Of a stretch of 61,797 bases of DNA, positions 1-61,797 are shown one piece after another. Numbering within the stretch: position 1 is the stretch's first letter; each line of letters starts with the position of its first letter. The DNA comes from a virus. Its lineage: Duplodnaviria; Caudoviricetes. The stretch is from IMG/VR virus record IMGVR_UViG_3300033153_006695, positions 1 to 61,797 of that record; one strand, written 5' to 3'. Under the pieces are notes generated by a model, which did not search any database, had not been told where the DNA came from, and saw only the letters and a program-made list of their open reading frames with translations. The position numbers and the translations under genes were made by a program.

Positions 1-114
1 ATGACCGATATAAGCTCTGTCAAGATGCGCCATTTTATCGAAAATCTCGGACGCGAAGACGCAACCAAAAAAGAGCATTACGTACCGCATAGACTATTCA
101 AAATCAAAGAAGAC
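1..114. repeat. Terminal direct repeat (circular assembly overlap), copy 1
   Basis: 1-114 is identical to 61684-61797, and the reading frame is continuous across the junction. Confidence 0.97.
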
Positions 115-930
115 ATGTTTTATCCCGAAACAGAACATCCGGTATTACAATCGCCAAGCGTAAAAATGGTAATGCAGTTTAGAGGAACTACTATCTGGCA
201 TTTGGCTTATTGTCCTGGCATTTTCGACATCAGAAAGCGATACATAAACCATCTTAAGAAATCAGAGATGCACACAAAAGAATATCTTGATAATTGGTAT
301 ATGTCGCACTTGTTTGGATATTACCCTAAAAGTCAAATAGGCGCAATGGCAATACCGGAAACAATACTTAATGAGTTCTTGATTGACAAAGACATGCTTT
401 ATTATAAGACACACAGCACTTTAGAGGCAAAACATTTCATAATGAGCAAACAATGGATTCAATATTTCAAACCGGATACTGTTTTGGACTTGGGATGCGG
501 AATTGGTCTGTTTGGATTTGCTTTGGATAGTTACGGAATAACTTATAGCGGGGTAGAAAAATCTAAATGGGCGGTAGAAAATACCCCATATAAACATTTA
601 GACATGCTACAAGGCGACATAACAGAAAAAATCAAAGTTGACAATTTTGAGAAATATTCACATTTTGACTTAGTGCTTGTTTTAGACGTTTTAGAGCATC
701 TTGAAGAACAAGACCTCGACAAAACGCTTAATCTGATTAAGTACTATGGTAAGAACTACTTATTTAGCATACCTTACGACACAGATCCAAATATCGACCT
801 AGACATCACACATTTAATCAAGAAACCTAAAAAATGGTGGCTAGAGCAGCTAGGAAAGCACTTTAAGATTACAGACGTACCGGAAGATTTTATGTACGGT
901 CATCAATTTTTAATGGGTGAGAAGTTATGA
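1..930 (+). CDS. C-terminal part of GT2 glycosyltransferase / class I SAM methyltransferase fusion (gene starts at 61300 and wraps the junction; about 437 aa)
   Basis: VLDLGCGIG motif I, FDLVLVLDVLEHL; in frame with the GT2 N-terminus at 61300 via the terminal repeat. Confidence 0.85.
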   Translation: MTDISSVKMRHFIENLGREDATKKEHYVPHRLFKIKEDMFYPETEHPVLQSPSVKMVMQFRGTTIWHLAYCPGIFDIRKRYINHLKKSEMHTKEYLDNWYMSHLFGYYPKSQIGAMAIPETILNEFLIDKDMLYYKTHSTLEAKHFIMSKQWIQYFKPDTVLDLGCGIGLFGFALDSYGITYSGVEKSKWAVENTPYKHLDMLQGDITEKIKVDNFEKYSHFDLVLVLDVLEHLEEQDLDKTLNLIKYYGKNYLFSIPYDTDPNIDLDITHLIKKPKKWWLEQLGKHFKITDVPEDFMYGHQFLMGEKL

Positions 931-1166
931 AAGACAATCCAGTAAACGAATATTTAAGCGAAGTATCAAAACTAAAAGGAAACATAATCGCAAAAATAGA
1001 GATGGCAGACAATTTCAGTATTGATAAATCAGGAATTGCTTATAATCTGATTGAAAAGCTACAAGAATATATGTCTTATGATGATAGGATGAAAGTTATT
1101 GAGAGACTACTATTGAAAAGATACGATAGCGAAACAAGAGAGAAGATATTGGTGCTATTGAAATGA
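927..1166 (+). CDS. hypothetical protein
   Basis: ATGA-coupled to both neighbours. Confidence 0.6.
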   Translation: MKDNPVNEYLSEVSKLKGNIIAKIEMADNFSIDKSGIAYNLIEKLQEYMSYDDRMKVIERLLLKRYDSETREKILVLLK

Positions 1167-2266
1167 AGACAAAAGAATGGACTGACAATTATCATCCATT
1201 TAATTCAATGAAACATTGCAGCCAGATATACCGCTGGAAAGATATAGGACATAATATCGCACCTGCGCCAGCATCAATAAGTATAGATCCTTCTAATGGC
1301 TGCCAGTTGGATTGTGAGTGGTGCAATTCAGGACATATCAGAAACAAGAACCCAAAACAAATAAGCAAAGAAACATTAATCGAGATAGCCGAGTTCTTAC
1401 CGAAGTTCACAGAACATCCTATGTTTGGCGGTGTTGAGGCGGTTTGCATTGCAGGGGGCGGCGAGCCATTAACAAACCTAGCCACTCAGGACTTTATAAA
1501 TCAGGTATCAGAACACGGAATAAAGCCAGGACTGATAACAAACGGAATCAACCTGCATAACTTCGACATAAGCAAATGCGAATGGCTAGGAGTAAGCGTG
1601 GACGCAGGCACAAGAGAAACATACAAAAAACTCAAAGGCGGCGACTATTTCGACTTGGTAATAGACAATATAAAAAAAGCGACAAAAGTACAAGGATTGA
1701 TTTCAAAGCCAGGCAAAGCGCACGGGGTGACTTATAAGTTTGTAATGAACCCCGACAATATCAATGACATCTATCCTGCTGCAAAACTGGCAAAAGAAAT
1801 AGGATGCCGGGCGTTTCATCTCAGACCTTACGGGGTGCCATATCAGGGCAAAAGCAACCCATTCAGCGAAGACGACATAACAAAATTCAGGGAACAAATC
1901 ACCTTAGCAAGAAAACTAGAAGATAACGATTTCCAAGTATATGGTATAACCCATAAATTCGGCTCTAACTTTGAAAAATTAAACGACTTCGAGAAATGTT
2001 ACGCGGTTGCGTTTTCATGTACGATACAACCACCAACAAATCAAGGATTCAATATAACAGTTTGCTGCGATAGAAGAGGCGACCCGAAACTTACACTTGA
2101 AGACATAACAACAAAAGAACTAAAGAAATTCTGGGGTTCTAAAGAACATCTAAAACTCATAGACGAGATAGACCCCAAAAAATGTCCTAGATGCACAAGA
2201 GGACCGCATAATATTTTATACGAAAAATCAATCAGAGAGGATAACCTTGGATACGAATTCGGCTAA
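1163..2266 (+). CDS. Radical SAM protein with C-terminal SPASM/twitch-like cysteines
   Basis: CQLDCEWC (CX3CX2C), GGGEP motif, C-terminal CC...CPRC. Confidence 0.9.
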   Translation: MKTKEWTDNYHPFNSMKHCSQIYRWKDIGHNIAPAPASISIDPSNGCQLDCEWCNSGHIRNKNPKQISKETLIEIAEFLPKFTEHPMFGGVEAVCIAGGGEPLTNLATQDFINQVSEHGIKPGLITNGINLHNFDISKCEWLGVSVDAGTRETYKKLKGGDYFDLVIDNIKKATKVQGLISKPGKAHGVTYKFVMNPDNINDIYPAAKLAKEIGCRAFHLRPYGVPYQGKSNPFSEDDITKFREQITLARKLEDNDFQVYGITHKFGSNFEKLNDFEKCYAVAFSCTIQPPTNQGFNITVCCDRRGDPKLTLEDITTKELKKFWGSKEHLKLIDEIDPKKCPRCTRGPHNILYEKSIREDNLGYEFG

Positions 2267-3182
2267 TAAAAATATATCTATATTTGGTTTGGGATATGTC
2301 GGCGGTACTGCCGCACTTTGCCTTAAGAAATTAGGGTTTGATGTTTTCGGCGTTGATATAGACCCTGAGAAACAAAAACAATTCAGAGAAAAGATATGGA
2401 TTACAGACTATAAAGTTGCACTAGATAATACCGAAATGTCATTAATCTGCGTACCAACACCATGCCAGGATAACGGTAATATTGATATATCTTATGTTGA
2501 GACAGTATGCAAGCAGATAAACGACTACAAACCGGAACAAATAGTGATAATCAGAAGCACCGTATTTCCTAACCAAATAAAAAAACTTGAATCAATAACT
2601 AAAAATCTTGTAATCAACCCAGAATTCTTAAGGGAATCAACAGCCGAATATGACTTCTTTAACCCGCCTTTTATTGTTGTCGGTTCGAGAAATAAAGAGA
2701 TAAGCGAAAAGGTAATAGGCATCTATAGCGGGATAGTCGCAAAGAAATACATAACCACCCCAGAAGAGGCTCAGATGTTGAAATATGTATGTAATGTCTG
2801 GCATGCATGCAAGATCGCATTCACAAACGAAATAGGAACTATCTGCGACGGCTACAATATAGACGGAAAGAGAGTCATGGAACTGTTCAGGCAGGACAAA
2901 AAACTAAATATATCAGAAACCTACCACCGGATAGGTGAGCCATTTGGCGGTCATTGTCTGCCTAAGGATTTGTCTGTTTTTATGTTTAATTCTGATCTTG
3001 CTAAAAACCCGTTAATTCATGCGATTAGTGATTCAAATGATATAAGAATAAAACCAAACATGATTGCTGATGATTGTAGATGTATCGATAAAATAAAATG
3101 TCCATCAGATAACTCTATAATATTATCAAATGGTAATCGAATAGACATTGTAGATATTAAGAATAATGAGGAGTTGAAATAA
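2247..3182 (+). CDS. UDP-glucose/GDP-mannose dehydrogenase family protein (C-terminal domain appears missing)
   Basis: GLGYVG Rossmann motif, CVPTP, RSTV, NPEFLRE, catalytic FGGHCLPKD. Confidence 0.9.
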   Translation: MDTNSANKNISIFGLGYVGGTAALCLKKLGFDVFGVDIDPEKQKQFREKIWITDYKVALDNTEMSLICVPTPCQDNGNIDISYVETVCKQINDYKPEQIVIIRSTVFPNQIKKLESITKNLVINPEFLRESTAEYDFFNPPFIVVGSRNKEISEKVIGIYSGIVAKKYITTPEEAQMLKYVCNVWHACKIAFTNEIGTICDGYNIDGKRVMELFRQDKKLNISETYHRIGEPFGGHCLPKDLSVFMFNSDLAKNPLIHAISDSNDIRIKPNMIADDCRCIDKIKCPSDNSIILSNGNRIDIVDIKNNEELK

Positions 3183-4526
3183 ATGAAAATAAAACCAGTA
3201 TGTATAATAATACCATGCCGGAACTCAGGTGATAGTCTGGAAATGACAATCAATAGCATAATGCGTACTTTCGAGCATCCATATAAGATATTATTAATAG
3301 AAAGCGAAAGCACAGACGGAACGGCTGAATATTGTAACATTATCGCAAACGCACATCCCGATAAGATAGAAGTACATCACATACCTGCAAACGGAACTAC
3401 TATAGCGGTAAATTACGGTATAAGATGCGCAGGAGATTCAGACGTATTACTAACACAAGATGATGTAATATTCCATAAATTTCTAGGTCGTGACATGCTT
3501 TATGAGATGGTTGAGGTTTCTAAAAATGCCGACTGCGGCATAATATCTGTAGAGAACGGGGGCGGTAAATCAGGACCCATATATTCAGACGGCTTTAATT
3601 GGATAGGAACGTGGTGCATGTTCATACCAAGAAAGACCATTAACAAGATAGGTCCATTGGATGAAGTATTCAACCCAGGTGACGGTGACGATATAGATTA
3701 TACGTATAATGTATATGCAAATAACCTTAAAGTCTATAAATTGGATATATTTGTAGAGCATCATAGAAGATTCAATGTAGACCAGCACGAACACGAATCA
3801 CAGAAAATAAAAAAGCGAAACTCATTATACTTCAAGAAAAAATGGAATCTGGACAAACCCCCAGAATGCGTAGATATGGTGATAAATAATATTACCCATA
3901 GATTCGACAGATTTACGTTGTTAGATGAAGGCTACCAGATAGATAAACTAGGATATGTGCATCATGACAAAGAAGTATTTGAAATGATCACAAGAGTTTC
4001 CAAAAAGATGAACGATGACGATATAATGATAGATGTCGGCGCAGGAGTAGGCGACACATCGGTATGGCTTGACAAAGGAACATGCTTTGCATTTGAACCG
4101 TCAGGCAGATGTTACGCGCACTTGCTAACTAACATGAAACTAAACCCTAAAAACAGAGTAATCCCGATTATGGCGGCTGTTTATGATAAGTCTATTCATT
4201 ACGAATCAATAAAAGGCGAGCATTACGGTCTTGACTCGATAAAAGAGACAACCGACACAACAAAACCGAAAGCCATAATACTTGACGTTATGTTTCAAGA
4301 TGTTCCTAATATCCGGTTGATTAAGATTGATGCTGAAGGCGCAGATTTGAATGTCTTGAAAGGCGCAGTTGGTATAATAAAAAAACATAAGCCTGTTGTT
4401 ATAATCGAGACGAATCATGTTGAAAAAAAAGAAGTAGAAAAGATATTATTGGATTTAAATTACAGTCTGGCTAAAAGCGCAGGAATAAACTGTATCGGTA
4501 TACCGATAAAAGAGGTAATTAAATGA
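3183..4526 (+). CDS. GT2 glycosyltransferase fused to FkbM-family methyltransferase
   Basis: IIIPCRN, ESESTDGT, QDD; then IDVGAGVG, AFEP, IKIDAEGAD. Confidence 0.88.
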   Translation: MKIKPVCIIIPCRNSGDSLEMTINSIMRTFEHPYKILLIESESTDGTAEYCNIIANAHPDKIEVHHIPANGTTIAVNYGIRCAGDSDVLLTQDDVIFHKFLGRDMLYEMVEVSKNADCGIISVENGGGKSGPIYSDGFNWIGTWCMFIPRKTINKIGPLDEVFNPGDGDDIDYTYNVYANNLKVYKLDIFVEHHRRFNVDQHEHESQKIKKRNSLYFKKKWNLDKPPECVDMVINNITHRFDRFTLLDEGYQIDKLGYVHHDKEVFEMITRVSKKMNDDDIMIDVGAGVGDTSVWLDKGTCFAFEPSGRCYAHLLTNMKLNPKNRVIPIMAAVYDKSIHYESIKGEHYGLDSIKETTDTTKPKAIILDVMFQDVPNIRLIKIDAEGADLNVLKGAVGIIKKHKPVVIIETNHVEKKEVEKILLDLNYSLAKSAGINCIGIPIKEVIK

Positions 4527-4648
4527 GAAAATATCATAAAGTACCATGTGGGCCACATAAAGGAATGTTTATGTGTGTTGGCGGGACCGTTGTAGGCAAA
4601 ACAGAAAAAGATTGTGAAGACTTTGAAAAAGAATATTATGGTGATTAG

Positions 4649-5755
4649 ATGGTAGAACAATGGACAAATGATTTCAATCCTTTCAACTGGACTAAATACT
4701 TTGCACAGATATACCGATGGAAAGAGATAGGCAAAACTCCCGCACCGGCTCCGGCGATGGTTAGTATCGACCCGTCAAACGTATGCCAACTAAATTGTAT
4801 CTGGTGCAACAGTGTCTATATCAGAAAACAAAACCCGAAAATGATAAGCAAAGAATCATTATTAGACATAGCAAACGGATTAAAGAACTTCACAACTCAC
4901 CCGACATGGCACAATGTAGAGGCAGTATCTATCGGTGGGGGTGGCGATCCACTTACAAACCCCGCAACACAGGATTTTATAAATAGAATAGTAGAGCTTG
5001 GAATAAAACCGTCAGTAGTAACTAACGGTCTGGCACTTGACAAATTCGATTTAAGCGGTTGTGAATGGGCGGGGGTAAGCGTAGATGCCGGCACAAGAGA
5101 GACATTCAAAAGACTCAAAGGCAAAGACTGTTTCGATAAAGTAATCAACAACATAAAAAAACTAACAGAAGTCAAAGGCACAGTAAATAATCCACAATTA
5201 GGTCACGGTATAAGCTATAAGTACGTCATGCATCCTGAAAACATAGATGATATATTTGAAGCTGCAAAAGTAGCAAAAGAGATAGGATGCCGGAACATAC
5301 ATATAAGACCGTTTATGATCCCGTATAAAGGTCAAGGCAGCGCATTTTCAGAAGGTGATATAAAAGAGTTCAGATTCCAACTTAAAAAATCCAGAGAGCT
5401 TGAAGATGAGAACTTTTCAGTCTATGGCATAACCCATAAGTTTGACGGTCATTTTGTAGGCAAAAACGACTTTAAGAAATGCTATGCTATTTACATGACC
5501 TCAACATTCCAGCCGCCAACTACAGACGGAAAAGGATTTAATGTACTTCTATGCTGCGATAGAAGAGGTGACCCCAGACTAACACACGAAAACATGACAA
5601 TGGAACAATTCAAGAAATACTGGGGTACAAAAGAGCATCTAAATATCGTAGACCATATTGATCCTCAGAAATGTGAAAGATGCATAAGGACCCCGCATAA
5701 TAAGATATACGAAAAAGCTATAATTGAGAATAATATGTCTTATGAATTTGCGTGA
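4649..5755 (+). CDS. Radical SAM protein, close paralog of 1163..2266
   Basis: CQLNCIWC, GGGDP, CCDRRGDP shared with the paralog. Confidence 0.9.
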   Translation: MVEQWTNDFNPFNWTKYFAQIYRWKEIGKTPAPAPAMVSIDPSNVCQLNCIWCNSVYIRKQNPKMISKESLLDIANGLKNFTTHPTWHNVEAVSIGGGGDPLTNPATQDFINRIVELGIKPSVVTNGLALDKFDLSGCEWAGVSVDAGTRETFKRLKGKDCFDKVINNIKKLTEVKGTVNNPQLGHGISYKYVMHPENIDDIFEAAKVAKEIGCRNIHIRPFMIPYKGQGSAFSEGDIKEFRFQLKKSRELEDENFSVYGITHKFDGHFVGKNDFKKCYAIYMTSTFQPPTTDGKGFNVLLCCDRRGDPRLTHENMTMEQFKKYWGTKEHLNIVDHIDPQKCERCIRTPHNKIYEKAIIENNMSYEFA

Positions 5756-5764
5756 AGTGATTGA

Positions 5765-5980
5765 ATGAAGACTTTGAATGAATTTTATATTTTGACAATA
5801 AAAAAGACCCATCTTGGAGAACGTCTTGCTAAATTTAGAAAAACTGTAGACAAAGAAGAACTAAGACAATCAGCAATAGACGATATAAAAGTAATATCTA
5901 AAAATACCCCTAAAGTTGCCATGATTCTAAAATGGTATATTATGGTAAAATTCAACATAACAGAGGACGATTTAAAATGA
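5765..5980 (+). CDS. MKTL/LRQSAI/FNITEDDLK paralog family protein 1
   Basis: Shared motifs with ORFs at 6654, 10456 and 20871. Confidence 0.7.
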   Translation: MKTLNEFYILTIKKTHLGERLAKFRKTVDKEELRQSAIDDIKVISKNTPKVAMILKWYIMVKFNITEDDLK

Positions 5981-6657
5981 AACCTGCAATAGTAATACCC
6001 GTATATAATGGAGGAAAGAGTTTGGTAGCTACCATAGATAGCATACAAAGCAGTACAAATAATTATTCAAGAATAATACTCATAGAAAGTGGCAGTACTG
6101 ACGGCTCTGACAAAGTATGCGACGCATACGCTAAAAGATACGAAAGAATAACCGTAATCCATGAAAAAGAACGAAAAGGCGCAACAAACGCAGTCAATAC
6201 CGGCATAAAAGAAGCTGGAGACCTGGACGTATTACTAACACAATCAGACGTTTTATTTCCCAAAAAATACGAATCAGACTGGCTGTTTGAGATGGAACAA
6301 TCAGCAAAATATAATAAAGATTGTGGGCTTGTTACAGTGTTTGCAGGTGGCGGTACAAGCGGCAAGGATTATGTAGATGGATTTGTATGGATTGGTACGT
6401 GGTGTATGTATCTGCCAAGAAGCACAATCAATAAAGTAGGATTGTTTGATGAGATGTATTCCGGTCCCGGAGATGATATAGATTATTGTTATGCCATCAA
6501 AGAAGCAAAATTAGTTTATTATATGATAAATTACTGGGTTGACCATCATAGAAAGGTTACAAATCACACTCCAGATGACAGTATAGGAAATATCATAATT
6601 GCGGATATTCAAGATACAAACGGGAAACTATTCAAAAAGAAATGGGGATTAAAATGA
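5977..6657 (+). CDS. GT2 glycosyltransferase (paralog of the 3183 N-domain)
   Basis: IVIPVYN, ESGSTDGS, GDDIDY; start at the ATGA overlap. Confidence 0.88.
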   Translation: MKPAIVIPVYNGGKSLVATIDSIQSSTNNYSRIILIESGSTDGSDKVCDAYAKRYERITVIHEKERKGATNAVNTGIKEAGDLDVLLTQSDVLFPKKYESDWLFEMEQSAKYNKDCGLVTVFAGGGTSGKDYVDGFVWIGTWCMYLPRSTINKVGLFDEMYSGPGDDIDYCYAIKEAKLVYYMINYWVDHHRKVTNHTPDDSIGNIIIADIQDTNGKLFKKKWGLK

Positions 6658-7193
6658 AAACATTGAAAGATTTGTATAATGAATATGATGCAGAATTAGA
6701 GATTAATGGAAGTGTAGAGCCATTGATTTATTTTAAATGTTTAAAATGCGGGGATGTTAAAGAAAATTCAGAATTTGATAGAGAAATTAAAGAATATCCA
6801 TATAATCAAATCAAACAAACCGCAATAGAACAAGTTAAATCATTGAATAAAATCTTAACGATGGTTCCTAGTATAACAGTTAATCTTGGTGGTGATGCCG
6901 TAAATAAAAGGAATTATGTTTCTATCTATCCGATGATAAAATATAGTACAAGAAAATGTCGTGATTTGGAAGCATATATCAATAAAACAGGTAAAACAAA
7001 AAATGAAGTATTAATAGAACTAAAAAATATGATTTCTGATTATGAATCAAAACGGTCAGAACAAGAAAAACTTTTAAATTCATTCGGATTAGAACGAGAA
7101 TATTGCGAAGGTTTTGAAACATTCGACCATGTAATCCATATCAGAGATTATATCATAAGATTCAATAATTTAACAGAGGTAGATTTAGAATGA
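6654..7193 (+). CDS. MKTL/LRQSAI/FNITEDDLK paralog family protein 2 (with long inserts)
   Basis: MKTL, IKQTAIEQVK, FNNLTEVDLE. Confidence 0.65.
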   Translation: MKTLKDLYNEYDAELEINGSVEPLIYFKCLKCGDVKENSEFDREIKEYPYNQIKQTAIEQVKSLNKILTMVPSITVNLGGDAVNKRNYVSIYPMIKYSTRKCRDLEAYINKTGKTKNEVLIELKNMISDYESKRSEQEKLLNSFGLEREYCEGFETFDHVIHIRDYIIRFNNLTEVDLE

Positions 7194-8365
7194 AAGACAA
7201 AATATTCAAAATCTACGACAGAATGACAAAGAACATAAGTGTATGGCGAGATTATCTAAGTAAATATGAATATACGAATTATGCAAAACTAAAAGAATTA
7301 CAATTATCTAGAATTACCCCACATTCATGGATACATTTTGGATATCATCATCTTACAACAAAAGAAGAATTACGCAATTTCAAACCAATCCTAAAAGGAA
7401 ACGAAACAACACACTTCTCATCAGGTTCTACAGGCGAACCGCTTAAGACATACGGACCTCATTTCTTACAGTCAATAAAACCCGCAGTATTCGAGCGAGC
7501 TTGGAAATCTGTCGGATGGAACGGCAAAGACAAAATACTAAGACTAACCGCCGGACAACCTCAATGGGAAGTTTTCGACTGGCTGAGAAACGTAAAACCC
7601 ATGAATTATAGAACCGTAAACAAAAAACATTATAACTGGATTATCAAAAACAAACCGTTTTTAATACACGGCGGATCAGGCGCAATCAGAGAAATCACAA
7701 CAGGCATGATAAAACTAGGCAAAGAAGAAATACTAAAAGACATCACATTATACCTTATGAGTGAAGACACCAGAGCGCATACAAAATACTTGAAGAAATA
7801 CTACAAAAACGTATATTCGGGATATGGGTTAGCAGAACTATGCACGGTGGCTTCACAATGCAAATATGGAAACTATCATGTAAACATGGAGACCTGTATA
7901 GTTGAAACAATCAAAGGCGAGATAGTAGTTACTGATTTGTTCAATAACATTACTCCTGTTATTAGATATAGAACTAAAGACTACGGCAAACTCAGGAAAA
8001 GCGATTGTCCATGCGGACGAAATCACGACATACTCTATGATATAGTCGGTAGAGGGATTGATTATTATGACGGAAATAAAACAAAAAAACCTATTGGATG
8101 GTGGATTTTGTCGCCATTGTCGAATAATTACGGCTCTTTTATCAATCAATGGAAAGTAAAAATTGACTTGAAGAAAAACAAGTTTATTCTTTATGTTGTC
8201 TGGAATGAAAAAAGTATAGTTAATCCAAAAGTGGGTAAATCTGTTGAATTAACATCATACAAAGAATGGATAAAAAAAGAATCAGGATTAGACTTAGTAA
8301 TCAGAACAAAAAAGAGTATGACGAATAAAAAACGCATGAAATTATTGGAGATTGTGGGTGATTGA
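7190..8365 (+). CDS. Phenylacetate-CoA ligase / F390 synthetase-like adenylating enzyme
   Basis: SSGSTGEP P-loop, YGLAE, PVIRYRTKD, CPCGR. Confidence 0.85.
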   Translation: MKDKIFKIYDRMTKNISVWRDYLSKYEYTNYAKLKELQLSRITPHSWIHFGYHHLTTKEELRNFKPILKGNETTHFSSGSTGEPLKTYGPHFLQSIKPAVFERAWKSVGWNGKDKILRLTAGQPQWEVFDWLRNVKPMNYRTVNKKHYNWIIKNKPFLIHGGSGAIREITTGMIKLGKEEILKDITLYLMSEDTRAHTKYLKKYYKNVYSGYGLAELCTVASQCKYGNYHVNMETCIVETIKGEIVVTDLFNNITPVIRYRTKDYGKLRKSDCPCGRNHDILYDIVGRGIDYYDGNKTKKPIGWWILSPLSNNYGSFINQWKVKIDLKKNKFILYVVWNEKSIVNPKVGKSVELTSYKEWIKKESGLDLVIRTKKSMTNKKRMKLLEIVGD

Positions 8366-8366
8366 T

Positions 8367-8552
8367 ATGGAAAGTAAATATATAATACACTTGAAAAATG
8401 TACCGCCAAAAATAACAGAAGAATTCAGTAAAAAACTAAAAGAATTTTATACTAAAAAGAATCAGCCCTTTACTATTGCAAGTGGCGATATGGCTATAAT
8501 CGACTTACATACAGGCAAACAAATATATCCTGAATTAAAAAATAAAAATTAA
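8367..8552 (+). CDS. hypothetical protein
   Basis: ORF with GGTGA RBS. Confidence 0.55.
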   Translation: MESKYIIHLKNVPPKITEEFSKKLKEFYTKKNQPFTIASGDMAIIDLHTGKQIYPELKNKN

Positions 8553-8567
8553 CCTAAAAGTGATTGA

Positions 8568-8912
8568 ATGAAACCAGAAAATAAAAAAGAAATCAAACCG
8601 GAAAAACCAAACAGAAAACGATATGCAATAGACTTCGATAATACCTTAACAGTTGGCGATAATAAACCATGGGTAGAAGACGACAGACCAAAACCAAACA
8701 AGAAGAATATAGAAATAGTAAACCAGTTATTCTTCAAAGGAAACACAATAATAATACACTCATCAAGACCGTGGGAGTTCGCAAGAAAGACAGTCGCATG
8801 GCTGATAGAAAATGAGGTATTATATCACGGTATAAACTTTGGGAAAGCGAATGCGCATGTGTATGTTGATGATCGGAATATGAGTATCAAAGAATTCGAG
8901 GCATTAAAATGA
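8568..8912 (+). CDS. Cap-less HAD-superfamily phosphatase (capsule-biosynthesis type)
   Basis: IDFDNTL motif I, SSR motif II, K...YVDD. Confidence 0.85.
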   Translation: MKPENKKEIKPEKPNRKRYAIDFDNTLTVGDNKPWVEDDRPKPNKKNIEIVNQLFFKGNTIIIHSSRPWEFARKTVAWLIENEVLYHGINFGKANAHVYVDDRNMSIKEFEALK

Positions 8913-9988
8913 TATTTGGAAAAAAAGAAACCCGATTATTCACAGCAGGACCCGTAAACGCATCTAAAAGCATTAAGAAACTAATACCATTCCCAGAGAT
9001 AGGACACAGAGAGCCAGAGTTTGAAGACCTATACAAAAGCGTAAAAGATAAACTATACAATGTATTTGACATAAAAAAAGAAGATTTCGACTTTGCTATA
9101 TTCGGCGGGTCAGGAACAGCAGCTATAGAATCAATGATTTCATCGGTAGTAACCAAGAAAATACTTGTAATAAGCAATGGCGCATTCGGAGAGAGGGCAT
9201 ATAAAATCAGTTCTATTTACAGATTACCTAGAGCATACTTAAGATACAACTGGGGCGAATATCCAGACATAACCCAGATAGAAAAACTACTAAAAGAAAA
9301 TCCAGAGATAGGATGTGTTTATATGGTACACATGGAAACAAGCACGGGTATGCTTAATCCTGTAAAAGAAGTAGGAACGCTATGTAAAAAATACAACAAA
9401 ACATATCTTGTTGATTCTGTATGTGCTATCGGCTGCGAAAAGCTAGACATGAACGAATTTAATATCGACTTCTGCGCTTTCAGTTCAAATAAAGGCATAG
9501 GCGGTCCGCCGGTGATGAGCGCTGTATGTTGCAGGAAATCTAAACTAACTAACCTTAAAAAAAGGAACATGTACTTGGATTTATCTGTTTATTTGAAATA
9601 CGGAAAGATAAACCAAACACCGTTTACACCAGCTATTCCATTATTTTATATCATGAACGAAACACTATCAGACCTGCTAAAAGAAGGAGTAAACAACAGA
9701 ATAAGACGCTATAAAGAAAACTGCGAACTATTGAAATTAAAATTAGCGCAAATAGGTTTAAAATTTCCTTGTTATCCCACAAGATATGCAAACGCAATGG
9801 TAAACATATCAATACCTGACGGGATTACATTCGGCTACATCCATGATGAGCTTAAGAAAAGAGGGTTTATTATCTATCCCGGTAAGGACGAATTAAAAGA
9901 CAAAGTAATGCACATAGCAACGATGGGATCATTGACGAAAAAAGACGTTAAGGACTTTGTGAAGAACTTGAAAGAGGTTTTGAGATGA
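8909..9988 (+). CDS. Class V PLP aminotransferase (2-aminoethylphosphonate / serine-glyoxylate transaminase-like)
   Basis: LFTAGP, GSGTAAIE, NGAFGER, VHMETSTGMLNP, SSNKG Schiff-base lysine. Confidence 0.9.
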   Translation: MIFGKKETRLFTAGPVNASKSIKKLIPFPEIGHREPEFEDLYKSVKDKLYNVFDIKKEDFDFAIFGGSGTAAIESMISSVVTKKILVISNGAFGERAYKISSIYRLPRAYLRYNWGEYPDITQIEKLLKENPEIGCVYMVHMETSTGMLNPVKEVGTLCKKYNKTYLVDSVCAIGCEKLDMNEFNIDFCAFSSNKGIGGPPVMSAVCCRKSKLTNLKKRNMYLDLSVYLKYGKINQTPFTPAIPLFYIMNETLSDLLKEGVNNRIRRYKENCELLKLKLAQIGLKFPCYPTRYANAMVNISIPDGITFGYIHDELKKRGFIIYPGKDELKDKVMHIATMGSLTKKDVKDFVKNLKEVLR

Positions 9989-10265
9989 CGGTTTACTGCC
10001 CGGACTGTAATAACAGTATGTCTGAACTTAATAATAAAAATGGAATTTATACAGTTTATTGTAAACATTGTGAGGTAATGTATAAAGGGCATATAGAAGT
10101 TAGAAGTCAAGAATACATAATACATTTTTCATTAAATATTGATGAACTATACAAGAATAAAATAATAAAATATGAATCTAGTATTGAACAAAAAAAAGGG
10201 GTGCGTAAATTAATTCATTGCGCAATTACAAAAATGAATGATTGAAAGAGGTTTTGAGATGACGG
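9968..10265 (+). repeat. 24-bp direct repeat (9968-9991 and 10242-10265) flanking ORF 9985..10245
   Basis: TTGAAAGAGGTTTTGAGATGACGG occurs twice; it contains an RBS and ATG. Confidence 0.9.
9985..10245 (+). CDS. Zn-ribbon protein
   Basis: CPDC...CKHC. Confidence 0.6.
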   Translation: MTVYCPDCNNSMSELNNKNGIYTVYCKHCEVMYKGHIEVRSQEYIIHFSLNIDELYKNKIIKYESSIEQKKGVRKLIHCAITKMND

Positions 10266-10441
10266 CGGAAAAATTGGATAAAGGATATTATTGGATTAAA
10301 TTTAAGGACTATAAAGAGCCTATCATTGGATATTATGATGCTAAAATCAGTAATTATCCTTGGCAAATAATTGGTTCTGATGAGATATATGAAGAAAAAC
10401 ATATAATGCCTTTGAGGAAAATTAAAGCAGAAGCAGAATAA
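10259..10441 (+). CDS. hypothetical protein
   Basis: ORF after the repeated RBS. Confidence 0.55.
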   Translation: MTAEKLDKGYYWIKFKDYKEPIIGYYDAKISNYPWQIIGSDEIYEEKHIMPLRKIKAEAE

Positions 10442-10455
10442 AAGGATGATTTAAA

Positions 10456-10800
10456 ATGAAGACTTTGAAAGATTTTAAATGGTTTGAAACAGAGGTCACT
10501 GGTACTTTTCACGATGGTTTTGAATTTGAATTATATGAACGTTGTGATTGTGATGAAGTAGCTAATCTTCGGGATTTGTTCAATTCGCCTGAAATTCATG
10601 GTAAAAGATTAATTTTGTTAGATGATTTAAGACAATCAGCAATAGAATGGATAAAAGAATTACTAAAAAGGAATATAACAGTTATTCTTCCAGGGAGTTA
10701 TTTATATGCATTTAAACCAGAACTAAAAGAAGAATATAATTTGGCTGCAATTCAAATGATTCATTGCCTTTTCAACATAACGGAGGCTGATTTAAAATGA
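10456..10800 (+). CDS. MKTL/LRQSAI/FNITEDDLK paralog family protein 3
   Basis: MKTL, LRQSAIEWIKEL, FNITEADLK. Confidence 0.7.
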   Translation: MKTLKDFKWFETEVTGTFHDGFEFELYERCDCDEVANLRDLFNSPEIHGKRLILLDDLRQSAIEWIKELLKRNITVILPGSYLYAFKPELKEEYNLAAIQMIHCLFNITEADLK

Positions 10801-11678
10801 AACTAAATAAACCTATTGCGGTGTTAATATGCGTAAAAGACAGACCCACCGAGCTTGCATTGCTACTACAAAGCATAAGAACACAGACAATAAAAAACAT
10901 AGACATATTCATACTAGACGACTGTTCAGGCACACCGCTTACTAACTATCATTTTTTCAACTGTATAATAACTAGACTTAAGCTAGAGAACCATAACATC
11001 TATATGAAGCGCACAGAATTCCCGCACGGAGTAAGCCGAGCAAGACAAGCTATTGTAGATTATGCAAACTCCAAAGGAGATTATGATTACTTTGTGCGCC
11101 TCGATGATGATGTGATTTTAGAGTCTGACTACATAGAAAGACTATTGAAAGTGATAGAATCTGGCTACGACATAGCAAGTGGTGTTACTATTCCTATGAT
11201 TGGACCGGTCTTTAAAAGAGATCCAAAACACCTGAAAGGCATAGTAAACAGGGTGATATTGGACGAAAAAGGCAACTACATTATGAACGGTGACGATTGC
11301 GGATATGGTTATACTGACTCTGTAATACTACCAGCACACCATTTTAGAAGTTGCGCCATGATAAAAAAAGAAGTCCACGACAAAGTTAAATACTACCCGA
11401 CACGGTTGAGCAAACACGGTTTTAGGGAAGAGCAACTGTATTCTTATAATGCTTTGATGAACGGCTTTAAGATAGGAGTCGATACTGGCGCTGTAAACTG
11501 GCACATGCAAACACCTTCAGGAGGCGAGAGATTCCCAGACCAAAAAGAACTTACAATATTCAACCAGAAGATATTAGTCGAATTCACAAAAGAACACAAA
11601 GACAAACTCAATAAAATATTCATACATAAAGACATGCCAAGCGAACTTGAACTTATGAAAGAGACGAATTTGAGATGA
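10797..11678 (+). CDS. GT2 glycosyltransferase
   Basis: ILDDCS, RLDDD DxD motif, REE. Confidence 0.85.
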   Translation: MKLNKPIAVLICVKDRPTELALLLQSIRTQTIKNIDIFILDDCSGTPLTNYHFFNCIITRLKLENHNIYMKRTEFPHGVSRARQAIVDYANSKGDYDYFVRLDDDVILESDYIERLLKVIESGYDIASGVTIPMIGPVFKRDPKHLKGIVNRVILDEKGNYIMNGDDCGYGYTDSVILPAHHFRSCAMIKKEVHDKVKYYPTRLSKHGFREEQLYSYNALMNGFKIGVDTGAVNWHMQTPSGGERFPDQKELTIFNQKILVEFTKEHKDKLNKIFIHKDMPSELELMKETNLR

Positions 11679-11768
11679 TAGAATTTATATATGATTTGTG
11701 TATCGGAGTTATGACATATCTCACAATCACAGATAGAGCAATAAAATATTATGGATGGGAGTGGTAAA

Positions 11769-12902
11769 ATGTTGAATATAATCGGAAATTATTTTGGAAG
11801 TGACGGGTATTCCAGTCACACCCGCAACCTAGTAAGAGCCTTAGACAAAATAACAGACGTAAGAGTAACAACGCAAGGAGTACCGGGCTGGGAACGACTT
11901 GTAAACGACAGAGAGCTTGAACTATTAAAAAGACCGCCAGAAGATAACGAAATTAACCTCATTATTACTAACCCTTTGCATTGGAAACTAAACGCAACCG
12001 CAAAGCGTAATTGGGTTTACCTCATCGCAGAGGGAAATCTGATACCTAAATGCTTTATAGAAGAATGCATGAATCCTGATATTGAATATATATTTTGTCC
12101 TTCAGAACACACAATGAGCGCGTTAATAAATACCGAATACCCGCAAGAATATTACGTAACATTAAATAAAAAAATAAAAATAATCCCGCACGGTGTAGAC
12201 CTAAAACTTTTCTACCCGAATAAAAAATGTCCTGAATGTAATGAATGGTGGTTAGATTATGGGGATGGATGTCATAATTGTGGACATAAAATAACAAAAT
12301 GCACGTTTCTTCTAAATAAGGGATTTAGAAATCTAAAAGATAGAGGAGGCGCACAATATTTTATACAAGCATACTTCCAGGAATTCACAGACAAAGATAA
12401 TGTTAGCACAATATTGAAAATAAATCCTTCCTATGGCATACCAGACCTCAATAGTATGATAGCCCAACTAAGCCCAAGAAAAACAAACCTTCCAGAACTT
12501 ATCATAAACGTAAACAACATAGAATACTCTAAGATGGTTGACCTCTATAACTCAGCTACTGTATTTGTAAGCCCTACACGCGCAGAAGCCTATAATCTGC
12601 CCTGTATCGAAGCTTGCGCCTGCGGACTTCCGAGCATTGTGACGGGCTATGGTGGTCAGACCGACTACATAAAAGACAAAGAAAACGGGCTATATGTAGA
12701 TTACAAACTTGAAGAAATAATGCATGAAGTCATGTACGAAGGCTGTTCATGGGCTACTCCTTCTATACCTGATTTAAGAAAGAAACTAAGATACTCTTAT
12801 GAACATCCTGAAGAGATGAAAAAGATGGGCGAAGCAGCACTAAAAACAGCAAGAGATAATACATGGAAACACACCGCAGACTTGATTTGCGACCTAATTT
12901 AA
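11769..12902 (+). CDS. GT4 (GT-B) glycosyltransferase with Zn-ribbon insertion
   Basis: PHGVD, AEAYNLPCIEACACG (EX7E). Confidence 0.9.
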   Translation: MLNIIGNYFGSDGYSSHTRNLVRALDKITDVRVTTQGVPGWERLVNDRELELLKRPPEDNEINLIITNPLHWKLNATAKRNWVYLIAEGNLIPKCFIEECMNPDIEYIFCPSEHTMSALINTEYPQEYYVTLNKKIKIIPHGVDLKLFYPNKKCPECNEWWLDYGDGCHNCGHKITKCTFLLNKGFRNLKDRGGAQYFIQAYFQEFTDKDNVSTILKINPSYGIPDLNSMIAQLSPRKTNLPELIINVNNIEYSKMVDLYNSATVFVSPTRAEAYNLPCIEACACGLPSIVTGYGGQTDYIKDKENGLYVDYKLEEIMHEVMYEGCSWATPSIPDLRKKLRYSYEHPEEMKKMGEAALKTARDNTWKHTADLICDLI

Positions 12903-12909
12903 TGGAGGA

Positions 12910-13116
12910 ATGAACATGAATGGAAATACGGCAGCCACATTAATCAACATATCCTTAATTATTTTGATTGGAGTCGGAATATATATTACCCATAACTCCT
13001 GGATACTGTTAGGATTATGTTTTATGAAGGGCACAACAACCAAGCATATAGCCACAGAATGCCCCGAATGCATGCATAAGTTTACAGCGATTGATGAATC
13101 AAGAGAGGTAAAATAA
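12910..13116 (+). CDS. small membrane protein with C-terminal CxxC
   Basis: Two hydrophobic segments, CPEC; GGAGG RBS. Confidence 0.55.
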   Translation: MNMNGNTAATLINISLIILIGVGIYITHNSWILLGLCFMKGTTTKHIATECPECMHKFTAIDESREVK

Positions 13117-13129
13117 AGGAGTTGATAAT

Positions 13130-13324
13130 ATGATATACGATCTAAATTTAACGATATTTGGAATAGGTATTTTGTTATTATTACCTATTTGTATTTCAAT
13201 AATTCAAAAAGTATGGTATGAACTAACTCATAATGATAATTCTACATTAGCGGAGAAGTATGGGGTTACTTTATTGCTATGTAGTTATATCGGATTAGCT
13301 ATTATGTATATTTCACAAAAATGA
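13130..13324 (+). CDS. small membrane protein
   Basis: Two hydrophobic segments; GGAG RBS. Confidence 0.55.
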   Translation: MIYDLNLTIFGIGILLLLPICISIIQKVWYELTHNDNSTLAEKYGVTLLLCSYIGLAIMYISQK

Positions 13325-13343
13325 TTGAAATGGAGGAGTTAAC

Positions 13344-13640
13344 ATGAAAAGAAAACTAACAGAAGACGAAAAAGAAAAGACAACTAAAGGAATAACCAGA
13401 CTGGAAAAAGAAATTATCGACATGAAAGAACATATACAATTCAACGAAAAAACAATAACATTCCAAAAAGCACAAGAAGCATACAACGACTTCGCAAGAC
13501 CATACCTAAAAAAGCAAAAAGAAGCCAAAGACAAAAAGACTATGGACTACATGCACAATGACCTGATAAGTAAACAAAAAACATTAATTACACTAAAAGA
13601 TCATATCGAAACCGGTGTAGAAATAAAGAAAGGTGATTAA
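13344..13640 (+). CDS. coiled-coil hypothetical protein
   Basis: GGAGGAG RBS; charged heptads. Confidence 0.65.
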   Translation: MKRKLTEDEKEKTTKGITRLEKEIIDMKEHIQFNEKTITFQKAQEAYNDFARPYLKKQKEAKDKKTMDYMHNDLISKQKTLITLKDHIETGVEIKKGD

Positions 13641-13642
13641 AG

Positions 13643-14242
13643 ATGACAGGAATTTACAGAGAGATGTCAAATGATGAAAAAAAGGACTTCAGAGATATTG
13701 GACCAACAAAGACAAAAGACGTAACAACAAACTTCTTAACAGAACTAGCACATATCCGCCATGAATGCACAAAGAACAAGATACCATTCTTCAAAAAGGC
13801 TGCAATGGACGACTTTGACGATTATTATAAAAAAGAAGTACAAAAATCAACACGTAAAAACGGATTTCTAAAACTTGAAGACATCCAGCCGATTAAAATG
13901 GACTGGAAGAAATACAGTTCTACCAGTAATATTGAACTAATTGAGATGATAGTACAAAGAGATTCATACGCAAGCAAGAAACAGCCGTTTGAAGTATTCG
14001 TCAGGACATTCAGATACAAATTCAAAGGCTACGGTGCAGAAGGAGTACATAATATCTCGATAATGGAAGACGAATCAGATGCAGTAAAAAGACTCAAAGC
14101 CGAATACGACAACAAGGAATTCAATGAGATATCAAGAGCCGAGAAAGTAAGCCAACGTTATGACAGAAAAAACAAGAAGAAAAATGGTATAATAGATAGC
14201 TTGACCGGCAACACTGACAAGAAAGACAACAAAGAAAAATAG
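13643..14242 (+). CDS. hypothetical protein
   Basis: 199-aa ORF in operon context. Confidence 0.7.
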   Translation: MTGIYREMSNDEKKDFRDIGPTKTKDVTTNFLTELAHIRHECTKNKIPFFKKAAMDDFDDYYKKEVQKSTRKNGFLKLEDIQPIKMDWKKYSSTSNIELIEMIVQRDSYASKKQPFEVFVRTFRYKFKGYGAEGVHNISIMEDESDAVKRLKAEYDNKEFNEISRAEKVSQRYDRKNKKKNGIIDSLTGNTDKKDNKEK

Positions 14243-14249
14243 TGAGTAG

Positions 14250-14483
14250 ATGAAAAGGCGAGCCTATTGGTGTGATTTCGGGTGCGGTAAAAGAATAAAA
14301 CTACTGATAAGAGACGGCAAAACGCATACCGGTATTTACATCTGCTATGGCTGTAAGAGACTGTTTGAAAAGACCAGCATTGGTAACGATAGACCGTTTA
14401 CTTTTGCTGAAATAACTGAGGTGATAAAATGCCAAGAGAGAAAGGATTTTCAGAAGAGCAAACCAAAAAGAAACAAGAACTAA
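14250..14483 (+). CDS. Zn-finger hypothetical protein
   Basis: CDFGC...CYGC. Confidence 0.5.
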   Translation: MKRRAYWCDFGCGKRIKLLIRDGKTHTGIYICYGCKRLFEKTSIGNDRPFTFAEITEVIKCQERKDFQKSKPKRNKN

Positions 14484-14647
14484 TAGAAAAGTACGGCTAT
14501 GTAGTGCTTGAAGACATCAAAGGCGATATAATCGTAAAAGACCCCGAGAATATAACTATTGAATGTGCGCACTCAAAAACATCATTAACAAACCTCGTAG
14601 TAATACATGATGCATTAATGCGTATTCGTGAGTATATAATCAGATAA
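14429..14647 (+). CDS. hypothetical protein
   Basis: GAGGTGA RBS before the ATG. Confidence 0.55.
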   Translation: MPREKGFSEEQTKKKQELIEKYGYVVLEDIKGDIIVKDPENITIECAHSKTSLTNLVVIHDALMRIREYIIR

Positions 14648-14700
14648 TACAATAAAACACAACATATAGTACCTAAAACATACAACACATACAATATATA

Positions 14701-14943
14701 GTGTATGACATGAAACAGAAATGTCTTTTATGCGCAAAACCAGCAACAAACAAGGCATACAACAAGCATATACCCACTGATGTAAAAGGATGGAACAACA
14801 GCGCGTACTTTTGCGATAAATGCAAACAACTTAAGCACATAAAAAGAAACTGGATATTCAAAGATTGTCCAGCATGCAATAAATACGGTGCAGTAGACGG
14901 CGCATGTTGGGATTGTAAAGAGGGTAATATGTTCGTGAAGTGA
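14701..14943 (+). CDS. Cys-rich Zn-finger protein
   Basis: Four CxxC pairs. Confidence 0.6.
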   Translation: MYDMKQKCLLCAKPATNKAYNKHIPTDVKGWNNSAYFCDKCKQLKHIKRNWIFKDCPACNKYGAVDGACWDCKEGNMFVK

Positions 14944-14947
14944 TACT

Positions 14948-16171
14948 ATGGAAATACAAAAAATGAAATTAACAGAACTTAAACCTGCTGCTTATAATCC
15001 GCGCAAAGACCTGAAAGAAGGAGACCCGGAATACGAGATGATAAAGAAATCTATCTTAGATAACGGCTTAGTGCAACCAATAATATGGAACAAGCAAACA
15101 GGAAATATTTGTGGTGGTCATCAGAGGTATAAGATAATCAAACAACTGGGCTATGAAGAAACAGAAGTAGTAGTAATAGACGTGGATGAAACAAAAGAAA
15201 AGTCCATGAACATCATGCTAAACAAAGCAATAGGCGACTGGGACGATAAACGACTTGCTTTGATACTTAAAGAAGCTAAAAAGAATGACTGGCTTGATAA
15301 GACAGGATTTGAAGAGGACGACCTTAAAGAGCTTGTAGAATCCTTGCAGGAAGATACACTAAAAGAAGGACTGACAGATCCAGACGATGTACCGGAACCT
15401 AAAGAGACTAAAATAAAAGTAGGCGATATATTCAAACTCGGAAGGCATCGTCTTATGTGCGGCGATTCCACAGATAAAAGACAAGTAGAAGCGCTTATGG
15501 ATGGTAAGAAAGCGGATATGGTGTTTACTGACCCTCCTTATGGTGTTGGTTATGCGGATAAAAATAAATTCCTAAATTCTATTGATAAAGGTAACTGTAA
15601 TCAAAAAGAGATAGAGAACGACCATAAAACAATAGATGACCTACGAGACAATATTATTTATCCTGCTTTTTGTAGAATTAAAGAATCCCTAAATGATAAA
15701 GCAAGCTATTACATTACAGCGCCACAAGGTGGGGACTTATTGATGATGATGATGATGATGATGAAAGCAGGATTAACTTTAAGACACATGATTATATGGT
15801 GTAAGAACAATCACGTATTGGGTAGATGTGACTATAATTACAAACACGAACCATTATTATTCGGATGGATAGACACACATAATTTTTACGGTAATGGAGA
15901 GCATAAATTTTCTACTTGGAATATTGATAAACCGCATAAATCAGACTTACACCCCACCATGAAGCCAGTTGAATTAGTTGTTAATGCAATCAAAAACAGT
16001 TCAAAGAAAGATAATATTGTATTGGATGTATTCGGCGGTTCAGGAACAACCTTAATAGCATGCGAACAGACAGACAGAACATGCAACATGATGGAGTTAG
16101 ACCCTATTTATGTGGAAGTTATCAAATCTCGTTGGGAACGCTTCACAGGAGCCAAGGCAGAACAACTATAA
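14948..16171 (+). CDS. ParB-like domain / N4-N6 DNA methyltransferase (beta class) fusion
   Basis: YNPRK...GGHQR ParB motif; TDPPY, HPTMKP, DVFGGSGTT. Confidence 0.93.
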   Translation: MEIQKMKLTELKPAAYNPRKDLKEGDPEYEMIKKSILDNGLVQPIIWNKQTGNICGGHQRYKIIKQLGYEETEVVVIDVDETKEKSMNIMLNKAIGDWDDKRLALILKEAKKNDWLDKTGFEEDDLKELVESLQEDTLKEGLTDPDDVPEPKETKIKVGDIFKLGRHRLMCGDSTDKRQVEALMDGKKADMVFTDPPYGVGYADKNKFLNSIDKGNCNQKEIENDHKTIDDLRDNIIYPAFCRIKESLNDKASYYITAPQGGDLLMMMMMMMKAGLTLRHMIIWCKNNHVLGRCDYNYKHEPLLFGWIDTHNFYGNGEHKFSTWNIDKPHKSDLHPTMKPVELVVNAIKNSSKKDNIVLDVFGGSGTTLIACEQTDRTCNMMELDPIYVEVIKSRWERFTGAKAEQL

Positions 16172-16190
16172 ACATTTATTTGTTGATATT

Positions 16191-16667
16191 ATGAAAAAAA
16201 AGAAACCAATAAAAAGAACGAAACCAGGCGACAAGATAAAAGCAGCCAAAAGAAGAACAGAGATTTTAAAGCTCATAATAGAAGCAGGTCACCCGCGCGC
16301 CATTAGTCAGTTATCACTCGCCAAACACTATAAAGTGAGCCAAGTCGCTATCTGCAAAGACATACAGGCGATATCACGAGAGATAAAAGAGAGCATGCCG
16401 AAAGACGCAGAATTCATAACGCATGTAGTTATGGAATCGGCTATAAAAGCATTATCAAAAAGTCCTGACCCTGACCAGAAGTTCAAAGCAGCTAAACTTA
16501 TCATGGATTGGAATAACTATCTTTTTGAGATGGGCAAACAACGAAGAGCGCCACAAAGACATGAAGTTAAAGGCGAAATACTCAACAAGATAACAATCAA
16601 TATAGCAAAACCAGAACCGAATAAATTTGATGATAAAAACATAATCAATATAACAAAAGAGAAATAA
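16191..16667 (+). CDS. putative terminase small subunit (HTH)
   Basis: HTH-like SQLSLAKHYKVSQVAICKDI; directly upstream of the large terminase. Confidence 0.7.
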   Translation: MKKKKPIKRTKPGDKIKAAKRRTEILKLIIEAGHPRAISQLSLAKHYKVSQVAICKDIQAISREIKESMPKDAEFITHVVMESAIKALSKSPDPDQKFKAAKLIMDWNNYLFEMGKQRRAPQRHEVKGEILNKITINIAKPEPNKFDDKNIINITKEK

Positions 16668-16682
16668 CTGCGGGTGATATAG

Positions 16683-18029
16683 TTGGCATTAACAATCGAC
16701 TGGAAGCCCACCGCTAAACAATTAACTGCTTATAATATCCTAAACGACAAAACAACCACAGAATTATTATTCGGCGGAGGGGCAGGACCAGGAAAGACGT
16801 ATCTTGGTTGCGCGTGGCTAATCATATCATGCCTGAAATATCCCGGGTCAAGATGGCTCATGGGCAGGGCAGTCTTAAAGGCATTAAAGCAATCAACCTT
16901 ACTTACTTTTTTCGATATATGCCGTAGCTGGGGCTTGAAACAAGACGAAGCATATAAATACAATTCAATAGACGCAGTAATAACATGGTATAACGGCTCT
17001 GAAATATACTTGAAAGACCTAAAACTATATCCTACCGACCCTGAGTTTGATTGTCTGGGCAGTACCGAATATACAGGCGCATTAATAGACGAAGCATCTG
17101 AAGTACCGGTCAAAGCCAAAGAGATAGTAGCAACCAGGATAAGATACAAATTAGACGAATTTGGACTTATACCTAAATTATTGATAGTATCGAATCCATG
17201 TAAGAACTTTTTATATTCAGAATTCTTCAGACCGAACAGAGATGGTACAATAGAACCATATCGCAAATTCTTACCTGCTTTAGTCTATGATAATCCGTTT
17301 ATGCCGATACATTATATTAGAAACTTAGAGCGCGCAAAAAAAGAGACTCGTGAACGACTATTAAAAGGGAACTGGGATTATTCGAATGACCCCACAAAAC
17401 TATTCCTATATGACAAAATCATAGACCTATATACAAACAACGTCAAAAGAGGGCTAAGATACTGTATTGTAGACCAGGCAGGCAAAGGCACCGACAAAGC
17501 CGTAGTAGCGCTATGGGAAGGTTTCTATCTATACAAGATGTTAGTATTCGATGAAGGTATAAGCAGTATGCAACTAGATAAAATCCTACAAGATGAACAA
17601 ATACCTAGAAGCCGATGCTTGGCAGATGAAGACGGGGTAGGGTTCGGGCTAGTAAAAGACTTACCTGGAATAAAGGGATTTGTAAACAACGCAACGCCTA
17701 TCAAGGAATTCAAAGAAGCGCAGGACCAGGACAAAATCAAGACCAACTATGCGAATTTAAAAGCGCAATGCTGGGATGTGGCAGCCACTTATACAAATAA
17801 CGGTGAAGTAGGAATTTACAGGGATATTTCTGTAGAAGACAGAGAACTACTTACAGAAGACCTAGACCACATAAAACAAATAAACGTAGGCAAAGATCAG
17901 CCTTTTAGAGTTATAACCAAAGAAGAGCTTAAAAAAGAGATGGGTCGCAGTACAGACCGAGGCGATACGTTTATGATGCGCTTTTATTTTCCTTTGAGAC
18001 AACCATACAAGCCGTATATATCTGTATAA
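16683..18029 (+). CDS. terL: terminase large subunit
   Basis: GGGAGPGKT Walker A, LIDEASE Walker B, SNP coupling motif, nuclease acidic residues VDQA...D, STDRGD. Confidence 0.93.
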   Translation: MALTIDWKPTAKQLTAYNILNDKTTTELLFGGGAGPGKTYLGCAWLIISCLKYPGSRWLMGRAVLKALKQSTLLTFFDICRSWGLKQDEAYKYNSIDAVITWYNGSEIYLKDLKLYPTDPEFDCLGSTEYTGALIDEASEVPVKAKEIVATRIRYKLDEFGLIPKLLIVSNPCKNFLYSEFFRPNRDGTIEPYRKFLPALVYDNPFMPIHYIRNLERAKKETRERLLKGNWDYSNDPTKLFLYDKIIDLYTNNVKRGLRYCIVDQAGKGTDKAVVALWEGFYLYKMLVFDEGISSMQLDKILQDEQIPRSRCLADEDGVGFGLVKDLPGIKGFVNNATPIKEFKEAQDQDKIKTNYANLKAQCWDVAATYTNNGEVGIYRDISVEDRELLTEDLDHIKQINVGKDQPFRVITKEELKKEMGRSTDRGDTFMMRFYFPLRQPYKPYISV

Positions 18030-18125
18030 TCAAAGGAGAGAAGGGTGCAAGACCATTACAATCTCACACATTCAAATATGATTTTATTTTAGTTTCAAGC
18101 TATTTATATTTATGTTTCGGATAGA

Positions 18126-18182
18126 GTAACTTGATTGTAACATACCGTAACATATATAAAGATTGTGTAACAAAATGTAACT
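18126..18182 (+). promoter_or_regulatory. archaeal TATA promoter with five helically phased GTAAC operator boxes
   Basis: GTAAC at 18126, 18137, 18147, 18167 and 18177; TATATAAA at about 18153, just ahead of a leaderless ATG at 18183. Confidence 0.65.
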
Positions 18183-18368
18183 ATGTGCCCCGTAGTGCGA
18201 ATAAGTGATGATATAGATAAGTGGTTGCGCTCTTTTGATTGTAATTTTCGTAATGCGCTCCAAAAAGTAAAAAACACTTATGAGCAAAATAAAAAAATAT
18301 CTAACAAAGACATAATCTCAAAACTGGAAGACCTAGAGCAACAGATAGAAGCACTTAAACGATATTAG
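18183..18368 (+). CDS. putative ribbon-helix-helix regulator with coiled coil
   Basis: N-terminal beta-strand VVRISDD followed by helices; paralog at 60902. Confidence 0.55.
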   Translation: MCPVVRISDDIDKWLRSFDCNFRNALQKVKNTYEQNKKISNKDIISKLEDLEQQIEALKRY

Positions 18369-18617
18369 GTGATGTATTTGAATAAAAAATATTGGATAAA
18401 TATTGCGGTTATAATCATTGTGATGATAAGTATATTATTTTTAATACATACTGATGAAATGACAAAACAGAATAACTGTCTACCTATTGCAGTAAAAGTA
18501 TGTGAAAATCATAATATGACTTTTGTTCAGGTTAGTGTTAATTGGATGAAATCACCTTACGTAACTTGCAGTAACAATGGAGAACCTGTAGGGTTTAGGA
18601 TTATATGTCCAGATTAA
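18369..18617 (+). CDS. membrane-anchored Cys-containing protein
   Basis: N-terminal TM helix, 4 Cys. Confidence 0.55.
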   Translation: MMYLNKKYWINIAVIIIVMISILFLIHTDEMTKQNNCLPIAVKVCENHNMTFVQVSVNWMKSPYVTCSNNGEPVGFRIICPD

Positions 18618-18628
18618 GAATTCATAAT

Positions 18629-18783
18629 GTCGGTGTGGCGGTAAACGCAATAATATCATCATGCATAATTAGTGTGTCGTCGGGGAATGCATGCGCGTAA
18701 AATGTAAATCCATTTCGTAAACTGCCCCTAGCCCGTCCAATGAACGGTAAGGAGACACCGCAACTGCAATGTTGCCGCCGACA
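18629..18783 (+). ncRNA. tRNA-like RNA element A
   Basis: Acceptor-like GTCGGTG/CGCCGAC-A, mini D-arm GCG-GTAAA-CGC, T-like arm GCAAC-TGCAAT-GTTGC, long central insert. Confidence 0.6.
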
Positions 18784-18833
18784 ATAATAGCCGAAACAGT
18801 ACTGCGTATTCCTATGAGATGCGCCATCAATAT

Positions 18834-18904
18834 GCCGGACTCTTTCAAAGGCAGGAAAGCGCGCTTGTAACGCGCCAATACCAGTTCGAGTCTGGTGTCC
18901 GGCT
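18834..18904 (+). tRNA. tRNA-Thr(TGT), no encoded CCA
   Basis: GCCGGAC/GTCCGGC acceptor, GCGCG-CTTGTAA-CGCGC anticodon arm, ACCAG-TTCGAGT-CTGGT T-arm, U73 discriminator as in archaeal tRNA-Thr. Confidence 0.88.
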
Positions 18905-19017
18905 TAACGAGGAATTATTATGATAAGTCCAGTTGATACCGTTTTTGCATTGATTGTATTTAGTATAATAATCACAGTCATGTTGGATATCGGAAGGAGG
19001 ATTAAATGATTCATAAT

Positions 19018-19137
19018 GTCGGCGTGGCGGAAAACGCAACCATTGAGATGCTTGAATAATGTATGTTGGTGAACTTGCATAATTTAGTAATCTGGTCTCC
19101 CTCACACAAGGACGCAACTGAGATGTTGCCGCCGACA
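19018..19137 (+). ncRNA. tRNA-like RNA element B
   Basis: GTCGGCG/CGCCGAC-A, GCG-GAAAA-CGC, GCAAC-TGAGAT-GTTGC; ends near-identical to element A, different centre. Confidence 0.6.
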
Positions 19138-19157
19138 ATAATAATGGAGGAGATTAT

Positions 19158-19574
19158 ATGAATGAAAATGAACTGAAAGAAATAATTGATCAACATAAAA
19201 TATATTTGGCGGATAAAACAAAAGGTAAACGCGCAGACCTTGGACGCGCAGACCTCACATGCGCAGACCTTGGAGGCGCAGACCTCAGATGCGCAGACCT
19301 CAGATGCGCAAACCTCAGAGGCGCAAACCTCAGAGGCGCAGACCTCAGAGACGCAGACCTTGGAGGCGCAAACCTCAGATGCGCAGACCTTGGAGGCGCA
19401 GACCTCAGATGCGCAGACCTTGGAGGCGCAAACCTCACATGCGCAGACCTCAGATGCGCAAACCTCAGATGCGCAAACCTTAATGTGAGTAATTCTGAGG
19501 GCTGTGTTATTAATTTTTCATCGAATGAATATGAACAGGCAAAACAATTTATTGAAGGATTGAATAAAAAATAA
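19158..19574 (+). CDS. pentapeptide repeat protein
   Basis: A(D/N)Lxx repeats encoded by 15-bp tandem units at about 19230-19480. Confidence 0.92.
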
Positions 19575-19671
19575 TAATTATACCTTTGGTGTAATTGGCG
19601 TCGGGTACGACTGTGGGAAAGTGCGCTGAGGAAACGATGATGCGCATTAATAATTAAGGAGAGTGATAAAT

Positions 19672-20240
19672 ATGAGTAAAAACCAAAAAGAATATGAAAT
19701 ACCTTATAGTTTCGAAGATTTTTTGTGTATTGGTTTCGCGCTTTTAGGGGTAGTTACATTAATTATAATATCGATTGTTTATCTAAAATCATTATTTTTA
19801 TTAGTTATTTGAAGGTGAGTTAATGAAATTAATAGAAAAATTACAAAAATTACTTGGAATAGAATGTATGGATTTAGGTGATGTGATATTAGCTTATATT
19901 CTTGTTATTTTTGGGTTAATTATCTTTTTAGAATTTACATTTTTGTTAATTTGTATAATGGTGACGATATAAGATTGTGGTGATAATAAATGGAAATTGG
20001 TAAAATATTTATTATTTTTTTGAAGATTAATATGTTAGTACCCGCATTTATAATTATATACCTTTTTTATAAATTGTTGTGGAAACTACTTTGGATCAAA
20101 GACATAATACTTATTTGATATGTATAGGAGAGTGATAATATGAATTTTCAACCATGCATGATAAAAACATGCCATGATAAGGGTACTATTTGCGTTGCTG
20201 GAATGTGGTTTTGTAATTATCATATAACAGAAATAAATAA
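19672..20240 (+). other. run of tiny single-TM membrane-peptide ORFs (e.g. 19672-19812, 19823-19972)
   Basis: Each has a GGAGAGTGAT/GGTGA-type RBS and a hydrophobic 30-50 aa ORF. Confidence 0.5.
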
Positions 20241-20266
20241 AGGACTTAAAACACTTACTGCGCTGT

Positions 20267-20620
20267 TTGATTAATAAAAGGAGAGTGATAAATATGGATT
20301 TATTTGATATTATTAATTGGTTAAAAGAAATATTGATTGAACTTTGTGATTTAGTTATAATTATACTGTTATTATTTCTTGGTTTGATAATATTGTATTT
20401 CGTGATAATGGGAATCAAAGATATAACTAAAAAAGGAGATTATGATAGTATTGATGAAGAATTCAGATTATTCAAAGAGAATACCTTACATTACAACGAA
20501 ACCATTAAGAATGAAATTAGAATTTTGAAAGGAATGATGGCTGGCAAAGTTGGAAGTAAACAAGAGATGAAATTCAGAAAAGAATATTGGATAATTAGAA
20601 AAGAGATGTTTGGAGAGTGA
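20267..20620 (+). CDS. membrane protein
   Basis: Long hydrophobic segment; the start is probably the internal ATG after the RBS. Confidence 0.55.
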   Translation: MINKRRVINMDLFDIINWLKEILIELCDLVIIILLLFLGLIILYFVIMGIKDITKKGDYDSIDEEFRLFKENTLHYNETIKNEIRILKGMMAGKVGSKQEMKFRKEYWIIRKEMFGE

Positions 20621-20868
20621 TAAACATGACAATATTAAATCTGTGGGAACATAATGGATGGGGTGATAGTATTAATTGGTTTAATTTCGCAACAAGAAAA
20701 ATAAACGGTCATCTTCAAGAGCGCATTAAGATTGGAGATGAAATAAGAAGCAAAATGGGAAGCGGTAAAATAGCTAGATTCAAAGTTAAAGAAATAAAAC
20801 AAATGCTTGATCCCTCAGACCAATTCTTCGCAACACTTTCAGATATTGGCTATTTGGAGGGTGCATAA
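20617..20868 (+). CDS. hypothetical protein
   Basis: ORF with RBS. Confidence 0.6.
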   Translation: MINMTILNLWEHNGWGDSINWFNFATRKINGHLQERIKIGDEIRSKMGSGKIARFKVKEIKQMLDPSDQFFATLSDIGYLEGA

Positions 20869-20870
20869 AC

Positions 20871-21137
20871 ATGACAATGAAGACAATAAATGAGATAAGT
20901 ATTCATATTGCAGGATTTGAAGAGGATGGTGAAATCAGTTATGCACCAAGAAAGGCATCTAATTATAAGAAAGAACTAAGACAATCAGCAATAGACGATA
21001 TAAAAGAACTACAAGAAAAAATTAAGAAAGTAGAGATTTGTGATTCTTTTAATTCGATGCCATCAGGAAGCACATATAGAGCGCAAATTGATTATATTCA
21101 AAGGAAATTCAACATAACAGAGGATGATTTGAAATGA
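20871..21137 (+). CDS. MKTL/LRQSAI/FNITEDDLK paralog family protein 4
   Basis: ELRQSAIDDIK, KFNITEDDLK; 36 bp identical to 5856-5891. Confidence 0.7.
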   Translation: MTMKTINEISIHIAGFEEDGEISYAPRKASNYKKELRQSAIDDIKELQEKIKKVEICDSFNSMPSGSTYRAQIDYIQRKFNITEDDLK

Positions 21138-21382
21138 ATGAGTTATTAGAGTTATATATTTCATTGATTATATTGTCAATAGGTATTATACTATCTCTGC
21201 AAAGTAGGATATGAATATAAAAAAATATTCAAAGGATATTTACTATTTATTATTCTTTTCATATATATGATGATATTACAGATTAATTATTTTGTGATAT
21301 ATCATTAATCAAATTCTAAATAATAAATACCACAAAAATAAAAGTCTAAATAATAAGTACTATCCAATATAACTATTTCTCT

Positions 21383-23257
21383 ATGCAGTTTAATCTATCT
21401 AAATTATTCTCTGAAAAACCAACAGGTAAACACGGATATATATCTTCTAAAAACGAAATTAAAGAAACATTCAAAGGCGAAGTTAACGATACACAAATCA
21501 ATTTCCCGAAATCGTTAGGCGCAGTACATCCATTCAGTTTTGAAGCTATGGAGAGCGTATATAAGACAATAGGTGTCATTAACGGCGGGATAAACAAAAT
21601 CACTGATTCGGTAGTTGGCGATTTCTCTTATACTACAAAATCAAAAGAATCAGACCAGATAATAGCTAATTTCATTAAGAATACTAATTTTACTTCCGTT
21701 CTAAGGGAATGGATCAGGGAAGGATTCTCGAAAGGTAACGGGTTCTTAGAATTAGACCTAGAAGGTAAGGGCATACAAGTCTTGAATGCAAATACGATGT
21801 ACGTTGTCCGTGATGATAAGGGAAACGTAACCGGCTATAACCAATGGATAGGCGATTTAAAGAGATATAAAAAAAACAAAAAAGAAGTAAATAACTTCAA
21901 ACCCAGACAGATTGCGCACTTGAGAATAAACAAAATAGCAGGCGAACCATACGGGATAGGCATAATATACCCCAACGAAAGAACAATAGAGAACATGGTA
22001 CTGAATGAACAGGATTTACAGAAACTCATAAGTAGAAAAGCAGGCGCGCCGATTCATGCTGCGGTAGGAATAGAAGGTCAAGCTGTAAATAATGAGTATG
22101 TTGACGCTTTCAAAGATAGCTTGCAGGTAATGAACAACCGCACCGAATGGGTAACTGATTCTAACGTGAAAATGAATGTGATAGACTTCGGACAGATTGG
22201 TAAAAACCTAACTGACGTACTGGATCATGACATGTTATTAGTCGCTTTCGGCATGGAAATACCAATAGTATTATTCGGCGGCGGTAATATCCCTGAAGGA
22301 CTGGCAAAAGCACAGTCTGAGATATTCCAAAGGAAAATGGCAGTAATCCAGGAAGAAATAGAGAGTATAATCGAAGAACATATATTCAAACCATTATTAG
22401 AAGAACACGGGAGTAATGAAGAAGTTGACTTTACATGGAACTTACCTGGCGAAGAGGAGATAAACAACAGGATAGACAGACTAACGAAACTAATCGAGAG
22501 CATGAACACATCAGAACCGCTTAGGAGAATGGCAGAGTTAGAGATAGCTAAATTACTGGACATGGAAGATGCGCATAACTATCTATCGAAACCCGAAAAG
22601 GAAAAACCGGAAGACCAAAATAAAGACCCTAAAAACGACAAATCCCCTAAAGACAACGACAAACCAAAAGAAGATCATCATTTTGAAATGCATAATGTAT
22701 ATACAGAATCAGAACGCGCAGAGACCGGCAAGATGAGCATCAAAGAGTTCTCTAACCTGAAAGAAAACAAGAAAATGACTTATTCTGATTATCTACGAGA
22801 TATAATTACTGTACTGAAAACAGATAAATTCGAGTTCCTAGCAGCAACAAATAGTATCGACATAGCAAACGGCAAACTATCCGGCACACAGATAGAGAAA
22901 TTAAGAGATATATTACAGACAGCATTCAAAGAAAACCAGACAATCAAAGAGATAGAAAAAGAGATAACAGACAAAGTCAACCTGAAAGACGTAAAAAAAG
23001 ACGGGAAAGTAATAGTAAAATCTTCTATCAGACCAAACACAATCGCAAGAACAGAAACAATCAGAGCAGCTAATAAAGGACTGATCAAAACATACAAGAA
23101 AAATGATATTAAAAAAGTCAGATGGCTGGCAGCAGCTTCAGAGCGCACTTGTGAGACATGCAACACACTACACGGTCAGGTATTCGATATAAACACAGTT
23201 AATGCGCCTCCGATTCACCCAAAATGTCGTTGTAGTCTCTTGGCAATAATAACATAA
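21383..23257 (+). CDS. portal protein fused to MuF/SPP1-gp7-like minor head protein
   Basis: Portal-like GNGFLE, HLR...PYG; C-terminal IARTETIRA, W...CETC...HG, PPIHPKCRC. Confidence 0.88.
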   Translation: MQFNLSKLFSEKPTGKHGYISSKNEIKETFKGEVNDTQINFPKSLGAVHPFSFEAMESVYKTIGVINGGINKITDSVVGDFSYTTKSKESDQIIANFIKNTNFTSVLREWIREGFSKGNGFLELDLEGKGIQVLNANTMYVVRDDKGNVTGYNQWIGDLKRYKKNKKEVNNFKPRQIAHLRINKIAGEPYGIGIIYPNERTIENMVLNEQDLQKLISRKAGAPIHAAVGIEGQAVNNEYVDAFKDSLQVMNNRTEWVTDSNVKMNVIDFGQIGKNLTDVLDHDMLLVAFGMEIPIVLFGGGNIPEGLAKAQSEIFQRKMAVIQEEIESIIEEHIFKPLLEEHGSNEEVDFTWNLPGEEEINNRIDRLTKLIESMNTSEPLRRMAELEIAKLLDMEDAHNYLSKPEKEKPEDQNKDPKNDKSPKDNDKPKEDHHFEMHNVYTESERAETGKMSIKEFSNLKENKKMTYSDYLRDIITVLKTDKFEFLAATNSIDIANGKLSGTQIEKLRDILQTAFKENQTIKEIEKEITDKVNLKDVKKDGKVIVKSSIRPNTIARTETIRAANKGLIKTYKKNDIKKVRWLAAASERTCETCNTLHGQVFDINTVNAPPIHPKCRCSLLAIIT

Positions 23258-23266
23258 TGTGATATA

Positions 23267-23422
23267 ATGAAAATCCTAAACAAACCGAAATGTAAAAACT
23301 ATGACCGATGCGGGAACGAAGCCATAACTATAATTAATGGTATGTGGGTATGCGGTGAATGTTTGATACGAGTAAACGAGAAAATCAAAAAACTAAAAGA
23401 GAAAATACTATTGGAAGAATGA
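23267..23422 (+). CDS. small Zn-finger protein (not in ORF track)
   Basis: MKILNKPKCKNYDRC...WVCGEC. Confidence 0.5.
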   Translation: MKILNKPKCKNYDRCGNEAITIINGMWVCGECLIRVNEKIKKLKEKILLEE

Positions 23423-23426
23423 TAAA

Positions 23427-24329
23427 ATGGTCGGAATAGAAGGCACACAAGGAAATGTAACCGGATCGTCTTACAGGGCAGAAGTCACCGAAGATAATAA
23501 ACTGGCTATTTATGCTACGGGTAGTAACGGCGCACCTGTTGATGTAACAATTACAAATGGAACAGAAGATGCTGGTGTTCATGATAATCATCTTAAAGTG
23601 TTGGGCTATCATGAAGCCATCGGTCATGGTGTAACAAATGGAGATATTTCAATTGAAAGTGCTATGGGTAGAGAAACATCTATAGGAACAGGAGCATATA
23701 CAATATTAGAAAAATTCTCTTTCATTCAGCCCGGTGGCGATACTCAAATGTATATACAAAGTACATCTGCAGAAGATGCCGTTGATGGTGATGGCGCAGA
23801 ACAGATAACAATAAAATATTTTAGTTTGGCATGGGGTAATTTAAAAACCGTTCAAGTAGTGCCAAATGGAACAAACCAAATTACATTATCAGTAGATGAC
23901 ATCTATAGAATACATAAAATGTATATCAATAAAGGATCCCCTGCAGTAGGCGATATAACTCTAACAAATGAAGCGGCAGATGTATTATATGGCGAAATAG
24001 CACAATATGATGCATTTATGGAACGATGTATATTCTATATTGGAAATGGTAAACGAATCACATGTACTGAGGTAATATTTGGTTGTTCTACATCCGGCGG
24101 TGTTATTGTACGATTATTTGCATCAGAGGAGGATGATGATGGGAATGTGGTTACACGAGCAAGAATGACGTGGGAGATAGCCGACGATATAATATATATT
24201 CCATTACAGTTATCTGAAACCGTGGAAAATCCAAATAATAAACGAATAGCGATAGGAATAGCATTAAAAGGAAAAGTTGCAAATCAAACCGCAACTGCAA
24301 CATTAAAAGGATATAGTGAAACAATTTGA
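23427..24329 (+). CDS. putative virion structural protein
   Basis: Beta-rich, acidic; located in the head module. Confidence 0.55.
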   Translation: MVGIEGTQGNVTGSSYRAEVTEDNKLAIYATGSNGAPVDVTITNGTEDAGVHDNHLKVLGYHEAIGHGVTNGDISIESAMGRETSIGTGAYTILEKFSFIQPGGDTQMYIQSTSAEDAVDGDGAEQITIKYFSLAWGNLKTVQVVPNGTNQITLSVDDIYRIHKMYINKGSPAVGDITLTNEAADVLYGEIAQYDAFMERCIFYIGNGKRITCTEVIFGCSTSGGVIVRLFASEEDDDGNVVTRARMTWEIADDIIYIPLQLSETVENPNNKRIAIGIALKGKVANQTATATLKGYSETI

Positions 24330-24744
24330 TTATTATGACAAGCAGATACGATTTGGAGATAAACAAGTTCCTTTTCGAGATAAGGGACATAATGAAAGCA
24401 TCAGAAAACATACCGAACAATACCGGGATAAGATTCGACCCGTTTTTGTTTATGCTTTGGAGGGCGAGCAGGAAATGAAACTTGAAAGGAGATATTTAGG
24501 ATTGAAGAATAGAGGATGCTTGATAGACCCGATTACACGACAAAGCGTAGTAACAGCAAAACACACAGGAGATATTGTCTACCCGCTTCAAGGACCCACT
24601 TCAATATCCAATAAATCAGAATACATTACACCATCCAGAGAGCGAACATTAAACCCGACCCAACATTTGAATCTTAACGAAGTCGGCGAGAACAAAAACA
24701 TATTCAAAAGAGTACCAGATTCCAGATATGTGAGGTTAGATTGA
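24316..24744 (+). CDS. hypothetical protein
   Basis: 142-aa ORF in operon. Confidence 0.6.
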   Translation: MKQFDYYDKQIRFGDKQVPFRDKGHNESIRKHTEQYRDKIRPVFVYALEGEQEMKLERRYLGLKNRGCLIDPITRQSVVTAKHTGDIVYPLQGPTSISNKSEYITPSRERTLNPTQHLNLNEVGENKNIFKRVPDSRYVRLD

Positions 24745-24924
24745 ATGGGAGATAAGACATTTCTAACCAGACGAATCACAAACAAGGACATATTCGAGAA
24801 ACTGATGAATATCGAAAAACAGGTAACAAAAACAAACGGGACTGTAAACTGGCATACTAAAGCAATAGGCGGAATATTTGTACTTGTTTGTGGTATAATA
24901 GCGACATTAGGAGGAATGATATGA
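24745..24924 (+). CDS. small coiled-coil + C-terminal TM protein (not in ORF track)
   Basis: ...KQVTKTNGTV followed by a hydrophobic tail. Confidence 0.5.
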   Translation: MGDKTFLTRRITNKDIFEKLMNIEKQVTKTNGTVNWHTKAIGGIFVLVCGIIATLGGMI

Positions 24925-24961
24925 TGCCATGTAAAACTAAGAAAAAAGGAGGTCGAAAGAA

Positions 24962-25888
24962 ATGATTAAGTTCAAGTTTCAAGTACCAATAAAAGAAGTA
25001 AAAGCATTAGAAACTGATGGCGAAGAGACAAAAAACACAGAATTTATGATAGAAGGCACAGCAATTAACGCCATAACAACGTCTAATAACCATAAATTTC
25101 TGGCTGAAGAACTGGAATCGTCAGCAGGTACATTAACAGGTGTTAAATTACTAAAAGATCATCGAAATGAAGTGGATTATATTGTGGGTATAGTAAAAGA
25201 AGGTAAATATCAAAACAATCAAGTCACATTCAGCGCAAAAGTAATCGACAAAAAAGTGCAAGGGATGATAAAAGACGGTAGAGTGGATAGTGTATCTGTT
25301 GGTGCAGATCTACAATCGTTTGAAGAGGACGAAGAAGACGGGTCTTACGTTGCAAGAGGCATTACATTCAGAGAATTAAGTTTAGTCGCTGTAGGTGCAG
25401 ATGAGGGTGCAACATTCGGGATGGCTTTGAGTGAAGCATATAAAATGACTACAGACACAAAAAAAGAGGTGGTTACTATAACCTATAAAGCAGACGAAAA
25501 AGCACCTGATACGGTAACAAAAGAAGAACTAGCCGATACAGTTGCTAAAGCAGTCGCAGAAGCATTAGCTAAAGAAGCAGAAGCCAGAACACTGGCAGAA
25601 GCAGAACAAGCTAAAGTAGACGCAAAGGAAAAAGAAGCAAAAGAGAAAAAAGAAGCCGAAGAAAAGGCAGAAGCCGATAAGACAGCTAAAGAAACAAAAG
25701 AAAAAGCCGAAGCTGAACTAAAAGCGAAAGAAAAGGCAGAAAAAGAAGCTAAAGATAAAGCCGACAAAGAAGCCGCAGAGTCCGAAAAGGACGACGACGA
25801 AGACGACGCAGAAGAAAAATCCGGGTATAAAATAACTGAAAGTACCGGCACACTGAAAGGCGGCGCACTTACAATTGAGAGGGGATGA
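24962..25888 (+). CDS. HK97-type prohead protease with scaffold-like C-terminal tail
   Basis: LLKDH, SVSVG, ELSLVAVGAD; E/K/A-rich coiled coil. Confidence 0.9.
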   Translation: MIKFKFQVPIKEVKALETDGEETKNTEFMIEGTAINAITTSNNHKFLAEELESSAGTLTGVKLLKDHRNEVDYIVGIVKEGKYQNNQVTFSAKVIDKKVQGMIKDGRVDSVSVGADLQSFEEDEEDGSYVARGITFRELSLVAVGADEGATFGMALSEAYKMTTDTKKEVVTITYKADEKAPDTVTKEELADTVAKAVAEALAKEAEARTLAEAEQAKVDAKEKEAKEKKEAEEKAEADKTAKETKEKAEAELKAKEKAEKEAKDKADKEAAESEKDDDEDDAEEKSGYKITESTGTLKGGALTIERG

Positions 25889-26334
25889 AAATGGCAGTAG
25901 GAAACGCATTAGGAGCCGTATGTCTGTTTGACGGTGAAAACCCAAGAACATTTACAGGCAAAGCAAGAGAGACAATTTCAGGCGGTCAGTTTGTATATGT
26001 ATCCGGCGCAGATTCAACAGCACAGGTCGGGTCACAAGCATCAAGTTTCGCAGACGGCGACCTTGAAATAGCAATTAAAGATAAATACGAGATGTGCAAC
26101 GGACTAGCACTAACAAATACCGGAAGTGAAGGACTTGTAACAATCGCAACAAGAGGTAACTTCTTAATCAAAGCAGGCGGCGCTATTTCAGGCGGTCAGT
26201 TACTATGGTCTGAAGAGGATTGCGTACAAGCGATTTCCAGCACAGCAGTAGGCTCAGAGATGATAGGACACATTGGAAGGGCACTGACTAACGCGGGGAG
26301 CGAAGACTATTGTCTTGTCGCTTTGAATCTATAG
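25885..26334 (+). CDS. head decoration / cement protein (putative)
   Basis: Between protease and MCP; G/A-rich with IGRALT motif. Confidence 0.6.
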   Translation: MKMAVGNALGAVCLFDGENPRTFTGKARETISGGQFVYVSGADSTAQVGSQASSFADGDLEIAIKDKYEMCNGLALTNTGSEGLVTIATRGNFLIKAGGAISGGQLLWSEEDCVQAISSTAVGSEMIGHIGRALTNAGSEDYCLVALNL

Positions 26335-26345
26335 AGGTGAAAAAA

Positions 26346-27212
26346 ATGACATTCAACAGAATACAAGAATACATAACAACCGATACCGGCGTAGCAGGAA
26401 CATTACTCATACCGAAAGTTATTGCACCCATACTTCGTGACGAAGTAGACAAACATCTAATTCCAAAGGAACTATGCGCGATGTATTGGTCAGCATCACA
26501 GACTAAGAACTTCGGGTCAAGCTGGAACGTCAACCAAGTAGATCCCGATTCAATGGACATCCGGAAAGTCGGTGAAGGCGCAGAGATACCTATGGACGCA
26601 ATCGATACAGAAACCAGGGAACTAACACCTGTCAAATACGGGGTAGCTATCAGAATCACAAAAGAGATGATGGAAGACTCACAGTTTGATATGTTCCAAA
26701 GGAATATCAAATACGCAGGTAAACGTTTTGCAGAGAAAGAGACTGAACTTATCATAACCGCTCTGAATGCTACAACAAACGCAGTTACCGGCGGCGCTGC
26801 AATCACTATCGCTAATATCGCAGAGGGTATGAACTATCTGGAAAGATACGACTATTCTCCAACTGATATGCTGATAGGTGACGAAGTTCTACAGGATATG
26901 CGAAACATCGATACATTTGTAGAGGCAGACAAGGCAGGCAATACCGAGATGATAAAGACAGGATTCTTAGGGACTCTGTTCGGTATGAAATGCGCTAAGT
27001 TCAGCAGGAACGCAACACCAACACCAGGAACTTACTGCAAGTATGCCTATGTGATCGACAGGAACGAATCTTATACAATCGGCTATAAAAGAGATATAAC
27101 CGTTGAGAACTTCGACCTGCCTACATACGACATGTCTGGCGCAGCTATTACAATGAGGGTAGATGTGAAATACCTGAGAGACTACGCTACATGCGAGATA
27201 ACAACAACCTAA
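26346..27212 (+). CDS. major capsid protein (HK97 fold)
   Basis: LLIPK, VGEGAEIP, KYGVAIRITKEMMEDS; position after protease. Confidence 0.9.
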   Translation: MTFNRIQEYITTDTGVAGTLLIPKVIAPILRDEVDKHLIPKELCAMYWSASQTKNFGSSWNVNQVDPDSMDIRKVGEGAEIPMDAIDTETRELTPVKYGVAIRITKEMMEDSQFDMFQRNIKYAGKRFAEKETELIITALNATTNAVTGGAAITIANIAEGMNYLERYDYSPTDMLIGDEVLQDMRNIDTFVEADKAGNTEMIKTGFLGTLFGMKCAKFSRNATPTPGTYCKYAYVIDRNESYTIGYKRDITVENFDLPTYDMSGAAITMRVDVKYLRDYATCEITTT

Positions 27213-27220
27213 ATTATATC

Positions 27221-27249
27221 GGGGTGAAATAGCCCCTTTATAACTTTTT
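27221..27249 (+). terminator. GC hairpin plus T-tract after the MCP gene; related hairpin at 27797-27811
   Basis: GGGGTGAAATAGCCCC and GGGGTGAGATTCCCC. Confidence 0.45.
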
Positions 27250-27276
27250 AAAAATATTAAAATGGAGGTCATAATA

Positions 27277-27789
27277 ATGGCACAAGGAATGGTAGACGGA
27301 TTAGGCGGAGAAGAGATAAACCAAGTTGGACCAACATCTTCACAAATAAATGTTACTGGAAGTATATATACTACAAGCAATATAAGCGGTGTGAATATCT
27401 ATGCCACAACATCAGTACATTCAGCAACATTCAGTGGTACGAATATCTATGCACAAACCGCAGTAACCGCAGATAATATCACCGGAGATACAAAGATAAG
27501 CGGCGCAGCAGTCTATTCGGCAGGCGCAGTAACAGGCAGCGAAATAAACAATGCAGACGGATTACTTAGTATGGTGAACGGCGGAGTAGTTGCATGTGCA
27601 GCCGGGAGTAGTGGAACTATAGAATTCGCAACTAATTTCCCTGATACGACCTGGAGTATAGGCTTTGCTACAAGCGGCGCAGCACCATCAGCGACATTAC
27701 CGACAGTAAGCGGTACATTGAACGTGAGCGGTGCATTGATAATAGGTGCAGCAAGTACAAGCTATTACTATACTGCAGTAAGATATTAA
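27277..27789 (+). CDS. putative head fibre / structural protein
   Basis: G/S/T-rich SGxNIY repeats. Confidence 0.55.
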   Translation: MAQGMVDGLGGEEINQVGPTSSQINVTGSIYTTSNISGVNIYATTSVHSATFSGTNIYAQTAVTADNITGDTKISGAAVYSAGAVTGSEINNADGLLSMVNGGVVACAAGSSGTIEFATNFPDTTWSIGFATSGAAPSATLPTVSGTLNVSGALIIGAASTSYYYTAVRY

Positions 27790-27886
27790 TTTATTTGGGG
27801 TGAGATTCCCCTAATTATAATCACATTGGTGTGAGGCTCTCTGACTCTCCGCCAATTAAAAGATAAAATGAAAAGAGGCGATAATA

Positions 27887-28222
27887 ATGGCACAAGGATT
27901 AAGAGACAAACAATATCAATATTACGGTAGTAATAGGAATTTCTACTCTGGATGTTCATTAAGTTCAGGCACAGCTTATTTATACGTGGGTTTTTCAGGC
28001 ACTACTACAGGCTTTGGAACTGCTAGTAATGAACTATCACAAAGAATAGCGATTGCAACTTCAGGTACAAGTAATGCAGAATGGAGTTATAGAGGCACTG
28101 GCACATTCCCGGACGGCGCTATTTATGGTGGTGAATTATTTACATTTGATGGTGTAAATCATAGCGGGCTATGGCTAAGAACGAAAACAGATAATTCGGC
28201 AATTCGTGTATGGGGGTGGTGA
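27887..28222 (+). CDS. putative structural protein
   Basis: G/S/T-rich; RBS present. Confidence 0.55.
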   Translation: MAQGLRDKQYQYYGSNRNFYSGCSLSSGTAYLYVGFSGTTTGFGTASNELSQRIAIATSGTSNAEWSYRGTGTFPDGAIYGGELFTFDGVNHSGLWLRTKTDNSAIRVWGW

Positions 28223-28410
28223 TATATGAGCCACTTTGACACCAACAAAATAGTAAGTAACGGTCAGCTAACAGCCATCGATGACGGTACTAATATTACA
28301 TTCGGATTCAACGGAACAGATTATTTCAGGGTTGTCAAAAGTACAGGCAACTTTCAGGCATTAGGCGGGTTTGATTCTGCTTGGGGCGGAGAATAAAAAA
28401 GGTGATTATT

Positions 28411-30897
28411 ATGAATATTAAATCATGGATAGCGTTTATAGTGTTTTTGGGTATTATTTCTGCTTGTGTGCAGTCTTATACTACATCTAATTTTGGCAAT
28501 GCGAATTTCAAAGGTGCTGTTAATGCAAGTAATACTAGCAGTACATTTAGCAGTGAAAGTATAAAAGACCCGCCTAGCGCGCCTGCTGTTGGATATTGTA
28601 TTTCTCATTTTAATGATAATTTCTCTAGTGTTACTGTTGATTATTTCCCGTTTAACGGCGCTAATTTCCTTGAATCTATCGATATGATGGGCTTTACTTT
28701 GAGTAATGGAACAATACAAGCTACTAATCTTTCTGATGGTACTATGCAGTGTATTGATGGGGATTGTACTGGTGTTGATGACATGAACTCGACATCTGTT
28801 AATACGGATTCAATCGGCTCTTTGAGCGGGGCGGGAATCACGTGGGCAGATTCGCAGGATGCAGATGGAAAGAATTTAACATCTCTTGGATACACAGAAG
28901 TAGGCAATGGGGGTAATAATAGAGATTTATTATTGTTTGATACGTCAAGGAATTGGAAATTTTTAACTACAGGTACAGGAGGTAATACAGATTTACAATT
29001 ACAAAGTCTAACTGATTCTAAATATTTTAGGATTAAATCACAATCGGGATATGATATGCTGAATGTAAAAGCAAAGGATACAGGAGGAGAGTTAAATATT
29101 AATGTTTCCACAACCATATATGATACAAATTTAGATTTGCGCAGTACCTCTACGACATATCCACAAATTAATCTTAGAAGTGGTCGTGGTGAAGATGCCA
29201 ATGGTGGCGTGAATAGAAGCGCTATATCTTTATGGAGTCATGAAGATGATGCTGTGTTCAATTCAGATTATTCATTTCGTGGATTATCAATAGAGGTTCA
29301 CGCTGATTCTGCAACGCAACCCCATCATGTGACATTTTATTCTGCATTAACTGATGAAGGTTCTGGCTATGGTGGCAAGGCGATACAATGGCAATGGGGT
29401 AATGATTCTAATGGTAGATTCATGTTAATGGATTTGAATCGGATTGAATTTCCAGAAAACTATAAAGGATGGAATAATGAGACACAATATAATGCTATTG
29501 AATCCAAAAACGAAACACTATATATTATTGTAGATTCTGATGATGATTCAACTATAAATGAACTAATAGTGTTTTCCAGAGATGATTATACGTCAACAGG
29601 TAAGTTTATAATGAATTTTACTGGAGGGAAAGATGCACTATATGGTAATTTGCCCTTATTTGTGAGTACAAGAGTTGCAAGTGTTGGACAATCCGCTATG
29701 GAGTTTTATACAAATACAAATACCCTTGGAATGCAGATGAAGGGCGATGGTAAGATGTACTTTCCCGCGGGTGCAGATATGCTTAATAAGCCCATTCAGA
29801 ATATCGGCGCAGCAGGCACAGACTTCACAGCAACAGGCGGATTGAACTTAGCTGATGACATGAACTCGACATCTGTTAATACGGATTCAATCGGCTCTTT
29901 GAGCGGGTCTGGAATCTCGTGGTTAGATTCGCAGGATGGGAATAATAATGATTTGTATGATATCCGCACATTAAATGCAACAAACATGTCTCTTGTAGGC
30001 AAGAACGGTATTATAGAAATGAGAGATTGGATGGATTATGGAAAAGATATTAATTTCAAACCAAACACTTCAGAGGGCTATGGTAGAATACAATTCTATC
30101 CTGAAGGCAATTCCTTACCAGATATTATTCTTCAAGTACATAATTCATCATGGATTGATGGAAGTTCACATCAACACATTCAACTCTATACTACAAATTC
30201 AACAGGCGATACAATCACCCGTTTTGCTATTCCATACAAGGTAGATATTGCGAACTGGGAAATCAAGGATAGTAATGTTATGATTTTGGGGCAATATAGG
30301 TTTCTAAGATTTGATGATGAAGAAGCGTCACCACACAAATACAATATAGGTATCTTAACAAATGGAAAGGGCATAATTATTCGTGCTGTTGATGCAGTAA
30401 GTGATGCTGAACTGGGGTTTGGAACTCAAAACTCATCAGGATATGATATATTTTATGTTGATAATAATGGCGATGTAACAATTACGGGAGATATAGATGT
30501 CAATAGCAATAGTATAGCCGAAGTAGGAAGTTTAAGTTTTGATAATGACTATCCTTACATTCAAACTGATGCAGGCGCAAATGCAAAGTTTCAATTAACT
30601 TCAAAAAAAAATACACCAGGGGATGGGTTTACATTTATAACTTATAATACTTCAAGTTCGCAGATACAAAGATTAGGTATTACGGCATGGGCAGATACCG
30701 CAGATATTGATATTACATATGCTAATTTAGATTTAAACGGTAACACAATAAAGAATGCAGGCAATGTAACATCATCATTTGTATTTAGTAATGCTGGCGC
30801 ACAAGTGAATCATACGATGATTTCATCAGATGGTACTGTTGGATGTTGCGGGATGGGAAATGATTTATCGTATTCGTGTGTTGCGGGTGCATGTTAA
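28411..30897 (+). CDS. large fibre/adhesin-like protein with N-terminal signal/TM segment
   Basis: Hydrophobic N-terminus, fibre-like repeats (LDLNGNTIKN), many N-x-S/T sequons. Confidence 0.65.
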   Translation: MNIKSWIAFIVFLGIISACVQSYTTSNFGNANFKGAVNASNTSSTFSSESIKDPPSAPAVGYCISHFNDNFSSVTVDYFPFNGANFLESIDMMGFTLSNGTIQATNLSDGTMQCIDGDCTGVDDMNSTSVNTDSIGSLSGAGITWADSQDADGKNLTSLGYTEVGNGGNNRDLLLFDTSRNWKFLTTGTGGNTDLQLQSLTDSKYFRIKSQSGYDMLNVKAKDTGGELNINVSTTIYDTNLDLRSTSTTYPQINLRSGRGEDANGGVNRSAISLWSHEDDAVFNSDYSFRGLSIEVHADSATQPHHVTFYSALTDEGSGYGGKAIQWQWGNDSNGRFMLMDLNRIEFPENYKGWNNETQYNAIESKNETLYIIVDSDDDSTINELIVFSRDDYTSTGKFIMNFTGGKDALYGNLPLFVSTRVASVGQSAMEFYTNTNTLGMQMKGDGKMYFPAGADMLNKPIQNIGAAGTDFTATGGLNLADDMNSTSVNTDSIGSLSGSGISWLDSQDGNNNDLYDIRTLNATNMSLVGKNGIIEMRDWMDYGKDINFKPNTSEGYGRIQFYPEGNSLPDIILQVHNSSWIDGSSHQHIQLYTTNSTGDTITRFAIPYKVDIANWEIKDSNVMILGQYRFLRFDDEEASPHKYNIGILTNGKGIIIRAVDAVSDAELGFGTQNSSGYDIFYVDNNGDVTITGDIDVNSNSIAEVGSLSFDNDYPYIQTDAGANAKFQLTSKKNTPGDGFTFITYNTSSSQIQRLGITAWADTADIDITYANLDLNGNTIKNAGNVTSSFVFSNAGAQVNHTMISSDGTVGCCGMGNDLSYSCVAGAC
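28776..29907 (+). repeat. 55-bp identical direct repeat inside the fibre gene (28776-28830 and 29853-29907)
   Basis: Both copies encode DDMNSTSVNTDSIGSLSG. Confidence 0.9.
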
Positions 30898-31099
30898 TGA
30901 AACTAAAAAAACTCCTCGAAATACCAATCCTATCAATGGTCTGGCTGATATGCATAGTACTTATTGTGGTCGATTTGCTAACAGGTAAGAACAATCAAAG
31001 TAGAGAATATTGGTGAGTGCGAATCTCAAAAGAATAATGTGAGGTAAATAATAAAGAAAATGCAAAGGCATATAAAGTGTATTAAGTGTATTATACACC

Positions 31100-31213
31100 A
31101 TGAAACATAAACATATTACAATCACGGATGAACAGGAAGACTGGATTGAGAAAAATGATTTCAAATTATCTCCATTCGTGCAACGTAAACTGGCTGAACG
31201 GATTGTAAAATAA
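31100..31213 (+). CDS. small RHH/CcdA-like regulator (not in ORF track)
   Basis: MKHKHITITDEQEDWIEKNDFKLSPFVQRKL; leaderless, after a CATATAAAG box. Confidence 0.55.
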   Translation: MKHKHITITDEQEDWIEKNDFKLSPFVQRKLAERIVK

Positions 31214-31230
31214 AAAACGTGGTGGTATAA

Positions 31231-31818
31231 ATGGCAGAAGGCATATCGTTAAAATGGTTTGGAATCGGGGTCATAATCTGGTGTTGTTTAATGTTCCTAT
31301 TGAATAATGCATGGACAGTATACAATACAAATAATGTGAACGGTGAAATGAGAATGGATCATGAAAATAGAATGTTAGAACAGATTATAGATGGATATGA
31401 TTGTTACAGAGTGGAATGTATTCAGTTACACGAAGGGGTTTGTTTTGAATGTGACCGAATAAAGCAAAATGAATCACAAATAGGATATAGTTCATTTCAT
31501 AATGAGACCAATACAAGTTTGCGGTTAGCATCGTCTCAGAATATCTCTCATGATTTATTACTCGTATCCGCAACAGAAGAGATATGGCGCATAAGTGCAA
31601 ACGGTAGTTTCTATTGGCGTGGCGAATATATCAAGGAATCGCCGATAATTGCGGAAAGACTTGAAAGTTTCTTTTATAATACTACAGAGTTTTGTGGATG
31701 TGAGCGAGAGGATGATATTATTTTGCTAAATAATACTGAATTATCTGCAACAAGAGGACATACCTTATATGCATTGGATAACGAGGCTCAAAGTGATGTT
31801 GTATATTTAAATACATGA
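31231..31818 (+). CDS. membrane-anchored hypothetical protein
   Basis: N-terminal TM segment, sequons. Confidence 0.6.
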   Translation: MAEGISLKWFGIGVIIWCCLMFLLNNAWTVYNTNNVNGEMRMDHENRMLEQIIDGYDCYRVECIQLHEGVCFECDRIKQNESQIGYSSFHNETNTSLRLASSQNISHDLLLVSATEEIWRISANGSFYWRGEYIKESPIIAERLESFFYNTTEFCGCEREDDIILLNNTELSATRGHTLYALDNEAQSDVVYLNT

Positions 31819-31878
31819 TATAACTAATGAGTGCGAATCTCATTGAGAGCTTCAAAATAAAGAAATAATGGTGATAAC

Positions 31879-32313
31879 ATGGAAATAGACAAATACAAGA
31901 CAGGAATAATAGGAGTACTACTATTCATAGCAGGACTAGGCGGGGGACTGGAACTGGCAGGAGAACAATTATATCTTACACAGGAACAGATAGACAATTC
32001 TTATGTATGTACTTCAAATCAGAAACTAGCTATATGTCCAGGGACAGAAACCCATCCAGAGCCGTTAAGCCCAAGTGGAGCGAGTTGTTATTTCCAGAAT
32101 GACGAGCCGAGAGATACATATACCAGATGTTCAAACGGCATATTCATACCACTAGTAGACGCAGCAGAAAATAAAGGAGTTTCAATATCTCAATATCTAC
32201 AAAGCGCAATAAACACACCGTACCCTGAACAAGCACCAGACCAGATACACAAACCAAGCGATAAAACCGGCAGTGGTGTTTGTAACTCTGAAGGATGCGT
32301 ATATACTAAATAA
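31879..32313 (+). CDS. membrane-anchored Cys-rich protein
   Basis: N-terminal TM segment, 6 Cys. Confidence 0.6.
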   Translation: MEIDKYKTGIIGVLLFIAGLGGGLELAGEQLYLTQEQIDNSYVCTSNQKLAICPGTETHPEPLSPSGASCYFQNDEPRDTYTRCSNGIFIPLVDAAENKGVSISQYLQSAINTPYPEQAPDQIHKPSDKTGSGVCNSEGCVYTK

Positions 32314-32471
32314 AAGTGATAATATCGAAAAATATCTAACCACCGCAGACGTAAACCAGATTATGAACAACTTAAACCAGACAGAAGCATTCAAATGCAT
32401 GGGTCGTATGTCGGACTATGTAGATACACTAACAGAACAGATGATGTTAAGATACAGATGGAGGCAATAAT

Positions 32472-32837
32472 ATGGCACTTTCAACTATCGGATCAATAGC
32501 AATACACTTAGATAATACTCTTTCATTACCCGCAGCAATATCCGGGAATATGGTGGCAATAGTAGACCAATCCAGACAATTTATAGAGAATTATACCGGC
32601 GTGAATATCGGGTCTAATTCAATTGATAAAAAATATCAACCAACAATTTTGGACTTCGCCAGTGCAGATGCTATCGACCTAAAACAAGCACAGTCCGGCG
32701 GCGAGAAGTTAAGATTAGGCGAATTAGCTATAGACGACAGCGGCGATACAATGAACGCCAAGCAATTCAGACTAATGGGTGATATGAAACTCAAAAGCAT
32801 AGGTAAAAAGATACAGTTCGCAAAATCATTTAGTTGA
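32472..32837 (+). CDS. putative head-tail adaptor
   Basis: FIENYTG motif, size and position. Confidence 0.6.
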   Translation: MALSTIGSIAIHLDNTLSLPAAISGNMVAIVDQSRQFIENYTGVNIGSNSIDKKYQPTILDFASADAIDLKQAQSGGEKLRLGELAIDDSGDTMNAKQFRLMGDMKLKSIGKKIQFAKSFS

Positions 32838-32841
32838 TACA

Positions 32842-33381
32842 ATGAAAAAACCTAATCGTAATACGAAAATCTATAAAGAAGCATGTAGAAAAAGACAACT
32901 AAAAATATGGAAAAATCCAGAATATCGAGAAAAAATGATTAAAATTCATAAAGGACAAATGACCGGACACAAATGGAAAAAGGGAGATATCATAAAACAC
33001 GACAAACAATTTAAAAAAGGAAATAAGCCTTGGAATGATGGTATTCCTCATTCAGAAGAAACAAAAGAAAAATTAAGACAATATGTTGGTGAAAAATCAG
33101 CTAATTGGCAAGGAGGTATATCTTTTGAACCCTATTCAACTGATTGGACTGATGTTTTAAGACGTAGTATAAGACTTAGAGATAATAATATATGTCAATT
33201 ATGTGAGGTTCATCAAGACGAAGAAAAAAGAGTATTATCAGTCCATCATATTGATTATGATAAGAAAAATTGCGACCCAAAGAATTTAATAACTCTTTGC
33301 CATAGTTGTCATACTAAAACAAATTACAACAGAGAAAAATGGATGAAGTTTTTTCAAGAGAGGGTAGAAAATGACTATTAA
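32842..33381 (+). CDS. NUMOD3-type HNH homing endonuclease
   Basis: KPWNDGIPHSEETKEKL, RDNNICQLC, VHHIDYDKKN...NLITLCHSCH. Confidence 0.9.
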   Translation: MKKPNRNTKIYKEACRKRQLKIWKNPEYREKMIKIHKGQMTGHKWKKGDIIKHDKQFKKGNKPWNDGIPHSEETKEKLRQYVGEKSANWQGGISFEPYSTDWTDVLRRSIRLRDNNICQLCEVHQDEEKRVLSVHHIDYDKKNCDPKNLITLCHSCHTKTNYNREKWMKFFQERVENDY

Positions 33382-33808
33382 AGATTCTTTATCTGCGGGG
33401 TTTCAATCTATTATAACGAAAGCTGGAAAACCTATAACTATCAAATACTTCTCACAAACAGTAGGCAGTGTGTGGGAAGATGATGTTTCACTTGCAGAAA
33501 TAGCAGGCTCACAACTGGCAACATCAGGGATAGTACTGCCATTATCAACAAGAAACAGATTCAATTCAGAAGATGTAATGCTAATAGAACAAGGGAAACT
33601 AAGAACGCAAGACCAAAGATTATATGTAAATGGTTCACTCGACTTCACAGGGGTAGGCAGTAATCTTAGCGTGAAAATCGTAATTAATTCAGACAGTTTT
33701 ACTCTTGTGCCGTTGGGTGGCATACCTTACGAGGTCGAAAACACACAGATATACAAAAAGGCATATATCCGGGTACTTCCAACAGGGTCATTACTGGGTG
33801 AATCTTGA
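33371..33808 (+). CDS. putative head-closure protein
   Basis: Position and size in the neck module. Confidence 0.55.
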   Translation: MTIKDSLSAGFQSIITKAGKPITIKYFSQTVGSVWEDDVSLAEIAGSQLATSGIVLPLSTRNRFNSEDVMLIEQGKLRTQDQRLYVNGSLDFTGVGSNLSVKIVINSDSFTLVPLGGIPYEVENTQIYKKAYIRVLPTGSLLGES

Positions 33809-34167
33809 TGAGTGTAAAAGTAGTTATTACTGGGCTAAAAGCAACACAAGCGTATTTAATGGCGGAAAGTATTAGAGCTACTAGAAACATGGAGAAAGGC
33901 ATTAAGAAAGCAGGTATGCACTTGCAAAACGAAGTGAAACAATCAATCGGCGGTCATAGAGCAGAACCGACTAGTGTTGATACGGGTCGTTTTATGAATT
34001 CTGTGGATATGACAAACACAAAAACAACAGCAACAATATTCAGCGATATTCCGTATGCCGTCCATTTAGAGTATGGAACCAGTAAACTTACAGCCAGAAA
34101 ACATTTCAGGAACTCAAAAGACCGTAATCAAGCTAAAATAATAAGTATAATCAAAGACAATATATAA
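33808..34167 (+). CDS. HK97 gp10-like neck / tail-completion protein
   Basis: VDTGRFMNS, YAVHLEYGT. Confidence 0.8.
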   Translation: MSVKVVITGLKATQAYLMAESIRATRNMEKGIKKAGMHLQNEVKQSIGGHRAEPTSVDTGRFMNSVDMTNTKTTATIFSDIPYAVHLEYGTSKLTARKHFRNSKDRNQAKIISIIKDNI

Positions 34168-34205
34168 AGTATAGTCCAAGCGCGGGCTATATCTTACCAA
34201 GCGAG

Positions 34206-34667
34206 GTGATTAATATAGTTGTAGAATCTGGAACTTTCATAAGGGATTTATTGTTCTACGTAAAAGACACGCTAACCACCGGTGTAACAGACCCTATAAC
34301 AGCAACACGTAGCACACAGTCTAGGTTTGTGATGACTAGCTACCCGTCAAGATTTACTCAATATCCGCTAATCACAGTAAAACTTTCTAATTATAGTGGT
34401 CCTTCGTCAGGTATGCAGACTAACGCAATGGATATAACAGCTATAATAGAAATTAGAGTCTGGGCGCGGAACCAAAAAGAAAAGGACGAACTTGCTAATG
34501 ACTGTTTTATTGTTCTAAGAGACGCGCAACACACAGCCAGTACAGGCAGTATAGCTAATTATATTTATGATTTTGCTCTTTTGAGCGCAGTTGAGGTTGA
34601 TGAGGACGGCGAAAACCAACCGAAAAGTAGAATACTCGAAGTACAGTATAAATATTACAATATTTAG
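34206..34667 (+). CDS. putative tail terminator
   Basis: YPLITV, IRVWARN; directly before the tail tube. Confidence 0.6.
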   Translation: MINIVVESGTFIRDLLFYVKDTLTTGVTDPITATRSTQSRFVMTSYPSRFTQYPLITVKLSNYSGPSSGMQTNAMDITAIIEIRVWARNQKEKDELANDCFIVLRDAQHTASTGSIANYIYDFALLSAVEVDEDGENQPKSRILEVQYKYYNI

Positions 34668-34678
34668 AGGTGAAACGA

Positions 34679-34900
34679 ATGGCAGATAAAGATGAACTTT
34701 CATGGATAAAAATACACGAGCCCTGGAGAATACTAGACCATAAACTAAAACAAAACATAACACCAACAGAACAAGAGCTTTATGATCTTACGAAAGTTGA
34801 ACAAGCAAAAATACTAAACAAGCATGGAATAAAAACAATTCCAAAATACGAAAAAGAAAGAGTAGAAAAAATAATGAAAATACTAACAGGAGGCGACTAA
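34679..34900 (+). CDS. hypothetical protein
   Basis: GAGGTGA RBS. Confidence 0.55.
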   Translation: MADKDELSWIKIHEPWRILDHKLKQNITPTEQELYDLTKVEQAKILNKHGIKTIPKYEKERVEKIMKILTGGD

Positions 34901-34902
34901 TT

Positions 34903-35964
34903 ATGGCACGGTATATCGGAGATCAGAACAAAAATGTAGGAATACACGAAAGTGGGACTTATGCGCATAATTGTGCAGGAACAGATGCAGTAGCGGGGAG
35001 TACATATTGGATAGGGCAGGTAACAGAAAACTCAATAGATGATGCTGAAAATCGGATTGAAGACAGGTACATGGGTACAGGAAAACGAACATACGACACA
35101 ATGGAAATGGGACCTAACGACGTAACTGGAACATTAACATACCACCCGCATGATATGAGACTGTTGTTCTATGCAATCGGGTCAATAGTGGAAGTATCTG
35201 GCGCAACAGCAACTACATGCACACACGCAGTAAGCGAAATTAATAGTAATGTATGGCAAAGCCCGTTTGTAAGCGGTACTAACACCCATCCGGCTCCTAT
35301 GTCTTTTACACTTGAAGATTCCAAACAATCACCAGGCACAGGCAGAAACTTCATAAGGACAATCAAAGGATGTACTACAAATGTAACTACATTGACTTTG
35401 GCACAAAGCGAGAAAGCAACAATAGACGTAGACTACATCGCAGAACATTTACTGCCAAGTTCAGGCACAACAACAACACTAGTTAATAGTGGTCTGTCTA
35501 CTGATGCCCTAAAGCAAGCATTAGCGCCTTATATGTGGGAACATTCATTGCTTACACTTGCAGGCAGTCCAATGGACACCGCAAAAGAAATCAGTCTTGA
35601 AATAAATAATAACATGACAGGTCCGCATTACAATAACGGCAGCAGAATAATTGGCATGCCTTATGGCGGCAACAAAGATTACACTCTGAACGTGACTATG
35701 GACTTGGACGGTCAGGATGCAATGTGGCTATACGAACAATACTACAAGGGCGGCAGTTCATTCAACGGAACTCTGGACATGAACGCAGATATAACCGCAG
35801 TCGGCAGCAAACACACAACATTAGTATTCAGTGGATGCGAAGTAACAGACATGCCTAATCCAAGTACAGCAGATGCAGAGACAACAGAAACCACACTAGA
35901 AATCAGACCGCAAACGGTGGCAGGAAGTACATGGGACCGAACGCATAAATATAATCCGTGGTAG
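34903..35964 (+). CDS. major tail tube protein
   Basis: Position before chaperone and TMP; SLEINNN motif, beta-rich. Confidence 0.75.
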   Translation: MARYIGDQNKNVGIHESGTYAHNCAGTDAVAGSTYWIGQVTENSIDDAENRIEDRYMGTGKRTYDTMEMGPNDVTGTLTYHPHDMRLLFYAIGSIVEVSGATATTCTHAVSEINSNVWQSPFVSGTNTHPAPMSFTLEDSKQSPGTGRNFIRTIKGCTTNVTTLTLAQSEKATIDVDYIAEHLLPSSGTTTTLVNSGLSTDALKQALAPYMWEHSLLTLAGSPMDTAKEISLEINNNMTGPHYNNGSRIIGMPYGGNKDYTLNVTMDLDGQDAMWLYEQYYKGGSSFNGTLDMNADITAVGSKHTTLVFSGCEVTDMPNPSTADAETTETTLEIRPQTVAGSTWDRTHKYNPW

Positions 35965-35999
35965 TAGTTACACATAAGTAAGTAAATGGAGGCAATAAT

Positions 36000-36556
36000 A
36001 TGGCAATGTTAAAAACAGAAGATATTGTATTCAGTCGTGACACAGAAGGCGCTTTAATCCCGCAAGAGATTACTTTAGAGACAATGGAAAACAAACCGAC
36101 AATAAAAATAGTTCCATTAACTAAAGGGCAACTAAACGAAATACATACAATGGCGAAATCAAGCGATCCAATAGAGAAAATAAAAGCTGATAACAACGCG
36201 ATTAAAATAGGGTTAATAGCTCCGAAACTAACAGATGAACAAATATCGGATCTAAAACCTAAATATTCCGGTGCTATTGCTATTGCGATAATGTCTGTTA
36301 CGCTAGGCATAAACCAAAAAGAAATATCAGAAAAAACAGCAGATGCAATACAGGATATGGAAGCAGAACTAAAAAAAAAATAAATGACGAGGATATGGAC
36401 CTGTGGCTACATACGCAGGGCTATAATTTCTTCACTATACCTAACCTAACATACCCGGAAATTAATAGTTTAGTAGCTGCAAAGAACCGTGAAATAAAGA
36501 AGAAAAACAGGGAAAATAAAAAAGCAGAACGGAAAGCTAAATCTAAGAGAAGATAA
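36000..36556 (+). CDS. tail assembly chaperone G (36000-36383) and -1 frameshifted GT extension (to 36556)
   Basis: A10 slippery run at 36371-36380 just before the stop; the -1 frame stays open to TAA at 36554-36556, 1 nt before the TMP start. Confidence 0.75.
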
Positions 36557-36557
36557 A

Positions 36558-38657
36558 ATGGGAATAAGCGATATTCTAGGCGGGAAAGGAGTATCCGTAG
36601 TCATATCTGCGACTGACAACTTCAGCCGGACATTTAGCGCGGCACGGATGCAGATGGCGGCTTTCAAACCGGCAGGACTGGCAATAGCGGCTGGAATGGC
36701 GGCGGTAGGTGTTGGGATGGCTGCGGTTGCTGCGTCTACTCTTAAAACTGCTATAGACTTTGAAAGCGCTTTTACAGGTGTACAAAAGACAGTAGAACTA
36801 ACCGCAGAAGAGTTTGACGTTTTGAATACTAGCCTTAAGAACATGACAAAAACCGTACCTAAAAGCTATGTCGAGCTAGCTTCTATTGCCGAAATTGCCG
36901 GTCAGTTGGGGGTCGAAGGGGTAGATAATATAACTAAATTCACTAAGACTATAACAGACATAAGTGAATCTACAAACCTGACCGCAGAAAACGCAGCGAC
37001 TTCTTTTGCGCGAATCGCTAATGTGATGGGCGAACCGATAGCTAATGTTGACCGGATGGGTGCTGCGGTTGTAGATTTAGGTAATAATTTTGCGACTTCA
37101 GAGACAGAGATTGTAGAAATGTCTATGCGTGTTATGGGTGCGGGGAAAACAATAGGTATGTCTACACAAGACGTATTCGGTATGAGTGCTGCTTTAAGTT
37201 CTTTAGGTATTCAATCTGAAATGGGTGGCAGTGCAATATCGAGAGCCATGATAACTATGTCTAAAGCCGTTTCTAATGGTGCAGACGGATTTAAACAATT
37301 TTCAGAGAAATCAGGGCTATCTCTAGATGAAATTAATTTATTAATGACGAAAAGCACACCTGCCGCGTATCAATACCTACTAAATAATACAGAAATGACT
37401 ACAGAAGAGATTAATAGATTACTAAAAGACACAACATTAGAAGCGTCAAGCGATTTAATGAATTTTGCGACGGTTTCGGGTCTTTCAGCAGATGAATTCT
37501 CAAAGTTATGGAGTACAAAACCCGTAGAGGCAATGTCGAAAGTAATTATGGGTCTTAAAAAGACAAATGAAGAGGGCGGTAATACTTTCGGAGTATTAGA
37601 AGACCTTGATTTAAGTGCGATACGAATTTCAGATACAATGTTAAGGTTAGCGGGTTCTGAAGGCGGGATAACTGCTGCGGTAGAGAAATCTAATCAGGCA
37701 TGGGAAGAAAACACAGCGCTATCAGAAGAAGCAAATAAAAGATACGACACATTAGCATCACAAATCCAAATGACAAAAAACGAATTTACGCTTATGGCGT
37801 TGGCGATTGGCGAGAAATTAATGCCGATAGTCAGAGATACATTACTTCCATTCATTCGTGACCAGTTAATACCGACTATGGGACGTATTTTCGATAAGAT
37901 AGTCCCGATTATGAGAGATGACGTGATTCCATTATTCGAGAAATATCTTGTACCGGCAATAGGTAAATTAATAGACTTCACAAAATCACTAAAAACATCC
38001 TGGGATAACCTTAGTCCTAGTATGCAAACCGCGATTAAGCTAGGATTATTAGCTACAGGCGCAGTATTAGTGCTTACAGCCGGACTAACATTATTAGGGA
38101 TTGCTTTTGGGTTGTTGATGTCACCTATTCTGTTAATTGCATTAGCTTTCGGAGCGCTTGTAACTCTGGGCTATTATCTCTGGAAGAACTGGGATATTAT
38201 AAAAGAAGAAGGTATTAGAATTTGGAACAAAATAAAAGAAAATATTGTTTCGGCGGTTCAATCATTGGGCGATAAATTTATATGGCTAAAAGACAGCGTT
38301 CTTACACCTGTTTGGGATACTTTTAAAAATATATATGGCTGGTTAAAAAACAAGTTTCTTGGCGTTATAGGTAGCGTTATTGATAAAATCAAAAGTGTGA
38401 TTAGTTTAGCCCGGGAAGCAGGTGGCGGAATAGCATCAGCCGCAGGGAAAGTATTAGGGAGTAGACAAACGGGTGGATACATACCGCAAACAGGATTATA
38501 CAATTTACATCAAGGAGAATATGTAGTTCCTAAAAGAGAAGTAAACACAAGCGGTAGAAATATCATCATAAATATAGACAATCTAAACGGATTCAATGCC
38601 GGAGATATAGCTGAAGGATTACAAGAAGAACTGGAAAAAAAGATAAGTATGGGATAA
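36558..38657 (+). CDS. tape measure protein (TP901-like core)
   Basis: AIDFESAFTGVQKT, LGNNFATSE, GSAISR; periodic W/F C-terminal region. Confidence 0.93.
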   Translation: MGISDILGGKGVSVVISATDNFSRTFSAARMQMAAFKPAGLAIAAGMAAVGVGMAAVAASTLKTAIDFESAFTGVQKTVELTAEEFDVLNTSLKNMTKTVPKSYVELASIAEIAGQLGVEGVDNITKFTKTITDISESTNLTAENAATSFARIANVMGEPIANVDRMGAAVVDLGNNFATSETEIVEMSMRVMGAGKTIGMSTQDVFGMSAALSSLGIQSEMGGSAISRAMITMSKAVSNGADGFKQFSEKSGLSLDEINLLMTKSTPAAYQYLLNNTEMTTEEINRLLKDTTLEASSDLMNFATVSGLSADEFSKLWSTKPVEAMSKVIMGLKKTNEEGGNTFGVLEDLDLSAIRISDTMLRLAGSEGGITAAVEKSNQAWEENTALSEEANKRYDTLASQIQMTKNEFTLMALAIGEKLMPIVRDTLLPFIRDQLIPTMGRIFDKIVPIMRDDVIPLFEKYLVPAIGKLIDFTKSLKTSWDNLSPSMQTAIKLGLLATGAVLVLTAGLTLLGIAFGLLMSPILLIALAFGALVTLGYYLWKNWDIIKEEGIRIWNKIKENIVSAVQSLGDKFIWLKDSVLTPVWDTFKNIYGWLKNKFLGVIGSVIDKIKSVISLAREAGGGIASAAGKVLGSRQTGGYIPQTGLYNLHQGEYVVPKREVNTSGRNIIINIDNLNGFNAGDIAEGLQEELEKKISMG

Positions 38658-38658
38658 T

Positions 38659-41600
38659 ATGAAAGGGAAAGTAAAAATCACTCTGACACCGATAATTGCA
38701 CTTGTAATATTGACGGCATCTATTTATTTTGTATTGGATGATAATATTAAAATTGTAGTAGGAAATACAAATACAGAGTTCTATGTCTGGGAGAATGAAA
38801 AATGGGTTTTAGGTGCTACCGAATACGTACAATTATGGGATGGAACGACTCGTATGCGTGCAAAATCAAGAAATGTAGAATATACTATAGACGGAGATAT
38901 AACAAAAATCATCAGAACGTCATTATGGAAAGATAACATCACAACTATAGACACATATACATTTGATTCTAGTGTATCTGATATAGAACTAGTACCAATA
39001 GAGCATACAGTTAGATGCATTAATTGTAATGGAAAGATAATTCATTTTGAGTACAGGGACATAGAGTATGACGGTATTACGCGCAAGGCGATTAGTCCTG
39101 AATCTTTTGGTCATAACATGAAAATAGAATGGCAAAGTGAAGATTTAATGTGGGCTAAATTATATCAGCAAAAAATAGCTTCTGATAAATTAATTATTAG
39201 ATATAGGGCTTATTCTGATGACGAAACATACTATGTGAGGATGTTCGACCCTGTGGCTATTTCGTTTATTGATCCGACCCCCGCAAATAATAATGACACT
39301 TCAAATACGTATGCCTATATTAATACTTCTGTATCTGACGGTACAGATTCGACAGCATTATTCGATTGGAATTATTCGCTTGTTGGATGGTGGCGGTTTA
39401 ATGACAACAGCACACATGATAATTCAAGCTACGAGAACAACGGCACACAAGAGGGCGGCGTTAATTGTTCTGCTACTGGTAAGTTCGGCGGGGCTTGTAG
39501 CTTTGACGGTGTGAGTGATTATGTTAATATTTCAGATGCAACGGAATTACAATTCAATTCAATTACAGAGGATTTTAGTATTTGTGCTTGGATATACGCA
39601 TTAAATAATCCTACAGTTTATGATTTGATTATCGATAAAAGAGATGCAGACAATGACGGATATAGATTTACGACCCAAACAAACGGAAGGATAGAATTAT
39701 CATTAAATTCAACAGATGCATATAGTGCGAATAGCGCAATCACTCCGTCAACATGGCATCATGTCTGCGGTGTAGTTGACAGGAGTGCAAATATAATATT
39801 ATATGTAGACGGAACCGCATCGGGTACTCCTGTTTCTGCGCAGGAGATTATTATGTCAACCACAAATGATTTGGTTATTGGTCGTCAGTCATACAGCGCC
39901 GGCAGTTATTTCAACGGAACTATAGACGAAATAACAATCCACAATAGAGCATTAAGCGAACAGGAAATAAAAGCATCTTATGATGTAGGTACATACAGGC
40001 TCTACAACAACTTCACAGACTTAGTAGATGGCGATTATGATTATATCGCGTATGTCCAGAACAGCTCAGGTAATATAGAACAGACAGAAACAAGAACCAT
40101 TAATATCCATTATGAAAATATAACACAATGCTCAACTTTAGAGAAAAACTACAGGACGTATTATCTTAGAGAAGACATTACAGATTCAAGCACGTCTAAT
40201 TGTATCGACATAACAGCAAATCATGTTACTTTCGAGTGCCAGAGTTATACTATTGACGGTGACGATAGTGCCGATACAGGTATAAGAGTCAGCAGAGCCA
40301 GTATTACAACAACAAACGTAACAATAAAAAATTGTATTTTAACTGATTGGGATAGATATGGAATCTCATTATCAAGAGCGTCCTATAATGACATCATTAA
40401 CGTAAGTGTTTCTTCATGTCCAGATATTGGAATTGATCTGTTCTTTTCAAATCATAATGAAATCAACGAATCAACAATAAATAACAATAACGAAGGAATC
40501 AATATCGGCGGTAGTGATTACAATAAAATACATAATGTAACAGTGGATTCTTCAGTAGCAACAGGCATATCTATCGAATATGGCGCTGATTATAATAACA
40601 TTACATTTTCAACTATCTCAAACACCACAATCTACGGGTTGACTTTTTGGAATGACGGGTCACCGGGACTAACAGACAGCTATATCTATAATAACCTACT
40701 AAATAACACTGTCAATTATATAGATGATTATACACCTACTACTTCATATTTCAATACAGATACACAAATAGGAACCAGAATATACACGTCAGGGTCGTAT
40801 ATTGGCGGAAATTACTGGACGAATCCAAATAGTACGGGATATTCTAATGATTGTATAGATTATGATGATGACGGCTTTTGTGATGTTGCATATACGGTAT
40901 CTGAAGGCGTTATTGACAATTTACCGCTTACAAGTTCATCTATTTCAGATTTCAATATAACAACAACATCCGGCACAGAGAATCTATTTTATGCTTATCA
41001 GCCAATCCAGACAGAAATAGAACCATACGGTCAGACATCAACCATCGGCAGATATACACTAGACAATAATAATACCTATGTGATTGATATCTACGCGAAA
41101 CTAAACGAAACAGACCCGTCACCTATAATTTGCTATCAGGAAACAGCAACCACCGCTACTTCATGCGGCGGACTGGCTACAGGCGCATATTCAAGTTCAA
41201 ATAATTGGAATGATGGCTTATGGAGTACATTCACAGTAACTACAGGGATATATTACGCGAATTATACACGTCCAGACAATACAGTCAATAATGGCTATTG
41301 GGATATAGGATATTCTACTACGGCTGGCGCACTCACACGCGCGAATAAGAGTATTCTTTATGGGTGCTGGCAGGATGACGACACAATACAATTACGTGTA
41401 AATTCGTCAGATGAAGGTAACGGTCAGACTACATGGCAGTGTTATAATTATCTTACATCATTTTGGGATACAATATATAACACAGGAGCCAGTTATTGGA
41501 ATTATCGAATAATATATGAAGAAGCTATTTGGTGGGTAATAGAGTCAGAACAGAAACCACTAACAATAAAACTAGATGAAGAATATGATTATGATAATTC

Positions 41601-41742
41601 GGTCTCAATCAATACAAGCTACCAATTAATTTATGACGATTTTGAAGTAGATGGCACCGGATATTTATGGATTTGGGCGGACTTCAATAACTTACAATCT
41701 CAATGGGACCCTAAACTAGACATAGTAGGAGTAGGATCATAA
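38659..41742 (+). CDS. LamG + right-handed beta-helix (NosD/CASH-like) adhesin-like protein with N-terminal TM segment
   Basis: LVGWWRF...GKFGGACSFDG...WHHVCG...FNGTIDE; parallel beta-helix repeats with GGNYW. Confidence 0.82.
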   Translation: MKGKVKITLTPIIALVILTASIYFVLDDNIKIVVGNTNTEFYVWENEKWVLGATEYVQLWDGTTRMRAKSRNVEYTIDGDITKIIRTSLWKDNITTIDTYTFDSSVSDIELVPIEHTVRCINCNGKIIHFEYRDIEYDGITRKAISPESFGHNMKIEWQSEDLMWAKLYQQKIASDKLIIRYRAYSDDETYYVRMFDPVAISFIDPTPANNNDTSNTYAYINTSVSDGTDSTALFDWNYSLVGWWRFNDNSTHDNSSYENNGTQEGGVNCSATGKFGGACSFDGVSDYVNISDATELQFNSITEDFSICAWIYALNNPTVYDLIIDKRDADNDGYRFTTQTNGRIELSLNSTDAYSANSAITPSTWHHVCGVVDRSANIILYVDGTASGTPVSAQEIIMSTTNDLVIGRQSYSAGSYFNGTIDEITIHNRALSEQEIKASYDVGTYRLYNNFTDLVDGDYDYIAYVQNSSGNIEQTETRTINIHYENITQCSTLEKNYRTYYLREDITDSSTSNCIDITANHVTFECQSYTIDGDDSADTGIRVSRASITTTNVTIKNCILTDWDRYGISLSRASYNDIINVSVSSCPDIGIDLFFSNHNEINESTINNNNEGINIGGSDYNKIHNVTVDSSVATGISIEYGADYNNITFSTISNTTIYGLTFWNDGSPGLTDSYIYNNLLNNTVNYIDDYTPTTSYFNTDTQIGTRIYTSGSYIGGNYWTNPNSTGYSNDCIDYDDDGFCDVAYTVSEGVIDNLPLTSSSISDFNITTTSGTENLFYAYQPIQTEIEPYGQTSTIGRYTLDNNNTYVIDIYAKLNETDPSPIICYQETATTATSCGGLATGAYSSSNNWNDGLWSTFTVTTGIYYANYTRPDNTVNNGYWDIGYSTTAGALTRANKSILYGCWQDDDTIQLRVNSSDEGNGQTTWQCYNYLTSFWDTIYNTGASYWNYRIIYEEAIWWVIESEQKPLTIKLDEEYDYDNSVSINTSYQLIYDDFEVDGTGYLWIWADFNNLQSQWDPKLDIVGVGS

Positions 41743-43310
41743 TGGTTTCATTCTATCCTAGTTTCATTCCGGTTGTAGGAACGACATACGTCAAAATCAC
41801 AGTAGAGGGTACAGCGTATTCTACTTATTATCAGCTTACCGTAGAAAAGAGTATTGGAGAATATAATGCAACATCTAACTTTAAAGCGACTTTCGATAAT
41901 TTCGTAGGCAATCTAAGCGATTCTTTCAGCCTAAACGATGAAGTAGTAATATACGCAGATATTGGCACAAACCCGCCGACTACTAAACTATTCACTGGTA
42001 TAATAGAAAAGATACACTTCACTGGCAGCGCAGGAAATGAACAGGTAACAATATCCGGCAGAGATTACGGCGCAGTACTTCAGGACATGACAGTACAGCC
42101 AGTGATTTTCAAGGACAAAGACGCAGGAATAATAGCGCGTACAATCGTCCAGAACAACGCAGAAGAGATTGTAACAACAGAAAACATCGACATAACAACC
42201 GGTACTACTATAGACAAAATCGGATTCAATCACAAGAATCTATTTGATTCACTTAAAGAACTAGCAGAACTTGCAGACTATTATTTTTATATCGATAACG
42301 ATAAGATAGTTAATTTTCTAGCTAAAGAGTCAGTACCTTCTTATAGAACTTTCGATAACAAAAGCGTATATAATGGTAATTTCAAAACAGACGACAAAGA
42401 AGTATTCAATAAGGTCTGGGTATATGGCGACAGGATACTTACCGGAAATTTAGAGACATTCGCAGCAGACGGTACAGGGTCTATATTTACTCTTGAAGAT
42501 AAGCCGCATAATACCAGGGTTACTTCACATTCGGTATTAATCCAGCCAGGGGGAATACTCGACATGACAAACCCTGCAACACAAGATTCTAAATTCCTTG
42601 TTGATTTCAATGAAAAGCAAGTTGTGTTTGTATCTGGTACAGCAGCAGGCGAAAATATCCCCGCGTCTGGCGCAACAGGCATAATTTCAATAGAATATGA
42701 CCGGTCTACACCACTTCTAAAATTCAGACAGGACACAGACAGCATAGACGATTATGGTCCTAAAACAAAAATCATCAAAGACGACAACCTAAAAAGCTAC
42801 GATGAAGTAGACGATAGAGCAACAACATTCCTAGCCGATAATAAAGACCCGAAAATACAAGGTACAATCTCTTTGAAAGGTGTAATCAATATAGACCCTG
42901 GTAATACCTGTATTGTAAATCTACCATGGCATAATATAGATCATCAGACTTATACTATTCTGTCTGCGTCCTATTCGTTCAACAAGAACAATAATCTATC
43001 AAACAAAATAATGACTTTGACCTTAAATAAAAAAATAGCTGATTTCACAGATACACTCAAAGAGCAGATGCTAAAGACCAGAAACCTTGAAGTCGGACCT
43101 TTAGAAGGTAATTTCACTAACCTGAAAACAGCTACAAGATACGTAGATGTAGATAGACATTATGAAGTATGGGCTGGCAGTGTAGGTAACAATTTTATAT
43201 TTCATTCACCTAAACATGGATTAATAGAGAGTCCAGACAGCAGGTTAGGTGTAGGTAATTTACAGCAAGGTGTTTTAGGTTCAACACTAATTGCTAGTGG
43301 AGGTTTTTAA
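41742..43310 (+). CDS. tail hub / baseplate protein
   Basis: LFTGIIE, SGRDY, FNKVWVYG, SIDDYG motifs. Confidence 0.75.
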   Translation: MVSFYPSFIPVVGTTYVKITVEGTAYSTYYQLTVEKSIGEYNATSNFKATFDNFVGNLSDSFSLNDEVVIYADIGTNPPTTKLFTGIIEKIHFTGSAGNEQVTISGRDYGAVLQDMTVQPVIFKDKDAGIIARTIVQNNAEEIVTTENIDITTGTTIDKIGFNHKNLFDSLKELAELADYYFYIDNDKIVNFLAKESVPSYRTFDNKSVYNGNFKTDDKEVFNKVWVYGDRILTGNLETFAADGTGSIFTLEDKPHNTRVTSHSVLIQPGGILDMTNPATQDSKFLVDFNEKQVVFVSGTAAGENIPASGATGIISIEYDRSTPLLKFRQDTDSIDDYGPKTKIIKDDNLKSYDEVDDRATTFLADNKDPKIQGTISLKGVINIDPGNTCIVNLPWHNIDHQTYTILSASYSFNKNNNLSNKIMTLTLNKKIADFTDTLKEQMLKTRNLEVGPLEGNFTNLKTATRYVDVDRHYEVWAGSVGNNFIFHSPKHGLIESPDSRLGVGNLQQGVLGSTLIASGGF

Positions 43311-43311
43311 G

Positions 43312-43677
43312 ATGGGACTAACAACTGACGCGTTAAAATCTTTTGCAGGGCTGATGGGTGGTAGCGGCGCGATTCCTAGTCATATTGCCATAGGAACAGG
43401 GTCGAGTACGGTTGTGAGCGGGAATACTGCTTTAGACACAGAAACAGACAGAAATGCAATAACGTCTATAGATTTGACCGTAGCCAAAGATGTAACTTAT
43501 ATCGCAGATTATAGCGCTACAGAACTAAGTGGTACTACAATGCATGAATGGGGGCTATTCAACGCAGCTACAGCCGGCAGTATGTATATGCGGGAAGTGA
43601 TTGGTAGTATCGCATTTCAAGGAGACACAGAAATGCAAATCCAGAACACAATCAGATTCGCTATAAGTGGCACGTAA
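43312..43677 (+). CDS. minor tail protein
   Basis: HIAIGTG, EWGLFNA motif typical of tail-fibre N-terminal domains. Confidence 0.7.
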   Translation: MGLTTDALKSFAGLMGGSGAIPSHIAIGTGSSTVVSGNTALDTETDRNAITSIDLTVAKDVTYIADYSATELSGTTMHEWGLFNAATAGSMYMREVIGSIAFQGDTEMQIQNTIRFAISGT

Positions 43678-43708
43678 AAATATGATTATATGAAAAAAAT
43701 ATTAAAAG

Positions 43709-44368
43709 GTGGTTAAAATTGGAATTTTGCATACGTCGTTTGCTAGTGGAAATATGTTTACTGCAGGTAGTGATTATGGGGACACCGGCACATCAGGGCT
43801 GAATGAATTTGCTAACAGAATTAATGTAGAGTCAGGGATACTAGGCACAGTTTCAGGCGCTTATTATGCTACTTCAGGCGCTTATTATACTACATCAGGC
43901 GCGACAACCGTTATATCTGGCGCTTATTATACCACTTCGGGCGCGATGTTATCACATACGCATAATGGTACGAATAGCGCGGTACTAGGCAGACCGACAC
44001 TATACAAACAAGGCGCTACATTTAGTTTCGGTGAACCGGCAGGTGAAGATTATACAATCGCAAGCGGTACAATCACAACTTTAGGTGGTGGAAGTTTGTT
44101 TATTTCTGCGCACACGTCATTATATTATTCATGGGGAAAAAACACTTCAAATATAAAATTATTATTGGATGACGTAGAAATAAATACATCAACACCATGC
44201 ATTAAAAACAATTATACAAATAATACTACAGATTATCTCGGTACAATGTGGCTTGGCTCTGTAGGTGCTGGTGCGAAAGTAATAAAATTATATTTCACAC
44301 AGACAACATCAGATAATGCAAGCGGCGCATTATATGTACCAACAATTTCATCTTATGAATTAATATAA
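43709..44368 (+). CDS. short tail fibre protein
   Basis: SGAYY repeats, HTHNG motif. Confidence 0.65.
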   Translation: MVKIGILHTSFASGNMFTAGSDYGDTGTSGLNEFANRINVESGILGTVSGAYYATSGAYYTTSGATTVISGAYYTTSGAMLSHTHNGTNSAVLGRPTLYKQGATFSFGEPAGEDYTIASGTITTLGGGSLFISAHTSLYYSWGKNTSNIKLLLDDVEINTSTPCIKNNYTNNTTDYLGTMWLGSVGAGAKVIKLYFTQTTSDNASGALYVPTISSYELI

Positions 44369-44391
44369 TCATTTATCGGAGGCGATATAAA

Positions 44392-44688
44392 ATGATAGAA
44401 CTAGAAGTGATAAAAGCATTTGGAGTATTTGTAGGAGTTGCAGTCTTAAGGTCTGCTGCAGGATGGGCGAACAAAGCACTTGAAGACAACAAAATAACTA
44501 AATTTGAAGTTAAGAAACTCACTCAAACTGTAGTAAGAGTAACCGTTACATCAACAATGCTATTTTTTAGTGTTAGCGGGGTAGGAATACCAATAGACGC
44601 ACTCACAGCAGGCGCAGGAGCATATATATTCGACCTGATTTATAGCGCATATACAAAAAGCAATAAATCTACTTGCAAGAAGAAATAA
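44392..44688 (+). CDS. holin-like membrane protein (putative)
   Basis: 2-3 hydrophobic segments, basic C-terminus, end of late operon. Confidence 0.45.
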   Translation: MIELEVIKAFGVFVGVAVLRSAAGWANKALEDNKITKFEVKKLTQTVVRVTVTSTMLFFSVSGVGIPIDALTAGAGAYIFDLIYSAYTKSNKSTCKKK

Positions 44689-44789
44689 ACCGGTATGCGC
44701 AGACGTTATATAGGATGACGCGCAACAAAACACAGAATATAGACGTTTAGATATACATAAATGACTGAAATAGCATCAAATAATGTACT

Positions 44790-45071
44790 TTGGAGGCGAT
44801 TGAAATTAAGACAGATCCAATAGACAGAATAGAGATGATATTACATAACATATATCCTGCAATAGCAAACGGATATAAAGAAGAACTATGGACGAAAGAC
44901 GAAGCTATAGGTAAGCTGATTACATATAAAGAGAAAGGACATACTTTAGCGCCAGGAATAGAAGATGAAGTCCTGCGTTTAGAGCTTGAAGACAATCTAT
45001 GTTCTGACTTTGACAGGTATCTGGATATGATTGAACTCGAAGCCGGCGATAAATTAAGGATGTATGTCTAA
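44790..45071 (+). CDS. hypothetical protein
   Basis: GGAGGCGAT RBS; probable ATT start at 44805. Confidence 0.55.
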   Translation: MEAIEIKTDPIDRIEMILHNIYPAIANGYKEELWTKDEAIGKLITYKEKGHTLAPGIEDEVLRLELEDNLCSDFDRYLDMIELEAGDKLRMYV

Positions 45072-45472
45072 CTACTAAATTAGTTTTGATTAGTAATAGA
45101 TTAGTACATGTATTTGTACTGCTGATTCTCAATAGTACTGATTTTAGATGAAATTAGTATTTATCCTAGTTCAGGTTACTTATTGCGCATGGAACAACAC
45201 ATATAACGCTGAGGGGTTACTTTCGTGTGGAATATTAGTTTTTGGATTTATACTTTTTGTTTTCGTGGCTCTTGCGCGCGGTTATCCAAAAAAGGGAAGA
45301 TATATAAAGATAGACATTTAATGATTTGTATTAGTTGTAAGTATATTAAATATATAATATAACATATTGTTTCTTTTTTGGTTTTGATTTTCTAAGTTAG
45401 AATGTTCTACAGGATATTAACATGTCTCTCGTAGGGGTTACATTTATATAATTGCGTATTCTATAATATGCT

Positions 45473-45841
45473 ATGAGAACTACAGCACAACAATTAGAAG
45501 CTAATCGTAAATGGAAAGCGAAAAACAAAGACAAAGTAAACGCACAGAAAAGGCGATGGAGAAAGAAAAACCCTGAAAAAGTAAAAGCGCAAAAAGAACG
45601 GTATAATAAGAAGAAATACGGCAAACCTCAAATTACAACCCCTGAATCTTTTTTTGAATCCGAAGAATGGAAAAAAGTAATATCGAAACACATAATACAA
45701 GACTTAGGGAACGCATTAACATACTCAAATTTCATTAAGAGAAAATATGATATGGATATATCTACAACTACTTTGATGAAAAAAGCCAAAGAACTACAAG
45801 ACCTAAAACCTAAAATTACAAGATTGAAACATAAGAAGTGA
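45473..45841 (+). CDS. basic DNA-binding protein, paralog of 46714
   Basis: K/R-rich N-terminus; FFESEEWK...AKELQ. Confidence 0.6.
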   Translation: MRTTAQQLEANRKWKAKNKDKVNAQKRRWRKKNPEKVKAQKERYNKKKYGKPQITTPESFFESEEWKKVISKHIIQDLGNALTYSNFIKRKYDMDISTTTLMKKAKELQDLKPKITRLKHKK

Positions 45842-46470
45842 TACAAATGTTAAACACACTAATAGAAACAACAGCAACAATATTTATACTCTGCTGTGTT
45901 TTTGCAACCTGCGGATATGCGGACTATAACGAATACACACAAAACCAACAACATACAATATTAGTATCCTTAGAATCGACAGTACGCTACGATTCAACAT
46001 CACAATTACAAGAAGATTATACTGCCTATCCGGTAAACATCCAAGATGCGCATTATATCCCGATATTAACACAAAAAGGATACGCATGCGCGCCAACGTC
46101 ATTAAACATGGTAATGCTATATTACGGTGAAAACAGATCACAAGAGTTTTATAACGATTGCGTAAAACTCAACACCGGTCTAAACGGCACATTCCTAAGA
46201 CAATTACAATTATGTCTTGACAGATTAGGATATGACTCTAGATTCTATACCCAGAGAGAATATCCATTAACAGAATTGAAAACAGGAGACATGATTTGGT
46301 ACTATGCTAGAGAAATAGATTATCGAAAAACACATATAAGCGTAATAGATTATGTAGAGAATGAAACAGTAATCATAGCCAATCCCTGGGGCATATATCA
46401 GACGTTTAATATTTCATATCTTGAAAGCAGGACCTTGAAGACAATAACAACAAGAAAAACAGATGATTAA
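45838..46470 (+). CDS. C39-like (papain-fold) cysteine peptidase with signal peptide
   Basis: QKGYACAPTSLNMVMLYYG, H(ISVI), ANPWG. Confidence 0.8.
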   Translation: MIQMLNTLIETTATIFILCCVFATCGYADYNEYTQNQQHTILVSLESTVRYDSTSQLQEDYTAYPVNIQDAHYIPILTQKGYACAPTSLNMVMLYYGENRSQEFYNDCVKLNTGLNGTFLRQLQLCLDRLGYDSRFYTQREYPLTELKTGDMIWYYAREIDYRKTHISVIDYVENETVIIANPWGIYQTFNISYLESRTLKTITTRKTDD

Positions 46471-46695
46471 ATGACAATAATACCTACATGCAATATCTGC
46501 GGTAAGCCATCCATAAAAGAATTATGTATTGATTGCCACAACAAACGCAGAAGTGAAATATACTTTGAAAATCCAATAAATCGTGAACGCAGAATAAATT
46601 ACAAAAGAAACCGATACAAACAAAACAAAGAAACAATACAAAAACAAAACAGAGAATCCAAACGCAGAAGAAAAGAGAGAGCAGCATTAATATAA
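46471..46695 (+). CDS. Zn-finger basic protein
   Basis: CNIC...CIDC. Confidence 0.55.
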   Translation: MTIIPTCNICGKPSIKELCIDCHNKRRSEIYFENPINRERRINYKRNRYKQNKETIQKQNRESKRRRKERAALI

Positions 46696-46713
46696 GCATA
46701 GGAGAGGATAAAC

Positions 46714-47046
46714 ATCATATACAAACTCAACATACCAAGAGAGACAATAGAACAGGCAGAAGACAAAGGACTAAATCTCAACCAAATAGCAACCGATGCT
46801 ATCCTTGAAGCCATGAACAATAAATCTGAAATATCGGACATAAACACATTTTTCGAGTCAGACGAATGGAAGAATAAGATGGCTCCCAGACTACGAGAAG
46901 ATATAAACAAAGCCGTGGCGATGGTGAGACTGATAGAAAACAGATATAACTTAGTTGTGACCGCAACACAAATCATAAAACACGCCAGAGAATTACAGAA
47001 GCCTAACCTACCAAGAGAGAAGATTAAAGGTGTGTTGATACCATGA
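46714..47046 (+). CDS. RHH/CcdA-like domain + FFESDEWK domain protein (extended upstream of the ATG at 46813)
   Basis: Frame open from the GGAGAGG RBS; YKLNIPRETIEQAEDKGLNLNQIA. Confidence 0.55.
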   Translation: MIYKLNIPRETIEQAEDKGLNLNQIATDAILEAMNNKSEISDINTFFESDEWKNKMAPRLREDINKAVAMVRLIENRYNLVVTATQIIKHARELQKPNLPREKIKGVLIP

Positions 47047-47196
47047 AAGTAATTTGCAGCAAAGCAAAAGAATGCCCAGGTGCTTACGTATGCGATCATG
47101 GAGAACCACACGAAAAAACATTATACTGTGAATATAAGTGTGAGGCAAATACAGATTCAGTATGCGTATCGGTAATGTGTATAGCAAGTTAAGGAG

Positions 47197-47886
47197 ATGG
47201 TGAAAATGCAAAAAAGACTAGGAACTAAAAAACACACATATTCTTATGGCGCATACAACAAACACGACAAAACAGAGCAATGGATCAGATTAACAGAAGG
47301 ATGCCCGCATAATTGCCCTTACTGCTACGAACCACAGGAACTAAAAATATTTGATATTCCTGAAATTGTCCGTAATGATGTTAAGATAATGGATATGAAT
47401 ATACTATGCAAACCAGAAGCATTAAATATTATTGAAGAATTAGGAAATAAGCGGGTAAATAATAAAGTGGTGTATTATGAATTTGTATGCGGTATTGATT
47501 ATCGTTTTCTTACTTTGGAACTTGCACAGTCACTAAAAAATAGCAGATTCAATAAAATAAGAATCGCTTGGGATTGGTACTATAAAGATCAACTAAAGAT
47601 AATAGCTGCGCTAAAACTATTATTCAAAGTAGGATACAAACCGGAAAACATTATGATATTTATGATATGCAACTGGAAAATAAAATATTCTGAGTGCTGC
47701 GATAAATTAGACCTATGTAAAATATGGAATGTTCAAGTTGCAGATTGTTATTTTGACAATCAGACCGCTCCCAACATAATACCTATTCACTGGACAGACA
47801 CAGAAATAAAGCAATTCAGAAAGAAATGCAGGAAACATAATCAATTAGTGAACTTTAAGATGGATCCAGAACTAAAACGGAGATGA
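47197..47886 (+). CDS. radical SAM protein
   Basis: GCPHNCPYC. Confidence 0.8.
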   Translation: MVKMQKRLGTKKHTYSYGAYNKHDKTEQWIRLTEGCPHNCPYCYEPQELKIFDIPEIVRNDVKIMDMNILCKPEALNIIEELGNKRVNNKVVYYEFVCGIDYRFLTLELAQSLKNSRFNKIRIAWDWYYKDQLKIIAALKLLFKVGYKPENIMIFMICNWKIKYSECCDKLDLCKIWNVQVADCYFDNQTAPNIIPIHWTDTEIKQFRKKCRKHNQLVNFKMDPELKRR

Positions 47887-47995
47887 TAAAACCAAGAATT
47901 ATAAAATAATAACATGCCCGCCAGGAACAACAGACTGCAATAATTGTAAACATAAACAGGTGTGCAGGCATAGAATAGACTAAGGAGAGGATACT

Positions 47996-48370
47996 ATGGA
48001 AATAAAAAAAACAATAGGAATGATTTGTTTGATTGGACTGATTATAGCAAGCATTTACATGGCTACAACCCAGACAGATAAACAACCCCAAAAATTAATT
48101 GATGATTCTGAATTTGAAGACATAAACATATCAATAATGAATACCTCGAATGACACACTTTGGATAATGCAATATATACCAACGGTTCCTATGTTACATG
48201 TTCGATGTGAACATGATATACTGAACGCAGAAACATACTCTGTATTTTTTTGGGTGGGTGTAGAATGCGCAAGATTAGAAGCAGATTCAAACCCAATGAG
48301 GCTAAACGAGACATACTTCAACTACAGTATGTGCTTTGAAGTCCAGGACATGAAAATAGGTAGGTGTTGA
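47996..48370 (+). CDS. membrane-anchored hypothetical protein
   Basis: N-terminal TM segment; RBS. Confidence 0.6.
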   Translation: MEIKKTIGMICLIGLIIASIYMATTQTDKQPQKLIDDSEFEDINISIMNTSNDTLWIMQYIPTVPMLHVRCEHDILNAETYSVFFWVGVECARLEADSNPMRLNETYFNYSMCFEVQDMKIGRC

Positions 48371-48630
48371 AGATGACCCTGAAATTAATTGTTGTAATTG
48401 CCGTGGTTGTGATTGTGTTAGGATGCACTGACGAAGCGAGTTGGACAGACGGTTTTGATGTGACACGCCTGTATGAAGTGACAGTCTACGGTTCTCAAAA
48501 TACTACTTATGGAACTCCACATCAAAGAAATAGCTTAAAACACCCTAAAATCACACTTCAAACCGAAAGATATATAAAGGTCAATGAACATATAAAGAGT
48601 ATTGGTAGAACAACACCAAAAAAACTTTGA
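48364..48630 (+). CDS. lipoprotein-like hypothetical protein
   Basis: Hydrophobic N-terminus ending VLGC. Confidence 0.45.
   Translation: MLKMTLKLIVVIAVVVIVLGCTDEASWTDGFDVTRLYEVTVYGSQNTTYGTPHQRNSLKHPKITLQTERYIKVNEHIKSIGRTTPKKL
48562..48603 (+). promoter_or_regulatory. repeated archaeal BRE/TATA promoter, copy 1
   Basis: ACCGAAAGATATATAAAGGTCAA.GAACA.ATAAAGAGTATT; 40/42 identical to 50776-50817. Confidence 0.7.
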
Positions 48631-48633
48631 GAG

Positions 48634-48867
48634 ATGATAAAAATGGATGTACAAAAAATATCTGAATTGACTGATATAGAACTTATAACTGAGATGCAAT
48701 TTCAAATGATTGTATCCAAAAAATTTCCAAATAGAAATATTATTCAGACAAGAGAGTTTTTCTTTGATGATTTGAAAACTGAAGGTAAAAATAGAAACAT
48801 ACAATTAACAGACGAACAAAAAAAAGAAATTGGAGATAAAGTAAAAACAATGATTGATTCAATTTGA
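48634..48867 (+). CDS. hypothetical protein
   Basis: ORF after the promoter. Confidence 0.55.
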   Translation: MIKMDVQKISELTDIELITEMQFQMIVSKKFPNRNIIQTREFFFDDLKTEGKNRNIQLTDEQKKEIGDKVKTMIDSI

Positions 48868-48987
48868 GGAAACTTTCCTCGCCATTTTTGCTATTGAAAT
48901 TAGCATTACAAACGGATGGGTGGCGGGGTTTCCATCAAAAACAAAAAGGAGATGAACAAAATGAGCATAAAAGATATGGTAAACAAT

Positions 48988-49529
48988 TCAAACGGCGCAA
49001 TCCACGTAAGATATTATAAAGGGAGTTGCGACGTACACACAAAAGACGAAAGGAGATGAGATTTGAATATGAGTACAAGAGATTCATGTGTGGATTGTGA
49101 TTGTATAATTCATGTAGATAATGAATTTGAAGCTTATGAGGAAGACGGCACAGATGCGCATTGGGATGATTCAAGAAAGAGATGGCAATGTCAATCATGT
49201 AAGAAGTGTAATAAAGCAGTGAGCGTGATATGATATTAAAAAAGGTAAGGTTATTGTAATGGAATCCTGTCTTATTTGTGGTGTGCATGAACCACAATGT
49301 GCAGGGTGCAAAAGATATTTTCGAGATAATCAAACAATATATTGCGATGATGAACCGTATGACTCAAAAGCCACAGGAAAACATTATTGTTTGAAATGTA
49401 AAAGAAAAACAAATCTGAAGCAGTGATTTAAGATGAAACAGCAAAGGTTAGCAACTCAAACGGCGCAATCCACGTAAGATATTATAAAGGGAGTTGCGAC
49501 GTACACACAAAAGACGAAAGGAGATGAGA
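48988..49529 (+). repeat. 74-bp identical direct repeat (48988-49061 and 49456-49529) flanking two Zn-finger microgenes (49069-49233, 49259-49426)
   Basis: Exact duplication ending in the RBS GGAGATGAGA. Confidence 0.92.
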
Positions 49530-49853
49530 ACTATGGAATTATCAATCAATGAAAAACTAGAAGTAAACGAATTCACAAAAAAATACCCGACAATAACAAA
49601 CATATTTACTATTCTTGAACGGAGAATAGATGACATGGATACTGAACTATCAAACCTGAAAGAAGAAGTATCGCAACTAAAACGGTGAATCTTATGACCA
49701 CAGAAAACAAAAAAGATGGAATGGTGGGTGTATTAGAAGCACTCGAAAAAACAGGAAAACTCGACGAGATAAAACAAGCAATAAGAAACGAGCGAATAGA
49801 GAGAGACATGAGAACACTAAAAAGACACAGGAGATAAAAGGAGGAGATAAGAC

Positions 49854-50150
49854 ATGAAAGGAAAACTATTAGGACAAAGAGAGCACCCATTAAACCTGGA
49901 GATTTTCAACAAACAATACAGAATCCAGCTACGAAAAAGAGGCATACACCCAAGCATAGCAGACAGTGAACATTATACGGAATATCTGAACTCAGGAAAG
50001 CGGGTAGATATGAACGTAGAAAAAATGAAATACGAAGCTAAAAAAGCAGCAGAATCAGAAACCAGAAGAATACAAGACTTATGCCCGTCATTGATCCCAG
50101 ACGTAGCAAAATATACACGCGAATTCGTGGACAGAGTTGAGAGAATATGA
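49854..50150 (+). CDS. hypothetical protein
   Basis: GGAGGAG RBS. Confidence 0.55.
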   Translation: MKGKLLGQREHPLNLEIFNKQYRIQLRKRGIHPSIADSEHYTEYLNSGKRVDMNVEKMKYEAKKAAESETRRIQDLCPSLIPDVAKYTREFVDRVERI

Positions 50151-50332
50151 ATATACTCGACTGGCTAAAAAACAACAAGAACCATGCCGTACTTTGGCAA
50201 TGCACAAACTGCGACTCATTCAAAGCAACACCAGAAAACCTATGTTGTTGCGACAAACCACATTCAAAATCAGTAAAACGAAAACTATACTCTGAACACG
50301 ACATAAAAATAGCACTAAAGAAATGTAAATGA
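50147..50332 (+). CDS. small Cys-rich protein
   Basis: CTNC, CCC. Confidence 0.5.
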   Translation: MNILDWLKNNKNHAVLWQCTNCDSFKATPENLCCCDKPHSKSVKRKLYSEHDIKIALKKCK

Positions 50333-50354
50333 ATCACAGAAAGAGGTTTGAATC

Positions 50355-50573
50355 ATGGTAATCATGACAGTGAAAACAGACAAAGATATAAGCGTTGAAG
50401 GAATGCGTAATTTCGTAGATTCACTTTTGATTGAGAGTAATTGGATTGTGTTTGTGGATACAATAGAAATCAATGGTAAATTATATTATAATGTCAAAAA
50501 GGATGGTAAGAAATATTCAGAATCACTGAGATTATCGAAGAAAGGAGATGAGATTCAAACAAAAGGAGAGTGA
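50355..50573 (+). CDS. hypothetical protein
   Basis: GAGG RBS. Confidence 0.5.
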   Translation: MVIMTVKTDKDISVEGMRNFVDSLLIESNWIVFVDTIEINGKLYYNVKKDGKKYSESLRLSKKGDEIQTKGE

Positions 50574-50578
50574 TAACA

Positions 50579-50707
50579 GTGAAAGAAAAAATAGAAGAAC
50601 TAAAAACAATAATAGAAGAATTGTCGCAACAAAAAGAAGAATACAACAAAGCTCAAACAAAGCTCATGAAGCTTTTATTGAGCAACATAACAAAGTTGAT
50701 AACATAG
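50579..50707 (+). CDS. small coiled-coil protein (GTG start; not the frame given in the ORF track)
   Basis: GGAGAGTGAT RBS; KEKIEELKTIIEELSQQ. Confidence 0.5.
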   Translation: MKEKIEELKTIIEELSQQKEEYNKAQTKLMKLLLSNITKLIT

Positions 50708-50775
50708 AATTTGTAGAATTTTCAGAAACAGCAACCGCAACAATCCCTATGAAATTGTGAGGTATTGATATATTG

Positions 50776-50817
50776 ACCGAAAGATATATAAAGGTCAACG
50801 AACAAATAAAGAGTATT
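50776..50817 (+). promoter_or_regulatory. repeated archaeal BRE/TATA promoter, copy 2
   Basis: See 48562-48603. Confidence 0.7.
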
Positions 50818-50933
50818 CAAATACATACATTACACGATCCGGTGACTCACAATAACTAACCCCTATTGTGAGCCGCCACTAACAATTAAAACTGATATAA
50901 AATCCATTAAAACAAGGATAAAGATTAAGGAGA

Positions 50934-51449
50934 GTGAAAAACATGGAATATGAAAACAGCGGAGTAGTAGAATCAGTAACACCAAAAAGCGGATTTCAGA
51001 GCATAAAATTTAAAAATCGCTGTGAATTTTTCTCTAACTGGCTTAACAAGGGAAAATCAAACGAACACAAATCACTAAGCAAAGGAGACATAATTGATTA
51101 CAATTTTGAAACAAAAGGAAAGTATCACAACATAACGAACTTCCATATAGTAATATCTACAAACAAATCCACAAGCAGTCCAGAACCAAGTTTTGATAAA
51201 GCAGATACCGTAAAAGACAAAGAAACAGACTCTATAAAGTCGAAAATAAAAGAAATAACAATCAGTAGAGGACAGACCAGACAGTTCACCCAGTTCGAGC
51301 CTACTAATTTTCATGTAAGCGCAAAAGCAGAATACAACCCAGAAGACAACCCCGAGAAAGTATGCGCAATACTAACTAATATTGTTGAAACAGAGCTTGC
51401 ACTACAAATACTAAATGAGACGGAGAGGCGCAAAGAACATGAGTCTTAA
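50934..51449 (+). CDS. OB-fold (SSB-like) protein
   Basis: GVVESV...KGDIIDYNFETKGKYHNI OB-like pattern. Confidence 0.45.
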   Translation: MKNMEYENSGVVESVTPKSGFQSIKFKNRCEFFSNWLNKGKSNEHKSLSKGDIIDYNFETKGKYHNITNFHIVISTNKSTSSPEPSFDKADTVKDKETDSIKSKIKEITISRGQTRQFTQFEPTNFHVSAKAEYNPEDNPEKVCAILTNIVETELALQILNETERRKEHES

Positions 51450-51663
51450 ACGCCTAAAACACATCACAGAAATAATAGAAAACGCAGAAGAACCTATGAC
51501 GAAAGCAGACATAGACGCAGAATACAAAACACAGACAAAAAAGAACTTGTGCTATAGTACGCGTAATGAATGCATAGAATATCTACTGAAAGAAAAGAAA
51601 ATAAAAACCGTAAATATGAAAATCTACAACAGAGACAGAACAGGCTATGTTTGGGTGAAGTAG
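51439..51663 (+). CDS. winged-helix protein
   Basis: PMTKADI...CIEYLLKEKKIK. Confidence 0.55.
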   Translation: MSLKRLKHITEIIENAEEPMTKADIDAEYKTQTKKNLCYSTRNECIEYLLKEKKIKTVNMKIYNRDRTGYVWVK

Positions 51664-52671
51664 ATGGGTTATGATGATGCTCATATATCTGTTCCTTATT
51701 TCATGAACGGATCAGCGCAAATGAAGAAAGTAAAAGAAGAAAAGAAAAACGAAAAAGAGTTGAATAAAATAGCCAACACTAGCAAATGGGGTAAAAAAAG
51801 AAAGAAACTCACGCATTTTTTATGTGAACAATGCGGGAATAAAAGTTGTTCATCTCTTAAAGAAGTAATACAAGAAAAATTATGCTTAAAATGTAGAACA
51901 ATAAAAGAAAAGGAGAGGATGAATATGCCAAAAGGAAAATTCTTATGTGGACTATACGGATGTACAAATTTAGTTTCAAGCGCACATCAGGCGAAACACG
52001 CACTTGAAGAGCATGATATGGATATCAGAAAATACAAGGACGCGCGAAAGGCTATGAAGAAAGGAAACCGCGGAATGGTTGTGGCTACTGGTCCAGCAGC
52101 AAAAGAGCCTCCAACACCTGCGCCATCCCTTGACAAGAAGATAGAAAAATCCAATATAGAACCTCCAGAGCAACAGGAAAAAACCCCTGAAAGTATGTCG
52201 AATCAAGAGATCATGAAAATATCAGGAAAGACAGAGCTTAATGGTTGCAGAATATCACCAGAAGAATTTGTAGGCATTCCTGTAAAATATGAGGGTGTTG
52301 TAGTTGGAAAATGTCTGGCTGCGCATTCCACGGATGATGAAGGAGTCATTGAAATGGACTATGAGATAACAGATAAGGAAATAATGTCTGATGTAAAATA
52401 TGGATTCATGAAGGGATGGTCAATAACCGATAATTCAATAGAAATGCACAAAGGTATAAAACCAATAAATGAGCCAGCATGCCCAGAGCCAATAATAACC
52501 GAAGAATCAATTAAAACAGTTCAAAGAAAAAACGAAGTAGAAAACAAACTAAAAGCACACGCACAAAACGAAATAGATGCACAGAACGAAAAACACACAG
52601 CAAAAGAGATAATAAAAGTAATTATTTTACGATGCCCTCATTGCGGCGGTAATTTGAAGATGAAAGAGTGA
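51664..52671 (+). CDS. mosaic multi-Zn-finger protein
   Basis: CEQC, CLKC, C2H2-like motif, CPHC; internal RBS at about 51911. Confidence 0.6.
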   Translation: MGYDDAHISVPYFMNGSAQMKKVKEEKKNEKELNKIANTSKWGKKRKKLTHFLCEQCGNKSCSSLKEVIQEKLCLKCRTIKEKERMNMPKGKFLCGLYGCTNLVSSAHQAKHALEEHDMDIRKYKDARKAMKKGNRGMVVATGPAAKEPPTPAPSLDKKIEKSNIEPPEQQEKTPESMSNQEIMKISGKTELNGCRISPEEFVGIPVKYEGVVVGKCLAAHSTDDEGVIEMDYEITDKEIMSDVKYGFMKGWSITDNSIEMHKGIKPINEPACPEPIITEESIKTVQRKNEVENKLKAHAQNEIDAQNEKHTAKEIIKVIILRCPHCGGNLKMKE

Positions 52672-52675
52672 TACC

Positions 52676-53056
52676 ATGAAAAGACCAGAATCAATAACAT
52701 TCAGCAACAGTTGGGGAAACAAGTTCAACAAAAAGAACTACACAACAGTACGAGGACAGGACACAGAATTCAAACTATTGAAAACATATCCGGTAATACT
52801 CAAAGGAAAAATTATAGGCAACGCAAAAGTCAAAGAAATCGAATTCAAACGAATAAACGAATTCACAATCAAAGAGATTCGAGAAGATTTAGGACTCAGC
52901 ATCCAAAATAACCTATCCGGCGACATGATAGCACAAGACGTAAGAGAGCAGTTTATAACGATTTTGGAAAAATGGTACAAGCAAAAGCCCTGGTGGATGG
53001 GCGAACATACAGTAATGCAAAAAATATACCTGGAAAATAAAGGAAAGGTGATATGA
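52676..53056 (+). CDS. ASCH/PUA-domain protein
   Basis: KNYTTVRG, GNAKVKEI...IREDLG. Confidence 0.65.
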   Translation: MKRPESITFSNSWGNKFNKKNYTTVRGQDTEFKLLKTYPVILKGKIIGNAKVKEIEFKRINEFTIKEIREDLGLSIQNNLSGDMIAQDVREQFITILEKWYKQKPWWMGEHTVMQKIYLENKGKVI

Positions 53057-53269
53057 ATGAACGAACACGACATGATCCAGGACAAAGATTTCACATGGCG
53101 ACCAAAAACAGGAGAGGATATAATTAGAAGCGAATATACTAAAGTATTACTTGAACTAAAAACATTTGAAGATGCAAGATATGACGCAGCAAAAAATGGC
53201 TGGATGCAAGAAGTAAAACGACTGAATAAATGCATTGCATGGAACAAAGAACGACTGAAAAATATGTGA
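53057..53269 (+). CDS. hypothetical protein
   Basis: AGGTGAT RBS. Confidence 0.5.
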   Translation: MNEHDMIQDKDFTWRPKTGEDIIRSEYTKVLLELKTFEDARYDAAKNGWMQEVKRLNKCIAWNKERLKNM

Positions 53270-53509
53270 ATAATATGACCGAAGAAGTATCAACCGCCGA
53301 AATCAGGAACAGTTTATTTATTATAGAAAACCGTATGGAAAGAGACAAAAAAGCTATTGCGCGCCTAAAGAAAATCCTGGCAATGCGCGGAGAAATATCA
53401 TATTCAGAGATGAATGAATGATAACAATACTCATCAAAGGAGAACCGCAAGAAGTAGAAACATTTGAAGTGGCTTGGGAGAAGATAAGAAAAAACAGGAG
53501 AGGGTATAA

Positions 53510-53731
53510 ATTACATGCATTGATGAACTAGTAACTGACTTATTGAAAGGCGCAAAAGAATGCAAAGCAGCAGAAAGCAAACTAAGCACATACGAGATAG
53601 CAAAAAGATTAAAGATAAGCTGGTCTACTGCTAATATTCATTGCTATAAACTGAAATCAGAAAATAAAATAAAAGGAAACACAGAGAAAGCCGAAATAGG
53701 CGACGGAAAAAAGATGTTGTGGTGGTGCTAA
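53510..53731 (+). CDS. winged-helix HTH protein (probable ATT start)
   Basis: LSTYEIAKRLKISWSTANIHCYKL. Confidence 0.7.
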   Translation: MTCIDELVTDLLKGAKECKAAESKLSTYEIAKRLKISWSTANIHCYKLKSENKIKGNTEKAEIGDGKKMLWWC

Positions 53732-53920
53732 ATGATAATAGAAATAACATTAGTAATAATAATCTTTGAATTATTGGCATTGATATTATGCCATGCAGTA
53801 TATGTATCAGATGCCAGAGACGAGATTGTAAAACACATAAACGCAATAGACGACAAAATGAGTTTGGTTATGGATAAGAACCTAAAAAAGAAAGTGAAAG
53901 AATACAAACAGAGTGGATGA
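53732..53920 (+). CDS. small membrane protein
   Basis: N-terminal TM segment. Confidence 0.5.
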   Translation: MIIEITLVIIIFELLALILCHAVYVSDARDEIVKHINAIDDKMSLVMDKNLKKKVKEYKQSG

Positions 53921-54083
53921 AGACGAAAGAAACAACTAAAATGCTACTATCATTCATATCTGCAATAGTTTTAATATTGGTTTTAATTTCCAATAATAAT
54001 AATAATATTGTGATATGTTGTGTGTTTGTATTGTGGCTAACATTATTATTGTATGCTTTATTTAAATTAATGGAGACGTTATA

Positions 54084-54476
54084 ATGAACAAACAACAAAC
54101 AGCACTTAAAGTAAGAGACACAATGCGAAAATACAAAGAGCAAGGTTCAGACAGCCCATGCAGGAAGAATCATATTGTGCTATTTTCTAATAATACATTT
54201 ACTCACGAAATTTCTAAATGTGAAATTTGCTATGGTTTACTACAAGGAGCATTACCACAACATTTCGATTATAAATTAAATCATTTAGTATTTAAACAGT
54301 CACCCGACTTCAAAAAACTAAGTTTCATAACAGAAGCAGTAGACCGAAAGACCGGGAAACGCAGGGATGTCGTGATACTTGAGACGGGGCAGATTATCGA
54401 AGTTGTAAATACCCATGAATCGAAAGAATTACTTGACAGCTACAAAAAAGATGACGTTTTAATAATAAAAGTATAA
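54084..54476 (+). CDS. PD-(D/E)XK-like nuclease-fold protein (tentative)
   Basis: FITEA...RRDVV...IIEV. Confidence 0.4.
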   Translation: MNKQQTALKVRDTMRKYKEQGSDSPCRKNHIVLFSNNTFTHEISKCEICYGLLQGALPQHFDYKLNHLVFKQSPDFKKLSFITEAVDRKTGKRRDVVILETGQIIEVVNTHESKELLDSYKKDDVLIIKV

Positions 54477-54487
54477 GGTGATTGAAA

Positions 54488-55762
54488 ATTGAAGAAAAGA
54501 AATTAAAAATATGTATATTGTCAGACAGCCCTTTTATTCCGACAGGATTTTTACAAATGTATTCCTGAAATCGGAATCAAAGTTTACAGTTGGCTCAATA
54601 TCTATCAAAAAAGAATTACGAAGTATTTTTTATGGGAAATGCATTTACCGGCATGCAGCTTAACAACTTTGAACTATACGACGGCACTAAATGCAATTTC
54701 AAACTATACGGCGAACTGCAGCACAGTTATTTCAGGAACACAATGTCAGAGATACTAAAAACCAATATGATAGACCGGTTTATTGTGCTTTTAGATACAT
54801 TTATGTTACATGGTAATGACGCATGGTTCTTGAATATCGATACATCACCTGCAAAGACATTCTTCTGGTTCCCGACAGACGGCGGCGGAGGCTTGCCACA
54901 AGGCTGTGATAGGATATTACGAAAAATAGATGTGCCTGTAGCCATGTCGAAGTTTGGACAGAAACAGGTGAAAGAATACCATAACATAGACACAGAACAC
55001 ATCCCGCATGGTGTGAATACTAAGATGTTCTATAGGATGCCTGACGAAGAACGAAACAACTTAAGAGCAAAATACGGATTACAGGATAAATTTGTAATAG
55101 CAACTGTCGCTAGGAATCAACCTAGAAAGCATCTTGATAGAACCATCAAAGCATTGTTAGTTCTTAAAATGATTAAAGATAAGATACCAAATGCAATGTT
55201 ATTTTTACATCTTGATCCAGAAGATCCAGCACAACAACTCTGGAAGATTAGAAGTCTTATACAGAAGTTCGGATTAGAGAACCGTGTTGTGTTTTCAGGT
55301 ATGAAAGCGCATCAAGGTATCCCCGACAAAGAGATGGTTAAAATATATAATATAATGGACTGTTTTTTATTGACAACTTCAGGGGAAGGTTTCGGACTTC
55401 CGATAATAGAATCTATGGCTTGCGAGATACCCGTAGTTGCCACTTCCTACACAACAACCCACGAACTTGTAGAAAACACCAAAGCCGGCTTCGGTATAAA
55501 ACTATCAGGCGTAGAAAAGCTTAATCTGTTCGACTTACATTCCAAAGAATACGATTATAGATGCATGAACGGCACAATAACCGGAAGCTGGGAAGTAGAG
55601 AGAGCAGTTTGCGATATAGAAGACGCTGCTAAATTGATTGTAGAACTCTATAAGAATCCAGAATTACGCAAAGAGATGGGTAAGAACGGCAGGAAAGCGG
55701 TACTTTCTAAGTACGATTTTAATAATGTGGTTGCGCCTGCGTGGGAGAAACTTTTGAGGTGA
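54488..55762 (+). CDS. GT4 glycosyltransferase interrupted by a 21-nt micro-intron; join(54488..54548,54570..55762)
   Basis: PHGVN, ARNQPRK, GEGFGLPIIESMAC; the N-terminal strand KICILSDSPFIPTG lies upstream of an in-frame TGA. Confidence 0.85.
54549..54569 (+). other. putative tRNA-type (BHB/BHL) mRNA intron, 21 nt
   Basis: ATTCCGA/TCGGAAT exon helix, CAGG/CCTG 4-bp helix, AAA bulge; canonical cuts give GGA-TAT-CGG. Confidence 0.75.
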
Positions 55763-55766
55763 TTCT

Positions 55767-56345
55767 ATGAACAACAGAGAGCGCACAAAAAAACAAGATA
55801 CATTGCATTTATATGTGGCAATAAGACGGAATAAAGAAAATAGTGACGGTCAAGAAATATGTTTCCGTGAAGTCATAAGAGATAATAAGACCTCATTAGA
55901 CGCTTTAGAGGCACGTATAAAATCGATTTCAGGAACTTGGAGAATATATAAGACTGTAAACTCAAGAGACATAGAGAAAGCAAGAGTATTATTATTGATG
56001 AAACTTATAGAGAATCCAGAAAATTCATATAAAGTAGACACCATTTGGAAAACATGCCTATTACAACCAAAATGTAGAGCAGAACATAAACTATTATGGG
56101 ATGTAGATGGAAATATAACTCTTACAGATTTGGGAAAGATATTTTCAGATAGAAAAGTTTTTATAAAACAATATATTAAATCTCCAAATGGCTATAATGT
56201 TGTGACTGAGTTATGTGATACTAGATTATTCAAAAAAGAAGATATAATTAAAGAATATTCATCAATAAATGATTTCGGATTCAGTAGAGATGGTGTAATG
56301 TTCATAAAACGATTTGTGATTGAAAATGAAAGAAATAATGACTAA
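55767..56345 (+). CDS. hypothetical protein (DxD + SPNGY motifs, AEP-like tentative)
   Basis: RIYKTVNSRD, LWDVD, KSPNGY. Confidence 0.5.
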   Translation: MNNRERTKKQDTLHLYVAIRRNKENSDGQEICFREVIRDNKTSLDALEARIKSISGTWRIYKTVNSRDIEKARVLLLMKLIENPENSYKVDTIWKTCLLQPKCRAEHKLLWDVDGNITLTDLGKIFSDRKVFIKQYIKSPNGYNVVTELCDTRLFKKEDIIKEYSSINDFGFSRDGVMFIKRFVIENERNND

Positions 56346-57345
56346 AGTAAATGAAATGATGCATCCGTTTAAGGTTTATGCCGTTGGTGGTTGTGTCAGA
56401 GATTATATTATGAAAAAAGAACCAAAAGATTATGATTTCACTACAAATGCAAAACCAGACGAGACACAACAAAAAATAAAAGAATCTGGAAGAAGAGCAT
56501 ATATGACTGGTAAAAAGTTTGGAACTCTTGGATGTAAACTTAACGGTCAGATGATAGAAATAACAACATTCAGGGGAGAAAAGTATGAACAAAATTGTAG
56601 GAAACCGCAAGTAGAGTATCTTAATAATCTAAATGCGGATTTAGACCGAAGAGATTTCACTATAAACGCTATGGCTATGAGATTACACAATGATAAATTA
56701 AAAATTATAGATAATCATGGCGGCAGAGACGACATAAATAATAAGATTATAAGATGCGTGGGTAACTCTAAAATAAGATTCAAAGAAGACCCATTACGAA
56801 TACTAAGAGCTATACGTTTTGCAACAAGATTCAAATTTAAAATAGAAAGTAAAACATCAGATAGAGTAACCAAAATGTCTCCAATGTTATTAACCATATC
56901 AAAAGAAAGATGGATGCAAGAAATTGATAAAATACTCATGGATGATAATGTTGAGTTTGGACTTATTGAGCTATGGGCGAGTAATTGTTTTAGATATATG
57001 ATCCCAGAATTACATCTTCAAATGGATTATAAACAAAACTCAAAGTATCATAGTCATGAATTATGGTTTCATACAACGTATGTAGTTAATGCAGTACCTA
57101 AAGACATAAACATGAAATGGGCGGCATTATTGCATGATATTGCGAAACCGTTTGTATGTAAAGAGAATCTAAAGACAGGATATAATCACTTTATTGACCA
57201 CGAAAAGTTAGGTGCTGATATTGTGGAGAAATTAGCAAGACATCTACACTGGTCGAATGATAGAAGAGAAATCGTAAAAGAGTTAGTATATAATCATTTA
57301 GATGACGAGTCTCCACTAAAAATATATGATGATATGGGGAAATAA
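56320..57345 (+). CDS. cca: class II CCA-adding enzyme / poly(A) polymerase family nucleotidyltransferase with HD domain
   Basis: VGGCVRD, DYD, RRDFTINA, EDPLRILRAIRF, LLHDIAK. Confidence 0.88.
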   Translation: MKMKEIMTKVNEMMHPFKVYAVGGCVRDYIMKKEPKDYDFTTNAKPDETQQKIKESGRRAYMTGKKFGTLGCKLNGQMIEITTFRGEKYEQNCRKPQVEYLNNLNADLDRRDFTINAMAMRLHNDKLKIIDNHGGRDDINNKIIRCVGNSKIRFKEDPLRILRAIRFATRFKFKIESKTSDRVTKMSPMLLTISKERWMQEIDKILMDDNVEFGLIELWASNCFRYMIPELHLQMDYKQNSKYHSHELWFHTTYVVNAVPKDINMKWAALLHDIAKPFVCKENLKTGYNHFIDHEKLGADIVEKLARHLHWSNDRREIVKELVYNHLDDESPLKIYDDMGK

Positions 57346-58589
57346 TGAATATAATCCTGATAACTCAACCGGAACAAGCCATGCTTGCAGAAGCCGGGGA
57401 TCGTCCAGCTATGGGGGCGTTATATCTGGCAGCAGCATTAAGAGCCGCAGGACATAGACCTACTATTTGCGACCTGAACCATGACAGCTATTATACCCTA
57501 AAAGAAAAGATAGAGTTCATAAAGCCGGAATTCATTACAATAACAACAACTACTCCTTATCTTAATTGGTGCAAGAACTTCGCAGAACACTTAAGACACA
57601 ACTACCCTGAAATAAAACTAATCGCCGGCGGTCCTCATGCAAGTGCAGACCCGGACTCACTAAAAGAACAGTTTGATTATATAGTAGTCGGTGAAGGTGA
57701 GAATGCGATAGTCGATATAGTAGAGAACAAAGTAAAAAAACAGATAGTAAAATATCCGCTAATAAAAGACATAGACACTATTCCTATACCTGCATGGGAC
57801 TTAATACCAGTCGAGAGATACGGCATAATCCAGGAGGGTATAAGAACCGGAGTAATACTATCTAGTAGGTCATGCCCGTATAAATGTTTCTTCTGCGGTA
57901 AGACCATCATGGGCGAGGGCTACAGGAAACACAGTGTAGACCGGATTATAGAAGAGATGCGAATCTTAAGAGACAATTACGGCTTTAAGTCGTTTTATTT
58001 TGTTGATGATTGTTTCACAATCGACAAAAAAAGAGTATTAGAATTCTGTAAGAGAATGAAAAAAGAACAACTAGGATCATTTAGGATAACAAGCAGAACA
58101 GACACCATAGACGATGAGATGATGCGCGAATTGAAACTAGCAGGCATACGGTCTATATCTTACGGGTTAGAACACCTGGACAATAAAGTACTAAAGACCA
58201 TCCAAAAAAGCAACACCGCCGAGAACAATCTAAAAGCCGTCAGACTGGCTAAGAAATACGATGTAGGAGTCAGAGGTAGTTTTGTTGTAAATCTACCGGG
58301 CGCTACCAGAGAGACCGTACATGATTGTTTGAAGTTTGCAATGAATTATAGTTTAGAATATGCGGATTTTTACAATTTGATAGTTTATCCTGGAACACCT
58401 GCATATAAGAATCCAGAAAAATATAATATAAAAATAATATCTAAAGATACAAATTTTTATCAAACTAGTGGGAAAACAAATGTAGACACCGAATATTTCA
58501 CTGCAAGTGACGCTGAAAAACTTACAACAGAAGTTAATAATGAATGGCGCAAATTTAAAAAAACAAAATGTCCTTGGGAATTAGAATGA
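57345..58589 (+). CDS. B12-binding (class B) radical SAM enzyme
   Basis: GGPHAS, VGEGE, SRSCPYKCFFC, YPGT. Confidence 0.9.
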   Translation: MNIILITQPEQAMLAEAGDRPAMGALYLAAALRAAGHRPTICDLNHDSYYTLKEKIEFIKPEFITITTTTPYLNWCKNFAEHLRHNYPEIKLIAGGPHASADPDSLKEQFDYIVVGEGENAIVDIVENKVKKQIVKYPLIKDIDTIPIPAWDLIPVERYGIIQEGIRTGVILSSRSCPYKCFFCGKTIMGEGYRKHSVDRIIEEMRILRDNYGFKSFYFVDDCFTIDKKRVLEFCKRMKKEQLGSFRITSRTDTIDDEMMRELKLAGIRSISYGLEHLDNKVLKTIQKSNTAENNLKAVRLAKKYDVGVRGSFVVNLPGATRETVHDCLKFAMNYSLEYADFYNLIVYPGTPAYKNPEKYNIKIISKDTNFYQTSGKTNVDTEYFTASDAEKLTTEVNNEWRKFKKTKCPWELE

Positions 58590-58609
58590 AAAATAGAATT
58601 TGTTTGTTT

Positions 58610-58792
58610 GTTTCAATCCTTATTATACTGGAATATGAATAGAAACTAAACACCCGAAAGAGATTATGGCGCGCAGAATGAAGTTTCAATCCTTATTATA
58701 CTGGAATATGAATAGAAACAGAAAACAGTCACACCGCCGAAACTCACTACACGCTGTTTCAATCCTTATTATACTGGAATATGAATAGAAAC
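58610..58792 (-). CRISPR. mini CRISPR array: 3 identical 37-bp repeats and 2 spacers of 36 bp
   Basis: Repeat (minus strand) GTTTCTATTCATATTCCAGTATAATAAGGATTGAAAC at 58610-58646, 58683-58719 and 58756-58792; spacers 58647-58682 and 58720-58755. Confidence 0.95.
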
Positions 58793-58904
58793 CCTACAAA
58801 AAAATGGTTCATTTGCCTATATCTCACCAAATACTGCTTCATTCCATACACAGAAATCCATATATCATTATTAGTTTCAATCTTTTATAAAGACATGAAA
58901 AAAG

Positions 58905-59072
58905 TTATAATAAGTTTCGAGGGTTGCCGAATCATAACGAATCGGTACTACTCGATTTTGGGCTGTTGAAATCAGCCGTGCAGTTGTACATACCTCGCCT
59001 GCGGAGTACGCTATGAAGTAGTATGACTCAACTGCGCTATCCTTCATCATATCCAACACATAGGTCGGACAC
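58905..59072 (-). ncRNA. Cas12f tracrRNA
   Basis: Same layout as the Un1Cas12f1 tracrRNA: GGCTG-ATTTCAA-CAGCC loop complementary to the repeat 3' TTGAAA, TCGAG...AACCCTCGAAAC, anti-repeat CTTATTATA. Confidence 0.82.
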
Positions 59073-59077
59073 TCATA

Positions 59078-60691
59078 TTAGGAACATGATTCTGCTAATT
59101 GTTCTATGTCTATATTCGATATGTTCTTTGAAGCATTATAATCGGCATCACAGGTCACTTCACAATTACAGCATTTGAATTTCGGGAAGTTATGTGCCTT
59201 ACGGTAATCGAATGTGAACTCTTTGTTGCGTACATTACAACTATGACATATCTGTGACGTGTATTTCGGGTTGATGATTTTGATGCTGATGCCTGCCTCA
59301 ATCAATTTCTTGTCAATCTGGTCTTGTAATCTGGCATAACACCAATACATCCTCTGGAATTTGAAGAAGTCTGTATCGCCCTCTCTATCATCTCTGTCTT
59401 TCAATGATTTCAGGTCTTCACGTTGGACTATTCCGACATTATTCCTGACAAAGAACGCCACAACTTCACTCGCCCATTTCTCGATTATCTTCTTACGTCG
59501 TTGCTGGTCTTTCTGCGATGCAATCTCACTGATTTTGAGCTTGTTCTTCGAGCCGTGACCTGTTCTGGAATATCTATTCCGCTTCATGAAACTACGTCTG
59601 CGTGATAATGCCTGGACATTATAAGCCATCACTTCATTACCATTTATACTCAATCTTTTAAGTGAATTACTGACCGCACATACAATCGGTTTCGTCATAC
59701 CTATATCAATCCCGCCAACTATGTTCTGGTCAAGAGTGTGTTTCTTAGGCGGGAATGTAGCGACAATATTAACAAACCACTGCGTCTTCTCGCCTATCTT
59801 CTTACCTCTATTGAGTTCAAGCCATCCTATTTTATACTTATTTCTTAATGATTCCTGTATTGCTGGTGTTTCAAGTTTCTTGTATTTTGGTTGCTTGATT
59901 ATGCAATCGTCATTATAATGATTCTGTGAATATTCGAGCCATTCTTTTTGTAGGTCGCCGTTCATAATACGCCTTATTTCGGAGTCTGTTCCTTCGTCAC
60001 GCATCCAGCTATTATTCTTCATTCGACGTTTGGTTGATATAATCAGCTTAATATGTTTTTTCTTGATAGTATCTGCCAATTCAAAAACATAGTATTTCTT
60101 ACCTGATTTTTTGTTCTTCTCGATTTTGTAAGTATATTGTGGTACGGTGATTGTAATCACAAACTCGCCATTAAGATTATCGATTAGGAATGCCTTATCC
60201 TTATCGGAATTTGACTGTTTGTACATAGGTATTGGGAACGTCTGTCTTTTGGCAGAGGGTAGTGATATTTTGGCACAATATAAGTCAAACGCTTTGGTCT
60301 TACTGAAATTAGACTGTACTTTTGTCCTGACACCTAACGCCATACATGAATCCTTTATCTCTTTATATGCCTCTTTATATACAATTGAACTCAATAATTT
60401 AGCAACAGAATCCTCTTTGTTTTGGTTGATTATCTTCTCTATATATAGTTTACTGATACCTTTATTATAAGATAAAGCAATCTTCTCCTGAAAGAACCCC
60501 ATCAGCGCATAGAACTCTTTTTTTGTAACGATTTCAGGGTTGTCTTTTTTGAGTTTGTCATAGTATGTGTAACCTAATAATCCCTTACCACCATCTTTTT
60601 TATTCTGTTCTTTATCTTTGATAAGTTGTTGCTCAATTTTCTCACCCATATAAGGTCTAAGCACCTTCAAAGATAATGTTTTTGTTATCAT
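59078..60691 (-). CDS. cas12f1: type V-F effector Cas12f1 (Cas14a), RuvC intact
   Basis: Collinear with recalled Un1Cas12f1 motifs: ITKTLSLKVLRPY, FPIP, DEGTDSEI, GGIDIG (D), GHGSKNKLK, REDL (E), CHSC/CCNC, ADYNA (D). Confidence 0.93.
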   Translation of the reverse strand: MITKTLSLKVLRPYMGEKIEQQLIKDKEQNKKDGGKGLLGYTYYDKLKKDNPEIVTKKEFYALMGFFQEKIALSYNKGISKLYIEKIINQNKEDSVAKLLSSIVYKEAYKEIKDSCMALGVRTKVQSNFSKTKAFDLYCAKISLPSAKRQTFPIPMYKQSNSDKDKAFLIDNLNGEFVITITVPQYTYKIEKNKKSGKKYYVFELADTIKKKHIKLIISTKRRMKNNSWMRDEGTDSEIRRIMNGDLQKEWLEYSQNHYNDDCIIKQPKYKKLETPAIQESLRNKYKIGWLELNRGKKIGEKTQWFVNIVATFPPKKHTLDQNIVGGIDIGMTKPIVCAVSNSLKRLSINGNEVMAYNVQALSRRRSFMKRNRYSRTGHGSKNKLKISEIASQKDQQRRKKIIEKWASEVVAFFVRNNVGIVQREDLKSLKDRDDREGDTDFFKFQRMYWCYARLQDQIDKKLIEAGISIKIINPKYTSQICHSCNVRNKEFTFDYRKAHNFPKFKCCNCEVTCDADYNASKNISNIDIEQLAESCS

Positions 60692-60777
60692 AACATTATA
60701 TTATCCACACATCTTTATATATCTATTTATCAATTAATAAGGTATAGATATATATATTTATTTATTAATTAATAGGT

Positions 60778-60942
60778 ATGAATGAAAAGCAAAAATTCAA
60801 GGATGTTCTTATATATCCTGTTGATTGGATATTTCTGAATAATGTTAAATTTAAAACCGGCAAGAAACGTCTTGCGGATGTCATACATGACCTGATAAAA
60901 AATAAACAGACTATCAGACAAAGAAATAACTTGGTTGAATAA
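60778..60942 (+). CDS. small putative DNA-binding protein divergent from cas12f (not in ORF track)
   Basis: 54 aa, ...LADVIHDLI RHH-like helix; shares an AT-rich bidirectional promoter. Confidence 0.45.
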   Translation: MNEKQKFKDVLIYPVDWIFLNNVKFKTGKKRLADVIHDLIKNKQTIRQRNNLVE

Positions 60943-61057
60943 TTACGGCGATGATTTTCATACTGCCTTAAGCAAAGTAAAAGTGGGTTGTGTCGAGTTT
61001 AAAGACGTTATTGCTAAACTTGAAGAGATAGAAAAGCAGATAGAAAACTTGAAGTAA
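60902..61057 (+). CDS. paralog of the 18183 regulator (no ATG; possible ATA start)
   Basis: RLSDKEITWLNNYGDDFHTALSKVK...DVIAKLEEIEKQIENLK aligns with RISDDIDKWLRSFDCNFRNALQKVK...DIISKLEDLEQQIEALK. Confidence 0.5.
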   Translation: MNRLSDKEITWLNNYGDDFHTALSKVKVGCVEFKDVIAKLEEIEKQIENLK

Positions 61058-61062
61058 ATGAT

Positions 61063-61134
61063 GCAAGTATGGTCTAGCGGTCAATGATATAAGGGTCGCG
61101 CCCTATGACGTTGGTTCAAATCCAACTACTTGCA
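61063..61134 (+). tRNA. tRNA with aberrant anticodon arm (nominal CGC anticodon; identity uncertain)
   Basis: GCAAGTA/TACTTGC-A acceptor, TAGCGG D-loop, GTTGG-TTCAAAT-CCAAC T-arm; anticodon stem mispaired. Confidence 0.7.
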
Positions 61135-61160
61135 TAAAGAGATTGTTTGAATATCATAAT

Positions 61161-61279
61161 GTCGGTTTACGTCAGATAGTAGTAAAGTGAATATGTTGAA
61201 GTCATACCTTCGGGAAATCTATTTATGGCAAAATGGCATATAGAGTAGCATTGCAAGATTCACATCTTGCAATCCGACA
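61161..61279 (+). ncRNA. tRNA-like RNA element C
   Basis: Preceded by TCATAAT like A and B; GTCGG.../CCGAC-A ends, GCAAGA-TTCACA-TCTTGC T-like arm. Confidence 0.5.
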
Positions 61280-61299
61280 TAATTAAAGAGATTGATAAA

Positions 61300-61797
61300 A
61301 TGAACAAGCTAAACTGCGTAATTATGGGTGAAAATTGTGAAAGATTCTTACCTATGTGCATTAAAAGCGTACAAGACGCAGATAATATTATTTATTGTGA
61401 TGGCGGAAGTACAGATAAAACAATAACTATCGCAATGTCATATACATTAAGAGGTATATATGATGATGCAATCCAACCAGATGATGTAGAAACATTTTTT
61501 ATTATAGAAAATAAATACAATCAAGAAGATAAAGGTATGAACGGCAAGCAGCGTAATTTCTATTTGGACTACCTTAAACAGCACCACATGGGCGAATACG
61601 CGTTAATTTTGGATGCGGACGAGGTCTTAGATACAGGCGGAATACAAAAAATAAGAGACTTCATCGACAACCCACCAGAGATGATGACCGATATAAGCTC
61701 TGTCAAGATGCGCCATTTTATCGAAAATCTCGGACGCGAAGACGCAACCAAAAAAGAGCATTACGTACCGCATAGACTATTCAAAATCAAAGAAGAC
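61300..61797 (+). CDS. N-terminal GT2 domain of the GT2-methyltransferase fusion (continues at 1..930)
   Basis: DGGSTDKT, RNFYL, LDADE; ATG at 61300 is in frame with 61684. Confidence 0.85.
   Translation, partial: MNKLNCVIMGENCERFLPMCIKSVQDADNIIYCDGGSTDKTITIAMSYTLRGIYDDAIQPDDVETFFIIENKYNQEDKGMNGKQRNFYLDYLKQHHMGEYALILDADEVLDTGGIQKIRDFIDNPPEMMTDISSVKMRHFIENLGREDATKKEHYVPHRLFKIKED
61684..61797. repeat. Terminal direct repeat, copy 2
   Basis: Identical to 1-114. Confidence 0.97.

Follow-up and report, generated by a model that had tools for sequence, protein, structure and literature searches.

How might a virus obtain a full-length enzyme from a gene that carries a stop codon near its start? 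This question is raised by a stretch of viral DNA of 61,797 nucleotides (the window), in which a family 4 glycosyltransferase (GT4) gene on the + strand, running from TTG at 54482 to TGA at 55763-55765, contains 21 additional bases that include an in-frame TGA. We propose with moderate confidence, from comparison with related genes, that positions 54549-54569 form an archaeal intron of the bulge-helix-bulge (BHB) type, in a relaxed, bulge-helix-loop (BHL) form, within the pre-mRNA of this gene.

The interrupted glycosyltransferase gene

Direct reading of the + strand places a Shine-Dalgarno-like GGTGAT (54477-54482) before the gene. Exon 1 (54482-54548, +) starts with the TTG, ends on base 1 of a split Tyr codon and encodes ...KICILSDSPFIPTG plus T. 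The N-terminal frame, which is also the frame of the open reading frame (ORF) at 54590, translates as ...KKLKICILSDSPFIPTG, followed by FLQMYS, the TGA (54566-54568, +), N and RNQ. This stop falls within the putative intron (54549-54569, +), whose 21 nt equal seven codons extra relative to homologs, an exact match in the alignment. Exon 2 (54570-55765, +) supplies bases 2 and 3 of the Tyr codon, RNQSLQLAQYL... and the GT4 body up to the terminal TGA. The body matches Pfam Glycos_transf_1 (PF00534, E = 8e-23) and PF13692 (E = 1e-13), and the protein combines the GT-B C-terminal Glycos_transf_1 domain with the N-terminal Gly-rich loop of family 4. Gene callers report the window GT as a 376-aa protein (P0003) that begins at an internal Met. 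The elements listed in the original prediction (ribosome binding site, TTG, frame, helices, bulge and stem) are all present in the sequence at the coordinates given there. Genome-wide recoding of TGA was considered and dismissed, as long ORFs are densely packed under code 11 and TGA is a normal stop in the window genome, ending 23 of its 52 ORFs.

Homologs lack the insert. We found 965 GT4 homologs, with 60-87% identity, and aligned 24 of them. All 18 that reach the N-terminus (the other six start further downstream) read PTG-Y/F-(R/S)NQ with a seven-column gap opposite the window insert, as had been predicted for intron-less relatives. The distance from the Leu codon to the Arg17 codon is 54 nt in the window versus 33 nt in uninterrupted homologs. 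Excising 54549-54569 yields PTGYRNQ; a likeness of this loop to a paralog in the window had been pointed out, and the paralog, at 11751, indeed reads GSDGYSSH. Among 116 assessable related loci, 93 are uninterrupted. The conserved motif LSDSPxIPTG of exon 1 was seen in 83 loci that passed a motif check and in 10 further loci accepted by eye.

Fold and predicted cut sites in three alleles

The sequence surrounding the insert folds into two helices on the + strand, both seen in the sequence and in the minimum free energy (MFE) fold. The outer, exon-exon helix is formed by ATTCCGA (54536-54542) and TCGGAAT (54571-54577) in seven Watson-Crick pairs. The central 4-bp helix pairs CAGG of the exon (54543-54546, +) with CCTG of the intron (54564-54567, +) and, with the 3' bulge AAA (54568-54570, +), provides the central helix and 3' bulge of a BHB motif. 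The MFE fold of 54530-54583 has an energy of -16 kcal/mol (z = -4.26, with 0 of 200 shuffles equally stable) and keeps the outer helix and AAA bulge; its central helix is extended to 5 bp, with A54547 in the fifth pair. The 5' bulge or loop starts with ATT (54547-54549, +). This 5' site is relaxed: two U-U mismatches separate ATT from a 3-bp stem, and in the MFE fold the site is an open 15-nt loop, not a helix-closed 3-nt bulge. A small inner hairpin, also part of the original prediction, can be read directly at 54552-54561 (+; TAC, an AAAT loop and GTA, stem 54552-54554/54559-54561) but is absent from the MFE fold.

The archaeal splicing endonuclease cleaves each strand behind the second nucleotide of its bulge. 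The predicted cuts, after 54548 and after 54569, derive partly from the canonical 37/38 tRNA intron described in PMC4090602, and the BHB definition given in that source fits the window insert. Applied here, the rule removes exactly 54549-54569, builds the Tyr codon and restores PTGYRNQ, as had been claimed. In the transcript, exon bases 54536-54542 would pair with exon bases 54571-54577, and CAGG of the exon with CCTG of the intron; the host tRNA-splicing endonuclease EndA would then cut two bases past the central helix, and an RtcB-type ligase would join exons 1 and 2. We infer both cleavage and ligation from this geometry. The Tyr codon formed across the junction would lead into the full-length enzyme, ...SDSPFIPTGYRNQ....

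A relaxed BHB-like motif alone is frequent by chance. In raw counts for the window, relaxed BHB/BHL motifs matched 125 (+) and 129 (-) times when the outer helix had 5 bp or more, and 42 (+) and 44 (-) times when it had 6 bp or more with G-U pairs counted; motifs whose excision joins open frames numbered 260 (+) and 36 (-). Such a scan, suggested earlier as a means of finding further introns, thus produces many matches but is far too unspecific to locate them. The evidential weight therefore rests on the comparison of homologs and not on the motif.

Two relatives carry an insert of the same kind. L001, whose GT is 85% (tblastn) or 86% (alignment) identical to that of the window, carries 29 extra nt at the same site, and upstream of its GT lies AAGGTGAT plus TTG, arranged as in the window. 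Its insert repeats CAGG/CCTG and the AAA bulge; the 5' bulge is 3 nt, the inner helix spans 6 bp, and a single C-A mismatch interrupts the outer helix. In L101 the insert at the window site is 19 nt long, with a 7-bp outer helix as in the window, an AGA bulge and a 3-bp GTA/TAC inner helix; its central helix is CAG/CTG, three Watson-Crick pairs plus a G-A mismatch, the CAGG arm itself being identical. Outer helix, central helix and 3' bulge are common to the three alleles, and the interiors of the inserts differ. Both relatives also fold stably (z = -2.88 for L001 and -2.92 for L101; 1 and 0 of 200 shuffles as stable). The insert lengths of 19-29 nt fall inside the range of archaeal tRNA introns, which are 11-129 nt long with a median of 12-25 (PMC4090602).

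The BHB cutting rule removes 21, 29 and 19 nt from the window, L001 and L101, respectively, and gives PTGYRNQ and the correct frame in all three; the predicted joins are 2567 to 2597 in L001 and 234 to 254 in L101. By inspection of L101, only the BHB register yields Tyr, while neighbouring registers give Asp or Ser. In L001 a TAA ends the exon-1 frame and a TGA stands immediately before the first codon of the exon-2 frame, and in L101 both reading frames are likewise closed; readthrough or a simple frameshift therefore cannot rescue these two genes. Since independent assemblies carry homologous inserts, an assembly error, which had been named as a possible refutation, is ruled out for the insert. 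For the same reason of homology, the three alleles count as about one origin and not as three independent confirmations.

Between the window and L001 nearly all synonymous sites differ (dS 1.8), and dN/dS is 0.056, showing that the GT gene is under purifying selection. Despite this dS, the helix- and bulge-forming bases are identical in the two alleles, while the interior differs in length and sequence. The paired exon arms of the three alleles are coding and nearly invariant, and their interiors are not alignable. The 3' arm of the outer helix contains the Arg codon CGG, which makes up 5.7% of the Arg codons in the window. At this position CGG is used in 3 of 3 BHB-type alleles and for none of the 32 Arg codons among 70 distinct intact alleles.

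We also searched IMG/VR for further alleles. A loose pattern returned at least 119 stretches; 80 loci were screened, and two passed a loose filter for the upstream peptide motif. One of these was L001's contig, and the other, L229, was dropped as it has no LSDSP...IPTG context. A tighter pattern returned 40 stretches, with a BHB-type allele only on L001's contig.

The insertion hot spot and other readings of the insert

Interruption of this gene is recurrent. Of the 116 assessable related GT genes, 23 are interrupted, all within the stretch coding IPTGY(R/S)NQS and 22 within IPTGY(R/S), and no interruption was found elsewhere in the ~390 GT codons of these genes. An HNH endonuclease ORF lies directly upstream of the GT at 10 of 15 loci with short inserts versus 4 of 62 intact loci (Fisher p = 2e-6, uncorrected for phylogeny). 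The recurrent hot spot and the neighbouring HNH gene in relatives point to a mobile-element or immunity origin. The insert in the window is probably one of many placed here by a mobile or endonuclease-linked process, and probably persisted because it does no harm once spliced, rather than as a regulatory switch. The idea that it acts as a host-specificity or timing switch gained no support; the site is a recurrent insertion hot spot instead.

The same hot spot and HNH linkage also suit a different outcome, which we consider unlikely: the allele may be disrupted, the insert being a scar or immunity insert of a mobile cassette that breaks the target of a selfish nuclease in the neighbourhood. 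The gene would then give no full-length GT, yielding nothing functional or an N-terminally truncated protein, for example from TTG 54590 or from the Met chosen by the gene callers, whose 376-aa protein agrees with such a product. Consistent with a cassette, the window and L001 share a 130-aa ORF directly 5' of the GT gene (54084-54476, +, in the window; 68% identical to the upstream ORF of L001) that is absent from intact close relatives, L001 being the only other BHB-type allele with upstream sequence. This ORF, however, has no nuclease signature: comparison with the HNH profile or family by hhalign gave a probability of 1.3%, and no Pfam or PHROG family was found for it. Its AF2 model (pLDDT 70) had no Foldseek match at E <= 0.001, and the best VIA-align Z of 4.9 gave no fold match. 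The family comprises 12 proteins in the database, the window's own included, and in IMG/VR the locus occurs on L001's contig only.

A disrupted allele is further opposed by the state of the coding sequence. Besides the low dN/dS between the window and L001, values of 0.07-0.2 were obtained inside interrupted clades, and no interrupted gene has a break in the frame downstream. Protein-level conservation extends to exon 1 and to the codons that lie between the insert and the internal starts. Moreover, a scar needs no conserved BHB geometry that gives the correct frame at three lengths.

Translational recoding, which we regard as quite unlikely for the window, would dispense with splicing: the ribosome would read through the TGA, adding seven residues, or bypass the insert with help of the hairpin, as in T4 gene 60. 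The window insert is in frame, as readthrough would need, and the relatives offer suggestive cases of bypassing. Twenty of the 23 interrupted genes are not of the BHB type and have shorter interruptions, 18 of them being stop-containing inserts of 2-11 nt, impossible as BHB introns. Of these 18, 17 place a stop immediately behind a sense codon and have a cognate or near-cognate codon ahead of the resumed frame (ACG to ACA, ACG or ACT; ACN to ATN; CCG to CCA; TCG to TCA; CGG to CGT). One clade carries short inserts of 6, 6, 5 and 6 nt, which argues for a mechanism indifferent to frame. The T4 gene 60 bypass is, in addition, part of a mobile endonuclease element (bioRxiv 10.1101/2022.08.31.505936). 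From their sequences, the short inserts look like ribosome-hopping sites and not like introns.

The BHB-type alleles do not share these features. L001 and L101 have the structure of the window yet shift the frame by their 29 and 19 nt, with both frames closed, so readthrough is not the common mechanism; readthrough or selenocysteine insertion would suit the window only. By inspection, no matched take-off and landing pair in the GT frame that keeps RNQ is present in the window, L001 or L101, and the pair GGA to GGA is out of frame in all three. The TGA of the window lies seven codons past the last conserved codon, GGA, and does not adjoin it. Finally, the BHB-type inserts fold significantly, whereas the short ones do not (z = 0.0 and -1.2).

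Because 20 of the hot-spot interruptions are too short for BHB splicing, the lineage either has another route of expression or lacks one. We tentatively suggest, as a possibility that we hold with much less confidence than the intron itself, that in these probable DPANN viruses the inserts of 19-29 nt are spliced by EndA and those of 2-11 nt hopped by ribosomes. One conserved stretch of the GT would receive inserts from mobile elements, and two host machines would rescue them; at the short inserts, the peptidyl-tRNA would hop across the stop-led insert to a cognate or G-U near-cognate codon.

Host enzymes, known systems and significance

Splicing of the insert would depend on the host, which is probably a DPANN archaeon; this we infer from relatives binned in genomes. 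Three of four such relatives sit in metagenome-assembled genomes (MAGs) named Woesearchaeota, Pacearchaeota and Nanoarchaeota, and one in the MAG of a CPR bacterium. Relatives of the capsid occur in 7 of 401 genomes of the archaeal phylum of the DPANN MAGs versus 1 of 401 (the seed only) of the CPR phylum. Searches with terminase and capsid for a host returned only distant matches to Bacteroidota and Bacillus phages, the closest named terminases being those of Bacteroidota phages at 40-43% identity. The protein cluster has a single named member, from a Promethearchaeota MAG. The window encodes a class II CCA-adding enzyme (PolyA_pol plus HD), a type typical of bacteria, along with tRNA genes. 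Neither a sigma-70 promoter scan of the window (75 versus 78 +/- 8 expected) nor an intrinsic terminator scan (8 versus 9.6 +/- 2.6) showed enrichment, and both say little about the domain of the host.

All three DPANN MAGs that hold relatives encode EndA and RtcB; these MAGs are not the known host of this virus. Each of them, though incomplete, has one EndA homolog of ~178 aa, alpha4-like, and the (alpha-beta)2 or epsilon2 EndA was not found in them. The account in PMC5829648 does not expect the alpha4 type to cut non-canonical motifs. The attribution to EndA is thus backed by the presence of EndA and RtcB in related MAGs, and is weakened by the alpha4-like type and by the window 5' site, which has no clean 3-nt bulge.

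A third and very unlikely alternative is that a nuclease-ligase pair other than EndA, of host or virus and possibly in a CPR host, reads the hairpin and excises it: one relative sits in a CPR MAG, a related locus (L014) has an Rnl-type ORF upstream of its GT, a contig (G002:C14) carries RtcB plus a capsid homolog, and the window itself encodes tRNA-processing functions, but the geometry matches the EndA rule exactly in three alleles, neither EndA nor RtcB was found in the CPR MAG, no EndA, RtcB or Rnl gene was found in the window, and we know of no hairpin-excising system of this kind.

To our knowledge, no virus gene has so far been known or shown to contain a BHB intron. Very few such introns have been described in mRNA, examples being that of the cbf5 pre-mRNA of Crenarchaeota (PMC2738675) and one in a 5' UTR of Haloferax (PMC7714728). 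Like the window insert, the cbf5 intron is short, BHB-like, located in a protein gene and formed from exon and intron bases, and it too has been gained or lost among close relatives and overlooked by gene callers. It differs in that cbf5 is a cellular gene, that an (alpha-beta)2 EndA is involved and that splicing was shown by experiment (PMC2738675), whereas the window has a viral gene, a putative DPANN host, a relaxed 5' site and an intron predicted from sequence. The BHB intron in the 5' UTR of Haloferax volcanii HVO_1309 is likewise an mRNA substrate of the tRNA-splicing endonuclease; unlike the window insert, it lies in an untranslated region, restores no frame and was confirmed in vivo and in vitro (PMC7714728).

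Very short inserts in protein genes of archaeal viruses have been proposed as introns before, namely the putative 12-bp introns of Peng et al., as cited in PMC2738675. By the account there, these are in-frame 12-bp units that are possibly translated and whose splicing was not shown, whereas the insert considered here contains a stop, its counterparts in relatives break the frame by their lengths, and its BHB geometry is defined. The original statement that nothing of the kind had been described in an archaeal virus must therefore be narrowed to allow for the earlier proposal.

The T4 gene 60 bypass in MobA (bioRxiv 10.1101/2022.08.31.505936; PMC8211752) offers a second comparison, as it concerns a short non-coding insert that is linked to a neighbouring homing endonuclease gene, lies in an essential region of a phage gene and has inserted repeatedly at one location, with the gene staying functional. 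There, ribosomes bypass the insert by means of matched GGA codons, with a stop directly behind the take-off codon. The window insert has no in-frame matched codons and has the geometry of RNA splicing; the short inserts of its relatives are closer to T4. Archaeal tRNA introns at non-canonical positions, in hBH, HBh' or relaxed form, are comparable in length and share a transplantable motif with a free interior (PMC4090602). Such introns are frequent in Nanoarchaeota and Crenarchaeota; they differ in residing in tRNA genes, and in relaxed form they are associated with EndA of the (alpha-beta)2 or epsilon2 type (PMC4090602).

If the insert is spliced, whole genes of archaeal viruses can escape standard gene calling, here behind a 376-aa fragment, and viral mRNAs are among the substrates of EndA. 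In that case, by inactivating the gene in the wrong host, such an insert could furthermore tie the virus to hosts with the right endonuclease. The hot spot, with about one fifth of alleles interrupted and its link to HNH genes, provides a tractable natural system for the study of mobile elements that enter essential codons yet leave the gene functional, and the short inserts form a set of candidate bypass sites that can be tested with reporters. [quoted passage not shown]

The interrupted glycosyltransferase gene

The window (61,797 bp, GC ~36%) has direct terminal repeats, and the IMG/VR record looks complete. Nearly all of its genes lie on the + strand, and they include tailed-virus genes for a Mu-like portal, HK97-type capsid, tube, tape measure and large terminase. 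Translation with code 11 gives dense ORFs, and because 23 of the 52 end with TGA, this codon is an ordinary stop here.

The GT4 glycosyltransferase (GT) gene runs on the + strand from a TTG at 54482, preceded by GGTGAT, to a TGA at 55763-55765, in one frame throughout, and matches Glycos_transf_1 (Pfam, E = 8e-23). Its N-terminus reads ...KICILSDSPFIPTG, followed by FLQMYS, a TGA (54566-54568), N and RNQ. The original prediction described a tRNA-type micro-intron at 54549-54569, cut by the archaeal splicing endonuclease EndA, and a direct check of the sequence found all its coordinates correct. Folding of 54530-54583 yields a 7-bp outer helix, an AAA bulge and a central helix at -16 kcal/mol (z = -4.26), and none of 200 shuffles was equally stable. 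Our search retrieved 965 GT homologs, mostly of 405-415 aa and 55-77% identity, and 24 were aligned, with 18 reaching the N-terminus and six starting further downstream. All 18 display SDSPxxPTG-Y/F-(R/S)NQ and, as predicted, lack the 7-codon insert, showing a 7-column gap that faces the window's FLQMYS*N; the insert is thus exactly 21 nt. Deletion of 54549-54569 restores the consensus.

A large glycan-modification cluster occupies 1-13000 and 55767-58589 (four GT2, a second GT4, two radical SAM proteins, methyltransferases, a UDP-glucose dehydrogenase-like ORF and an aminotransferase), and a class II CCA-adding enzyme and a B12-binding radical SAM protein adjoin the interrupted GT. The UDP-glucose/GDP-mannose dehydrogenase-like ORF (2247-3182, +) is only 311 aa long, with its N-domain matched in two stretches and no match to the C-terminal domain family, and may be truncated or interrupted.

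Putative bulge-helix-bulge-type inserts in two relatives

Two related loci, L001 and L101, carry bulge-helix-bulge (BHB)-type inserts. The L001 gene (85% identity to the window by tblastn, 86% in the alignment) has a 29-nt insert at the same site, with the window's CAGG/CCTG helix and AAA bulge, a 5' bulge of 3 nt and a 6-bp inner helix (z = -2.88). Likewise, the 19-nt insert of L101 displays the same 7-bp outer helix, CAG/CTG with a G-A mismatch, an AGA bulge and a GTA/TAC inner stem (z = -2.92). The L101 GT gene harbors both this insert and, at about 420-1440, a LAGLIDADG intein of ~340 aa that is inserted into the conserved LLD|TFM motif of the GT; protein P0033 has the intein too.

The BHB rule places each cut two bases into a bulge, consistent with how PMC4090602 describes the motif; applied to L001 and L101, it takes out exactly 29 nt and 19 nt, respectively, and rebuilds a Tyr codon over the junction. 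Neighbouring registers in L101 give Asp or Ser, so the rule selects the sole register that matches the consensus. In both loci the exon-1 frame ends at a stop and the exon-2 frame is directly preceded by one; the exons are therefore not joinable by readthrough or simple frameshift. From these sequence features, a putative BHB-type intron, which host EndA and the RNA ligase RtcB would remove, is the most likely reading, and we favor it with some reserve. BHB introns in mRNA are described for cbf5 of Crenarchaeota (PMC2738675) and the HVO_1309 5' UTR of Haloferax (PMC7714728). For archaeal-virus ORFs, putative 12-bp introns are cited in PMC2738675, where their splicing is not shown, and our literature search of titles and abstracts found no virus protein-coding gene described as holding a BHB intron.

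That the GT allele is instead dead or truncated is unlikely. The window and L001 differ with dN 0.10 and dS 1.79 (dN/dS 0.056), and the frame from the Arg17 codon to the stop is intact in every one of the 118 examined loci whose gene is not cut short by a contig end, spanning 373-413 codons, or 734 where an intein is present. Helix- and bulge-forming bases are identical in the window and L001, a set that takes in five synonymous positions and nine bases of the putative intron, and the insert interiors are unlike in length and sequence. The outer helix needs a CGG Arg codon; CGG makes up 5.7% of the window's Arg codons and none of the 32 Arg codons at that position among 70 distinct intact alleles. 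A quick IQ-TREE tree places the window and L001 as sisters and L101 in an adjoining subclade amid intact alleles, which would require either a single gain and later losses or two gains. Given their common ancestry, the three inserts do not count as independent confirmations.

Host and splicing machinery

Relatives in the genome collection come from MAGs named Woesearchaeota, Pacearchaeota and Nanoarchaeota and from one CPR bacterium, and a Promethearchaeota MAG is the named source of one homologous protein. EndA and RtcB are encoded in all three DPANN MAGs with relatives; the CPR MAG has neither. Capsid relatives are present in 7 of 401 sampled genomes from the archaeal phylum of these MAGs, some on contigs of several hundred kb, and 1 of 401 in the CPR phylum, that one being the seed. 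RNA ligases also occur on some related viral contigs, as an Rnl-type ORF directly upstream of the GT (L014, 1876-2523) and as RtcB at 22025-23134 of G002:C14, a contig that carries a capsid homolog.

Three observations weigh against an archaeal host, or against splicing in one. Among named terminases, the closest belong to Bacteroidota phages (40-43%), and the window encodes a class II CCA-adding enzyme. Furthermore, each DPANN MAG has a single EndA of ~178 aa, and alpha4 EndA is reported in PMC5829648 to leave non-canonical motifs uncut; if these enzymes are alpha4, this argues against splicing, as the window's 5' site is non-canonical, whereas that of L001 is near canonical.

An insertion hot spot with short inserts

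The comparison drew on 153 related loci, with 69 taken from IMG/VR, four from genomes and the best 80 of 414 from metagenomes. The N-terminus was assessable in 116, window included; it is interrupted in 23 and uninterrupted in 93, and without two duplicates 21 of 96 distinct genes are interrupted. The codons for IPTGY(R/S) contain 22 of the 23 interruptions, and such clustering argues against random damage as their source. The remaining one, L129, shows a net -1 shift ~5 codons downstream (about 1490-1510) with overlapping SNQ and SKQ readings and no short insert, fitting neither insert class.

Short inserts of 2-11 nt, at the same few codons within the N-terminal 60 nt, interrupt 18 of the remaining genes (L007, L020/L145, L022, L070, L071, L082, L089, L093, L097, L100, L110/L112, L121, L126, L135, L136, L138, L143). 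They lie below the 11-nt lower bound of known tRNA introns given in PMC4090602, are mostly too small for BHB geometry, and gave no significant fold in our fold test. In 17 of 18 a sense codon is followed immediately by TAA, TAG or TGA, and immediately ahead of the resumed frame stands a codon that is cognate or (G-U) near-cognate to the first: ACG to ACA, ACG or ACT; ACN to ATT, ATA or ATG; CCG to CCA; TCG to TCA; CGG to CGT. The 4-nt insert of L121 is the exception. The commonest take-off codon is Thr, and ARAGORN calls a tRNA-Thr(TGT) in the window at 18834-18904 (+), which Rfam does not report at gathering score; another tRNA gene (61063-61134, +), scored at 47 bits by Rfam, has an anticodon loop of 6 nt and an anticodon not named by ARAGORN. 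One well-supported clade has inserts of 6, 6, 5 and 6 nt, another has 2, 5 and 5 nt plus one intact member, and dN/dS in these clades is 0.07-0.2.

By their sequence pattern the short inserts look like candidate ribosome-hopping sites. For the window, translational recoding of the GT gene is a slightly weaker contender than a dead allele. Inspection of the window, L001 and L101 showed no take-off/landing pair that returns to the GT frame with RNQ retained, GGA to GGA is out of frame in all three, and the window's stop is separated from the last conserved codon. No description of bypassing in archaea was found in titles and abstracts, and a 2021 review, in its account of archaeal recoding, names only selenocysteine, pyrrolysine and frameshifting (PMC8211752). 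Removal of the insert by another RNA-level mechanism is improbable.

Of the 15 short-insert loci with enough flank, 10 have an HNH endonuclease ORF immediately upstream, compared with 4 of the 62 intact loci (p = 2e-6 by Fisher's test, uncorrected for phylogeny). A similar case is the T4 gene 60 bypass element, described as part of the MobA mobile element with repeated insertion at a single location (bioRxiv 10.1101/2022.08.31.505936). The window and L001 share, in place of an upstream HNH gene, a 130-aa ORF (68% identity) with 12 proteins in the database and no family or fold match. Elsewhere in the window, a NUMOD3 motif marks a 179-aa ORF inside the structural module (32842-33381, +) that may be a free-standing homing endonuclease, and a 537-aa TnpB-like ORF with a Cas12f1-like TNB domain (59078-60691, -) is among the few minus-strand genes. 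The window's insert likely arose as one of many at this endonuclease-linked hot spot and not as a regulatory switch of the kind (timing) raised in the original prediction.

Follow-up and report, generated by a model that had tools for sequence, protein, structure and literature searches.

The window analysed in this study, 61,797 nucleotides long, is the full length of the virus record IMGVR_UViG_3300033153_006695 (Duplodnaviria; Caudoviricetes). On its minus strand lie a cas12f1 gene encoding a protein of 537 amino acids (59078–60691), a tracrRNA directly downstream (core at 58881–59007) and a CRISPR array of three 37-nt repeats separated by two 36-nt spacers (58610–58792). Together, the effector, tracrRNA and array are a stand-alone, intact-looking type V-F1 interference module.

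The Cas12f1 effector

A phmmer search of PDB sequences with the 537-aa protein returned Cas14a.1 (7c7l_A; E = 4.7e-91) and Cas12f1 (7l48_A; E = 9.4e-91), with the alignment falling into three stretches that cover query residues 2–31, 42–253 and 286–531. Matches of E ~1e-91 to these Cas14a.1/Un1Cas12f1 structures uphold the original prediction of a Cas12f1 protein at this position, and a Pfam Cas12f1-like TNB match (2.4e-16) was also found. BLASTP against the protein of locus L006, the natural Un1Cas12f1 locus and itself E = 0 to 7l48, gave 192 identical residues out of 571 (34%; E = 4e-104). The RuvC residues D329, E425 and D517 and the lid arginine R497 align with D326, E422, D510 and R490 of 7l48, and the C-terminal zinc ribbon is kept (C482, C485, C507 and C510, as CxxC...CxxC). 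Thus the RuvC triad and zinc finger that had been predicted to be intact are so for the catalytic residues and the C-terminal ribbon. Un1Cas12f1 has in addition a Cys/His-rich N-terminal insert, opposite which the viral protein shows a gap in the BLASTP alignment.

Phylogenetic analysis placed the protein in the Cas14a/Un1Cas12f1 clade (16 rows, 100/100 support), where it pairs with P0002, again at 100/100. P0002, encoded on an 8.9-kb contig, is 70% identical, and no other homologue exceeding 50% was found in 1.84 billion representative proteins; its existence indicates that the lineage is conserved at the protein level. Single-protein searches of IMG/VR found no viral relatives, and a search of the same collection with an alignment gave three distant matches, 22–30% identical and limited to the C-terminal part.

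The tracrRNA

A covariance model (R1; 32 base pairs) was constructed from five related loci, with the sequence of the window left out. Searched against both strands of the 61,797 nt, R1 gave a single match, at 58881–59007 on the minus strand (43.2 bits, E = 2.8e-9). A model blind to the window therefore finds the tracrRNA where it had been proposed, directly downstream of cas12f. The 5′ part of the RNA probably extends to ~59035, with the 5′ arm of stem 2 at 59029–59035. The minimum free energy fold of 58895–59070 is −50.1 kcal/mol (z = −2.84). Across seven tracr sequences, 88.6% of cells can pair, compared with 27.8–43.4% in slid controls, and 17 of the 32 pairs show compensatory changes on both sides.

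Stem 3 is a hairpin, GGCTG-ATTTCAA-CAGCC (58961–58977, minus strand), whose loop bases TTTCAA (58966–58971) are complementary to TTGAAA at the 3′ end of the repeat. Stem 4 (58917–58955, minus strand) is formed by TCGAG...CTCGA, which encloses an inner hairpin; in all seven sequences helix 5 pairs completely (100%). Stem 4 is followed by a long anti-repeat segment of 9 nt, CTTATTATA (58906–58914), complementary to TATAATAAG within the repeat, and directly after this by a T-run, CTTTTTTC (58897–58904), which from its sequence may form the 3′ end of the tracrRNA.

The loop of stem 3 and the repeat have changed together. The loop ATTTCAA occurs with the repeat end GATTGAAAC in the window and in L002, and the loop CTTGCAT with the repeat end ATGCAAC in L010, L004, L006 and L001. 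The predicted covariation, TTTCAA/TTGAAA against TTGCAT-type pairing, is therefore seen across six loci. The short repeat/anti-repeat stem amounts to 6 bp (TTTCAA/TTGAAA), and PMC11246509 gives 5–7 bp for the corresponding pseudoknot stem of Cas12f1 guides. The long pairing (CTTATTATA/TATAATAAG, 9 bp) is AU-rich, and 18 of 200 shuffled repeats matched its duplex energy; the comparison does not discriminate even in the validated L006 system, where 61 of 200 did so.

The CRISPR array and its flanking motifs

Counting from the leader on the minus strand, the array consists of repeat 1 (58756–58792), spacer 1 (58720–58755; 50% GC), repeat 2 (58683–58719), spacer 2 (58647–58682; 44% GC) and repeat 3 (58610–58646). 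The three repeats are 100% identical over the repeat proper and the terminal one is not degenerate, in agreement with the two-spacer mini-array of perfect repeats originally described. Between tracrRNA and array lies a TATA-like motif, CTTTATAAAAG (58882–58892, minus strand), a candidate array promoter that is conserved at this place in relatives: TC[C/T]TTATAAA is aligned in the window, L010, L004, L006 and L001. The array leader (58793–58873) extends from there to the first repeat. The repeat search also identified a partial, degenerate repeat 3′ end in the leader, AAAGATTGAAAC, at 58874–58885 on the minus strand. The sequence downstream of this partial repeat has no target in the virus genome, with no partial match to the cas12f promoter or elsewhere, and an autoregulatory (CreR-like) role was rejected as unsupported.

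Upstream of cas12f, the BRE/TATA-like motif GATATATAAAG (60713–60723, minus strand) ends 21 nt before the ATG, with no SD in the interval, and is a candidate promoter element. It has four exact copies in the window, at 45299, 48569 and 50783 on the plus strand and at 60713 on the minus strand. A scan of 58500–60900 for sigma-70 promoters and terminators gave fewer promoter-like sites than shuffled sequence and no usefully placed site on the minus strand.

Setting in the virus genome

The record represents a ~62-kb tailed dsDNA virus. Bases 1–114 are identical to bases 61684–61797, and the record carries the classification 'direct terminal repeats'. This 114-nt repeat favours the earlier description of the genome as complete, against which stands a completeness estimate of only 74, terminal repeats notwithstanding. 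The module sits within a glycosylation cluster, as had been noted: a B12-radical SAM gene ends at 58589 on one side, and on the other a GT2 gene starts at 61267 and continues across the terminal repeat into positions 1–930. The only close viral relative found, L019, breaks off before the cas12f locus; it lacks the neighbouring CCA-enzyme gene, which indicates a variable accessory region.

Calculated on the plus strand, cas12f has an AT skew of −0.223 and a GC skew of −0.111, the mirror image of 22 large plus-strand genes (means +0.224 and +0.098). Read on its own sense strand, it thus has the purine skew of the other virus genes. None of the nine other minus-strand ORF regions tested has a mirror-image skew (seven have the plus-type AT skew and two are near zero), and the six of them with inspected upstream sequence have GTG or TTG starts and no SD. 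These data support the claim that cas12f is the only convincing minus-strand gene of the virus. Its composition also matches that of the genome, in GC content (0.367 versus 0.364), in tetranucleotide use (distance 0.252 against a mean of 0.26 for genome windows, 46% of which are equally distant) and in codon use. Homologues from cellular loci are farther from the virus in tetranucleotide use (0.317–0.399).

Adaptation genes and cellular relatives

Six-frame scans of the genome with the Cas1, Cas2 and Cas4 profiles PF01867, PF09827 and PF01930 gave no matches at E ≤ 1, and Pfam scans of 69 ORFs revealed no cas1, cas2 or cas4, as the original prediction had stated. An adaptation module of this kind is typical of cellular V-F1 loci, though the effector subtype does not require it. 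Where the contig of a relative reaches far enough upstream (L010, L001, L004 and L006; 39 of 58 listed ORFs scanned), cas1-cas2 lie directly upstream of cas12f, followed by tracrRNA and array. Of these four, L010, L004 and L006 have a detected array, and the L001 contig stops after one repeat. The scanned ORFs included cas4 for L010 and L001, and the L002 contig starts with cas4 directly upstream. The viral locus is thus the same cassette minus adaptation. L008 and the title of L012 place members of the clade in bacterial contexts.

Spacer targets and the role of the module

Neither spacer matches the virus's own genome, as had been reported from inspection by eye: there was no hit at up to three mismatches, nor in looser 20-mer scans. 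Searches for targets elsewhere were negative for exact 20-mers taken from the two ends of either spacer in IMG/VR (2.9 million viral contigs), for blastn against 50,697 deposited phage records (only partial chance matches, E = 5), for 21 fetched loci at up to 10 mismatches, and for 351 genomes from the phylum of the closest cellular relative (G001) at up to three mismatches. The full repeat, at up to three mismatches, was absent from two sets of small-genome genomes (0/401 and 0/371), and its 3′ 22 nt do not occur elsewhere in IMG/VR. Both spacers are richer in GC than the virus, whose mean is 36%; 8.9% of viral 36-mers are as GC-rich as spacer 1 and 22% as spacer 2, which leans weakly against close relatives of the virus as targets. 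No related virus with a sequence matching the spacers was encountered.

We have high confidence that the locus is a genuine, intact type V-F1 module of the virus. We propose that a tailed dsDNA virus captured a V-F1 interference module and has kept it in working order without adaptation genes. By analogy with the family, the array and tracrRNA would be transcribed from their own promoters, and repeat and tracrRNA would pair through the 9-bp long stem and the 6-bp short pseudoknot stem. A Cas12f1 dimer would then bind the guide and find a PAM-flanked dsDNA match to the 36-nt spacer, which the single RuvC site would cut. From the context, the two guides would be aimed at non-self DNA, most likely that of a rival mobile element sharing the host cell. 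Any gain of new spacers would require Cas1-Cas2-Cas4 provided in trans by a host V-F locus; no cellular array with the viral repeat was found in the two sets of small-genome genomes, leaving this step without support. Of the original interpretation, a compact weapon that borrows host adaptation machinery, the stand-alone, intact-looking interference module without cas1, cas2 and cas4 holds up, whereas the target of the weapon and the borrowing do not follow from the spacer and repeat searches. Whether the role lies in inter-element conflict specifically is, in our estimate, evenly balanced.

The same working module could instead be directed at the host, with guides that cut or mark the chromosome, for example at defence loci or in the course of cell takeover. 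The GC content of the spacers (50% and 44%), the absence of their exact 20-mers from the 2.9 million viral contigs and the huge-phage spacers targeting host genes described in PMC7162821 would all fit. However, two spacers are too few for an argument from composition, and no match was found in the 351 genomes from the phylum of the closest cellular Cas12f relative, a set outside which the host's own genomes may lie. We consider a host-directed role unlikely.

Less likely still, the cassette is an inert passenger, taken from a cell with the last two spacers of its donor and unused by the virus. The negative target searches, the lack of adaptation genes, the presence of only two spacers and the position in a variable accessory region are consistent with this. 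Against it, the composition is fully ameliorated, yet the ORF, the catalytic residues, the tracr helices, the pairing of loop and repeat and all three identical repeats are intact; an unused cassette of long residence should decay, and the intactness of the module therefore counts against a passenger.

It is very improbable that the locus is an assembly chimera, in which a fragment of a host CRISPR locus was joined into a viral contig. The record does derive from a metagenome, and its completeness estimate falls short despite the terminal repeats. However, the 2.2-kb block is flanked on both sides by viral genes of one glycosylation cluster, so that a chimera would need two false joins. In GC content, tetranucleotides, codon use and strand skew it agrees with the virus, whereas homologues from cellular loci are farther from the virus in tetranucleotide use, and a host fragment would be expected to carry cas1-cas2-cas4, as cellular loci do. 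The least probable reading, a TnpB-type transposon nuclease (IS200/IS605) in place of a CRISPR effector, draws on an NCBIfam guided_TnpB score of 86.4 bits, PHROG 'transposase' matches and the source name of P0002 ('IS605 OrfB family transposase'), and is in our view ruled out by the anatomy of the locus: the score is below the family cut-off of 100, the Cas14a.1 alignment reaches into the N-terminal half, deposited phage TnpBs cover only the C-terminal 23–46% of the protein at no more than 34.4% identity, and a CRISPR array and separate tracrRNA are present.

The host of the virus

A tentative and rather doubtful suggestion is that the host is an archaeon with a small genome (DPANN-type), from which the virus acquired the V-F1 interference cassette. 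This cassette is present in all five of the nearest cellular loci for which context is available; one belongs to a MAG titled Woesearchaeota, and another, labelled 'bacterium', encodes an archaeal aIF-2 (676 bits, above the cut-off) and an archaeal-type ATPase. A viral fragment binned in one genome from the phylum of the aIF-2 locus resembles the virus in its terminase (39% identical) and in having the same fusion of portal and MuF, and it also carries a sugar-nucleotide gene. The archaeal loci share the TATA-like motif that precedes the array, and the BRE/TATA-like motif upstream of cas12f, with no SD, also favours an archaeal host. On the other side, the terminase is equally close (40–43%) to Bacteroidota phages and points to these, and a search for its relatives in genomes of the two phyla yielded only one positive genome out of 201 and none out of 301. 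The CCA-adding enzyme of the virus is of the bacterial type (class II), and the bacterial contexts of L008 and, by its title, L012 likewise speak against an archaeon.

The portal matches listed are haloarchaeal tailed viruses at 23% identity, with Clostridium phages the largest group by record count, and the capsid protein carries no host signal. Of 72 starts, 36 have an SD-like motif ahead of them, compared with a background of 15%. Bacteroidota use little SD, which makes them a poor fit as the host. If the archaeal assignment were true, the record would provide a complete genome of a tailed virus from hosts whose viruses have hardly been described, and the module would be the first of the Cas14a clade seen on a virus.

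Relation to known systems

The closest experimentally studied counterpart is Un1Cas12f1/Cas14a.1 (7C7L, 7L48; L006), whose locus matches, at 99.9–100% identity, a contig with the title Candidatus Woesearchaeota archaeon (L011). The two systems share protein architecture, catalytic residues, the order cas12f-tracr-array, a homologous tracrRNA with the same stems and the short repeat/anti-repeat stem in the stem-3 loop, a 37-nt repeat and spacers of ~36 nt. They differ in that the viral protein, at 34% identity, lacks the Cys/His-rich N-terminal insert, the repeat/tracr loop pairing has switched to TTGAAA/TTTCAA and the tracr tail is shorter, ending in a T-run. The locus also resides in a virus, lacks cas1-cas2-cas4 and has three repeats, compared with 18 in L006.

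Viruses with such systems are already known (PMC7162821), and the locus adds a further clear case without extending the range of system types. According to PMC7162821, phage CRISPR systems mostly lack Cas1, Cas2 and Cas4 and include V-F variants. The V-F/Cas14 variants and CasPhi of huge phages (PMC7162821, PMC12607003) likewise pair an array with a type V effector of small size and have no Cas1, Cas2 or Cas4. They are reported mostly from phages larger than 200 kb, whereas the genome here is 61.7 kb. The viral Cas14 groups named in the passages drawn on here are e, i, j and k, together with Cas12f2/f3 and one 'Cas12f1-like' protein from a jumbo phage, in contrast to the tracrRNA-dependent Cas14a clade of this locus, although a viral member of that clade may already be listed in the same papers.

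In size, the array is reminiscent of the mini-arrays of the Saccharolobus portogloboviruses SPV1 and SPV2, which have one or two spacers and a proposed role in virus–virus conflict (PMC11656645). The same source describes related viruses as the targets of viral mini-arrays, and a type IV-A system on a plasmid that relies on the adaptation machinery of its host in trans. SPV1 and SPV2 have no effector of their own and use that of the host, with repeats equal to those of the host and spacers that match the sister virus, whereas the virus studied here brings its own effector and tracrRNA, and searches found neither a host repeat nor a target. A virus-borne mini-array relying on a host effector was rejected for this locus on the grounds that an effector is encoded, the repeat is absent from 772 genomes and the rest of IMG/VR, and there is no viral target. 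The type I-F system of Vibrio phage ICP1 is also phage-encoded and is used offensively, but, unlike the module here, it is a class 1 system in complete form, which includes an adaptation module and has known targets (PMC11656645).

The known working of such systems is unchanged by this locus. What it adds is that the Cas14a/Un1Cas12f1 lineage, until now linked to cellular loci in which the adaptation module is complete, is also present on a virus of ordinary size as a bare interference cassette. If targets or a host were found, the module would offer a direct handle on virus–virus or virus–host conflict in a poorly known community. It also contributes a rare orthologue, with P0002 its sole close homologue, and its shorter natural tracrRNA tail and different short repeat/anti-repeat pairing provide comparative material for the design rules of guide RNAs. 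The original description as a candidate miniature editor is fair, although at 537 aa the protein is no smaller than Un1Cas12f1 (529 aa chain).

A rare Cas12f1 effector with a Cas14a-type ancestry

The cas12f1 ORF (59078-60691, minus strand) encodes a protein of 537 amino acids. Compared with all PDB sequences, it is best matched by Cas14a.1 (7c7l, E 4.7e-91) and Cas12f1 (7l48, E 9.4e-91), the alignment spanning effector residues 2-31, 42-253 and 286-531. Pfam recognises only a Cas12f1-like TNB domain, and the effector scores under the cut-offs of both the TnpB and Cas12f2 models of NCBIfam. D329, E425, R497 and D517 correspond to D326, E422, R490 and D510 of 7l48, bearing out the intact RuvC D/E/D residues of the original prediction. 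The intact zinc finger proposed alongside them stands for C482, C485, C507 and C510, which are conserved among relatives, but not for the Cys/His-rich N-terminal insert of the Un1 protein (which we take to be the "ZF domain"), where the window effector has an alignment gap.

Members of this Cas12f1 lineage are few. At E<=0.001, 11 sequences, the window's own among them, came out of a word-indexed search across 5.8 billion proteins. Exhaustive phmmer searching of 1.84 billion representatives returned 1247 at the same threshold and just 23 at E<=1e-30, with a single homologue, P0002, exceeding 50% identity (about 70-71%). The window protein and P0002 pair with 100/100 support in a tree of 18 rows, where they fall inside a Cas14a-type clade of 16 proteins, itself supported at 100/100, with no resolved branching order at the deeper level.

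A tracrRNA that co-varies with the repeat

Three 37-nt repeats, identical as originally described, and two 36-nt spacers make up the array. The sequence 3′ of cas12f is alignable to the equivalent interval in related loci, five of which (L006, L004, L001, L010 and L002; window excluded) were used to train a covariance model with 32 pairs, 14 showing compensatory change. This window-blind model gave a single match in the window, at 58881-59007 on the minus strand (43.2 bits, E 2.8e-9), which agrees with the predicted tracrRNA directly downstream of the effector gene. Applied to the window and 12 loci, it recovered the window and L008 (the locus of a further Cas12f relative) as well as all five sequences on which it was trained. 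In a 7-row alignment, 88.6% of cells pair (27.8-43.4% with slid partners), both sides change in 17 of the 32 pairs and the covariation score was reached by 0/500 shuffles, statistics that are somewhat favoured by fitting the alignment to the model. The window RNA folds at -50.1 kcal/mol (z -2.84), and its stem-3 loop stays open in that fold. Since the L006 protein is Un1Cas12f1 (E=0 to 7l48), the counterpart of this RNA is the solved system's own tracrRNA region.

In the window and L002 the stem-3 loop reads ATTTCAA and the repeat ends in GATTGAAAC; in L010, L004, L006 and L001 the corresponding sequences are CTTGCAT and ATGCAAC. A stem of 6 bp is preserved across the switch by two compensatory changes, which confirms the co-variation originally noticed; as few as one or two evolutionary events may account for both loop types. 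Stem 4 is immediately succeeded by the long anti-repeat (a 9-nt match, 58906-58914), beyond which comes a T-run. Between tracr and array, the window and four relatives carry a TATA-like motif, TC[C/T]TTATAAA, a candidate array promoter.

A cassette without adaptation genes

Six-frame scans detected no Cas1, Cas2 or Cas4 in the window at E<=1, consistent with the original prediction; the same models were positive in 9-10 of 14 control genomes. Among the relatives (Pfam on 39 of the 58 ORFs noted in those loci), cas1-cas2-cas4 or cas1-cas2 lies immediately upstream of cas12f in L010, L001, L004 and L006, cas4 does so in L002, and two-component regulators replace adaptation genes in L008; arrays have 6-26 repeats within the fetched DNA. 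Since relatives have adaptation genes and longer arrays, the viral locus corresponds, by its gene content, to the standard cassette lacking adaptation genes and bearing a minimal array. Virus-borne Cas12f1, tracrRNA and mini-array were confirmed as observations; their reading as a weapon that would rely on borrowed adaptation machinery is partly supported, by the adaptation-free cassette, while none of the spacer searches below gave a target.

Huge phages are described as carrying class 2 systems, including new V-F subtypes, mostly without Cas1, Cas2 and Cas4 (PMC7162821), and the window module likewise lacks all three. A review presents CRISPR systems as rare in phages <200 kb and viral mini-arrays as aimed at related viruses (PMC11656645), and a landfill survey lists Cas14 e/i/j/k and Cas12f2/f3 from viruses, together with one Cas12f1-like protein from a jumbo phage (PMC12607003). 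In article text without supplements, we found no report of a tracrRNA-dependent, Cas14a-clade system on a virus, and do not claim that none is published. What makes the module interesting is its lineage, small virus and clean RNA anatomy rather than any new mechanism.

The locus within the viral genome

By gene content the window virus is tailed, with Pfam/PHROGs matches to a large terminase (16683-18029), a portal fused to a Mu-F-like domain (21383-23257), an HK97-type capsid protein (26310-27212), a tail tube (34903-35964) and a tape measure (36558-38657). The window spans its entire single-contig record. Bases 1-114 exactly copy 61684-61797 (direct terminal repeat class in the record), despite which the record prints 74 as its completeness estimate. 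Among 69 ORFs searched with Pfam and 57 with PHROGs, none was recognised as a gene for replication, integration or lysis (DNA polymerase, primase, helicase, integrase, lysin). Genes are nearly all on the plus strand.

A block of glycosyltransferase, radical-SAM and sugar-nucleotide enzymes (Pfam) runs from ~54.6 kb over the terminal repeat to ~12.9 kb. The CRISPR locus sits inside this cluster, as had been stated, between a B12-radical SAM gene ending at 58589 and a GT2 gene starting at 61267. Were the locus an assembly chimera, viral genes of one functional cluster would not be expected on both sides, and composition also argues indirectly against it: cas12f matches the genome in GC (0.367 vs 0.364), lies at a tetranucleotide distance of 0.252 where same-size windows average 0.26 (46% equally far), has codon frequencies that correlate with those of the virus at 0.79 (0.66-0.91 for the virus's own genes), and shows strand skews that mirror those of plus-strand genes.

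The syntenic viral contig L019 (70-84% nucleotide identity) aligns with 50.9-58.0 kb and stops within the radical-SAM gene, immediately before the CRISPR locus. This interval is variable among relatives, since L019 lacks the 192-aa ORF and CCA-adding enzyme gene found at 55767-57345. The 44-54 kb region is mostly without family matches (Pfam, PHROGs), and ~2 kb within it (48400-50350) has no plus-strand ORFs of at least 50 aa; minus-strand ORFs there look spurious because the skew is plus-type. Within these 2 kb lie two direct repeats of 93 nt (48969-49061 and 49437-49529, 92%) and one copy (48562-48603) of a 42-nt element with GATATATAAAG, the other (95%) lying ~0.4 kb past the end of the stretch at 50776-50817. 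A non-coding RNA, or a regulatory or origin region, may be located here.

Elsewhere, Rfam calls a tRNA at 61063-61134 (47.4 bits) whose anticodon ARAGORN leaves unnamed ("cg", odd loop), and ARAGORN calls a tRNA-Thr(TGT) at 18834-18904, below the Rfam gathering score. A pentapeptide-repeat protein gene (19158-19574) has 15-nt tandem periodicity with 16 register-shifted copies. Two short conserved segments (55 + 34 nt, 69-94% identical) occur threefold, at 5862-5981, 10628-10801 and 20977-21138, each copy running up to a start codon, which gives them the look of duplicated gene-start modules.

Spacer targets and host

Neither spacer matches the virus itself at <=3 mismatches or in looser 20-mer scans, in line with the original prediction. 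Comparison with other viral and with cellular DNA gave no target in IMG/VR (exact 20-mers from both spacer ends), only E=5 partial matches in 50,697 deposited phage records (blastn), and none in 21 fetched loci (<=10 mismatches) or in 351 genomes of the phylum of the closest cellular relative (<=3 mismatches). Both spacers are richer in GC than the virus, a weak hint that their targets are not close kin.

A bacterium is one candidate host, suggested by a terminase 40-43% identical to those of Cellulophaga, Flavobacterium and Bacteroides phages and by the virus-encoded class II CCA-adding enzyme; against Bacteroidota specifically, SD-like motifs precede 36 of 72 starts, compared with 15% background. 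The other candidate, a small-genome archaeon, is suggested by the cassette's cellular relatives, a related viral fragment (L021) binned in the phylum of one of them, and TATA-like motifs in the window, but terminase relatives occur in just 1/201 and 0/301 genomes of two phyla. Besides a terminase sharing 39% identity with that of the window, L021 (G772, contig 32, 9894 nt), from a small-genome archaeal-type MAG, encodes a UDP-glucose dehydrogenase fragment, an HK97 capsid protein and a fused portal-MuF protein; G772 yielded no Cas12f. In L010, titled "bacterium", the cas operon has archaeal neighbours (aIF-2, TIGR00491, 676 bits, over cut-off; a PRK13764-type ATPase), and this 0.5-Mb genome is probably a mislabelled archaeon.

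In L006 and L004, natural Un1Cas12f1-type loci, cas12f has a GC of 0.36-0.38 against 0.54-0.55 in the surrounding fetched DNA, and the cassette looks foreign to its cellular contig. L004 and L005 belong to one 208,526-nt metagenome contig, in which the 17,458 nt fetched round the cas1-cas2-cas12f-array locus are identical and inverted at both ends; the contig has either terminal inverted repeats of great length or an artefact in which the assembly folded back on itself. The surroundings of L008 look bacterial (histidine kinase, LuxR-type regulators, cytochrome c peroxidases), and it has a tracr-like match (9839-10003, 33.2 bits) ~420 nt downstream of its Cas12f relative, with no array detected in the 17.4 kb fetched. 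Another IMG/VR virus (L013, 64 kb) carries a CRISPR-like array of six copies (6935-7238) just upstream of a distant Cas12f/TnpB-like gene (7353-8714; 30% identity, C-terminal half).
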